Shown piece by piece: positions 1 through 61,037 of a stretch of 61,037 bases of DNA. Source of the stretch: Catajapyx aquilonaris (lineage: Eukaryota). Position numbers and translations under genes: made by a program. The stretch lies in contig KZ538574.1 of the NCBI GenBank assembly GCA_000934665.2, positions 1-61,037 on the forward strand. The letters are read 5' to 3'. Position 1 is the first letter of the stretch. Each line of letters opens with the position of its first letter. The notes under the pieces are model-generated. The model saw only the letters and a list, made by a program, of their open reading frames with translations, was not told where the DNA came from and did no database searches.

Positions 1-396
1 AATGCGGCGGCCAAACATAATGACTCCTATACTTAAATCGATCCTCTGGTGGCTAGGAAGGCAGTCATATACGTCGGGGCACTGAGTTCAGATACACACT
101 GTATAGCACAAGAGTATTGTAGAGGAGCGATATGCCTCTTTTCTAATTAATGTCATTTGTGTTTTTATTTATTTCCTAGTTTCTTCTCTAGACCGACTCA
201 CCTGCACAGGCTGGAACATTTTCCAGGAAGGAGCGTAACTACCCAGGAATTCAAGACGCTTCGTCCACCATCACCATTCCTTCCTCCTCCGTCCTACTTG
301 CCGAGCTCCGAACCTGATGGGGCTCTCCATGACGAAATCACAGGCGGTTGTGGCTTCTTTAAACGCCGCCGACAGTGTCGCAAGGAAGAGCCATCA

Positions 397-3300
397 ATGA
401 CGTCCACTTCCTCAACCCTGATGGTGTCCATATCAAAATTCCTCAGCTTCCGAAGAGGAGTTGGAAATGGTTCCAAGATGGTCAATTCGGTGCCGGATAC
501 TTCCGAGGTCGCCACCACTCCATTCAAGGTCAGTGCCGCCTCTTAGGTCATCGTCAGTGATGAAATTTGAAGTCACGGAAAGCATGCAGAGGAAGTTGCG
601 GAATTAAAGGCACGCAGTAAAGTAGGGGAGACTGGGGCACAGTGGACCACGGGGCACAGTGGACCTTACCATTTTAAAAATCGAAAAAGCCGCCAAATTT
701 TTTTCATTTGATACCAAGTGAAACAAGTCACTGCCATGCTCCTGCCAACATGGCTGGCAACGGCTAGCGATCGATCGATCGATAGATATCCAGCGAAATC
801 GATTTGAAGATAAGTGAAGTAAATTACTAACCCACAGTTTAAATGCCACTTCAGGCGTAGATGTTGGGCATGAGCCTGATACTAATAAAAATCTTGTGGA
901 ATAGTGCCGCCCTTTGCCCATGAATTACCGGAAGTTTGGTAAGCCTAACTTGCAATCGAAGTTACAATCATAGCATTATGTCAGTTGCTGCTGTCCGGGG
1001 CACAGTGGTCCAGTCGTTTGCGGGGCACAGTGGTCCATGTACCACTGTGCCCCGAAATGCCCACTGTGTCCCGAAATGAACAGCTGTAAAAAAAAATGTG
1101 AGACAATTATTTAAAAAATGTGAATTAGGTAGAAAAAGGGCAAAACTGTGATTTTGACAAACCACCCTCCAAATGAACAACTGTCAAAAAAATGTGAGAC
1201 AATGATTTTTAAAATGTGAATTAGGTAGAAAAAAGGGGCAAAACTGTGATGTTGACACAGTCCTCAAAATGAACAGCTGTAAAAAAAAATGTTAGGCAAT
1301 GATAATAAACTTCTTGTGTGAATTAGGGGTCCCAATCACTTCCGGACCACTGTGCCCCACCTATCGGGGTACAGTGGACCATTTGCAGGGGGTCGCTTCT
1401 AAATTTTTTTAAAGCCAAAAGGATGGCACTACCTGTGAATATAGTAGTGACTTATATTACCAAGGAGTGTCTCCACCATGCCTGAAAATATTGGGTGTGT
1501 AGGTATAACAGGTAGGTATATAAAAATTCAAATGTGCAAAAGTGGTCCACTGTGCCCCGGTCTCCCCTAACATGATTTATCCAGGTTGATGTAGCAAGGG
1601 AAAACTGGTATGGTTCATTGCATTGTATAGGGTGCTGTTTTGTGCAAACACCATCGTTACTCACTATACTGAAGTTTGCCTTCCGATTTCTCCTCACCAC
1701 CTTGTTTTAAACATATATTTTGCCGCGCATCTGTATAATTAAGTTTTATTATTTTCTTCCATTTAGAAATCATTCCTGAGATGCGTGCAACCCAAAGAAG
1801 ATGTGGAGGGTGGCCTGCAAGACCCGCAGCCATCTATCAGTCACATGGTGTATAAGGAAGTCATTAACGATCTTGGGGACGCCGATGGTGTTTGCCAAAT
1901 AAGCCACAGTCCACTGCGCATCCTAAAGGTACTGTATAGTAGAGAATGATACATATATCAGCTGTCTGTCACAACAGATAATTTTAAAGGGGGAAGCTTG
2001 ACCCTTGTAATTTTATGCCTAAACCCAAGCCATCCACACATGCATTTATGCGGCTAAACTTTTCAAATACAGTATACATAATGCTGATAATGCAGGGTAT
2101 ATATTTCTTTACTGCCAAAATTTATTTTTGCCTCGATCTATTAAATGATAATGATATAATGTTACTGGGAAATTGATCAAACTGTTTATTAATGATGAAA
2201 GGAAACATTAAAAATATCCGACTTAAGAATTTTAAAAGCCACTTTATACATCACTTACCTATAAAACTAAACCTCTGCTTTATTATTGGGAGTCATCATC
2301 AATCTTCGTAGAGATATACATGCATAACGCTACCCGCATAATAAAGGTAGCCTACCATATTAAACTGATGAAATTTTTCACAATTTTGCCAAAAGGGGGA
2401 GGTGGGGGAGGTTTCAATGGATGCCACGGTCGGTCACAGGGTTGGCGTCAAAAAGTGGCTTAAAATCGGTCACGTGGTATTTGCACGACCCCTTCTTGTG
2501 AATGCCTCCGGGGAGCAATAATACACAGTACGAAATGTGTTATTGTGCAGGGAGAATCCCACGCGCACCCTTTTGACCGTGCTTTTGACAAGTTATTTGT
2601 CCGCCGGCGAGAGCAATTTTACGCCTTTGCGTAAGGATACGTTATATGAAATATTTCAGCACTAGGAGCGAGAGACTTCCTTGTGCCTGTCATCAGTCTG
2701 GAGCATGGTCTGGAGAGTATGGGTACTCGATATATTGCACCTTGCCTGGCATTTACTTTTCCAATATCCTCCAAGGATGCCAATATTTTGAAGTTGTGTA
2801 CAAATACTAGCTTGTGCCAAGATGAGAGAAGGGGGCAAGTTAGTATAGCTTGTAAGAGTGTAAACGGACACAAATTCTAAGTGTATACAAATATTTGACT
2901 TTTTATTACTGTATAAAGACCAGCATTGTTCTGTTAATGTCTTCGCGCGCCATTTCTGTGCAGAACTGTGTACAGTACTGATCGTGAAAATTCCACTTGA
3001 ATTGTTTCAAGAACTCGAACTGCCGGAGGATATAAAAGAGGTAGCTTTTCAAACGGCTTTTTGCCATTACTTGCCATTTTGTCGCCATTACTTTGTATTG
3101 TATTGTAATTATATACGCGTGTAACCGGAGCACTTGTCGTGATAGGCCAGCATTCAGTTGTCTGACGCATTTTTCTGCGGATGAAAGGCAATATTCATGT
3201 ACATGGCAAGTTAGTCAAACCTGTAGATTTGGAATAAATTAATTGAGAATATGTGAGGACTAGCGATGCGGAGAGAGACTGGTCGAGTGTGTCACATCTG

Positions 3301-6300
3301 AGTAGTAACGAACGTCTTAAATAAAACAATATTGACGACTATTTTAGCCAAGTTCCTGGAAGGTGCTGATGTAGTTACGCAAGAGCTTTACTCTTGTCAT
3401 AGTGTCATTTTCAGGAAGGCTTTCCGCTTTTGCTACGTACAGTACTTTTGTTTCTACGTTGTAAGGCAGCCATGTCAAGAGAGTATTAAGATCCTTTATG
3501 TTTCGATTTGAAACTCATGAGATAATAATATTATCCGGGACCGTGCTGGACATGTTTACAACCCAGTCATCTGTGTGCACGGGATTACACACAGACTGCA
3601 GCTGCTGAACATGAAGAATGAGACTGACGACTAATTAGTCTTAATCTTGTGATTCGGCTAATCTGTGAAGTATCAACCGATTCAGTAACTGGAGGTATCC
3701 TTCTGGATTAATCCTGATTTATTGTTTAAAGGGGCAATTAGGTAGATTATTGTAACCCACCGTCTGCTATAAAAATTAAAAAGCCTGATGGATGAATCCG
3801 ATTCATGGATGGCAATGGAGGAACTACAGAATTCACAGTTGACTAATTTATAATCAGACATCCTAAATCAGTGACGATTAGAAATGTTCGAATTCGCTAG
3901 TAAAAAGGGACATCCGCAGCTTATACTGTATCATGAAGACTAGCATAATATTTTAGTGTCGGGTATGTAACTGTGCCTCCTTAGGGGATCGATGTAATCT
4001 ACTAAGAATATAAGTTCAGGCCCATTTTTATATTATATCTTTCAGGCCCTGAACCTATAATATGCTATATGATTCCCAAGCTTGAGTAAGATGCGCATTT
4101 AAAAATAATGATACACGGCAAGGTTTAATAATGGTATAATTTACTTTGCAGCATTTGTCACATGTGCCAGGGGTTACGGCAAATCCTTTCCTATATTCAA
4201 AGTATTGAGAAAATCTTGTTTCATATCCTGCTTGCTCATATTGCATGTGATATTACGATTACTTCGCATGGCATGGATTACTGTTCGACCTCATCAATAA
4301 GGTCCGTGAATTTTAATCATGGTAGATTCTGACCAGAGCAGAGACCAGGACGGGTGCAACGTACTTTCTGAAAGGTCATGTAAGGAAGCTCATATAACCA
4401 AGTCATACTTAAGTATTCATTTCTTTCTGGCGAATTCATTATCGGTTTTGCGTACGCTTCGCGTGCTGATTCAGGAGTTTCACAAGATTTCTTGAAATAG
4501 GTAGATCGAAAAACGCACCCAATTACTGCTCTCGATGTATGTTGACAAAGAGGCGATGGAACACAGCAGGTAATTTTCATCTGGGTTCTGTGCAGGCATT
4601 TCTAATAGCTATTCATCATCAACATGCGTATATGAAAGAGCAATTAAGAGGGTTACGTAACCATGGAAACATCTGGAAGCTTTCATCCTAACAGTAACCG
4701 GCGCCCTTGTGAGGTTTCCTAAACCTGCGCGCGTGTGTGTGTGTACATTGCAAAGCCGGTGATTGGGGTTTTCAGTGCAGTTGACAATGCCCCGTAATTT
4801 GAGAACGTGAACATGACGATGTCTTTTTGTGGGGTCGCCCTTCTTTTTAATTCCTTGAGGCAGAGGTCACGAGGGAAACACGCACAAGGTTAGAAGTTAA
4901 TAGCAAAAGATGAGAAAAGGACGTGGGCCGGAAATGAGCCTGAGTGGTTGACACGGCAACAAGACTTACCGGTACTTATATGAAGCCCCCAGAATTCCAG
5001 GCCGAATGGTGTGTCGCGCTCTCTGGAATAATGGTGGTCGTTGTGGATTCCAGATCCTCCACTAGGAGGATTTCCGTCACCGACTTTTTTGATGTGGGCA
5101 CTTTCGATTGTATTGTGTCCCGTATCTGTGTGTGTTGCTGGTGTTATTTTTTGGAAGAGACTGTGCGAATGTTTATACCTTCACAACTCCTCATGACCCT
5201 TGCTAAGTACAAATTAGGGCTCTTGTTTTATCCTATTTACTAGCAGGGTCATCAGAATGCATAAACGAGTGTTTTTATTACACTTTGTAAGTGAATGTGT
5301 TGGTGGACGAAGGATGATCCTGTGCCCATGTTGACTGTCCGGAAGGTGGTGGAGAGGTAGACGGAGAAGAGTTGATGGATTGGTCATGCCTGGGTCTAAA
5401 TAGAACGCCGTTCCGGTTTGGGTTTACCATTAATTTTGCGTGTTTCAATTTTGTTTACATCACCAGGGATGACCAATCTATCAACTTTCCCCTTTACCCC
5501 ATATTCCAGATTGTCAACTTGGACAGATGAACACTCTGTAGTACTTTGTGGCCAGTCTACTTCTGGAATGTGACATGATTAAAGTTCACTTTTAAAGAAA
5601 AGGTCACATAGTGAGCCGATAAACCATAGCCCTACTCATTACTGATGGAGTAATCGGCGGAAAAGGCCGACACAAATTTCAAAGTCATTGAAAAGTGCAG
5701 TAGGTTAATGTAAGCACTGCATACTGTACAAGGCACATATTTATGAGGATCGCTGCAGGCTAATTAATCATCGACTTATTTTTCCTGTGTATATACCGAA
5801 AGGGGTCCTGTGGGAAAAGTGGAATGTCTAACAAAAATAATGAACGCTGCATCATTTTGTAAAGTTGTTTTCCTCCAGCGAATCGTACTTTGTTTTGCAT
5901 GGATTAACATTTTTTGCGGAGACTTTCATTATTTAGAACAGTATGTCATAAATTCCATGTAATTATTCTACATTATGATAGCAGTTTCGCACAATGTAAT
6001 ATTGTGCTGAGAGGTCCACCGTAGGTATTTTTAAAATGTGCTTTGTAAGACATGTTATTTCTGCCTGAAATTAGTATCTATTTAAAAACAAGACAAGTAA
6101 ATATTGATCCCGAACTAATTCGAAGGCTCGTTAATTAGGGTTTTTATGAGGTGAAACACGTGGTGTCTTATTGATTACGGATATTTTAATTAACTAACCA
6201 ATATTAGTATTCCTGGAACTTCGCACATACGTAATATGGAACATAATCCGATGAGGTTTTTTGTCCTTACCCTCATTCAGTTCGGCCTTGTTTCGTTCAT

Positions 6301-9300
6301 ATCCATTTCAGCGAAATGAACCACAAGTTATGCAACTAATTAGAAGTTCATTCCACGAACTAACTCTCATCCACCCTTCCTTTGATTTACTTTTTTTCAG
6401 GTGGCGGAGAATGGAAGTTTGGCGGAGTTCGAAATGCTGTACACAGCGGACCCTTGCAGGTTGAGGGTCAGAGATATCAAGGGTCAAACTGTGGCTCACA
6501 GAGCTGCTGGAAGGGACAGGATCAAAATTCTGCAGTTCATTTCCGTGCATTCGGCCAGTGAGTTCCGCAATTTGCTAGAAGTTTTGGAAATGGCTCAACT
6601 TGCTGTGAAAATGTCCTGTCGCTCCTTCCGTCCCGCTTTTTTGTCACATATTTATCTCTCTTTGATGGACCATTAAACCGCATCCAGTTTTTGCAAAGAT
6701 AACGTAATGTAATTACATGCATCTCTGAAATTTAGCTGCCTAATTGTTTTTGAAATCGAGCAGGTCGAATGGCTTAGTGATTTTCTACCTAACACGAGGT
6801 TGCGCTGGTATCTATTTTAGGTCTGTTGGAGGAGTCTGACTACAATGGCAATACCCCTCTGCACACCGCAATTATGAACGAGGCCCTGGACTCGATCGAC
6901 TTCCTGATGGAGCAAGGGGTGAACACGAATTATCTTAACGAGAAGAATCAGGCTCCGATTCACTACGCCACCGAGTTAAACAAGGCGGCCGCACTTCGTC
7001 AACTGGCCAAACACAAGCATCAGTTGGACGTGATGCAGCAGGGAGACCACGGAAGAAACTCGCTCCATCTGGCTGCCATCCACGATCACGACGATTGCGC
7101 TAGGATTCTGGTATGTATCATTCCTCTTTGACCTTAGAATAGCACTCACTCTGAAACCAATTAGCCCTAATGAAAACACGAGAAAACTCTAGCCGAATTT
7201 GTGTAAAATGTGCCTTGTTCATTGGATTTTCCGTCGGATTTTCTTATCTACAGGGTGTTAATCCTAAGCGTGTCACCAGAAAAGGTGGTGGTAGAGGGCG
7301 CAGGTGTGAGCATTTTTGCATAAGGAACTAGGTGTCGGAAACGGACCCTCACCGAGTTTCAAGTTTGCGGCAGGCAGTGTGCAAGAGGCAGTGTGCACGC
7401 GGCGGAGTGACTCGGTGAGGGTGCGTTTCCGACCCCTAGTTCCTTATGCAAAAATGCTCACACCTGCGCCCTCTACCACCACCTTTTCTGGTGACACGCT
7501 TAGGATTAACACCCTGTATAATTGGCCGTGTGATGGCGTTACTTTAATGGTGTACAAATATTGTGCGGGTCTTCATGTCTGTAGAGCGATGTTTTGCGAA
7601 CAAGAGTATGGAGCTTAAAGACGAGACCCTATACAGAGATGGGCACGAATGAAGTTGTTATTTTTATTTCAGGGTGAGCCGCTGATGTAGGTGTACTAAC
7701 ACGACTCATCCTAAAAATAAAAAGTCAATATGCTCATACTGGTACTGTACTTGAGCTAGTGCAGAGCGCCTTGCTCAATTACCTTTATGGTATATATCGT
7801 GGATGTCATCCCCATTTGTGACATACTGAATATTAGCATGACATCATTGGTGGAAGCTTGTCATGATTCTCCCTTACTGTATCTGCGCAAACACTTCAGC
7901 GGTTTCTTTTCCAATGCAAAAGTTCGGTTTCTAGGAAATTGATGTTATGTTGACGCCAACAATATAAGAAGCCCCTTTTTTTTGTTTGTAATTGGGCTTG
8001 AAGAACCCTGCTCGTTGCAGCCGAATTTTCCTGCGCGATGCCCATGCTTTATGTGAATCTGCCATGAATGTAAGTGTTAAGAAGGTGAGTCGCTACCACT
8101 CCACTCTTGCATTAGGAGCCCTTTCCAAACAAACATCGCACTTGCCAGGTGAGGTCATCGAAGTGGAAATGGCGGACAAAATCGACCTGGAGAAGAGTTC
8201 TGGGGTGCGGAGGAGGGCCTCCAATTTTACCGTGGTCCACAGATGGGTCAATTCAGCCGAAATTATGTGTTCATTCCAAATGGGCGTCAACGAAGTCATC
8301 CTGCAGCTGGAGCAGAAGCCCGAGCGAGGACTGCTGATGGAGGACTTCCTCTCCATAGAGAGGACCACATTCCCCACTCGAGGCTCTCAACACACTCCAA
8401 ATCACGAATTCCACGACTTCACCTTCACCTCCTACTCCTCTCTGGCGTTTCGGCACTTTGGAGACCTGTTCGGGATCAAACCCGAAGAATTCCGGCTGTC
8501 CATCTCGTCCGCTGGGATGAGAGGCATCCGCAACCCGGGAGCCAGCGGGAGCTTCTTCTACATCACACAAGACGACCAATTTATAGTCAAGACTCTTCAC
8601 GACATCGAGGGATACTTCTTGCACAAGGTCCTCTCCGGATACTACATGAACCTGAGTCAAAACCCGTTTACTTTGCTTCCGCGGTTCTTCGGCCTGTACC
8701 GGTATCGATGTCGCTCGCGGAACATCTGGCTGGTGGTCATGAACAATCTCATTCCGTCGTCGCTGATAATGCACCAGAAGTATGATCTAAAGGCAGGTTT
8801 TGTGTTTTAAAGATGGGATAGTAATGAATAAGGATAATGACGGGTGTAGTGAGACGATGTCTTGTGGCAGTTCGGACCCACCGTCTTTTTAACCTCCTGA
8901 GACCCGAGAAGAATTGAGTAACCCAATATCAGTTCCTATTGCATTTTCTGAACATTCTCCCAGTAAGAAACGAGAAAAAAATTTTTAGTTTTAAAATATC
9001 GACAAAAATGGTGACAAACAACCAATGAGAACATTGGCATTCATTTGCTGCTACAGAAGCAGAACGGATGAAAGCTGAAAATTGAAATACCCCTTAATGG
9101 ATCACTCACATAGTGCTCTATCCTCAAAACAATGTTTTTTAAATTCATTTGTGGAATTCGTGGTAGCAATTCCTCTCAGAAGACAATTAAAGATAAATGA
9201 AATTATTTTTTAACGCCACCACTCCAAGCATGGGTCTTGCTCCTTCCCTTCTTACCCGCTAAAGTGGTACCTTGCTATTCTAGATTTTGAAACTGAACTG

Positions 9301-12300
9301 CCTAGTGAAACGCGCACTTCCTTGTGGGTGTATAGGTACAGGCACTTAAAGAAAAGTCACACCCATTCAGTTAAAAAAAATAAAAATAGGATGTCCATTC
9401 AAATGGACATTTTGTCTCAGGAAGAAAAGAAAATTACCAGATCTCTACAGCGACAAAGATTGTCACCGAATTTTTTTTTCGTATTTCCTAATGCACATTC
9501 CTTGCGAATCCCAGGACATTCCATACATTGACGAAATTCGCACTCTAAATATGAGAAAAAAATAAAACTTATCAGATGAGCGCCTTGCTTCAGCAGCGGC
9601 ATCCGCCATTTTTTTCCGCGATTTAATTTTCGCGGCCCAAGTCAGATATTCGACACTAGGTGGCTACAGCTATTGAGGCCAGATTGTAATCATGGGATAC
9701 CAACAGATTGCAGTTCTGTTGGCATCACTAGTTGGCGCCAAAAAAACTTTTCCAGATGTCCAGTATACTGGACGCCGGGTCTCAGGAGGTTAAAATCCCA
9801 CTCGATACTATACTATACCCAAACGCGATTACGTATGGGGAAAAGGATTTCGGAAGACGAGTGTTGTCATGTCAATTATAGGTACGTAGGAAAAGGATCC
9901 CTGTCAGGATTGACTTCGCTCTGCGTAGGTAAAAATAGCAGTAAAAATTGCACTTAATAATATATTAGATAATATTAGCATTCTCTGTGACAATTTCAAG
10001 CACTAAAAGTGGAAAAATCGTTGGTTCCAATTTCATAACAATTCATGGAACAGATATTGATTCTTTAGTTGGAGTGTGGAGTGGGATTAAGACAAGACGC
10101 TGAACTGACCCGAGTTACGCAATAATAGCTACCGCAACATAATTGATTTGAGATGCATGTCACAACCTCTTTATTGCTTCGTTTTCTTGCACTAGTTTGC
10201 ATTTGTTTAATGCAATAAGAATGAAGAGGAATGTCTCTTTAGAATCCACCATCCCATTAGACACTAAATTGGCGCAGCTCCAGTAACTCTTCAGATTCTG
10301 TGTAACTAAGGTAGTTATTTTTTTCCAAAGAGAAGGGGCTGCCTCCTTTCGCCCACCTGCACAAGTTAATACTACTTAGAGCACGCCAATTTGGAATTAT
10401 TATTTTTTGCCTGCCTGAAAATCTGGATACGCCAAATCATATAATATTCAAGTCATCACAGAAAATGCTGATTGGCAAAACATGGCAAGTCACCAAACTG
10501 AAATTTTGCACCAAGCCCTCAAATGTCTTGCAAGTCTCAGCTTTCCTTTTTTAAAAAAATATTTCTGACTTTACTAACTTATAACTACTGACCCTATCAC
10601 TAAAAGTGGCGGGTAGGAGAATAAACTTGGCTTTATGAGATCCAATTATATGGAGATGACGTATATGCTCCTCCGAAACCTTCCGTCTTCTTCTCGATCT
10701 TTATGAAGCCAAGTTCAGTTTCCTAAACGTCACCTAAGATGGCGGTTCATCACTATATAGGGCTCGACATTCCAAAGAAAAGCGTCCAGGTCCGAACGAG
10801 AGAAGTCGTCCCCGACCTTCAAGGACCTGGACTTCATGCAGCACCACCCCGAAGGGATATACCTGGATTCCCGCACCTACAACTTGCTAGTGATGACAAT
10901 CAAGCGGGACTGCAAGGTCTTGGAGCGCTTCCGGATAATGGATTACAGCCTTTTGGTGTGCATATACAACATAGATCAGGCCGCACGGGAAAAAAAGACA
11001 GAAGAGGTGAAGATAGCTAAAGCGATAGAGAAAGAAGGGAGGCGACTGCACATGTCGGCGTCGGCCATTTGTATCGCCAAGCAGCGCTTCATGGCAGGTT
11101 CTGACGAGATTAGTGTACCGGCTGGGGCGATACCGGCTCGAAGCGCGTCTGGAGAGAGGCTGCTGCTCTACGTTGGCATCATTGACATTCTGCAAAGCTA
11201 CAGACTCAAGAAGCAGCTGGAACACTACTGGAAGGCTCTTGTCCACGACGGGAACACCGTTTCCGTACATAAACCGGGATTCTACGCAACTCGGTTCCAG
11301 AATTTTATGAGCCAGAAGGTTTTCAAAGAAATTAAAGATGTAACGCCATTTGGTCAAACAGGCATCGGCTGAAGTATAATGAGTCTATACTAACTTATTG
11401 TCTAGGTCACTTGTGTGTTTACTGATAGGTGTTATGTTACACGCAAAAAGTTTTCAAGCAGCTTTTTGTCGAAATCGGCTCACTGTCAGTATAACGTGCC
11501 AGCCACAATGTGGCACGAAAATAAGAGTTGAAGGACGCATATTGTTTCACAGAACACATGGAGAATAAACCACGATGTTCCCTAGGGTCATGGGCATCAT
11601 TATAGAGCCACCCACATGGCACAAAAGTTCCGTAATCGGAACGTAATCATATTAGGAAAGTGGTATGCCCAATGAATGTCCCTAATGCGAAAGTTATTCA
11701 TCGATGTTGTTTAATGGCTTGCCTTTTATGTGACGTGTTGCTTGGGCATTTATAACAGGGCACCTTTATCATCCAGTCATTCTTGACCTACCAAGATGAT
11801 CCCACGATATCAGTTGCGCATGGCGTCCTCCAGAATAATTGCCATCCAACACTCCCCACCACCATAATTCCAGCTGAGCGAGCTGGGCCTGTGCCTGCAA
11901 AAGACCTGCGCCAACGGGTTCTACCCGATCCACGAGGCAGCCAAGCACGCCTCCTCCCGCACCATGGAGGTGTTCCTGCAGTGGTCCGAGGCCAACGGAA
12001 CACCCAGGGAGGATATGATGACCCTCTTCGACTCTGAGGGCAACGTTCCCCTCCACTCGGCCGTCCATGGAGGGGACATCCGAGCAGTGGAGCTGTGTCT
12101 CCGGTCTGGGGCACACATCTCGACCCAGCAGCACGACCTGTCCACTCCGGTTCACCTGGCCTGCTCGCAGGGTTCCTTGGCCCTCGTCAAGCTCATGTTC
12201 AACATGCAGCCCGGGGAGACCTTGGCATGTCTGGCCTCATGCGACATTCAGAGGAGGACGCCCCTACACTGCGCGGCCATGTTTGACCATCCGGAGGTGG

Positions 12301-15300
12301 TCGAGTATCTCATCGAGCAAGGAGCTGAGGTTAGCTGGACGGGGGGCGGTTACGATGGGATTTTGAAGGTCTACCTACAGTCAAATCGGTTTACAAGGAA
12401 TTTGAGGGGGATACCAAATTCGTTGTAAATGATGGCTTGAAGTGTAAAGCTAGTATTACCGTATCGCAATAAACGCTTCTCAGCAACTTGATAGAAACTG
12501 GTACGGACGCGGTATACAGTACTATACCACAGTGTCCTGGTTGTTCGTCCTCAGTTATCCTGACTCTCTACCACAACCAAAGTGCCTCTCTTGTGTGGAG
12601 CATTGCATACTTGGCAGGATATGCAGCTCCTGACTCTTGTCATGGCCCCCGAATTTCACAGCGTTTCAAATGCAGTAACTGCAGGTGGGACACGAAATAA
12701 TTTACTACATCTTCGGATATAATGTTTCGTAAGAGCACATTAGAAATAGGGAAGAAAAGTTAATGGAAATTCATTCTCTATGGATCTGATATTGAGTGTG
12801 ACCACTTCTTCTGTCTGGAACATTGTGCTAAGCGAACACTGACATTGTTGATTATTCGGTGGCATGCATTAATGATTATTTCGGTTTTTGTGGGGGAAAG
12901 AACTTGATGAAGAAATAGTGTTGCGCTCTCACACCGGCACTGATTCATTGTCATTTTCTGGCTCGGTGGTCGCATTATTTAAATGCAAGCACGCATTTTT
13001 CAGCAGAAGCCCGAAGCAATATCGCCACTAAGATTACTATTAGTTCAGACATACATATATATGTGACGAGGTATAGTGGGTATGTGCCGCCGAGTTATCA
13101 ATTATAATCAATAACAAGGGATGGTCATAATTCGCAAATAAGCTTTGTAAACCCTTTTACACTGCAAGCCCTCAAAATGGTTTGACTGTACTGTAGTTTA
13201 CATGTTTTAGGCTCTGATTAGGTTAAACATTTTTAGTGGAGAGGACGCTAAAGCAATCAGAGTAAGTACAAGTAGTACCTTACGTCACTTTATTGTACGT
13301 CGCAATAAAGTAGGTTCATTATGCTGTAGTATATTGCGATAGAGATTGTACTTCATGTTATTACTATAGGACCTTGTCATTATTACTGTTTAGCACCTAG
13401 AGAGCCTGAAGTATTGTAAATACTCGTAACTTCACAATCGCCACTGGTTGTCAAATGTGTCATTTTCCTGTGGCATGTACTCATTTCTTTGATGTGCCAA
13501 TTGTACACCTCAAGAGCATTGCTGTGCATGACTGTGAGTATCTAAGTGTTCTTTGACTTGTGCTATTGATGTCTCAGACTTTTGCCCACGGGCAGATGGA
13601 TGTTATGGATCGAGAACACCGATCCCCTCTCCTGCTGGCCGCTTCTCGCAGTGGGTGGCGCACAGTCGGGTCCCTTTTGCGCCTAGGGGCCAAGTCCACA
13701 CTGCGTGATGCCTCCCAACGCAACGTCCTTCACTTGGTAGTTATCAACGGAGGGAAACTTGAGGACTTTGCCTCAGATGTGGCCTCGACCCCGGAGGACC
13801 TGACAGCTCTCATGAACCAGAAAGACGAAAGCGGATGTGTTCCGTTGCATTACGCAAGCCAGGCGGGCCACTTGTTGGCCCTCAGGAACCTACTCAACTT
13901 AGGGGCAGCAATCAACTTGAAAAACAACAAGAGTGAAAATGCGTTGCATTTTGCAGCACGCTTTGGTCGGTACCACACAGCCGTGCAACTGCTGGACTCT
14001 GGGAAAGGAAGCATCATCATCAATGAGAGCGACGGTGATGGTCTCACTCCAATGCACATTGCGGCCAAGGAAGGGCACCTGAAGGTCCTCCAATTGCTTC
14101 TCAGCAGGGGGGCTCTGTTGCATAGAGACCATCTAGGACGTACTCCACTGCATCTGGCTTCCATGAAGGGCCATACTAACTGCATGGAGCTGCTTTTGAC
14201 CGTCCACATGTATCTGCTTGACCTGACCGACAAAGAAGGGGTAAGTATAACTCTGCAATATTGCACCAAGCCCCTCCCACATCACTCATTTACTATGCTT
14301 TCTAAACAAGTCATACCATACATCTGTGCATGACTAATAAATAGTTTTCTTTCACTAGAACACGGCTCTGCATATGGCTGCCATGGAGAACCGTCCCAAC
14401 TCAGCTACTCTCCTTCTGGCTGTGGGCTGTCGACTTGTTCAAAACATAAAGGGCCGCAGTCCTGTCGACTACGCCATCGTCTATAAGAACCCGGAAGTGG
14501 CCCTGGCCATGGTCACTGATACTACCAGGTCACCAACATCGATTCCTAGTGGTGCCAAAGGGAGATCCAAATGGGTGATATTCAAACTAGACCACAAACT
14601 ACTTCCATTGCGCTCATTTCCATATGGCTGACAGTTGGGGTCAATAGGATTTATCCGCAGCAAAAATTTTAAAAATCAGGAGCTATTGATTTCAGTCTGC
14701 ATGCATATGAAGTGATATAAGAGCTTACAGGAATTTTAGTCAGGTCAGCCAATCAAATGGGAACCATATCTTATTTGCAGTGGTCCTGTATTTGCCTGGC
14801 TGAGGACTGCCAAGTAAAGATTTCTCTGTAGTGTCCCAGCAAGCTTTACGTGCTTTTTTCTAAAATCAAATGAGTGTTTCCTATACAAGGCAGGTGTGGA
14901 TAACATGTATCATGCATTTTCGAGCAGGGCTGCTGAGGTGATGGCATTGCGTTCTGAGCGGTATCCCTGCGTCACCATAGCGCTGATTGCTTATATGCCC
15001 CGGGTGTTTGAGGCTGTGATGGACAGCTGCATTACTAAAGCAACCTGCAGACAAGATGCTAAGGAATACTTTGTGAGTATGCCACTGAATTGCTCATCCT
15101 CACTTGAGAGTTGTGCACTCTATACATCTTTCTTGCTCCTCTTCCGTCTTTGCTTCCCTCCTCGCTGTTTCTCTGCATCCTGACTTTCGCATCGGCCAGA
15201 TTAAATACACCTTCAAATGTCTGCAAATTCCACGTCCAGATGGAACCAAGGACGGCTCAGAATTAGACGAACTGGCTTGGATACCACTCCCAGCTCTTAC

Positions 15301-18300
15301 TGTAAGATGAACCTCAGACTCAGACGAGAAAGGAGGGTGCCATTTCCAGAGAACTACCTATTGCCAGACTCCAAATATCCATTAGAGAAAAAGATACAGT
15401 CGTGCCACTCCTGCACTCTTTCCTCTGCTTACTTTATGAGTAGTTGCGCTTTCTTCCACCATGCATGACTTGTGCAGGCTTCACTTGTGTCACATAAGTT
15501 ACTTTTGCACACAGTGTTATGCAGTGATATTTTGTACTCTTCACTTTATTGTCAGTGGTGTGAACAGAAAAAAGGTGAATAACCATTCCTGAAAAATGCT
15601 TTACACAGTTGATAAGAAACTCACATACTAAATATTAACAATGGCATTTGTATTCCACATTCAGCATATACTAGTTCTAGTAGTAAGTAGCACGAACTAA
15701 ATGTGTAACATTAGATTTGCATTAGATACTGCGTATAAGGATGGGCCTTTTGGTTGTCTGAATATGCACAAGATTGCATCATGTGACAATGTCAAGTCAG
15801 TTGAAAAATATTCGCTATTGACTATATCTTTTGTGACTTGACTTATGTTATGATGTGTAAAATGAACACTGGAAATCCCTGCAAGTCTTGATCATTTAAA
15901 TTTTTTCCAATGAATTATCAAAAGCGTTTTAAGGAAAGTTTAAGATATCTGCAATATATTAAACACAAGAATGTTTTCTTGCTGTAAAACATTACATAAT
16001 GAAAAGTCACGTATAGCAACAAGTACTGCTTGCTGTAATAAAATGGTAGCATTTCATGTCTTACAATATTTTTACAGTATTTTGGTCTTTGACTTCTAAG
16101 GTACCATATAAACCACTTTGCATAAGCTCTTGCACTTGCTGAGACACTTGAAAGCTAATATTGAACACATGTAAGGATCATGGAGTTAGATCGCTTTCCA
16201 CAGGTATTGTTATGTGCTGTAGATATTGATTTTTTGGTTCTTCCCTGGCCCCAATCCTACATTCCTTTTTCTTCCTGGTGAACCTTTTTCCCTCCAATGC
16301 CTACCAACAGGAAGTACGGTACGACTTCCGGTACTATCAGATGACTGCTGAGACTGTGGCTCTCTACCGCCGCATGATGAATGATCAGGAATGGCGCCCT
16401 CCTCCTCTCGCAACAATGAACGTGAGAAAGTTGGTGCTTGCCGTAGCATGATGCTTATTTCTGCACTGAAAAATATGCAAGATCGTTAATTTATTCTTGG
16501 TAAAGTTTGCCTGGAAATATAACACACTAATCTTTTCCTGCCATGAATTAGATAAAAACAAACACTCACCTGCACATATGGTAAGGTGGAGCATCTTACG
16601 AGTATCATGTTTCACCAGTAAATGCCAGTGGATAATTATTGCACTACAACATATGAACATTGTCCATAAAATAATGAGGAAACTACCAAACCATGCACGC
16701 AATATTGCCTATTAACTTTGGTCAGCTGTAACTTAATATTTTTAAGAAATATTGGAATGATATTGTTTGAATTCCATTTTATTTGCTTCCAGTAATAAAA
16801 TTTTTCGCATCAGCTACCCTCCTCTTAGCCATGTGATTGTATTCATCACATTATAGTCTACCTATGATTGAAAAAAATAATAATAACCCTGGCATAGAAT
16901 ACAAGCAAAGTGAACCTGTTAATGCACAATCATGGCAAGAAAATGTTAGAAAGATGTTCATATCATGTACCCTATATGTCATTTTGTTCACTTCTTAAAA
17001 TTCAATTTTTTGTCATATATAGGTAGAATTGGCCATTTGATTTTGAATTCATCATCTTAAATTTTTTGTGAGATTTAGAGTTAGATAATTTTCCCTGTAG
17101 CACATAATAATCTTGACAAGAAAGGTATAAATAAGTTACGTAATTTTGCGCAGTTTTAGCCAAGACTACCGACACACTTTCCCTCCACATTGGCACATGT
17201 AACAAAACAGGCAATGGTGTCCCATGGACGAGTGGACTTGCTAGCCCACCCACTGAGCCAGAAGTACCTGCAGATGAAGTGGAATGCATATGGGAAGTAC
17301 TTCCATGTGGCCAACCTCATCCTCTACCTCCTCTACCTGTTTTTTGTCACCTGGTATGGAGCCCAGCTGATGGGTGTGGATGAGAGCGAGCTGAAGGCTG
17401 CCCAGGAGTTGATTGTGGTGGCCAGGGATGTGCATGATCCGATCCGTTTTTCCCTCTCTGAAAATGATACCTCTGTCAACGGCACCTTGATTTGGGAAGA
17501 CGTGGGAAGTACCACTGCAGCCATGGATGAGGACCAACAAACCAAGGGTCGCGAGATGACAGGAACTCCCATGATTTACATCAGTGCTGTGGTGGTGCTG
17601 GTTTTCATGGGTGTCAACACTATACGTGAGCTCATGCAGCTGGAGCAGCAGCGAGTCAGGTATTACTCACTGGGTACTGAGTGCTGCATTCAAATAATTG
17701 CAAAATGACATGAGAAAGAATATGCCACTTGTGCTGTGACAGAAAGTAATGAAACCATTATTAAATATTATGGTTTCAATTAAGAATTGCTCTCATGGTG
17801 AGTAAATCTTCTGCAAGTGCTGGAGGCACAAAATTTGTGGATATAATGAACCATGGCGTTCATGTGGTAATTAAAACTAAGTAGCAGTAACATTTTGTAA
17901 TACTGGACATGTTTCTTTGTATGGTAAAGTCTTTTATGTCCATAAATTTAACCAATTATGAGCTTCCCAAATAACTTGGTCTAATATATTGTCTAGGTAC
18001 TTCGTGGATCCTCTTAACTTGATGGCCTGGGTGCTGAACTTTACTACTGCAGCCATGGCATCAGCTGTGTTTCTTGGCCATGCCCAACCATACCACTTTT
18101 CATGTGCATCGGTAGCAGTGTTTGTTTCATGGTTCTACCTCCTGCTGTACCTTCAGCGCTTTGACAAAGTTGGAATCTATGTGGTAATGTTTCTGGAGAT
18201 CCTCTCTACCCTGCTGAAGGTGCTGGCTGTTTTTTCCCTGCTGATTGTTGCCTTTGGACTGGCCTTCCACATCCTGCTGGCCCAGGGACATCACTTGGCT

Positions 18301-19475
18301 TTCTCTACCATTCCACTCAGCCTTCTCCGAACCTTCTCCATGATGCTTGGGGAGATGGACTTTTTGGCCACATTCATCCACCCACTGTTTGATGAGGAAA
18401 ATGTGAAGACAGCACATCGGGGAGGACAAAAGACCACTATGCCTTTTCCTGCACCCACCTATATGATGCTGGGACTCTTCATGATCCTCATGCCCATCCT
18501 ACTCATGAATTTACTCATTGGCTTGGCTGTTGGGGATATTGAGAGTGTCAGGCGAAATGCACAGATGAAGCGACTGGCTATGCAGGTGCAGACAAAATCA
18601 TGAGTTTTTAAATGACACCATCATTAGTGATGGGCATTTCCACACTAATTTTCTTAGTCCTTTGTATTTTAAGTAAAGTAAATGAAGTTCTGAAAGACAG
18701 AACAATCAGAGTCACAGTCTAATTATTTTGAGATATCAAGGTTTTAAGTTTGAAGAAATTTGAATTACAATATCATACTAAGTTTTAATGACCTTTTTAA
18801 TTGTGAAAATTGAGATTGTTTCATCTGTTTCAATTTTTAAAAACTCCAACCTCAAAATGCCTAACACTACTACTTAGCACACCTCAGAGAATTTTCATGT
18901 AAATAATTCCAAGCAATATGGTAAGTGCAGGTGGAGCTTCACTCAGAGCTGGAGCAGCGCCTCCCACAAAGAATCCTGGAGAAGGTGGACCGTGCAGAGG
19001 TGGTTGACTATCCCAATGCTACAAAGATCCCCATCGGATGCCTCGAGAATATTCTTAAGCGCTTCTTCTCCAGGACATACCACGATGCAAGTGAGTATTT
19101 GAATTCCCGATACCTTTGAGTACCCAAGAGCAGACTCCTGTCTAAGTGAATTGGGGGTCTTTGCGCCTCAACCATTTTCCCACATGAGCTGGCGATACAG
19201 GGAACGACCTCTCCCAAGATTACATATGCGAGCAGATGGAGGAACACTCTACCAAACTGCGAGATATTGCACTTGCAGTAGAGACTGAGCACCGTCTGCT
19301 GAAGCTCATCCTGCAGAAGATGGAGATTAGGAATGAGGCAGAGTATGAGGATGAGGGCGTGAAGAATATAGACTTGGCCAGCTCCACAGGCGCCGGCTCC
19401 AAGTGGAGCACTGCAGGGGTATCCAAGACCTTGAGGGACATCCAAGCTTCACACAAGGGAATGGGCTCACGTTGA
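397..19475 (+). CDS. TrpA1: Transient receptor potential channel A1 (ankyrin repeats + 6-TM channel), ~1243 aa
   Basis: Phase-consistent GT-AG exons 397-528, 1767-1928, 6401-6557, 6821-7110, 11874-12329, 13596-14240, 14359-14528, 14928-15072, 15200-15301 (or 16311-16421), 17211-17659, 17997-18585, 18931-19090, 19201-19475. Motifs: DSEGNVPLHSAVHGGD, HPLSQKYLQMKW, MPILLMNLLIGLAVGDIESVRRNA. Start is uncertain: the frame is open back to an acceptor at 191. Confidence 0.95.
625..1567. mobile_element. Non-autonomous Tc1/mariner/pogo-type element in a TRPA1 intron
   Basis: TA|GGGGAGACTGGGGCACAGTGGACCAC ... GTGGTCCACTGTGCCCCGGTCTCCCC|TA. Internal GGGGCACAGTGG copies and ~95-bp tandem units at about 1074-1325. 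Confidence 0.85.
4980..5093 (+). CDS. Candidate alternative N-terminal exon of TRPA1
   Basis: ATG at 4980, peptide ends SRSSTRRISVTDFFD, then donor GAT|GTGGGC in phase 0, compatible with the acceptor at 6400. Resembles the recalled end of the Drosophila short N-terminus (SSTPKIPIVDYLE). Confidence 0.45.
5322..5526. repeat. Degenerate inverted repeat (old MITE)
   Basis: GTTGATGGATTGGTCATGCCTGG pairs with CCAGGGATGACCAATCTATCAAC, with weaker outer pairing. Confidence 0.5.
7251..7516. mobile_element. Palindromic Tc1/mariner-type MITE
   Basis: TA|CAGGGTGTTAATCCTAAG ... CTTAGGATTAACACCCTG|TA with ~105-bp near-perfect arms. Confidence 0.9.
8169..11372 (+). CDS. Type I phosphatidylinositol-4-phosphate 5-kinase-like, ~411 aa, nested in a TRPA1 intron
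   Basis: Exons 8169-8792 and 10761-11372 (GC-AG intron) give NPGASGS, IVKT, YDLK|GSTF, MDYSLL, GIIDILQ and LEHYWKAL with no stops. Alternative in-frame ATG at 8064. Confidence 0.9.
8893..9789. mobile_element. Non-autonomous piggyBac-type element in the PIP5K intron
   Basis: TTAA|CCTCCTGAGACCCG ... CGGGTCTCAGGAGG|TTAA. Confidence 0.85.
16311..16421 (+). CDS. TrpA1: TRPA1 mutually exclusive alternative exon (ankyrin-TM linker)
   Basis: CAG|GAA...AAC|GTGAGA, 111 nt, phase 0/0. Encodes EVRYDFRYYQMTAETVALYRRMMNDQEWRPPPLATMN; same position and phases as exon 15200-15301. Confidence 0.85.
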
Positions 19476-20059
19476 ATAGCAGCCATCAGTCACAGAAATT
19501 AAGTATACCAGTATTACAATCAGAGGGCATGGCTTTGTGCCTCTGGTGCAGTGTTTGGGAGTTAAGTAGAATCAATATTCATTACTAGTAACTACTTACT
19601 TCTTGAGTATTGTATTGTTGTTGCTTCCGAATTGTGCAAGTATTTAGTAACTAGGGCCTAGTTACATTTAGAAGTAATGACAACTGGCCTACTTAATTAT
19701 TTAATTTTTCAACACTTTTGTAATTTTTGCGCCTGATAGTCCTGATAAATCACTAATAACCGATAATAATTGCTTGGCATTGCTGTGACGTAAACAAAAA
19801 ATTCCAGGATTGTTTGTCATTTTTTTGTTATAAATTATTGAAGTAGTGGTAACAGTAACAGTGTAGCAGTAACCAGACATGATTACTGTTAAAATAATTT
19901 TGTGACTGTCATGACTCATGAGCCACTTTTTAAATGTAATCTCCCTGATACAGGAGACAACTCATGAGAAACCCATGAAACTCATCTTCAGTCCTTCTTC
20001 ATCAGTATATTCATTCCTAGTCATTGGTATGTAATTGAAAGAGGCACAGAATTAGAAGT

Positions 20060-20270
20060 GGGCAATTCCACGAAAGGCGGCCATATTGTCCGTACGTAAC
20101 GCAGGTTTTGCAGACATGTACTAGCGTATTTTATTGTAACAATACCCACACATTACATGAAATGGATTAAGCATGCAGTGCATGCATCCTGGCATTGTTA
20201 TAATAAAATACTCTTGTGCACGTAGGCAACACTTGCGTTACGTACGGACGGCTGCGCCATGGAATTGCCC
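20060..20270. mobile_element. MITE with GGG termini and 4-bp TSD (Sola2-like)
   Basis: AAGT|GGGCAATTCCA ... TGGAATTGCCC|AAGT, with inner GTCCGTACGTAACGCA inverted pair. Confidence 0.75.
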
Positions 20271-21333
20271 AAGTATAAGCAACACCAGAGCATGATGAAA
20301 TTGACTTACCTATTAAAACTTCAGCAACTACCCCTTCTAATGGAAATGTCATGATGGTGTAGTACAGTAGTTTTGTTAAAACTTAATAAGAAAGTAACAC
20401 GGATGAAGTCCCACCTGAATAGAAGAATGGTTGCTCTGTGGCATAAAAATCGTGCACTCTATAGCTGAGAACCTGTATTCTTACATGAGTGTTCTTTGTA
20501 GCTCTGGAGTAGTGATAATCAGTTAAGAATGGGGATAGGAAAAGTGATGTTGGAAACTGTCCCAGCATTTTCTTATAAATTGCCCCCAAAAATCACACAT
20601 GTACAGTATATCAATACAGTATCTCTACATGTGGGAGTCAAATGCAGTTAGGACCATCTGACATTCCATTATATTAGACTGCCTCAGTCAGTTTTTGCAT
20701 TAATGTGGGTGAAGATGTGTGGTGCAAAAAGGAAGGCTGTCTTCTGAGCAGGTATGACACTATAGTGCATAATTATATTACCAATAGGAAGGCACAAGCC
20801 CAATTATTATCAAAGCTGTCCCTTTATGCATAAAGAAAGGGAGTAATCAATCACATGGACCTGTTTAAAAACTTCCTCATTCATGAATGGTGATCTAGAG
20901 CATGTTAAATGGGGAAATTGGGGCTAGGTGACTTTGCTAAGAAGTGACTTTCCCTCATGTTAATGCAGTTACTTGACTATACCCTGCAGGGTCGAAATAC
21001 TGCCTGTGAAGTTCCGCAATTGTATGTCAATTTCATCATGCTCAGGAAGAGGAATAACTTTTTGATTACCCCTTCTGTATCTTTATGACAGGACCCTAAC
21101 ATACAAAATGGCAATTGTGCATCTGCTGTGATCTTGGATAGTAATGACTGTTGAGGTAACCTGCATATTCCACCTACTACTCACTTGTCAGCCACAAATC
21201 AACAGCATATAATTATGCTGTAATGCTGCTAATTCAGGGTGGACATGGAATTTATTGCACTACATCCTGTAACTTGTGGCATTGAAATGTGAATTCAACA
21301 TGCTCAAGCTGCAACACTGCATCTTCCTGCATT

Positions 21334-21565
21334 GCTCTGCTGTCAGATCCAAGAAGACCGGAACTCAGAACTAGTAAGGGTGAAAGTCGCATGCGTAATC
21401 CCCCCTGACTCACTTGTCAGAGGGGATTAGTGCAGGGTATATGCATGTGACTTTCACCCTTACTAGTTTTTGAGTTCCGGTCTTCTTACATCTCATTGGC
21501 GCGGGGCCTTTATGGTCGGGTCGCCGTAACTCTGACACTGGTCTTCTTACATCTGACGGCAGTGC
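21334..21565. repeat. Foldback MITE-like element downstream of the TRPA1 stop
   Basis: AAGAAGACCGGAACTCAGAACTAGTAAGGGTGAAAGTC pairs with GACTTTCACCCTTACTAGTTTTTGAGTTCCGGTCTTCTT; outer CTGCTGTCAGAT / ATCTGACGGCAG. Confidence 0.65.
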
Positions 21566-22883
21566 TCGCTGTGTGCTGGAATTGCTGAGTGGAAAGAAGA
21601 CATATCTTTTGCTTTGTTCGAGGGTATCTGTTCCAAGGTTGCAGCAGACGTATGGGCTTGTTTGCTGGGGCTACACCTGGATCAAGGATACAAAATCATA
21701 GTGTGTGAAGTATTTTTTCACTTTGTGAATGGTTCTTGTGTAACTTATGTTCACACTTGTGCTAAAACTTTTTCAGTAATGCCATACATAAAGTATAGTA
21801 CATAAAGGGTGGGAAGTAGATAATTTTGTTTGTTAAGAGCTCACAAGCTAATTAAGCTCTTAAGTCTTGTAAGGGAATGCCACTTGCTACAATGTCACCT
21901 TTGCTTAGGTCAACATCAGCGATTGTAAAACAGCTGGTCCCACTTTGATGCTATTTGTAAGCTACCTTCTCATAATAATTCAGGGGGAAATCAACATACA
22001 TGAGTTACACATGGACATGAAGCCAATTGGAATTCAAATGAATATATTGTGCAGGTGGTAATTCCCTATGCCAAAGAGTGGAGTTTTCAATTACTTGGAC
22101 ACCTAGTCATGTGTAGTTTAGAGAAAAATTATTGCATGTTAGTTACTCATTTTTAGATAGGTCCCCATGAATTGCTGGGACCCAACTCATTCTTCCAATG
22201 TTCACTCCGTCCAATTAACAGGACTCCAAGTGAAGTTACATAGATTATGGTGGATACATGTTTACAAGGAAGCTTTCTGGTAAATTCCATACTTTCCATT
22301 GTAAAGAGGTCAAGTGCCTAATTATGAATGTTCAAAAAATTGTCATTATTTTTCCATTACCAGATGATAATTAGCCAGAGGCAGGTTTATTTTTAAAACG
22401 TGTTTGTCATTGTCAGAAAGCACTTGGTTATTGTACTGCTCTGTAATGCAATGTTGTCAGTTACATTTACTTTCAGCCTCATGTTAACTCTCTGCTATTT
22501 CCAGTTACAAACTGTGAGCTAAATTTCTGTCCACATGAGAGCAAGTTAGTTTGTGGTGCATTGCATTAGTTATAGCATTAGCAATTTATTGATTGCATTA
22601 GGGTAGATAAATTGGGCCCTAATAGCCTGACATTTTTTTTCCGTAGCACCAGTGCACTCTCATGTGATTGTTGTTTTGGAGTTTGAAATATGTACTGATA
22701 ACAGTGTTCCATTAAAACGTGCCATTTGGCAGGAATAAAATGCCAAAGTCACCAGTTGTGGGTACAATTTATTGAAACAAATTGCTACACAAAAAGGTTA
22801 ATGGTTAACAATATGGGTGTAAACATGCCCAAAAAATGCAAAAAAAAAAGAGGGTAAAATGATAACAAAATGTCATGGAATGA

Positions 22884-25800
22884 TCACGATAAGAGAACAC
22901 TCTTGTCATTAAGCACAGAGGCTAAAAGGTTAACATCCTTTAGGGCAAGCTTGACCTCCTCCTCATCCATCCGGAGAGAGATCTTCCTCATCCTTACCTC
23001 CTTGTGAGCCTTGATGTTGATCACTCCCTTGCTCTCCACTAGCTGGCAAAGGCCAAAGAAGTCAGATGCAGCAGAAGTTAGGTTGCGCTTCTTACACACC
23101 CTCGAATACACCTCCATCAGCTATACAAAATTGGAAAAAGGGGAGGAATAAGTCGCTGAAAAACCTGTACCATGAGAGTCATGCTCATGTTACAGACAAA
23201 GTAAAAGTTGGTTTCATTCGAAATGCAATCAACTGTACAAAATCAAAATTCAGTGGACTTATTACAGAAATCTGAAATCCCAACACTGACAACAGTCAAA
23301 GAAATATTCTCAACTCACTTTGGAAACTGTGACCTCCTTCCCACGTCCATTCTTTGCAACTAACAACAAGGTAGCAACCAGAAACTTCTCATGTAGTGGA
23401 AGGGACAATCCTCCATTGTTTCCATCGCTACTGCCATTGTTTCCAGCAAGACGATTTCCGTACACCTCATTCATGACCCTCAGAATGTGCGGGAGGGACA
23501 CTGGTGTGATTGGTTGACCTTGTTGGATATGCTTCTTGGAAGGGCTACCAGGATTGCAACCTAACAGACACCAACCAATTAGAATTGAACATTGCGTGTT
23601 TCATGCAATCACTCATGCACAGCTAATGCTCACCATCATCAGAAGTAAGCTTGAGGACTTGCTGTTTCCTGAGGTCACTCTCCACAACTTCCACAGCCCT
23701 CCGGCAGACATCCAGTGCCTTCCGGGCATCGCCTGAGGAAGAAGCTATCTTTCCAGCCAGATACTGAACAGCAGCAGGTTTCAGAACCTCCCCTTCTCCC
23801 TTCTGGGGACTATCAGTCTGCTTGACCCTATCGGTGATGATCTGCACTATTTCGTCCTTGGTGTAAGGTCGGAAGTGAAGGAGCTCAGGGCGGAGTTCGG
23901 GAAGAGCCTGGAGTCGGGGAAGGATGCGGTCAGTCAGGTCAAGGGCATTCGCAATGCCCACCAGAACCAGGTTGGCAGAGGGGAGTGAGGGCCACTCAAA
24001 TACTGTGTACAGGACAGAATGGGAGTGGGTATCCAGCTGGTCCAGTTCATCTAGCACTAACAAGCTGCAAAAGAAGGAGAGAAATGATTGTTGTAGTGAA
24101 TGATATTTAGTTTCAAATTTAAACACTGGCACTGAGAGACAGGACAATAAATGAAATGTCATTAATGCAATCAGATAATTCAATGGTGCTTCAATTCATA
24201 GATAGTAATGTTCCTCAACCATTGACGTACAATTTCACATGCTTTTCTAGGTGACTAAGGCTGGTGTTATTTTCTGGTCCCCAGTGTTCTAAATTAATGA
24301 GGTTTCACTTGAGGTTTCACTGTTGTATTCCTGATAATAATTAGTTATCTATCCAATCCACTGGGTACTTACATCTTTGAGGAAGAAGAAATTTTCTTGA
24401 CAATGTGCCTGAGTGACTCTCGTTCTGTCTTTCCTTGAAAGGATGGGTCAAGACTCTTTGCAATCTTGGCGTAAATGGCAGATGAGCTTTTCAGTGACAT
24501 ACAGTTGATGAATATCTTCTTGAACATGGTGTTGAACTGTAGGATGCAAAATATGTTCTTAGTAACAACAAAGATCAAGTTACTCCTGACAAGTCATCAA
24601 ATCAAAATCAATCATATCAAAAGTCAAAAATATGCCACGTATTAACATCAAACTGTTTGGAACATACAGTACTTTACACCAATGACGGACTTTCTTCAAA
24701 CCAAGTACTTAACACACACATGGCGATGGCATACAATGATCTCCAATCCCTTACATACCTCTACATTATCCAGGACATATTGAAGGGTTGTTGTCTTTCC
24801 TGTACCAGGTGCTCCAGATATGTAAAGACTGCCAGGAATGCCACCCTCTAAATGCCGCCTCAGGAATTCAGTGACATCACCAATCTGACGCTCACGACAA
24901 ACCAGCTGCAGTGGGGCGGATGTATGCAAAGCCTTCTTTGTGGACTCATAAGGTGACACTGAATATGAAAGTTCATGTAATTTGAACCCTCTAATCATGC
25001 AGGAAGGTCTCAGATTTCATGTGGACTCTGTGAGACTTTAAGATGATTCATCATCTCTCACTACTCCTGGTCAGCAGTAGATTCTTGAGGTGCATTTACA
25101 TGTGAGCGATTTGATCGTGTGATGTCATCCCCGGTGGTAACCCGTATCGTTTGAGGCAAAAATAGATTGTTATTTTTGCCTCAATCAATATTGGTTACCT
25201 CCCTCCACGATGACTTCACTTGTCAAATCCCTCACATGTAAACAGGGCTTTATGCTTTTTGCAACAGTCAGCACCAGGTTATCTGGGGTCTAGTTAGCCA
25301 CAGTTTCAAGATTACATAAATACTGTACAAAATGAAAATATGGCATTTTAAAGGTGCATTTACATGTGAGCGATTTGGGAAGCGAAGTAACCAATATTGT
25401 TTGAGGTGAAAGTAACAATAGATTTTCGCCTCAAACAATACTGGTCACTTGGGTTACTCAGTGACGTTACCGATGAGCGAAGACTTCGCTCATGAAATCA
25501 CTCACTTGTAAATGCACCTTCAATCATCCAGCAGTTATCCCGCATTAGTTCCTATTCAATAAAAATATACGCACCGTCTGGCTGGAAAAGCCTCACGGGA
25601 GTCAACTTCCTGGAAGCAGGGCTGCCCAACTTGAGCCTGGACATGAGCGTTGACGGACTGGCCCTGACAAACTCCGGGCTCTTTTTAGACTTCTTGGATG
25701 GTGAGTCCTCCGCTTCGTCTGCCTCTGCACCTGCAACCGTCCCATCCCTGGGTCGCTTGGTGGCAGGCGACTTGGGTCCCACAGCATTGAACTCCCCAAG

Positions 25801-25902
25801 CAGGCTCCGTCGTGGGGAAGCATTCTCATCCCTCTTCTTGCTGGCCAAGCGGCTGGACTTGCGCTCGGGGAACATGACAGCAGCCGCACCAAGACCTGAC
25901 AT
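22884..25902 (-). CDS. Cdc6: Cell division control protein 6 (AAA+ licensing ATPase), ~533 aa
   Basis: Exons 25902-25575, 24958-24759, 24536-24373, 24064-23634, 23560-23319, 23120-22884. Walker A GAPGTGKT, Walker B LVLDELD, GIANALDLTDR, GDARKALDVCRRA. Confidence 0.95.
25088..25249. mobile_element. MITE family AGGTGCATTTACATGTGAGCGATTT, copy 1
   Basis: Palindromic and shares ends with the copies at 25352 and 48165; superfamily uncertain. Confidence 0.7.
25352..25519. mobile_element. Same MITE family, copy 2
   Basis: AGGTGCATTTACATGTGAG ... CTCACTTGTAAATGCACCT. Confidence 0.75.
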
Positions 25903-26080
25903 GGCTGCAGATGGATGGACACCAGTCATAAAGTGACCCCAGCCCAGCATCAAGAGTGGTGGTGATGGGTACGTACCTGGCTATCCGGATGTGAGGAGAG
26001 GAAGCAGCTGCAGCAAGACGTCCTTTGTTGGCCAGGAGCGGGAAGGAGCGTGGGAAAAGCCCGGCAACCACTCCGGCACT

Positions 26081-26090
26081 GGCGGGAAAA
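26081..26090 (-). promoter_or_regulatory. E2F-type site in the Cdc6 5' region
   Basis: TTTTCCCGCC on the minus strand matches TTTSSCGC; Cdc6 is a classic E2F target. Confidence 0.45.
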
Positions 26091-26811
26091 TGAGCAGCGG
26101 GGGAGCAGCCAGCAGGAGACGGTGGCGTCGTCATCGTCTGCTGAACCCAACTGCGCAACAGGGATGCTGGCAAGTTGAGTTGTACACCGGCGTACCGGTA
26201 CGCAAATTATGGGAAATTACGATGTTTCGTAAGGCTGGGAGGGCTGATTGCCGTAAATTAATTTTTGACTCATAATTTTCGCCACATTTGCATATCAAAA
26301 AACACCTCTATCTGCGACCAGTATAGCTGCTATCGGCACTTCCGACTTTAAACATAACCGTTATATTAGTTCCGCTTTGGTTCGGTTCGTTCCGGCCGCC
26401 ATGTTCCTTGCGTTGCGTAGAAAGTCGTTCATTGCGTAAAAGGACGGCGTCTGCGTGACGTTATTCGTCTTTGGTACGTCCTACGTCCTGGTGCAGGTAC
26501 GTGCGTCGCATTTGGTGGAGCAGTACGGCCCTGGCAGTACGAGTAGGGTGAGTACACGCAGCGCAGGACCGCTGAGTTTGGCGAATCAATGGGATTGGAA
26601 CGAACTCCACCATGCGCGTGAGGGGACGCCATTTTGAGCCGAGTTCTTGCCGAGGGCAGGCAGATGATGATGCATTCCAGGCAGGACTACAAAACCTTAG
26701 AACATTGCTGAAAAAGTAGTTGGGTTTCCGTAGAGGTGGGTGAGACTACAAAAAAAATATTTCTTGCGTCCAGGTCCCATCACGCAAGCGAAGTACACGA
26801 CGGAGTGAACC

Positions 26812-29800
26812 ATGTCGTCGGTGGTGGTGCAGCCTGCTCCTCGACCGCAGCCCAGCAGGGAGAGGCACGACAGGTCCAGGAGCCCCAGACGGCAGAGGAG
26901 CAGCAGCAGAGACCGTAGGCGGAGAAGGTCCAGGAGTCCTGAGAACAGACGGGAACGAAGGGAGTACAAGATTGGGTCGAGGTACTGGAGAGGCGGCAGT
27001 GAAGAGAGAAAGGTGAGACCTGGTAGTATGATTAGAGCCCGTGTATAAAGGCCCATTCACACAGGACATCGACGGTTTTGGTCTTTGGCCGCGTTGACAC
27101 CACGGACCAATCGTGACTCATGTAAACGTGTTGCGCTTGTTTGCATGAGTCATGATTGGTCCACGGCGTCAACGCGTCCAAAGACCAAAACCATCGACGT
27201 CCTGTGTGAATGGGCCTCAATGCAAATCAGTCTAACCCAGTACCTTACGTGTGCAAAAGAAAACTTAAGTAGGCCTGATATACTGAAAATTATAATTTCA
27301 CCACCTTACTGCTACGCCTGTGATGAAAAATGTGGAACTGCTCTAACCGCAGTACATTACCCCAAGCCAGAGAAATCTAATGATAAATTAGCACTAGAGC
27401 AGCACCAGAAGGCATTTAAAAATATCGGGTTATGTACAATGTTATTGTGTTTAGCCAGATATTTTTAATGGCTCAAACTTGCAGTGAGCAAAGTTTGAAG
27501 GAACCCTATGATTCACTTAACACAAGTCATGAAATTGCTTTAAGAAGATTCTGAAAGAAATGAGGTGATTTTTTTCTAGTCACCACCTGAGAGGAGGGAT
27601 GGCAGGCGCCGTGATGACAACAAAGAAAATATGTCGTCGAAACGTAAGCCTGATTCGGATTCCCAGGAGCCAGAGGGGAGCAATAAGAAGGCCAAGAGTG
27701 AGAAGAAAGAGATTGACCCCTTGCTGACCCGCACGGGAGGAGCATACATCCCACCAGCCAAGTTGAAATTGATGCGTGAGCAGATTACAGACAAAGCTTC
27801 CTTGGCCTACCAGCGCCTGGCATGGGAAGCACTGAAGAAGTCGATTCATGGGCTTATCAACAAAGTGAATACATCCAACATCAAGGTTATAGTAGTGGAG
27901 CTGCTTAGGGAAAATGTGGTGAGGGGAAGGGGACTTCTGGCCCGTTCCATTATGCAGGCCCAAGCTGCTTCGCCAACCTTCACACATGTCTACGCAGGAT
28001 TGGTCAGCATCCTCAACTCAAAGGTTAGTTGTAACACAGGATCAACTTTTAGCACAGGCTTCTTTGATACTTAAATACTATAATGGTGAATTGACTGCCC
28101 TAATTTACCTTTCTCATTGTTCCAGTTTCCTGTTATTGGTGAGCTTATTCTGACCCGCCTGATCATCCAGTTCAAACGCAGCTTTCGTCGCAATGACAAA
28201 GCTCAATGCTTATCATCAACCCGCTTCATTGCCCACCTGGTGAACCAGAAAGTTGCCCATGAGATTCTCCCCCTCGAGATAATCACTCTCTTGCTGGAGA
28301 ATCCCACCCGAGATTCCGTAGAGGTTTCTATTTCTTTCCTGAAAGAGAGTGGCCAGTACCTCAGCCAGGTCTCACCAAGGGGTGTTTTTGCAATGTTTGA
28401 GCAGCTCAGGCATGTGCTGCATGAGGGAAACTTGGATGTGCAGGTCCAGTACATGATTGAGGTCATGTTTCAGGTGAGTCAATATTTCAGATATGGTTCT
28501 GTTAGGCCAGGTTGCAGCATTGTGTGTTTTTCTTAAAACTCCAGGTTAACATAGTGGTTTCTGTCCAACAGGTGATGAAAATGGTAACCCTGCGGTTTTG
28601 AGTGAATCACATAATGGCGCAACTCAGCTTTATTGGGTGTTGAACATTATGTTTTCACACAAACCTCCAGTTGTTACAATTTTGCATTGCTATGAGCTTT
28701 TCTTGTGATACTTTTTAAGGGCCGGTTGATCCAAGGCAAGATTTGCATGCAAGTATGGATGTACCCTTATTATTAATTGCAAGTTCATTGTTGCCAACAA
28801 TTATTAATAAGGAAGATAGATACATACTTGCACCAGGGAGCATAATAATTATACTGGTTGCACATAAATCTTGCTTTGGTTCAAGCGGCCCATGCCACAT
28901 AGCCAGGGGGCCTGTTTAATTAGGACCCACACTTTCTTGCAAAATATTGCCAGTAAGCATTCACTTGATGATATGAGTTTTGTCCAGCATATTGAAATGA
29001 ACACGTTTTCCAGGTCCGCAAGGATGGGTTCAAGGACCACCCGATGATCCTGGATGAATTGGATCTGGTGGAGGAAGAGGATCAGTTCACACACTTTCTG
29101 TCCCTGGAGGATGCAAAAGAGACCCAGGACATCCTAAATGTGTTCAAGCATGATCCAGCCTATGAAGAGGGAGAAGCCAAGTATGCATCCCTGAAGAAAG
29201 AAATCCTGGGGGAATCCAGTGGAAGTGAGTCTGGCTCAGGGGACGAATCTGGGGATGACTCAGATGAGGACGAGGAAGGCGGTGAGGGTGGGGAGGAAGG
29301 GAATAGTGGCACCATTGTTGACAATACCGAGACCAATTTGGTGGCGCTCCGTCGCACCATATATCTGACCATCCAATCCAGCTTGGACTATGAGGAATGT
29401 GCCCATAAGCTGCTGAAGATGGAACTGAAGCCAGGTCAAGAGGTGGAGCTCTGTCACATGATCCTGGATTGCTGTGCCCAGCAGAGGACCTACGAGAAGT
29501 TTTACAGGCTTCTGGCCCAGCGTTTCTGTCAGATTAATAAGGTGTATGTCGGACCTCTTGAACAGATATTCCGGGACTCGTATGACACCATACATCGTCT
29601 GGAAACCAACAAGCTGAGGAATGTGGCCAAATTCTTTGCCCATCTCCTCCACACTGATGCCATCTCCTGGGATGTATTGGCCCACATTCGCCTCAATGAA
29701 GATGATACAACTAGCTCCAGTCGTATCTTCATCAAGATCCTCTTTCAAGAGCTCGGAGAATTTATGGGTCTCCACAAACTCAATGAAAGGATCAAGGATC

Positions 29801-31539
29801 CGTGAGTTATTCACTGCTTTAAATGAAAATCAAAAGTAGTTATCCCATTAAAAATATAAATATTCATTTTAATTTTTACTCTGCAGGACAATGCAGACTG
29901 CCTTCGAAGGTTTGTTCCCAAGAGACAACCCTCGCAACACCAGGTTCGCCATCAACTTCTTCACATCCATTGGCCTTGGAGGACTTACGTAAGTCAGGCC
30001 ATGACTCCCTTATGGTGACCTGCAATTCAATCATGTAACTAATCACTTTTCTTCTCACAGGGATGACCTTCGTGAGCACTTGAAGGCCCAGTCAAAGCAA
30101 CGCCCTCCTCCCCCTGTTGCTCCGGTGGCACCTGAAATGCCAGTGATGAGAGTGGAGAGAGTTGGAGATGCATCCAGTGAGGACTCGGACTCAAGTGATA
30201 GCAGCAGTTCATCATCATCGACTACCTCAAGCTCTGACTCCACCTCCACATCCTCCAGCAGCAGTTCCAGTGACTCAGGTGCAACATGCCTCTAATTAAC
30301 CCCTCTCACTTAGCAAATGGATGTTAAATTTGATTTTATAATGTTAATGATATGTATACAGTTGAATCAGGATATAACAGACTTCAAGGGACCGAGAAAA
30401 GTCTGTTACAACCAAGGTCTGTTATAGCCAAATCTCCATTTGTCAACAAAAACACAAGTTTTATGCTTTCATATGCTTATAATGCACACTACTGCATATT
30501 TATTAATGAAACTATCCATAAACATGCAACATTAGCTCACCCGTAACTTAGTCAGGACCCCAAAAATTCCGTCATTTTCTTCTGCCGTCTCGTCCATGCC
30601 AAATATACCAGAAAAATAATTATTTTGACAATTTCGGTAAGTTTTGCTTCAGTGACTCTACGCAGGTGCACACGTGCACACTGAAGCACTTGCGTGCACG
30701 TCTGCGAAGAGTTCGTCCGGGGGGAAATGCCATCATTCAACATGACAATGCTCAGCCTCACCAAAGTCGGGAGACAACCGCCGCGTTGGAGACGATGCAG
30801 TTCCGCGATGTTTTGCCTCACCCACCCTACAGTCCAGACCTAGCCCCCTGTGACTTCTGGCGATTCCCGAAGATGAAGGAACATCTGAAGGGCAAGAGTT
30901 TTGCTTCCGACGAAGAGGTCGCCAATGCAGTGCGTTGTTGGTGTCGTAAACAGCCAGCCTCATTCTTCTCTGACAGCATGCAAAAACTAGTGCGTCGATG
31001 GCGGAAGTGCGTCGGCGGAAGTGCATCGCCGTCGGTGGGGACTATGTCGAAATATGAATTGCTCCTTGGAAAGTCGGCATTTCAAACTTTATCTTGAATG
31101 TGACGTCTTTCATGGTCATCCATGAATAGACCAGGAGGCAAAATTTATTGAACAACCCTCGTACTACTATTGTGCCAGAAAGAATTCGTAATTAATAAGA
31201 TCCCTTATAATCAGTAACAACCTATGTAACCAGTGCCTTATTCCAACAGGTGAAAAGTCAAAGCACAAGAATCAGAAGAAGAAACGTGAGACAGCATCTA
31301 AGAAGAAGGCGACAAAAAGCAAGCAGAAGAGGGAAGTAAAGCAGAAGGAATTAAGACCAAAACAGAAGGATACAAAGGAGAGGCACAGAGATTCCAAGCA
31401 GAAGCAAAAGCAATCAAAGGAAAAGGAAAGGACAACAAAACACAGGCACCAAGAACCTAGAGAGAGGCCATCAGACAGGGAGAGACCTGTAAGGGACTCA
31501 CGAAAATCAGATTCCCATGCCAGGAAATCTCGTCGTTGA
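26812..31539 (+). CDS. CWC22: Pre-mRNA splicing factor CWC22 (MIF4G + MA3 domains), ~796 aa
   Basis: Exons 26812-27012, 27580-28023, 28126-28473, 29014-29801, 29887-29988, 30061-30278, 31250-31539. Motifs [44 protein letters not shown]-rich N-terminus and charged C-terminus. Confidence 0.95.
27049..27217. mobile_element. Palindromic MITE in a CWC22 intron
   Basis: AGGCCCATTCACACAGGAC ... GTCCTGTGTGAATGGGCCT with ~79-bp arms. Confidence 0.8.
30359..30435. mobile_element. Tigger/pogo-like terminal fragment
   Basis: TA|CAGTTGAATCAGGATATAAC; a related end TA|CAGTTGAATCCGGATATAGC lies at 36570. No partner TIR seen. Confidence 0.45.
30666..31161 (+). mobile_element. 5'-truncated mariner transposase remnant with right TIR in the last CWC22 coding intron
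   Basis: HDNAQPH and [13 protein letters not shown] motifs. A duplicated GGCGGAAGTGC frameshifts off the GGDYVE tail. Ends ATTTATTGAACAACCCTCG|TA. Confidence 0.9.
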
Positions 31540-32250
31540 TACTAACACCCACCCTGCCTCCTTAACAAGGTACAAAACAACTGGTCTGTTTTAAGAACCT
31601 TGCAAGAAGCTTACGCACATGTTGCTAGCTACACTTTTAAAAACTTTAAGCGCCATCTTGGGATCTCCATCACTTGTGTGTCTTTCAGTGACATTTCCTT
31701 GATAAACATGGCTGGGAATAAAGGAGGGAATGAACTTTGCTTTTTATCCAGTGTAGGAGACAAACAAAGCTCTCTTTTAGTAGCTGTTAAATTCCACTGA
31801 TAAGCCTCCCACCAAATAATAGTAATACCATTCATTTGGTTAATGTTGTGTGTGTCAACCGCCAACTGCAGCCTGTCCCAAGCCCCAGTCATTTGCGATT
31901 TGCCCACCCCTCCTGCAGGCGCCAGTGACTGCTGTTCTGACACCAAGTGGCCCCAAAAAAGTGGCACACCTTGCTGCTCAAGCGTGGCGGCTGGGTTTGT
32001 GACTTTTTCCTGCAAACTAGCTGGGTTTCCTTCGAGTTAGAGCTGGTCATTGCTGCCCTTAAATTTAAAGGCAGGATGGCAATTGTTTTTGTAAAGGGCG
32101 TGACTTCAGAATATAAAAATAGTCCCACCCCCTTTTACCCTAAAGGCCGTTCCCGAGATGGCACTCTTATTGCTTCCCAAAAATTACTCTTCCATTCAGT
32201 AAGATACAAAGTGCAAGTGACAAAACCATCACATTGTTTATGCAACTTGC

Positions 32251-35200
32251 TTATGGCAGCAGGTTACATTTGTGTCCTTTAGTGTACTGCTGTGTGTCGA
32301 CGCCCTCCCCCACTGCTGGGATCTGAGAAGGGATGTGGCAGGGTGCAGTGACTGCTAGGTACGGAGGACACTGGTAAGGGAAATTTGGGGTGGCGTCAAG
32401 GGACAGGACCCTGGACTGGTGGAAGCGGTTGGCCTCCATCTCATCCATCACATTGCGGAAGGTCTCCAGACACACCTTGTCCTCGCCCCATGGATCCCTC
32501 CTGGCTGCCTCAGCATATGTCTGGTAAAAGACATCATCGGACATATCCACTCCAATACTTCGCCACAGGGCACGGATGTCATCAGATGTTCGAGGCTGTA
32601 TGGAGGGACAGAAGTAAGGTAAGATAAGAGATCCTTGGCAGAAGTACATGCAGGAGAAATAAAGTAGCAGTGTGCATTTTTGCAATCTTGATTAACAGTC
32701 TTGGTTTGATCATGATTCACTTATGATTTTTCGTTTCAAAGATTTTGAATTTATTGTTGAAGCAAGAGTAAGACGTTTTTCTCGTAAGATGTCATGATCA
32801 TGGTAGTGAGTTTTTGTCATGCAATGGAAACTGGACATATTTGCAAGAGGTGCATAAGCTGTTGCAAAAAGGATGCATTCTTTGGTTTGTGTAAATAATG
32901 CGACATGAATGTGAAATTTATATTTGTACACATGGGATACTTTTTTACAGTGACTTGTACATTTCTTAGTTGTGCTGTAGTACTCAACTAGAGAGAACTA
33001 TTTTGTGCTAGACATTGCATTTTAAGAAGCCGCCACTGAAAAGGTCTTCTCTGTTTATTTTCAAAGTAGTTTTTTTTTGGTCCAATATCTGGACAGGATT
33101 AATGTTTGTGTTAGGTTAAATTATTACTTACGTATATTGAGTGATAAATGTATTTTCATACGAATGAGTTTTTGTACAGGTTGCAGGGAAGTGTATGAAG
33201 GGAATTATTACTTGTGTTCACTGACATACTGTAAGGCTATTGTATTACAGTTTCCATTTTATTTCTGTGAAACCAAGTGACATTAAAATGGATTTGTCGT
33301 GTATACCATGTGGTTAGTACTAAATTGACTACAACTTTGTTTATATGTCACCATGAAAATGACATGAGGAATTCCAGAACTGGGAGAACCATCCACAGCA
33401 CCTTTTTCCACTAACATGGAAGAACATTTTGGAATTCTCTCTTCCAACTTCCAAGATGTTTGTTGGTTTTAGAGTAATCCATAATGGTAGAAGGTGGGCT
33501 TGCTACATAACCAAATTAACCAAATGGAATCTAGTAGCATAGTCATTCATTCACATCCAGGAATGATAACCACACTGCCAATGCTGCTTGTTCATTTTAG
33601 GCTGCCAGATGCAATTGGGTGATTTGAGTGTAATTTGGAAAACTATTTTCCCATTTCTGAACTCTAAGACCCATTTCCATAGTGACATGTAAAAGCTCAA
33701 GGGGTCTACACATGAGATTACAAATCAGTAGGGGCCATGCTGTCCTTCATCCTGGAGCAGCCTGTGCCAATTGGAAGATCCTTACGACTAAAGGTAGTGT
33801 CAAAACTGCCAGTGTGTAGACCTCTGAAGTTGCATGAACCTACTCACCTTAAAGAAATCTTCTGGCCCAACTCCCATTACTGTGTAAATGGATGGGCTGA
33901 TCAGAGATTTTGCATCAAGCTGATCCCCATAGTTAGTACTATCTGAAACCTTTCTAACTCTTGGAGCACCCAGATCAGTTCTGATGGTGGGAACACCCAA
34001 AGGTCGCATCTCAGCCTTTTCATAGGCCTTGTCATGAAAGTCCATGAATGCGCATCTGTACGAGGAAACAAAAGAGGTGTCTTGCCCCTCAACTGCTGGC
34101 TGTAGAATACTTTCTTGTGTGAGCTTGGCTAGTGCAGGGGGAGTCTCTTCCCAGCTCATGAACTTAATGAACTTGGGGTAACACATTGTTCCACAGCCTT
34201 GATCCAAGCAATTATCACATGCTTCCATTATGGACGGGAGCAAGTGTGGTTCCACGGCCACACCCAACTGGCCACACACTTTAGCAAAGTCAGACAATTT
34301 CAATATACCTATATTGTCCTAGAGAATGGGAATAAAAGAAGCACTGTAATATTAAATAATTAAATTATATTAAAGATGCACCATCACCAAGTAAAAGCAC
34401 CGACCTTGTCATAAAATCGGATCATATCCTCAAAGTCCTGTATGGAATAATGGCGCTTGTCCAGCCTCATTCGTATCTTGTTGGCCAGAAACCATAACTC
34501 ATGTTCTGGTACAGGCCTGCGGCCAGGAGGCCTCAGTCCTAGAAAGTCTTCCATACCATAGACGTTGCGGTGTACTGGACCAGACTCCTTGCTCTCATCA
34601 ATCACTATTGGGGGTCTAATCCTGAGAAAAACATGATTTAGAATGGCGCAGTACTCCTCTTGGTTACAACTTGCCCGTACTTGGTGGAAGGTTTCCCAAT
34701 TCGTGGCTTGGTGTGCTTGAGGAACTCGGCTTGTCTGGCCAGAATTTCCTTTGGCTTGAGCACATCGCTATAGTCAAAGCAGCACTTGGTGACCCTACCA
34801 GTGAACTCAACACCTGTCGGCTTGCCAAACATTTGTTGTGGATCAAACCTCTCATTGTAACTAGGGAAGCAGAAGAGATCAGAGCAGGCCATGGAGCAGC
34901 TGTAATGCAAGGCCAACAAGCAACATACCCTCTCCTCCTTTGTTCCGCTGCCTGGTAATCCTTATGCGACTTGACGTACATGTCATGGGCCACTCGACTC
35001 TCTTCAACCACCTGTGGGTGACTTTTCCTGGGGTTGACTATCGGACCAGCAGGTGGACCTTACAACCAGGATGTCAGTATTTATTTGGTACCAATAGCAC
35101 GTGAACTTACTGCGCTCCACCACCTTTCCAAATGTTTCCTTCTCAGGGTTCATGTCTTTTGGCAAGTTGAGTGATGCATCACGCACCTTTCCTAATGGCA

Positions 35201-35748
35201 TCCTGCTTCTGGCATATATTGCCTCTCGCCTTGTTAGGTTCAAGTTCTGGAAGTCAGTCAGTGGCTGTGGGGAAACTATCTCCGCCATCTGCGACGTTGG
35301 GAATGATATTGTCATTGAATCTATTCAAGTTAAACATGGAGGATTAAACACAATACCAACCGAGCCACCTTCGCCGGGTGTGGGATAGATGCATTGTTCA
35401 GGAATAGGTTGGACTTCGGCTAATTTCAAATCTCTTGCTATCCTCACTCTTTCTTCCAGGGTGGTGCACATTTTGGGAGCTGTGACCTTCCACCTCATGC
35501 AGTCCCATACTGATTCAGAGAAGCATTTCCGTACCCCCGCCTGCGTAACAAATGTAACCCTAACTTATGGTTGAAAAAAAAACTGGATGTGAAGCTAGAT
35601 CTCTTTGGAGTCAACTCACAGGATTGACTTCAGGGAAACGGTTGAACTGTGGGCTGCATATCAGGCGGCATACTTTCCCTGTGTTCTCTTCGATCACTTC
35701 AGGGTATATTTGATATACAGGGTATGGAGACTCTTCTTCTTTATCCAT
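32251..35748 (-). CDS. EFHB: EF-hand domain family member B-like (EFHB/CFAP21), ~609 aa
   Basis: Phase-consistent exons 35748-35620, 35540-35361, 35288-35111, 35058-34929, 34860-34681, 34621-34405, 34318-33848, 32595-32251. Motifs GVPTIRTDL..PRVRKVSDSTNYGD, YVKSHKDY..EQ..R.Y, VCLETFRNVMDE. Confidence 0.85.
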
Positions 35749-37240
35749 CGTCAATTTGAATTTTGTTGGGTATTCCGTAGACAGTGCTAAATGCACTAGC
35801 TGTTTGGTAGATTATGTTGGCTTTAAATAAGGGCCACTACCATGGTAACTGAGGTAGTACATAGTGATAAAGAATAATAAATAAATACAATGTAATGCAA
35901 GAAAGTGTTACAGTATAAAGGCAAGTCACAAAATGGTGAAAATTAAGCAAGCAATGTGCTAATAAACAACAATATAAAAATGTGATTGAAAAGTTTTGGA
36001 TCATGCTAGTCTTTTCCATATGAGTAGTACATGAACATTGCTTGGTTGAGAGAGAAATAACTTATTTTAAGGGCGATAGCATAGACCGTAGCATAGATTT
36101 CAACAATGAATTTTTTCAACATCTTATACTTCTTGTTACCCTTTTTTTATCCGCCCTAACTCAAGTTCTGCTGTAGGTAGAGCTTCCAAATTTTGAACAC
36201 AGATCCGCACCGTCGTGAAGTGCGTTCCTACCATTTGCAGCTAAACTGAATTCCTCCTCAAACCACCACAAAAAATTTAAAACCACTAAAAAATACGTCT
36301 CTATTTTTTTGCCCGATAACTATTCGGAATTCGGTTTCTTCATCAAAGGGCTGAATGCGCAGTAGGATGGTGTTGATCTATGTTCAAAACCTCGCAGTTC
36401 CACCTGCTGCAGGATTGAAGTTATGATTTTTTTCCCCAAATTTTTTCCGTCAAATACTTCATTTGTTCGTGATTCCATCACCTAACAATGTCAATTCCTA
36501 TTTACACCTCGCCATATTGTTAGGGAAATGTTACCCTGCTGCTCTGGGGTGAACGGATTGTACTTATTACAGTTGAATCCGGATATAGCAGCCTCGGCTA
36601 TAACTATACAGACCTTTGGTTATAAAGGCCGGTCCCGGCATGCTTCCATAAGACCGTGTGTATTTTACTCCTGACAAAACAGACTCATTTTCACCTCACC
36701 TCAGGTATACCACACCATTTCTTGGCCCTCGGTGGGAAAATATAGTTTTCCAGGTACAAAATTTGCACAAAGGAGACTGAAGAAAATTTCGGATATTTTG
36801 ATCCTTCATCATTTTCGGGTGAGCTAATATTACATTTTTGACAGATTGCATTAATAGGTATGTAGTCTTGGAGTAGTGCATATTGCAGCCATATTGAAAG
36901 CAGAAATCTCTTGTTTTCATTGCGTGACGAATTGGATATCGGAGCTAGAGTCTACTAGGTCATCATTCTCACTTTATTCATACTTATAGTGCTTCATTGT
37001 TGCCATTTCTAGGATACGGAGTGGAAGACTACTATTGTTACTGGAGTTCTTATTCCGACTGCATGTTTTCCGATCGAACCATTTCCTTGTGAGAATTGGG
37101 TAGTGGTCAGACTAAACTTTCTTCTGTGTCTGCCTACTCCAGTCTCCTGAACTAAAAATATTATAATGTATTAATATGTATAATATTAAAATGAGGCATC
37201 ATTGTACCTATTCCGTACTGTCAAAAAAGAACTGAAATTA

Positions 37241-37925
37241 TATCAAAAACATTCCCTTCAGTGAAAAAAAAGAGGTTGTAAGACCTCCATGGCGGAATGA
37301 AAATACTGAAACAAGGCAGGCGCACGTAAGACCTTCACCAATTGATTTAGGGAAGAACTGAACCCATCCTCACAGACCTGGAAATTTTCTCTCCTGAAAA
37401 TGCAGAAGCCATTCATTCGAAAAAGACCATCGAAAATTCACCAATTTACGTCTACATGTGAAAAATTAAACATTACAGTTAAAATCAGCATCTAAAAGAG
37501 GTGACGATTCTGCATAAATGTTTCATGGCAATAAATTTGAATGCATCGTCTAGAAATTCAGTGCGCTTAATATTGAAGTTCATAATTTCAGAAAACACTA
37601 TATGGAGTGGCTTACGGAAAATTAATGGGAAGAATTTCCGTACTACTACTAAGTAACTATAATTACTGTTAATTTACCAGTACCATTGCAGTACTACACT
37701 GGTACTGCTGTTAGAAGTAATTAGTAGTAGGACGAAAATTCCACAAATTGGTTTCAGAAAGGAGACTTCATGAGCAGTAAATTGGAAATTGCTTGAGTAA
37801 GACCTATGGTACAGCTTAAATCAATTGGTGAAGGTCTTACTTGCGCTTGCCTTGTTTCAGTACTTTCATTCCGCCGCGGAGGTCTTACTACCTTTTTTTT
37901 TTCACTGAAGGGAATGTTTTTGATC
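37241..37925. mobile_element. Non-autonomous element with ~108-bp TIRs
   Basis: ATCAAAAACATTCCCTTCAGTGAAAAAAAA...CACCAATTGATTTA (37242-37349) is inverted at about 37817-37924; TA flanks. Confidence 0.8.
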
Positions 37926-38202
37926 TAATGCTGTGTACAGTACACTTGCACAAATCTGGATTGTCATCTCCATATGAATCTTCCATCAATCCTGATAACT
38001 CCTTTATCAGGTATTTTACGTTTTCCCCTTGATTGCTACATCATCTTTCTGTCTCAAAGAATGTTAGCAAGATAGGTAATCTGTCGGAAGCCTATATTTG
38101 GCTTGGCCCGCCAAGATAATTGGTGCAAATGGTTCTTGATAGCACTACCTTTAAAAGTGAACCCAAGAATTAATTTCAAAGAGGTGTTTTTGAGCCAATG
38201 CA

Positions 38203-38319
38203 NNNNNNNNNNNNNNNNNNNNNNNNNNNNNNNNNNNNNNNNNNNNNNNNNNNNNNNNNNNNNNNNNNNNNNNNNNNNNNNNNNNNNNNNNNNNNNNNNN
38301 NNNNNNNNNNNNNNNNNNN
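38203..38319. other. Assembly gap
   Basis: Run of N followed by poly-G. Confidence 1.
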
Positions 38320-38879
38320 GGGGGGGGGGGAGGGGAGAGAGCTGCAATTTCTCAACAACAAAGTGTGGCTCACAAATATACCCACATAAACAATTGTCTA
38401 ATTAATGTACCGCACTGTAATACGTATATTCTGAAACAAGCTGAACAGATGAGAGCTGTCATTTATCCCTTCCATAATTTTACAGTGCTAGCTATGCAAC
38501 TGATCCAACTGATGATAATGATATAAATGCACGTTGTATTTCGCTCAATCTTCCTGCAATAACTGCAGCATCATGTTAATCCTCCCGTCCTCGAGATAAA
38601 GCGGCCAACTTCTCCGGCTGGATACGATAATAAAACGACGTCCTGCGGGCATAATATAATCAGCGGAGACAGAAGGGGGCGGTCTCGGTGGACTTTAAAT
38701 AGCCGCGGTCAACGACTCGGACAGAATGGCGAGAATGTACTAGCACCATACAGATAAGAGATGACGACGGAATCACCCCCACAAAATATTCCCACGTAGA
38801 AAAACACCGTCTGGTTAAACACATTGTTTAAAATGTCCATTCAGGGTGCCAAAAACCCGAATTAAACCAACGCACCTTG

Positions 38880-39070
38880 AAACGGAAGTGATCATGTCGA
38901 TTACTATCAGTTGACAGCGTGACGTTCGCCGCCATTTTCGGTCCAACCGGTTCCTGCAGGCCAATCAGCGCGCTGCTTCCAACCAGGATTGCAAATGGCC
39001 GCCTTCTATCTCCACACGAAGGCACCGCACCCTTCAATCGTGTTGCGGAAGGATATTGAGTCACTTCCGG
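38880..39070 (+). promoter_or_regulatory. Probable Rab5 promoter
   Basis: ETS-like CGGAAGTG and CACTTCCGG, YY1-like GCCATTTT and AAATGGC, and CCAAT. Followed by a GC-rich non-coding exon ending GAAG|GTACTT at 39439; acceptor at 41226. Confidence 0.55.
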
Positions 39071-40110
39071 CTTCAGCTGTTGGTGGGTGTAGAGCAGCAG
39101 CAGCAGCAGCAGGAACCATCGACACTGTAGGGGGGGTTCGGGAAACCCCTGACATTTTTTTAAAAAAATACCCGTGTCCAGTGTTGGGTAGGCACCAGCC
39201 CGGGTCCCGCAGCAGCACGCCCGCAGCATCCCGCCCTGGGCAGATCCTCATCGGACCCTTGGGCCACAGTCGCCTCCCTCCACTGCCCCCCCGTAACCCC
39301 CTCCCCTCAGCCCCTCCTGCTCCGACTTCTCCTTCAGCTCAACTCCCCGGACTAAAACACTGAAGATCCTCCGACCCAGAGAGAGGACAACCATAGCACG
39401 CCGAGCCAGAAGCTTGTGCGAGACAGGGGGAGCTTGAAGGTACTTGGCCCCCCGTATGGAGCACTGAGGGGGAACACTTTATTTTAATGGGGGAGGGCTA
39501 GGCCTAGTTGGACTTTACACCAAGGGAAAAAAGGGGTTTCTCTGAGTGATGTGTCGACTGAATAGGACCCGTTGAACCCTTTTGTGGGGGGGTGTGTGGT
39601 GGTGTTGCCGGGATCATACTTGGGGAGCGGGTGCCACTGTGAGGGTGCCATGCGACAAGGTCGTGACTTGTGCGTAGGCATGATTTGCATGACTTCGTTG
39701 GGGTGTCAGCTGATCTGGGATTGATTTCTGGCAAGGGGAATCAATAATTATGGTGGCTGTTGCCTTGAGATTGTTGTGGCATGTGTGTGAGCCAGTTCAT
39801 GCCAGTGGAGTGAACCAGCGCCAGCAGGGACAAGTCAGGTTGCACTGCTTCTAGGAAACGCGTGTTGCAGGAAAAATGAGCCTGATATCTTTGTCATTCA
39901 GCTGTTAATGAAGGACAAAGGCTCTGGCTCATTTCCAGAAAATGTTTCCTGGAAGCTTTGCAACTGAACTGTAGTATTCAGACCTGTGTGTTTAGGGAAG
40001 TGCAGTCCAACTCTTCAGCCTGTTGTTTACATAAGCATGTTTGATTACGCCTAGAACTTATGACAAAGTGTGTGATGGATGTACAAAGTGCCATACCCCT
40101 TGGCTTAGAG

Positions 40111-40264
40111 CAGGATTTCTCAACCGTTTTACCACTGCGGAACCCTTAAAATTATACTGTTGGCTCAGGGAGCCCATATGTAAAATTATTCTGTAAGTTA
40201 TGATTTAAAAAAAAAAAAAACATGTTAGCCTATTCATCAACAATGTTCCATTTGAGAAACCCTA
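40111..40264. mobile_element. Degenerate hAT (Charlie-like) MITE
   Basis: CAGGATTTCTCAA ... TTGAGAAACCCTA; flanks GCTTAGAG / TCTTATAG match at 6 of 8. Confidence 0.55.
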
Positions 40265-41237
40265 TCTTATAGGGTACTAAGACACAAGTTATCCCTGGCA
40301 TTTCTTTACTGTTAGAAGCACTAATTTAACATCTCATCTCACTGGATTCCAGACAGATTGTCCAGTTAGAATATTCATCTTGTGGCATAAAGGACATGTT
40401 TAAAATGGGATTATAATTTCCTACTCTTCTTATGGCATTGGGCTATTTTTAAGTCAAATCATGTAAATGACCAGAATGTTACTTCCCGGCTTGAGCACTT
40501 GATAGTTAATTCAGACACAGCCTGTCAACTGGGGAGGATGAATATTGCTGGATGGAGTAACTCAGAGTAGCAACCATGGCTTCTTCAGCCACCAAGTTAC
40601 AGATGCTCAATTATAGGAAAAGTGTCATTTCACTGACCACAATGCATGAGAGTGTGTGAGAAATGGTAAATATTTCAGTGCCACACGCGGGTCAGTCATG
40701 TTCACTGATTCTAGTGAGGGTTGGGACGGACAGAGAGAGAGATTTTGGAATGCAAGCCTCTCTTACCCATTTTCATGGTCAAAGCCAGAGGGTGCTGCAC
40801 ATGGCATCAATTGAGGTAATGGTGCCACAATTGAAGACATTACTACAGTAATTATGTAAAAATGACAGGTACAGAAAATAAAATTGGTAAATTGTGCTTG
40901 TTGACTTGAGCTGACTAGTCATTGAGACAGATGACTTGTGAGCAACCTCTGCATGAACAAGTGAATATACTGTAGATTGCAGTGTGGGTGAAGTGTTATA
41001 TTGGCTTGGTAGATCACATGTTTATCCAAATCTTTTAATCATTGTCATTAGTGAGAGCAAATATAGACAAAGAGTGGCTCATATTTTGGATGATGACTAA
41101 TATGTGAGTGTGAGTTAGCATTTATGTTGTGACATGGAAGCACTGCTGTGTTAAAGTGTTCCCTTAAGCAATGTTTCCAGGCAGCAATTGTCTAAATCTC
41201 ACATCCCTTTCCTCTGTCTTTTTAAGGCTAAGAGAGG

Positions 41238-44200
41238 ATGGCGAACCGAGGAGGGCCACAGAGACCAAACGGAGCGACGCAAGGGAAAATATGCCAGTTC
41301 AAACTAGTCCTTCTCGGGGAATCTGCAGTAGGGAAGTCCAGCCTGGTGCTGAGGTTTGTAAAAGGACAGTTCCACGAGTACCAGGAGAGCACCATAGGAG
41401 GTTAGTAACAAGTTTTTCATTACTTTGTGTTATAATAATGTATTACTGCTGTAAATGGGTAGAGGCCAATGAACTGTCAGTTACTGTTTTGGATATATGT
41501 GTCTGGCATGGTGTGTCATGGCATTGGGCACTTTAAAAAAAATTCAAGTGTGTAAAATTGACACTGATAAGTTGTCTGCATTGGTGTGATTGTTTCATAG
41601 TCCAGATTTCAATGCATCACAATATTGTATTGAAATTGCACATTTTAATGGGACATTGGAAATTTGTGTAGGATATGTCAAAAGTCATAATCATGGTAAT
41701 AATGCAGGGTTTTGCAGCAACCATTTGAAGCAACTATAAGAATCATCTTCACTTGTTATGAAACTGATTGCTGGAGTGAGCTGTTAATAATTTTTTTCAC
41801 CAACAACCCCCTTTAAAAATGCACAGGATAGGTACTTAGACTCTTATGTCCTTAGTTAGGTGTGTTTGTGCCAACAAAGTAACTCTTGGGAGATCACGAG
41901 ATTTCAAGAGAGTCATGTACTTGGTGGTACACTTCGTTGAATGGCAACATTTGGTTTAGAATCAGTGTAATGCAGACTTGAGTGTTTTTGAGATGGACTT
42001 CTTGCCAGTGGCATGCAGCAAAGTGGGACATTGCCTTTGGCATCTAGACTGCCAGAAACACTGCATTCCAGTTTTTACGATGCCACACATAACTCAGCTT
42101 GCCAATACGTATTTTGGAAGTGGCTAATTGTTAGTCATTGATTTGAAATGATTATTTTGACTGCCAATTTAATGCGGGAGGTTTTCTTTCCCTTACTTTA
42201 ATGGTAGCATATCTTGGTAAGCACAGTGTACAATAATATATATGATGTGAAGAACTCTTGTGATGAGAGGGGGAGTGCCAGATGCTGGAAAACTGCTGGA
42301 CTTTTAGCATCTGTTTGAATATTGAGCAGTCCTCAGCCATTTTTATTGATTCTTGACATATAGAGGCAAAAGCAAAATGTGTGCATGTAGTGTTGTGGCA
42401 AGTGGAAAATGAAACAAAAAGCAAGGTTTTATAGGATTGATACTTGATTGATCATGTGTTGCAAAATAGACATTTTCGCCCCATTGAATAAACCCTTTTT
42501 GAGAATTTAACACGTTTTCAATTGTCATCGAATGATTTGGCTTGTGGAATTCAAAGTGTGACAAGATGTATGTGCAGATAGGCACATTAGCTGTCTCGGC
42601 CTGCTGAATGTGATCGCATTCTCATAACAGTGTTGTTTCCTGCTTTGTTCCACAATATTATGAACTCGGCTAATGCTAATCAGCACCTCCAGAATAAGAA
42701 GGAATGGGGTGGAAGTTTTAACTGTAATGTAGGTTAATGCAGGGTTGCATTGCTGTTTAAAAATGGAGCTTGTCACCATGTTTGTTTTGGTCAGTACACT
42801 TTGGGAAGTTAGCTATCATGACACTGCGTACTGTAGAGGCTGCCAGCAGTGTATAAAAATGTTGCTTGAGTCTTTTAAATGAAGGCAGTGGGCAATACCT
42901 CAATTCCATATAATCAGAGATTTCATGAACTACTTTTTTACTAATTGGGGCGTTAAGCCTGTCCTAGCTTACTTCGCTACGCTGACTCCCCCTTGAAAGT
43001 GGATGCATAGCGTTGCACAGGAGTGGGCTCTGTCACGTATCTTTCCTTTGCCAGTAACAAGCTATGATGCATTTTAAATATTACTAGCTTACCAAGAAAA
43101 TACTACTGAGGGGGACGCACAAGAAATGTAATAGCTTGATGGACTCCATAATGAATGTTTCATTGACAGAACAGATGTGATGGGTAGCAGGTATTGAATG
43201 AAAAGCTTAAAGCTGTGTGCGTTAACTCACATTCTCGTAAATATTCTTTAAGGGAGTATTGTGTCCATTAAAGGGTATATTCCCTCACTAGTCATGCAAG
43301 GTGGTACAATGCCTAAGTGGGAAGTGTGGCAACAGTGGAAAGTTGATGCATCAGTTACCTCAGACTAGCAATGCAAATAATGTAGTCTCATCATTCAGTG
43401 CATTTCCACTTGATCATTGCAGTTTTTATGTAATGTCTGAGATGAAAATAGTTTGCTTCCCATGTCACTGCATCATGTAGGCAGTATTTAAGTGATTTTT
43501 TTGGCACTAATATTCTTATTAAGGTGTTACCGTATTACCTCACATAAAGCGGAATGCCGGTGTAGCCGAGGTCGATCAGTTTTTAGAAATGCACCATCTG
43601 GTGGCTATACCGGCATGCCGGTATAAGGCGAGGTTTTCACATAAGTTATATTATCCTTTCTGAACTTGACATTTGCCTGAAAATCGAAATTCACGTAAAG
43701 GCTATCAAAAAGGCACATTCTCCAAATAGGGTACCCTTACCAAATATTGTTTTCAATTGGCAATAATCTCTATTTAAACAGAATGTTAGAGCAGGGGGTT
43801 CCCCTGTCAAAGGAGGCTGGCGATGGGATTGGTCATACACATTACATTTTTTAAATGCACTGTGCAACAGAACTGACATATTCTCACACCCTGTACACTC
43901 GCCCAGTTTCATTGTAACATTATTGTAGTATGAACAGAAGCAGTTTGGAGTAGGGGATATGGTGTCCGACTGCTAATCGGGAGGTCCTGGGATCAAATCC
44001 CGGGGCCGGCAACTCTGACCGTGGTTTTCTGTGGTTTCCCACGGTCCCTCCAGGAAAATTTCGGAGTTGCTTCCGTAATTAATAGGCCACAGCCGCTTCC
44101 TTCCGTCCCTATCCCATCCCAAAAAGTGCAGTAAAATGAAAGCAAAGAGTTCCAGGCAAAACAAAAAAACTTCCCCCCTAAAGAGCCGACAGCTGATAAT

Positions 44201-45001
44201 GGGGTATGAATTATTATTATTGTAGTATGGTACCAGAAGCATTCCAAAAAATTTGGCAAGGATTAAAATGACTGAAATCTACCTCGGTTTTGCGCCATGC
44301 CGGCCACCCCAGGGTTATACCGGCATGCCTCATTATGTGAGGTAATACGGTACTATTGCACAGCTAATTGTAGGTGTTGTGAAAAATGAATATTATATGA
44401 AGGACAATTGCTAAGAAGCCTTACCTTATCTCTTAATTTTCCAGCCGCTTTCCTAACTCAGACGGTATGTTTGGACGACACGACAGTAAAATTTGAAATC
44501 TGGGACACAGCGGGACAAGAGAGGTATCACAGTCTGGCTCCCATGTACTACAGAGGGGCACAGGCAGCGATTGTGGTCTATGACATCACTAACCCAGACA
44601 CATTTGGGAGGGCTAAGACCTGGGTGAAGGAGCTGCAAAGACAGGCCTCCCCCAACATAGTAATAGCACTTGCTGGTAATAAGGCAGACCTGGCCAACAA
44701 AAGGGTGGTGGAATACGAAGAGGCCCAAGCGTATGCGGAGGAGAATGGCCTTCTCTTCATGGAGACCTCTGCAAAGACCGCCATGAATGTCAATGACATC
44801 TTTCTGGCAATAGGTGAGTCTTCATTGGTCCTTAATCATGATCTACACGTACATAAAAAATTGACTGCAACACTTATTATCCACACAGCCAAGAAACTTC
44901 CAAAGAATGACCAGGCGGCAGGTCCAGGGACGACTAGCCAAGCCAGGCGGTTAGTAGAAACGGATACCCAGCAGAAGACCCCAACCAGCTGCTGCAAGTG
45001 A
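41238..45001 (+). CDS. Rab5: Small GTPase Rab5, 214 aa
   Basis: Exons 41238-41400, 44445-44813, 44889-45001. Motifs [33 protein letters not shown]-terminal CCK. Confidence 0.97.
43530..44350. mobile_element. pogo/Tigger-like non-autonomous element in a Rab5 intron
   Basis: TA|CCGTATTACCTCACATAA ... TTATGTGAGGTAATACGG|TA. Confidence 0.85.
43940..44120 (+). mobile_element. tRNA-derived SINE inside the preceding element
   Basis: A-box-like TGGAGTAGGGG, B-box-like GGATCAAATCCC, then a GGTTTTCTGTGGTTTCCC...GGCCACAGCCGCTTCCTTCC body recalled from insect SINEs. Boundaries approximate. Confidence 0.7.
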
Positions 45002-47362
45002 TCACACTTTTCATAACAAGTTAAACAAGAATATAACATCTAACACCAAACACAAGATTGGAAATTATGTATACATACATTACAAAAGAAGCAAACACTT
45101 GTCATCAGGACCCTCCTCTCCCACACGTTATTCCCCTCCCCCCCCCNCCCCCCTCCAAGGAATACCTTGTCCTGTTTCCCATGAATTTGCGATGCAGATA
45201 GCGTTCAAAGTATGAATGAGTCGTATACAGACTTGGTGGAAGAAAAAAGAGTTTGTAGGCATGTATCTTTGGCCCCCCACCCTTTCCCCCTCCTTTTTGC
45301 CCCTTCGTGAAGACAAAGAAAAAAACACACCTTAAAATTTTCCAGGTCCAGTCTTTCAATGACAGTTTACAGTTTTTTGCTGTGGACCAGGATTTGAAAA
45401 CGAGAGAAAAGAAAATTAGGCATAGATAACCTGCATTCCTGTCTCGATAAACAAGAAATAACCCCCTTCCAATACCCTAAACATGAGTTTTTTAAAAAAC
45501 ACAAGTGGATATTGATCAACATTCCTGGAATGATAGGCATGCAAGACATGGGTTTTTTGTCAAAGCCCGTTCTTTCCACCAATCATGTTTCACTGTTTTC
45601 ATTGTATTATTTGTAACCTTTTCTTATTGCCCAATGGACAGCAAGAAAAAATGGTATATAGAACAAAACCACAAAAAAATAATTGTATGGAGTGCAGCTG
45701 CGATCTATTGTATCTATAAAATGGTTTCTTTTTGTTGGGAGGATTGTGTACAGGACGGATCTTTTCCAGTGTTTTCGTGAATTTGTATGTGGATGGGAGG
45801 AAATGGGGAGGTGTAGATAACATTGATCTGCACTTATTGATTAGGCACTGATTGGTTTTTGGGGGCGGTGGGACTGTACTTATAATTATGTTTCTAAAAA
45901 TTAATTGCGTTGCCTCCCCCCCACCCCCTAGTACAGCATATGTGAGCATGTGGACAAAAATAGTACGTCATCCCCTCCTCTTTTTTTTTATATCTCAGAC
46001 CTACCTGAAACAATTGGAGACATTCCTTTTTGGGATATTGTTTTGCATGTAGCCACTAGCAAGGCGTATGCGCCTCATACCATTGCCCCGTGTGAAAAAA
46101 ATTTCTAATTTAGTTGATTTTGCTTCCTTCAGCAGTAGTTTTGGGTTAGGTGTACAGAATTTTGGTGGACCTGGGTAGTCCGTGTATAGTTTTATTCCCC
46201 CCCTCCCACCTCCCAAGCATTGACTTTTCTGGTGTGCGTCGCCAACTGTCACAAGATCACCTATCTCCCCATGAGGGGCAAATCCAACAAGTCATCATTG
46301 CTGCCAACTTAAATAATGGCCACCCTCTAACCCTACAAATTTATTATTCCCCTTCTTTCCAAAACCCAGTCATGACTCGATTAAGATTGGAATATGTAAT
46401 TTAATATATGAGAGAAAGAGAGAGACATGTACGACAAGCTTATCAATATTATTATTATTATTATATTATATTATTATTAATAATCCAAGTATGCTCATCT
46501 GTCAAACTGCTTTGGATTGTACAGAGCCTATATTGAATAAAAATTTAAAAATGCCGAGTTCCAAATACAAAGTGGTTTAGCGCATGTATATATACTCACG
46601 TGCACCAGGCAAGACGCGAAGCAAGGTGGTGTATTAAATAAAAAAACAAATACTGATTTAAAACCACATGTTTGTTTTTCCTCGAGTGGAACAGAACTGA
46701 AGTTGGAAAATTGTGGTGTGAGGTTTTTAATCCCAGTCAATATTTTTTGTTGTTGCTCTTTGTATGTAAATAAATGCTTACCATGTCACCTGGCAATTCA
46801 AAGAAAATACATGTTCTCATAGCAAACCTACTTGTGTCATGTGTCGGCTACCAGAGTAGAGTGAAACACGAGCACATGGTGAAGTTTGTTGAATCGCAAA
46901 AGAAAGTTTGTCTCTCTTAAAAATGATGCAGCCAACCTCTTTCAGGCCACATTCATGCTATCTGTTTGTGACATTCACTTGGCTCATTTACAACATGAAT
47001 TGTGAGATCCGAGACAGTGTAGAATGTGCAGGGATCCAGCAGTGCAGGTTTGTGTTATCAAATGCTGACATTGAATGTAGCCCTGTACAGTACAGCTGCT
47101 GTTTGACAGTCAAGGCCACAGGCAGCCCATCTCACTTGTCAGTGCTCCAGTTTCATTTGCATGAAACACCAACCAAGGACCACTAGTTATTTTGTGATGT
47201 ACTGGTGGTATATGACTATATGTCACCTGGAACATGCAGTTAACCCAGGGAAAGTAATTATGCGTGATTAGTAGTACGAGTACTGCAGCGTATGACACTG
47301 GATCACAAAGTGTAATGTCACAATGTGCCACAAATAGGCTGAAAGAGGATCAAAAACTAATT

Positions 47363-47610
47363 GAGGCGCTCAGAGGAAAAACGGCATATCCCAACTGGAG
47401 TTCATTTTGACATACACGCCTTTATGAGTTGCAAGAGAATAGGATTTTCCGTTGCTGACCAATTTTACAAGTGGAATATGTGAGCTTTGGCATATCCCAA
47501 TTCATTTGGGACTTCGGCACATGAAAGGTAGAAGGCAGGAGAGTACAAAAGCACTGCTATCTCCAAATTGGAGGTCAGTTGGGATATGCCGTTTTTCCTC
47601 TGAGCGCCTC
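47363..47610. mobile_element. MITE with GAG termini and 4-bp TSD (Sola-like)
   Basis: AATT|GAGGCGCTCAGAGGAAAAACGGCATATCCCAACTG ... CAGTTGGGATATGCCGTTTTTCCTCTGAGCGCCTC|AATT. Confidence 0.85.
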
Positions 47611-48164
47611 AATTATTATCTGGACTTACTGGCATCACAATTTGCTTCCATGGATAAGTGATGAGCGGTAAGTGGCTGGTTTTCAATATTTTCTGCAGTT
47701 TCATTTTCAGTAAATAAACTGTCATTCCCATTTCAGTCAGACTCATATTTCAGGTTTACTTACTACCTTAATTACAAGAATATGTGCACGACTTGGAAAG
47801 AAAATGTTCGGATACGTCATACCTGGGAATCATAATGTAATTGTGGTCCTAGACATGTTCCAAGATAGTATTGCATAAAAATTCAGCACAAGTGTTGCTA
47901 CCTGAATTGAAAAGAGGTGTGCAGGGCCACTGGGATAAAAAGGTAGATATCAATCCAGCAATATCTTGTTCTACACTGCTTGCCATTATTATATTAATTT
48001 TATTACCCACAGTTGCTGTTCAATATATCCTGTGGAAGTAGTTACTGGGGTCTCCTTCATCACCAACTACCCCTTATACTTACAGGGCAATGTCGTGATG
48101 ATGGTGGTGTTGTTATTACTTTTGTAGTTTTGTCATATTTTGGCCTTGAGCTATTTCAGACTAA

Positions 48165-48327
48165 AGCGTCGTTTACATGTGAGCGATTTGATGAGCTATG
48201 ATATCGCCGAGTAACCAGTATTGTTTGAGGTGAAAATCTATTGTTACTTAAACTTTAAACAATTGGGTTACTTAGTTCAGCTCAGGGACGACTTCGCTCG
48301 TCAAATCGCACACATGTAAATGCACCT
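48165..48327. mobile_element. MITE family AGGTGCATTTACATGTG, copy 3
   Basis: TTTACATGTGAGCGATTTGA ... TCAAATCGCACACATGTAAATGCACCT; internal TATTGTTTGAGGTGAAA shared with copy 2. Confidence 0.75.
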
Positions 48328-49204
48328 TTAGGCCAGTTCTGTTGGCTAAAATCAAAACCCTGTAACTCAGTTTTTAGTCACTTCAAGATATTTCACATTT
48401 GAAGTTTGCATGTTTCCTTTGTTGTATTATACACAAGTGTGCAGTTTCAATGTAGCCAAAATATTGCAAGGGTTGCTCGTACAGGCATAGGCTTTGTACT
48501 AAAAAGGTGGGAGAAAAGATGAGTGCAATAGTGCATTTATCTCCATTTACATAATTTTGGGATATGCAGGGTTTTTGTTTGGGGCACGAAGTTGTATGAG
48601 ATTAACATCAACTATGGTTTGGTGTTCCTTACATTTACCATCCTGTAACATTTGCACGAGAAATTGAACAAAACCTGTGATGTAGTGTACATAACCCACC
48701 CCAGTAATGAGCAATTCCTGTACAAGCGTACAGCACATAAGATCCTCTTACGATTCCTGCCAACTACATGGCTATCCACCCACCCAAATTCATGCCTATT
48801 CATTCGCTGTCTTTCAATCTTACCTGTCCGCAAGAAGTCTGAAATTAGGAGGGGAAAAAACCCCCACCCCCACATCCCAGTAAAATTAAATCATACCAGA
48901 GGAAGTGTGAAATTTCTGCAATTTTATTCACAAAAAGTTTCATTTTTCCAGCTTCAGTTAAGCTGTATAAGGGCCGCAAACTGCCATTTGCGAGAAGGCG
49001 CTTCCCAACGACTCTCCAGAAAAACTGTGGAAGAAAACGAGGCACATCAGTGATCATGTATGACGCAGGCTGCACCATATTCCATCAGTGATAACTTGCA
49101 TTGGCATTATGGTGAACGACCACTGATGGGATATTAGGCTGCAGTCTTTACAAGGGGTCGGCCTTCACTTACATGTCCGGTGGCAGAGGTGCGAGTGATC
49201 CCGT

Positions 49205-49418
49205 TTACTTGGACCTGGCCCTCATCTTCCTCCTCTTCCGCTTCAGCCTTCGCATACGCTTCTTCTTCCACTGAAATCAGGTCAAGACCGAAATTAGCCC
49301 ACACGTGGCTGCGCCTCCATTACGGGGTGGGCCCTCGTTCCCCCACCGACACAACATTCGGCAAACCCCCGATCCCGCCCGCCCGACCGAGATCCTTTCG
49401 TCTCACCTTAGCACGCAT
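49205..49418 (-). CDS. RpL41: Ribosomal protein L41 (eL41), 25 aa
   Basis: ATG CGT GCT AAG|GTGAGA (49418-49407) spliced to TTTCAG|TGG...TAA (49270-49205) gives [25 protein letters not shown]. Confidence 0.95.
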
Positions 49419-50166
49419 CTCCGAGGGTGTTGGGGACGGGCCCCAGTGAAAGGATGGGTCGAGATGGGCTCAGAACAATCCGGATTCCGGAGCCAAGTTG
49501 AGCCCGCTCCAAAGGCGAGCAAGGACCAGCCAAGAGTGGGGTTGGGGGAGGGGACGGCAGGAGGCGCTGCGGTGGGGGGCAGCCGGATAGCCAGTTGGCA
49601 CGATAGCAGCTACAGATAACGAGTCAGGTGCAGCGGTGTCCTGGTAAAAATACTAACTTTTTAACTGGGGTTGCTCACGACGGGACTGATCATTAACTAC
49701 AATGCATTACGTTAATACACATTTTATGGCCTGTTAGACAAGCCCAAGTCCCACATTTGCAATAGTCGCATGGTCGCTAATATTAAAATAACAGTTTATT
49801 GTAGCTACTTGCTTCCTGGATTAGCCGCCAGTTGGCGCCAGTTGTACATATTTTCCTAATTATGTTTATTAATTAAGACATACATTCATGCACGCAGCTG
49901 TATTAAAGGCGCAATTAAAATATATAAACCAATTATATTCATGCGGATGATGTGTCGGAAGTTGGCTAAATGATGTGGCGGTTTCGGATGTGAGCAAAAT
50001 TGATCAACACTTCTGATTATCACGTTTTGCAATTAAATTAAGTAAAACTGAGAGTTTGGAGGTGTGATCTTTCGCCGAATTTTTTTGCGTGCAAATTTTA
50101 GTTTGGCCAGCCCCCGCCTTGGGCCGGCGTGGCGCTGGTGTACTAAAGGATTAGGCGGGGGTCAAG

Positions 50167-53100
50167 ATGGCCGACGGGACTCGGCTGGCGACCCCGAGCT
50201 CCTCCGGAGCGATGGGCCCCGGGGCAGCGGGGGGGCCGCAGCAGCCGGGCGGGAGCAAGCCCGCCGAGGCCAAGAAGCCCCCGCCTCCGGAGGAGGTGGC
50301 GGACAGGTCCACCATCATGGCCATCCTGCAATTCCTGAGGAAGAATAACCTCAAGGTGTGACTCAAATCTATGCTTTCTCATCCGCAGTCACTTGAATAG
50401 GTCACTCGAAATGTAAAAAGAATACTCTATGCCAGCTGGAGGAGGCTTGTTACAAGAAACTTTGGAGTTAATTGCAGTTCAATTGGAATGAATCCAACTG
50501 ACAGGTGTGCTTGATTGGAGCATGTAGACAGGCGCACCCATACATACATTGTCGTGCCCTTGGAGTACTAGCTGTTATGGACACTACACAGAATATGTAA
50601 TGTAACCTGAGATGGGTACTTATGGCACAACAGCGTGATGATGTAACAATAAAAGGCTGTGCCATTTTAAAAGGAAGTCAGAAGTACCTGTATAGAGGCA
50701 ATTTCAAAAATTTAGCAGGAAATGAGCTAATTGATAATGGGTTTGCAGAAGAAATGAGGAGGTGAGATGCAAAGTGATACCTTATATCTGGAGATAGAAG
50801 GTATTTTCAGGAGAACCAATTTTCTGTTGTGACCATGTGCTTCACTTATTTTTAGTGGTGGTGCCCACAGCAGGATATGTAATCAGTGTTCACCAGAGGA
50901 CTATTTAACAGCAAGATGACATCAATAATATAATTACTGAGTTATTCAAGTCCGTTAGCTGATATAAGTCAATTAAGTAAATTGCGTACAAGAAAAACTA
51001 TTTTTTTATACTGGACCAATTTTTTGGGGGACGACTTTAAATTAACTAATCAGTATGTTGGAAGTTCTCTCATGTGTGATGGCAGAGTTACCTCAAGAAA
51101 AAAAATAATTGAAGATAGATCACTTTGCATCTCACCTCCTCAAATATGACAAGTCCTATCTTGGCAGTTTTTAGTTATTTACATCAACAAGTAGCATGCT
51201 TTTTTTATGCTCTATTCCATGGCGAAGTACATTTAGTCCTAAACTAAAGGTTCATAATGAGCCGTGATGGGTGGTGTGCTGTCTTCATTAGTGTGTAAAC
51301 AAGTGCAAGGTCAAATATTCACTTTCAATTCTCAGAAACCTTTTGTTTGTTACGGTGGATTTCTCCTGCATGCCTACAATACAAATATTTCATGAAATGT
51401 TTTAAATGTCTTTATTATCGTTTCTCTTTCAGCAAACAGAAGAACTGCTGAGGCGTGAGGTTAATGTGACTGATTCTGGAGATTCACAAACTGACTCAGA
51501 AGTCAGTAATGTTTTGTCCGCCTACAAGAGTGAAGGAGATCCTGATACTTATTCCCATGCCTATTCAGAACTAAAGAATTTCATTGAGAGCACACTGGAC
51601 ATTTACAGGGTATGCAGGAATATTCTTTAAATACATTTGCGGCATGCTGTACCTTTAAGAGTTTTTTTCTGTGGCCTTGATAGTTTTTCTATATTTCCAG
51701 CATGAACTTGGCATGATATTGTATCCTGTGTTTGTCCACATGTACCTCGAACTAGTTTACAATGATCATGAAACCCAGGCCGCCAAATTTATGGGCAAAT
51801 TTGGTAAGGACCAGGAAGAATATTATCATGAAGATATCAAGAAATTGTCATGTGTTGTTAAGAGAGATCACATGAAGGGGAATGAACTAATGGAAAATTT
51901 TAAGTGAGTACTTGCAAGTGCCTGAGGAATTATTTGGGGAAATATTGGTGAGGTGTTAACTGTGAGACTTGCTTCAGATCAAGCCAGTTTATAGTGAAGA
52001 TGTCTCGAGATACATACACAACACTGAAGAGACACTTGCAAGAGAAGAAGCACAGCGTTGTGCTGAACATCATACATGACCACTTGTACTTGGATGTTTA
52101 TGAAGGTGTTCCCAGAAGTAAGACACAAGTGGAGGCCACTTCAGGATCCATGATTGGAGAAGCAACTAGGCAAGGTTGGTTCTGAAGGTCAAGTGAAAGG
52201 TTCAGTGTTTGTTATTCAGCAAAAGAAATTATGCTGATTATCCTGAACATAATCAGAATCCATCTTAATTTTGATTATGTTCAGGATATGCCAGGGTTGT
52301 CATTTGGTACACAAGTACTGCTCTATGACGTACCATATTAATTGCAGACAACAAGATCAAAGTTTTTTATGGCCTGCTGAAGGAGCCAGACATTCCTTAC
52401 CTTCCTATTGAGGAAGAGGATGAAGGGGAAGGGGAAGGAACAACAGACAAACCCAAGAAGAAGAAGGCCAAAAAAGACTCCATGTTCAACAAGAAGCAGA
52501 AGAATGATCCTAATGCACCTTTGAATAACAGAATGCCCCTGCCCGAACTGTACGTATATAGACATGTGTGAAGTACTTGACAGCTTTGTAGGAACTCTTT
52601 ATTATTTGCCTTTTCTATGCAGACGGGATATTGACAAAATTGAGAAATCAAAGGCACTTCGGGAAGCTGCAAAGCGAATTACTATGGGACCAGAAAGTCT
52701 GCCATCAATTTGTTTCTACAGCCTTCTCAACGCAAGTGGATTGTAAGTGTTGATGTTGTTCTGTATATTTACGGCTCATGTCTCAGAAATCATCAGTACA
52801 TTTCTTTGCCCCCAAGAGACTGACAGGAATATTCTGATAATCCGAGTTACATTGTTATTAACTCATTGATGGACCTTTCAGGGTTACGTGTGTGGAAATA
52901 TGTGAGGATTCAACTCTGATGGCCGTAGGATTTGCAGATTCTCTTGTTAAAGTATGGAGTTTGGTGCCACAGAAACTAAAATCAATGAAACCAGCAGACC
53001 AGTTACAAGACATTGACAAGGAAGCAGGTCCGACGTTGTTTTATTGCTTTAAGATAATTAGCTGGATCATATAACAAGTTATTTGTCACATTCCAGAGGA

Positions 53101-56100
53101 TGTTCTTGTGAGGATGATGGATGATCGGTCATCAGAGACAAGTCACACTCTGCTTGGTCACTCAGGCCCTGTTTACAGAGTCAGTTTTAGTCCTGACAAA
53201 ACGATTCTGCTCTCTTGTTCGGAGGATGCAACCAGTAAGTTGACTGTTTTTATCAGACGGAAAGTAGGAGTAAGGCTGTGCGGTTAATTGGTTAATTTTT
53301 AGCCTATTGCATTAACTGGTTAGCCGGTTAATTTTTTATGAAATAACCAGTTATTACACTAACCGGTTTGTCTAATGAACTGGTTAATGGGTCTCAGTGA
53401 TCGGATTTCAGAATTACCGGTTTATTACCGTCAAAGGAGTGGTGTGGCACTGTGGTGTGCGCGGACAGTGAGAGTGAAGCGGGCTACACACGTTGCGAGT
53501 TACTCGGCCGAGTAGGGGATTACGCTTGCGCAGTAGCCTACTTGCCCTGTGAATAGGTAGGATCGTGGGAAACAGATTCAGAAGGCGAGTGAGCATGCAC
53601 AGTAGGCTACTCTCCCACCTGCTCAGCGAGTTACTGACTACGTGTGTACCCTATTACTGCAAGCCACATCCACGGAATCAGAAAGAATGTTTAGCATGTG
53701 CAGGGTAGTAATTAATGATTTAAGGACATGTCTCACAGGTGAGCATGCTGAGTGGCTCATTTTTAACAATGAAAAGGAGTATGTGCCAAAGCCGTAAGCC
53801 AAGTTTGTAATTTGTAGTTCGTAGCTTTCATTTAGCACATTAAAGATTTCTCACTTGCTCTGATCTCGTGTGCTATTTACCAATTTCCTATGAAAATAAC
53901 CAGTTAATCTCAAATAACCACTACCCGGTTATAACCGAGGTTATTTTAATAACCGATAACCGGTTTCAAAATTCAATAACCGCACAGCCCTAAGTAGGAG
54001 TAATCCTTTACCCAGGCTAAGGCCAAATTACTCCATAGAATTTAGAATAGGAAGCAAAATTGCTGCAAGTAGCTGCAATTAAGATTTGGCGACATCTCTA
54101 TGGGCCATTCCACGTGAAATCATCACGAGGTATGCTCATGAATTTTAGATTTCCAAAATAATTTGCAGGGAGATAGACCTATCCCTAAACTCTCGATTTC
54201 CCAAGTATTTCGCTCCGCTGTCCTCAAGGTCACGAGAGGTGAGGGGATATGTCCGAGGGGGCAAATTGCAACTTTCAAATCGAGTCACTTTCAGAATCGA
54301 ATATCTCAAAAACTACCCTTCGTAGCGACTCTTCTCGTGGAACATTTGTTTCAGATCATGCGAAGTAGGATTTGAAAATGTAATCACTTACTCGATATAT
54401 GTATTGTGTAATGAGTTACAGCCTCCACAATATTTGTATTTTTGTCATAATTTGCTCTCTTTCGGAATTTTTATAGCCGTAAAATTGAATTAATTGGCAA
54501 ATATTATACCTTGTCGGAGACATATCCATGTACCTGATCTCTCGCAAATTATTTAGCGCTGTACAATATATAAACTCTGAGAAATTAACAGTTGTATTTT
54601 GAAGAAACCTCATTTTGGCCATTATTGAGGCGCGAAAAAAGGTATGTGGGACAACGACTAAAAATCAGGAAGTGAGTTATTCGGATAGTCGAAAACGTGG
54701 GCTTTCAGAATATATCTACCGGATATATGATCATCTGGCCTGGAGAGACGGTAGGGCCTTTTGTTTGAAGGCAAGTTCCGCTGGCAGCTGCGGCGTCTTC
54801 ACCCCGCCATCATCGGATGGCTTCGGACAGTGCTTCGGACTCTCCAGTCTTTTCCTGTGAGGGCAGTATGATGGCGGGGTGAAGACGCCGCAGCTGCCGG
54901 CGGAACTTGCCGTCAAACAAAAGGCCCTACCGTCTCTCCATGCCAGATTATCATATATCAGGTAGATATATTCTGAAAGCCCACGTTTTGGACTATCCGA
55001 ATAACTCCCTTCCTGATTTTTAGTCGTTGTCCCACATACCTTTTTTCGCACCTCAATAATGGCCAAAATGAGGTTTCTTCAAAATACGACTGTTAATTTC
55101 TCCGAGTTTATATATTGTACAGCGCTAAATAATTTGCGTGAGATCAGGTACATGGATATGTCTCCGACAAGGTATAATATTTGCAAATTAATTCAATTAA
55201 CGGCTATAAAAAATTCCGGAAGAGAGCAAATTATGACAAAAATACAGATATTGTGGAGGCTGTAACTCATTACACAATACATATATCGAGTAAGTGATTA
55301 CATTTTCAAATCCTACTTCGTATGATCTGAAACAAATGTTCCACAAGAAGAGTCGCTACGAAGCGTAGTTTTTGAGATATTCGATTCTGAAAGTGGCTCG
55401 ATTTGAAAGTTGCAATTTGCCCCCTCGGACATTTCCCCTCACCTCTCGTGACCTTGAGGACAGCGGAGCGAAATACTTGGGAAATCTAGAGTTTAGGGAT
55501 AGGTCTATCTCCCTGCAAATTATTTTGGAAATCTGAAATTCATGAGCATACCTCGTGATGATTTCACGTGGAATGGCCCCTATGTTAGTTGTAGAGAATG
55601 TCAAGGAGAATGTCTTGCATGGCAGACCACATAGTTACTGTGCCATGGAAGCCATTTATCCAGATGGATATTTTGGATAATTTGCCAAGGGTACCGATAA
55701 ACTCCATTTATACACTATTTGTTGATGCGCCAGCGACATGGGTTTTTTTGTTGTATAATTTTTTTGTACATGCTACCAAAAAGCTGCAATTATGTGATTT
55801 TGTGTGAGTGTCTTTCCGGTACATGGGAAACCGAAAATCGGAAATAAAGAACTTTACTTACTTACTATCCAGATGGATATTTTCAATAATTGCATTGAAA
55901 TTCACCCTAAGCCGCATAAAAATATGTACGTCCTTAACATAGAAATTGTTCATAATGCCATGTTCATTTCTAGATCTTATGATAGGCCTACCAAGTGAAA
56001 GTAACTCTTCAGTCACTTTTAATACTAGACATGTGTCAAGTCATCTAAATTTGTTTCTTTGCAGTTCGGTTATGGAGCCTTCAGCTCTGGACTTGCCTGG

Positions 56101-58665
56101 TCTGCTACAAAGGACATGTGTTTCCTGTATGGGATGTTTGCTTCTCCCCTCACGGGTACTACTTCGCCAGTGCAGGGCATGACAAGACAGCCAGGCTTTG
56201 GGCCACAGATCACCACCAACCTCTCCGAATATTTGCTGGTCACTTCTCAGATGTTGATGTAAGTTGCTGACAACACATGTACGTTGCCTGCATCAACAAA
56301 ATACACTCTTTCAGTGTGTCCAATTTCATCCTAATTCAAACTATGTGGCAAGTGGATCAAGTGACCGAAGTGTCCGGATATGGGACTGTGTGTCTGGAGC
56401 ATGTGTGAGGATGATGACTGGTCATAAAGGAGTTATCACCTGCCTGGTCTTCTCCATGGAGGGGCGTTTCCTGGTATCGTCAGGGGCCGACTGTCGAATC
56501 CTAGTGTGGGATTTAGCCCACGGGCATCTACTGGCTGAGCTTGGTGGACATGGGGGAACCCTGCAGTCAATGTGCTTCAGCAGGGATGGGAATGTGTTGG
56601 CATCGGGTAATGGTGAGAGTGCATAATACAGGGTTTCGTAGACTATGAAAGGTGCTGTTATTATTGGAAAGGCTTAAGGGGGCCGGGTCACTACGTTTCC
56701 CGCCATTTTCTTGGTAGCAGCGAGCGAAAATCGGGTGCACTGACTCGTGTTCGTTCGACGAATCCTGGCGCGCTGTTAGAGATACGGACACGCAGTTTTT
56801 TTGCATTGTCCGGAGAAAGAGCAGGCGCTTTAGTTCTAATCGGCCAATAAATAATCGATTGACGATGGGAAATGTGTTTGGGAATTGACGTCACATTCTA
56901 ACGCTACACATTCTAAGACCCCAATTCAAATGGGCGGATCCGTTTCGACGCCCCTGTGACGTCAATTCCCACACGCATTTCCCATTGCCGATTGATTACT
57001 AATTGGCCGATTAGAACCGCTCCAGGGCCGGAGCAAGCGCCAGCTCTTTCTCCGGGTGATACAAAAAACCGTGTGTCCGTATCTCTAACAGCGTGCCAGG
57101 ATTCGTCTAACGAAGACGAGTCAGCGCACCTGATTTTCGCTCGCTGCTGCCAAAAAAATGGCGGGAAACGTAGTGACCCGGCCCCCTTAATGTGCCTTCT
57201 CACAGGGTACATATAAGAGTGTAACAGAAGATTACAACATTTTTATTCCTTGTGACAAGAAAATTCAGGCTCTGTGGTGGGTCATAACAATTACAGTAAA
57301 ACTTCTATAAGTCAAATCTCCATGGGACCGGAAAAAGACTTTGAGTTACAGAATATTCGAGTTAGGGTAGTTTGGAATTTTTTAAGCACAGAACTCTATG
57401 AGGGCAGGCTACCTTAATATCCAGCGACGAAAGGTGTTCAAAACTTTAAAATAACTGTCACTATCACACTTACAATGTTCCTCGTTGTTTTGTTGTAAAA
57501 AAATCTCCATTATGGACATTTTGCCTACTCTTAGATTCAAGGATTCAATTGTCACAATCGGGTCAAACACTTCTTTCGGTACGTCTGGTAGACGGAGATC
57601 ACGAAATTGAGCCTTTCTGTGCATGCGGCCCCTTCGGCTGGGAAATTAGAAAATTTTCCGTACTCGCCAACATGAACTTCGACTTAGGGAGACTGAAAGT
57701 TCATTGATATCCCATCGTAAGGCCCTGCCAGCACTTCGAGTTATGGAGAACTTCGAGTTATAGAAATTCGAGTTAGGGAAGTTTATTTCATTAATTTTTT
57801 ACATTGTGACCAACCAAGCTCACGATTTTCTTCGACTTATAGAGAACTTCAACTTAGGGAAGTTTGATTTATAGAAGTTTTACTGTAGGTCATACCTCAC
57901 TTTACGGTGCTGTCAATTATATTCGGTTATATTATTTTCGGCTCTTACATTACCCCTGCAGTGCATCCTCACTTCAGTTGAGGATTAGTATTTTTTTTAC
58001 GTTTACATTACATTTTAAAAGAAGAGAGAGAGAGAGAGAGAGAGAAATTGGTATCAAAATTGCAGCAAGTATTGCTATTCGCATACCAAGGCAGACATTG
58101 TGCAACCTGTCCTGCAATTTTCCCATTTGCATTGTGTAAGAGTAAGTCGTGTGAGTAACCTTCATCGGTTCCTTAATTTCTGTCTCATTGAAGGAAAGAC
58201 TCCTTCAAATTTTTATCATTCATTGTGTAGTGAGACTAAAATTTAAGTTTGGGTGTGGCTGCACCTCAAATCTAAGAAGAAGCACAACTTCTACCTGTTT
58301 GATGCACCTGTCATTGTGTGATGAATTTACGTCTTTCCAAAATTCGAGTTTTAGCATGAGTACAATGCATACTTTTGGCATTCAAAAAGACAGGCAAATA
58401 ACTAAAGCAGATGTAATTGAATGTTAGATGACAATATTCTATTATAATTTCAGGTGGTCTGGATAGCTGTCTGAAGCTATGGGACTTTGCTCGCCTGGCT
58501 GAGGAAGTTTCTCTAGAGGACGTTAACATTTCTCACAACCCAGATGTTCGTAGGAATCCAGAAAATTTTCTTTTGGCAACGTACCCAACTAAGACTACCC
58601 CTATCTTTTGTTTGCATTTTACACGCAGAAACCTTCTCTTGGGTTCAGGACCTTTTGAAGGGTGA
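50167..58665 (+). CDS. TAF5: TFIID subunit 5 (LisH, NTD2, WD40), ~689 aa
   Basis: Exons 50167-50355, 51433-51609, 51701-51903, 51978-52174, 52348-52549, 52623-52742, 52882-53027, 53097-53234, 56065-56258, 56315-56606, 58454-58665. Motifs LYPVFVHMYLELV, LPSICFY, FHPNSNYVASGSSD. Confidence 0.95.
50756..51141. mobile_element. MITE with GAG termini and 4-bp TSD (Sola-like)
   Basis: AAAT|GAGGAGGTGAGATGCAAAGTGAT ... ATCACTTTGCATCTCACCTCCTC|AAAT. Confidence 0.8.
53271..53992. mobile_element. Non-autonomous hAT element
   Basis: 8-bp TSD AGTAGGAG on both sides; TAAGGCTGTGCGGTTA / TAACCGCACAGCCCTA; subterminal TAACCGGTTA repeats. Confidence 0.9.
54102..55579. mobile_element. 1.48-kb foldback element (712-bp arms, 54-bp spacer, 4-bp TSD), Sola2-like
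   Basis: CTAT|GGGCCATTCCACGTG ... CACGTGGAATGGCCC|CTAT; arms 54102-54813 and 54868-55579. Confidence 0.9.
56678..57186. mobile_element. Foldback MITE with TTAA TSD and GG termini (Kolobok-like)
   Basis: TTAA|GGGGGCCGGGTCACTACGTTTCCCGCC ... GGCGGGAAACGTAGTGACCCGGCCCCC|TTAA with ~220-bp arms. Confidence 0.85.
57294..57885. mobile_element. Tigger/pogo-like MITE
   Basis: TA|CAGTAAAACTTCTATAA ... TTATAGAAGTTTTACTG|TA; internal TTCGAGTTA repeats. Confidence 0.85.
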
Positions 58666-58729
58666 ACTGTTCCTTCAATCTTATTTCTAATAATTATTTT
58701 CAGTTTAAAGTGCTTATTGACGTGTTATG

Positions 58730-58812
58730 CAGGTTGAGAATCCTTTATCCGAAATTCCAAAATCTGAAATATTGCCGGTCCCAGGCATTTCAGATAAAGG
58801 ATTCTCAACCTG
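58730..58812. mobile_element. 83-bp Tigger-like mini-element just after the TAF5 stop
   Basis: CAGGTTGAGAATCCTTTATC ... GATAAAGGATTCTCAACCTG|TA. Confidence 0.8.
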
Positions 58813-59882
58813 TATCAATTTCACATTGACTTTCACACAAAAAATGTGTCATTAGTGTATTGAAATATGTTCATGATAGTTAGTTGAATTGCAATTGATG
58901 AATGAGACAATTCACCTTTTATAAAAATCAGTGCAGTGTATGGAATGAATGTACCGTCATTTCTCCTGATGTAGGCGGGATGAACATTTGAAGAAACAAT
59001 ACAATAATAATCTTATATATTTGTAATTTGGCTGTTTTTGTCTCTTGATATCCACCTTACCGTGTTTGAAGCTGCAACAACCCGTAAAGTACCCTGACAT
59101 TTTTATAATATTTTATAAGGCAACTTGTAGTTATGAACTTAAAATTTAAATGCTGGGAACCTGATATTTTAGGCCAAAAAACAACATCATCGTACTGACA
59201 CTCAAAAGTCAAAAGGCATGTAACCTTCAGGGCCCAGAGAGGAAATGGGAGAATTCTGAAGTAATTTGAGTACAAAATGTTGACTGGCAGGTAAGGAAGT
59301 TGGGTTCTTTCAGTTTACTTGTCATATGTCTTGTGTAGTGGACTGGAGAAGTGCTGCATTTATTTCAAATGTGTACTTGACCAACTTGCTCATTGCGAGG
59401 AGTTTAAGCAAGCAGCAAGCATGCCTTGAAATATTGCACTTCATACACTGGACATGTATCCCTTGGGTGTGTGACCTACATGCCAAAGCACAGACATTCA
59501 AATGAAATGAGGCAGGACGACACTAAAAAGTTGGGAAACTCCATGTTGGTCTTGCTACCATTTTAATGACTCCATTGTTCATTTGCAAACTCACAAGAAA
59601 TGCTACATACTTGCATGTAGTAGAGACCATTATCAGCTAATACGCTTAATGGCCCTTAAATGCTTAAAGGAGGCCATGCCATGCCATGCCAGAGGGTCAA
59701 AGTACTACAGATCAATGTAAGTTTGTTCTTATGTGAGTTTTCTTGCCCTTTTTGCAGATTTGAATATTTTCTTACCTGAACTCGACCACCATTTCACATT
59801 TTTGCCCGTCAGGGTGTGGACAAAACTTTGTTGGTTCTCTTGAAATCCACATACACTGTAGGCTATTCCCGATTAACTCCTG

Positions 59883-60552
59883 GGCTACCAGATCTAGGCG
59901 CTGAGATTCGTTTCTGTTCAACTTGCACCTGCTCTGAAGATACGGAGAAGATATTTTACAAATAATAACAGCTATACTTACACATTCATGCTGTACAGTA
60001 CACCATGAATATGTTAGGAACAATTTTCCACTTCCAGAAGTCCCAAAATTAATTTCCAAAAAGATCGCCATAACAACTCGAAATTAAATTACTACCGGCC
60101 AACTGTTAGGCTGATTTAATTACGAAATACATTAAAATGTACGGAATAACAACCTTGAGAATCGTGCTGCGACAAATATGCTGAAATCGCCGTACTTCGG
60201 CTTGTGTCCCACTTCGGAAGACTTCAAAATGGATTTCATTTTCGCAAAGTACGACGGTTTCAGCAGATTCATCATAGCATGATTCTCAAGGTTGTTAATC
60301 CGTATATTTTTAAACAGTTGGCTGGTAGTAATTTAATTTCGAGTTGTTACGGCGCTCTTTTTGGAAATTAATTGTGCGACTTCTAGAAGTATATGCAATT
60401 GTTCCATACATATTCATAGTGTACAGCATGAATGTGTAAGTACCGGTATAGCTGTTATTATTTGTAAAATTTCTTGTCCTTATTTTCAGAGTACGCACAA
60501 TAAGCTGAATGGAAGTGACGGAAGCGAATCTCAGCGCCTAGATCTGGGGGCC
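59883..60552. repeat. Degenerate ~670-bp foldback element
   Basis: CCAGATCTAGGCGCTGAGATTCG / CGAATCTCAGCGCCTAGATCTGG, plus inner pairs such as TAACAACTCGAAATTAAATTACTACC / GGTAGTAATTTAATTTCGAGTTGTTA. Confidence 0.8.
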
Positions 60553-61037
60553 AACCGTGCTAATGAATGCATAATAATGTGTGCCCGGATAATCCGAAAG
60601 TGGACCCAGACACCATTAAAATGAGTTCTTGAGAGGTTTTTAGCGAACTACAACTGTAGGCTACAGAGTGTATACTGCTTTAAGGTGGAAATGAAGCTAG
60701 AGTCACTCAATGAGAATTTTATGAAAAAAACATGTTGCGCAGTTTTGTGTCCTCTTATCAATGGTGCAAAGAAAAATACACGTCACCGTGCAAATTAGCG
60801 AACTGGAGGGCTCAGAAGTTCGCGATTTAACATGGGCCCTTATGGCAGAATTTTCAATAGTCCACAAAGAAATGATAAGCAAATGAGAATTTTAAAATTT
60901 AATGTGGAATATGTCGGGAATTATATACTGATCGTAACCACAAAAAGAAAAACCTACCTCACCGTGCTCTTTCAATTTGTATTGCTGGAAAACGATCCGA
61001 AAATGATCCAGTGACGTCACATTGCTCCACTCGAGTG

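Follow-up and report, generated by a model that had tools for sequence, protein, structure and literature searches.

A core-only type I PIP5K gene nested in a TRPA1 intron of Catajapyx aquilonaris, probably a fast-evolving, lineage-restricted duplicate

Introduction

Why does a gene for a phosphoinositide kinase lie inside an intron of the gene for the TRPA1 channel, and does this position carry a functional meaning? An earlier note on this DNA had described an intact PI(4,5)P2-making kinase gene nested in TRPA1. It had proposed that the gene is a retro-derived or duplicated paralogue, either co-expressed with the channel or an unrelated passenger. We analysed the whole stretch of 61,037 nucleotides of the Catajapyx aquilonaris contig KZ538574.1, hereafter called the window, and asked whether the gene is intact, where it belongs in its family and whether it is likely to be coupled to its host.

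Results

Host gene and nesting

Using tblastn, residues 150-247 of Periplaneta TRPA1 were aligned with positions 6820-7113 of the window, and residues 247-400 with positions 11874-12335. Together with the splice sites and with matches to Pfam ankyrin families, these alignments delimit two ankyrin-repeat exons on the + strand, at 6820..7110 and 11874..12329, the latter corresponding to Periplaneta residues 247-398. The upstream exon ends at a CTG|GTATGT donor (7110/7111), and the downstream exon follows a TTCCAG|CTG acceptor (11873/11874). The junction is in phase 0 and falls between residues 246 and 247, so that the two exons are contiguous in the TRPA1 protein. The ankyrin-repeat exon compared with other species has identities of 68-72% with insect TRPA1 and 52-62% with the proteins of crustaceans and a springtail, and searches with TRPA1 and CWC22 gave no near-identical match from an annotated species. 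The intron that separates them (7111..11873, + strand, 4763 nt) contains the entire PIP5K gene, whose coding region has the same orientation as the host. The same-strand nesting described in the earlier note is thus borne out by both the exon mapping and the splice sites. All 120 PIP5K matches in the window fall on the two kinase exons, at 8064-8792 and 10761-11372. In a literature search, no description of a PIP5K gene nested in TRPA1 was encountered.

Two repeats are present in the host intron. A MITE-like hairpin with 109-nt arms that are 98% complementary precedes the PIP5K gene (7249..7518), and a piggyBac-type MITE with 14-nt terminal inverted repeats, flanked on each side by TTAA, is found within the PIP5K intron (8887..9795). 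A search of the rest of the window for repeated copies of host-intron sequence returned none beyond the hairpin's own arms.

Structure of the nested gene

Exon 1 (8064..8792, + strand) consists of 243 codons from the ATG at 8064, codes for the N-lobe and ends with the residues DLK. Exon 2 (10761..11372, + strand) consists of 203 codons followed by a TGA stop at 11370-11372. Supported by open reading frames, Pfam and structure matches, these two stop-free exons form one complete type I kinase core of 446 residues. The start codon may be either ATG 8064 or ATG 8169, homology to relatives beginning at around residue 38-44. At the other end, the alignment with relatives extends to residue 435, and the stop follows 11 codons later.

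The exons are separated by a predicted intron of 1968 nt (8793..10760, + strand, GC content 0.39), in phase 0 between Lys243 and Gly244. The junction that keeps the register, DLK|GS, combines an AG at 10759-10760 (acceptor TATATAG|G) with a donor that is GC rather than GT (AAG|GCAGGT at 8793). GC donors are rare, and all eight TRPA1 donors resolved in the window are GT. The sole other in-frame junction that retains the next conserved residues would use a weak GT at 8802 and would add three residues within the invariant DLKGS motif. The acceptor is at least as strong as those of the TRPA1 introns. Past the donor, the reading frame of exon 1 stays open for only five codons, and exon 2 is immediately preceded by a TAG. 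The intron is predicted to be removed from the transcript. Downstream of the gene, an AATAAA hexamer (11564..11569, + strand), 192 nt past the stop, may serve as the poly(A) signal; no other hexamer of this type occurs in the stretch that runs from the PIP5K stop to the TRPA1 exon downstream.

Identity of the kinase

Both exons match the Pfam PIP5K family (PF01504). Residues 152-243 encoded by exon 1 correspond to positions 7-99 of the 288-position profile (E 8.8e-33; 114 bits, cutoff 27), and residues 1-185 of exon 2 to positions 100-287 (E 1.1e-45; 156 bits, cutoff 27). The two pieces thus abut in the profile with neither gap nor overlap. They similarly match residues 7-193 and 194-381 of the type I alpha chain 4tz7_A (E 1.7e-53 and 4.4e-53, respectively), while the best type II PIP4K structure gives weaker matches (3.5e-18 for exon 1, 2.4e-19 for exon 2), which places the protein closer to type I.

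The motifs typical of the family are found in both exons. Exon 1 codes for the G-loop GASGS (8538-8552) and the Lys of FIVKT (8580-8594), and exon 2 for MDYSLL (10938-10955), GIIDILQ (11175-11195) and LEH (11217-11225). The GxSGS G-loop, the ATP-binding Lys, the Asp of MDYSLL and that of IID are all aligned with and identical to their counterparts in 4tz7_A. We take these residues, and the specificity Glu of LEH, to have the roles generally attributed to them in PIPKs. In the activation loop LEH is kept, and the second residue of the Lys-Lys pair that precedes it, a Lys invariant in 27 canonical proteins, is replaced by Gln at residue 395, with a Lys remaining one place earlier. The earlier description of a stop-free, two-exon PIP5K that carries the G-loop, the catalytic Lys, MDYSLL, IIDILQ and the LEH Glu therefore holds. 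Based on these motifs, the protein is predicted to be a PI4P 5-kinase.

Phylogenetic position and evolutionary rate

The more careful of our trees was built under LG+C20 from 38 rows and 376 core columns. In it the nested PIP5K falls inside a clade with 15 arthropod PIP5K1 rows (support 100/99), this arthropod set having been chosen after a first tree and consisting mostly of unnamed representatives. The sister group of the nested protein is composed of seven rows from the Atlas that are annotated only as 'Arthropoda'. Topologies that keep 16 arthropod rows together to the exclusion of the nested PIP5K were rejected (AU p 0.006). The initial FastTree, built on 523 columns including the tails, had placed the protein among other long branches. 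We set it aside as affected by long-branch attraction in the light of mixture-model trees restricted to the core. Within the family, a Formica protein named sktl groups with bee and wasp proteins named PIP5K59B.

The end branch of the nested PIP5K amounts to 1.02 changes per column, about six times the median of 0.16. Its core is 57-60% identical to those of named insects, which have a median identity of 83% among themselves. The earlier note's characterization as an almost bare and diverged kinase core is apt for this protein of 446 residues. The corresponding values (identity to named insects/identity among these) are 71/71 for CWC22, and 63/67 and 68.5/71 for two TRPA1 exons. As these genes in the same window have not accelerated, the increase in rate is specific to the nested PIP5K. 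The search for relatives covered 5.8 billion clustered proteins, 1.84 billion representatives and 79 metagenome loci, and it yielded none above ~54% identity in gapped core alignments or 60% over the kept columns. When exon 2 alone was compared with the Atlas, only sub-threshold bacterial rows were returned, which is uninformative for half a domain.

Constraint on the protein

The nested PIP5K keeps the consensus residue in 84/100 invariant, 54/75 near-invariant, 71/148 intermediate and 10/42 variable columns, a steep gradient between conservation classes (chi-square p 5e-13). The 16 altered columns, among the 100 that are invariant in the 27 canonical proteins, include K395Q and a cluster at residues 125-133; in five distant family members, between 3 and 12 are altered. 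An uninterrupted run of 446 codons has a probability of about 5e-10 for random codons. GC3 is 0.68 and 0.65 in the two PIP5K exons and ranges from 0.58 to 0.81 in the host exons, compared with the GC content of 0.39 in the PIP5K intron. Purifying selection, rather than decay, is thus still visible in this gene, since invariant columns are mostly kept and variable ones mostly lost, the catalytic motifs are present, and GC3 exceeds the GC content of the intron.

Origin of the copy

Nine intron positions recur in the family core (92/0, 124/0, 135/2, 175/0, 226/0, 281/0, 326/0, 427/2 and 472/0; 5-11 loci each), and the nested PIP5K has none of them. Its own intron site is present in one of 62 metagenome loci, the canonical-type L066, at the same position and in the same phase. 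The usual site of the family is seven codons downstream of DLK|GS. Some of the canonical genes among the metagenome loci are themselves intron-poor. We looked for marks of retroposition and found no run of A after the 3' end and no flanking direct repeat or target duplication; such marks would have decayed at a divergence of this size. The part of the earlier proposal that concerns origin thus stands only partially. The lack of the family introns fits a copy derived from mRNA, but one intron is kept, at a site also used in L066. A retro-origin is plausible on these gene-structure grounds.

Discussion

Status of the nested gene

We consider that the nested PIP5K probably arose by duplication of the arthropod type I gene (PIP5K59B/PIP5K1 type) and that this copy, intact, lineage-restricted and fast-evolving, has been reduced to the core and forms a separate gene. 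Its transcription would start at a promoter of its own within the TRPA1 intron, its single intron would be removed at the GC-AG pair, and its transcript would end at the AATAAA at 11564. The product, of ~410-446 residues, would turn PI4P into PI(4,5)P2 and may differ from other PIP5Ks in how it is regulated or targeted to membranes. The position in TRPA1 would be an accident of the landing site. Most likely, then, this lineage-restricted paralogue is an incidental passenger of the host intron. Its splicing, expression and enzyme activity are predictions, and so is its independence from TRPA1.

Three other readings of its status have to be weighed against this one. The gene might be a recently dead copy, namely an intronless retrocopy split between DLK and GS by a 1968-nt insertion that is not spliced, its halves being open merely for want of time. 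The GC donor, the piggyBac-type MITE in the interrupting sequence, the stops found just inside the intron and just before exon 2, and the 16 altered invariant columns can all be read in this way. Nevertheless, the presumed insert starts with a good donor context of the GC type and ends with AG exactly at a codon boundary, and by our estimate a random insertion would give G[T/C]...AG only about once in 128 cases. In addition, a real intron occupies the same site in L066, and the long branch, the steep conservation gradient and the high GC3 point to selection during most of the gene's history, which makes a dead copy unlikely. We find it more doubtful that the gene is not a duplicate but the sole PIP5K59B-type gene of the species, moved and shortened. 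Its branching within the arthropod clade would agree with this. However, a housekeeping PIP5K would be expected near the level of identity typical of orthologues, other genes of the window evolve at ordinary rates, and the long C-terminal region of the canonical proteins is absent. Finally, the protein might be expressed and yet non-catalytic or re-purposed, as a scaffold, a regulator or a dimer partner of the canonical kinase. In mammals, PIP5KL1 acts in this way. The altered invariant columns, with the Gln in the activation loop and the cluster at 125-133, fit this idea, and so does the core-only architecture. According to PMC8921834, a short isoform of Drosophila PIP5K59B is catalytically inactive in vitro, and hence a core-only PIP5K need not be active. 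As the specificity Glu is kept, together with every residue presumed to contact ATP or Mg, we regard loss of catalysis as quite improbable.

Possible coupling to TRPA1

That the nested kinase works with TRPA1 is speculation. In such a channel-plus-kinase unit, the kinase would share its transcription or its regulation with TRPA1 in sensory neurons, where the PI(4,5)P2 that it makes locally would tune the channel. The two genes have strand and chromatin domain in common. In addition, a long pyrimidine tract leads up to an acceptor-like TTGCAG (8015-8020), 43 nt 5' of the ATG, to which an upstream exon might be spliced. Two published observations are also in line with a link: human TRPA1 currents change upon PI(4,5)P2 depletion (PMC7081373), and mice mutant for PIP5K-alpha show hypersensitivity to heat and capsaicin (PMC3516557). 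We also considered a TRPA1-kinase fusion protein and rejected it. A splice from the end of the TRPA1 exon at 7110 (phase 0) into the best upstream acceptor, at 8020/8021, would be out of frame and would run into a stop before the kinase ATG. Behind the resulting long upstream ORF the kinase would be poorly translated, and the intronic AATAAA on the same strand would truncate TRPA1 transcripts. Furthermore, none of the 79 related metagenome loci has TRPA1-like flanks, and gene position alone is weak evidence for shared function. We therefore view the unit as very improbable. Even less credence is given to its more specific form, in which the gene is a sensory neuron-specific supplier of PI(4,5)P2 co-regulated with TRPA1 from one shared locus, and in which specialization for channel tuning would explain both the altered activation loop and the fast evolution of the kinase. 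If true, a co-regulated kinase would constitute a genomically hard-wired module of channel and lipid kinase, and co-expression would mean a genomic link between PI(4,5)P2 synthesis and TRPA1.

Significance and comparison with known systems

As it stands, the significance of the nested PIP5K lies within ordinary gene-family evolution. A lipid kinase that is normally very conserved has here a probable lineage-restricted duplicate that evolves rapidly, has an open frame and is under selection, in the same orientation as the sensory channel gene around it. The capabilities of a core-only type I PIP5K could be studied in this copy as a natural experiment. At DLK|GS, a proto-splice site, an intron may have been gained or retained, or may have slid there.

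Like insect PIP5K59B (dPIP5K) and vertebrate PIP5K1A-C, the protein has a full PIPK domain, LEH in the activation loop and all the catalytic motifs, and it belongs to the arthropod type I clade. In contrast with these proteins of about 750-950 residues, it has no C-terminal tail, and its gene, located in TRPA1, has one intron versus roughly nine recurrent core positions. It also resembles processed retrogenes that have gained or kept an intron, in being compact, devoid of the usual family introns, inserted at an unrelated locus and fast-evolving. It differs from them in that no poly(A) remnant or target duplication was seen and that the site of its one intron is common to L066. A further parallel is Drosophila skittles (sktl), which a 1997 Mech Dev paper is said to have placed in an intron of inscuteable. 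In PMC8921834, sktl and dPIP5K are given as the only two Drosophila PIP5K genes. If the nested copy is a duplicate, it shares with sktl the status of an additional type I PIP5K gene in its arthropod genome.

A type I PIP5K gene inside TRPA1

The two longest plus-strand open frames of the region span 7992-8810 and 10761-11372. Translations of 8064-8792 (ATG start, 243 aa) and 10761-11369 (203 aa) both match the Pfam PIP5K profile (PF01504), exon 1 covering positions 7-99 and exon 2 positions 100-287 of 288, so that the two exons abut exactly. Among solved structures, both pieces match 'Phosphatidylinositol-4-phosphate 5-kinase, type I, alpha' (chain 4tz7_A), presumably the zebrafish enzyme, whose residues 7-193 align with exon 1 (E 1.7e-53) and 194-381 with exon 2 (E 4.4e-53). 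Type II PIP4K chains scored ~35 orders of magnitude worse than type I alpha for both pieces. In these alignments, the nested kinase and 4tz7_A have an identical G-loop, ATP-binding (catalytic) Lys, MDYSLL, IID and activation-loop LEH, and the profile and structure matches thus bear out the stop-free, two-exon PIP5K described in the earlier note. Homology to relatives starts only at about residues 38-44 and the last aligned residue is 435; since the open frame stops 11 codons later, the product is a bare kinase core, much as had been proposed. Its predicted length is 446 aa from the ATG at 8064, or 411 aa from the second ATG (8169). A possible 64-nt mini-intron (8085-8148, AAG|GTGAGT ... CCAG|G) lies within the first 30 codons; if spliced, it would shift the frame, so that translation of the kinase would have to begin at the second ATG.

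In the register of the family, the exons would join at DLK|GS, with a GC donor (AAG|GCAGGT at 8793) and an AG at 10759-10760 immediately behind an in-frame TAG. When all GT/GC donors in 8760-8810 were combined with all AG acceptors in 10700-10830, 18 joins were open and in frame, and only two preserve the conserved residues that follow the junction: that from the GC donor at 8793, giving 446 aa, and that from a weak GT at 8802, which would add three residues within the invariant DLKGS motif. The kinase acceptor is not inferior to the acceptors of the eight TRPA1 introns, whose donors are all GT.

Nesting of the kinase within TRPA1 was confirmed with P0123, a Periplaneta (cockroach) TRPA1 used as query. 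Its residues 150-247 map to 6820-7113 and residues 247-400 to 11874-12335, and the exons flanking the host intron (7111-11873) are therefore consecutive. The host splice sites are CTG|GTATGT at 7110/7111 and TTCCAG|CTG at 11873/11874, in phase 0. The remainder of TRPA1 continues downstream to ~19436, its transmembrane exon matching TRPA1-type proteins only. The 120 PIP5K relatives align with no part of the window other than the two kinase exons.

The host intron also harbours two transposon-like elements. In the kinase intron, a ~900-nt element (8887-9795) with 14-nt terminal inverted repeats and a TTAA beside each looks like a piggyBac-type non-autonomous transposon (MITE). Upstream of the kinase, a 270-nt near-perfect hairpin (7249-7518; 109-nt arms, 98% complementary, 52-nt loop) similarly resembles a MITE, with no further copies in the window.

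Neighbouring genes encode a Cdc6/ORC-like AAA+ ATPase (23310-25016, minus strand), the splicing factor CWC22 (27580-30295, plus), the EF-hand protein EFHB (32251-35324, minus), a Ras-family small GTPase exon (44390-45001, plus) and a WD40-repeat exon (56258-56626, plus). An open frame at 30552-31097 (plus strand), lying between the CWC22 exons and the gene that follows, weakly matches DDE_3 transposase (E 2e-4) and is probably a decayed Tc1/mariner-type element. A run of N at ~38200-38320 marks an assembly gap.

Divergence of the nested kinase

TRPA1 is 57-58% identical overall to proteins of insects of many orders, and its ankyrin exon shows 68-72% identity to insects versus 52-62% to decapod, stomatopod and springtail proteins. 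CWC22 is ~70-74% identical to its insect, horseshoe crab and clam counterparts alike. These values point to an arthropod, probably an insect, as the source of the window. No search returned a near-identical annotated protein, which weakens conclusions resting on the absence of an orthologue.

Exon 2, run against 5.8 billion clustered proteins in a word-indexed search, gave 5111 matches, the best 120 of which are 49-56% identical and mostly hymenopteran PIP5K59B or type-1 alpha proteins. With exon 1, a full HMMER pass over 1.84 billion representatives gave 3757 matches; identity exceeds 58% only in short fragments from the best-conserved part. Across the whole core, identity peaks at 54% by BLASTP, or 60% over kept alignment columns. 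The highest identity among 79 metagenome loci encoding relatives is 53.5%.

In a maximum-likelihood tree (38 rows, 376 core columns, LG+C20+F+G4), the protein groups with 15 arthropod rows, including named beetle, moth, bee, sawfly and wasp proteins, with support of 100/99; its position within that set is poorly supported (60-78). Holding the 16 arthropod rows together without it cost 14.4 log-likelihood units (AU p 0.006), for a group defined after a first tree and composed mostly of unnamed representatives. With the tail columns kept in, an initial FastTree run put the protein among other long branches, which we regard as long-branch attraction. Its end branch carries 1.02 changes per column versus a median of 0.16. 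Median core identity is 58% to named arthropods versus 83% among those species, which agrees with the divergence from typical insect PIP5K1 proposed before. The corresponding medians are 71% and 71% for the CWC22 exon, and 63% and 68.5% versus 67% and 71% for two TRPA1 exons. For these three exons, the two values lie close together, and the acceleration is thus specific to the kinase. Its status as a diverged paralogue is supported.

Origin of the kinase gene

Introns were mapped in the 79 metagenome contigs by refining the ends of tblastn segments to GT/GC...AG pairs, and numbered on the Osmia protein. Nine core positions recur: 92/0 (8 loci), 124/0 (6), 135/2 (5), 175/0 (11), 226/0 (7), 281/0 (9), 326/0 (7), 427/2 (10) and 472/0 (6). 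The nested gene has none of the nine, which fits a cDNA-derived copy, but it has one intron of its own, at 274/0; the common 281/0 site lies seven codons downstream. All but one of the 62 loci covering 274/0 cross the site in one segment, and 37 of these 61 have introns elsewhere. The exception, L066, is a canonical-type PIP5K1 (8254-8742 of its metagenome contig) with a phase 0 intron exactly at DLK|GS and none at 281/0; it is otherwise nearer to canonical proteins than to the nested kinase.

The DLK|GS and 281/0 sites may represent one shifted intron or parallel gains. The kinase intron can be read in three ways. It may have arisen by parallel gain, AAG|G being a proto-splice site, or be a shifted 281/0 intron; or it may have been retained from a parent with an L066-type site, through a DNA duplicate or a retrocopy that was only half processed. 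Canonical genes with few introns occur at some loci (e.g. residues 70-428 uninterrupted), and DNA-level duplication of an intron-poor parent is therefore possible as well. Neither a poly(A) remnant nor a flanking duplication can be seen around the copy, as expected at its divergence. The gene had been described as retro-derived or duplicated; the paralogue part of this claim is supported, and the retro-origin is plausible but unproven.

Relationship to TRPA1

Judging from the sequence, nothing connects the kinase to TRPA1 beyond its position. A TRPA1-kinase fusion protein is unlikely, because splicing of the TRPA1 exon to the best upstream acceptor-like site (8020/8021) would not keep the frame and would run into a stop. 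An AATAAA on the TRPA1 strand, 192 nt beyond the kinase stop, would if used terminate transcripts within the host intron. TRPA1-like sequence was found in the flanks of none of the 79 related metagenome loci, and a literature search on TRPA1, PIP5K and nested genes returned no report of such an arrangement. Human TRPA1 currents are reported to be altered by PI(4,5)P2 depletion (PMC7081373), and mice mutant for PIP5K-alpha to be hypersensitive to both heat and capsaicin (PMC3516557), which makes coupling conceivable, not indicated. The channel-kinase unit raised in the earlier note is speculative.

Constraint on the kinase

Compared with a consensus of 27 canonical arthropod- and vertebrate-type proteins, the nested kinase matches at 84 of 100 invariant, 54 of 75 near-invariant, 71 of 148 intermediate and 10 of 42 variable positions (chi-square p 5e-13). 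Such respect for the conservation classes is not expected of neutral decay. The 446 codons are free of stops, and GC3 is 0.65-0.68, similar to the host exons; the kinase's own intron has a GC content of 0.39. Constraint is, however, relaxed or shifted: sixteen invariant columns are altered, more than in any of the five distant family members checked (3-12). Among the sixteen are a cluster at residues 125-133 and, in the Lys-Lys of the activation loop, the second Lys. In a study of the fly enzyme, a short PIP5K59B isoform was reported as inactive in vitro and the long C-terminal region as important (PMC8921834); activity of a core-only protein should thus not be assumed. The canonical insect PIP5K proteins in our match list have ~750-950 residues, in contrast with the 446 or 411 of the nested kinase.
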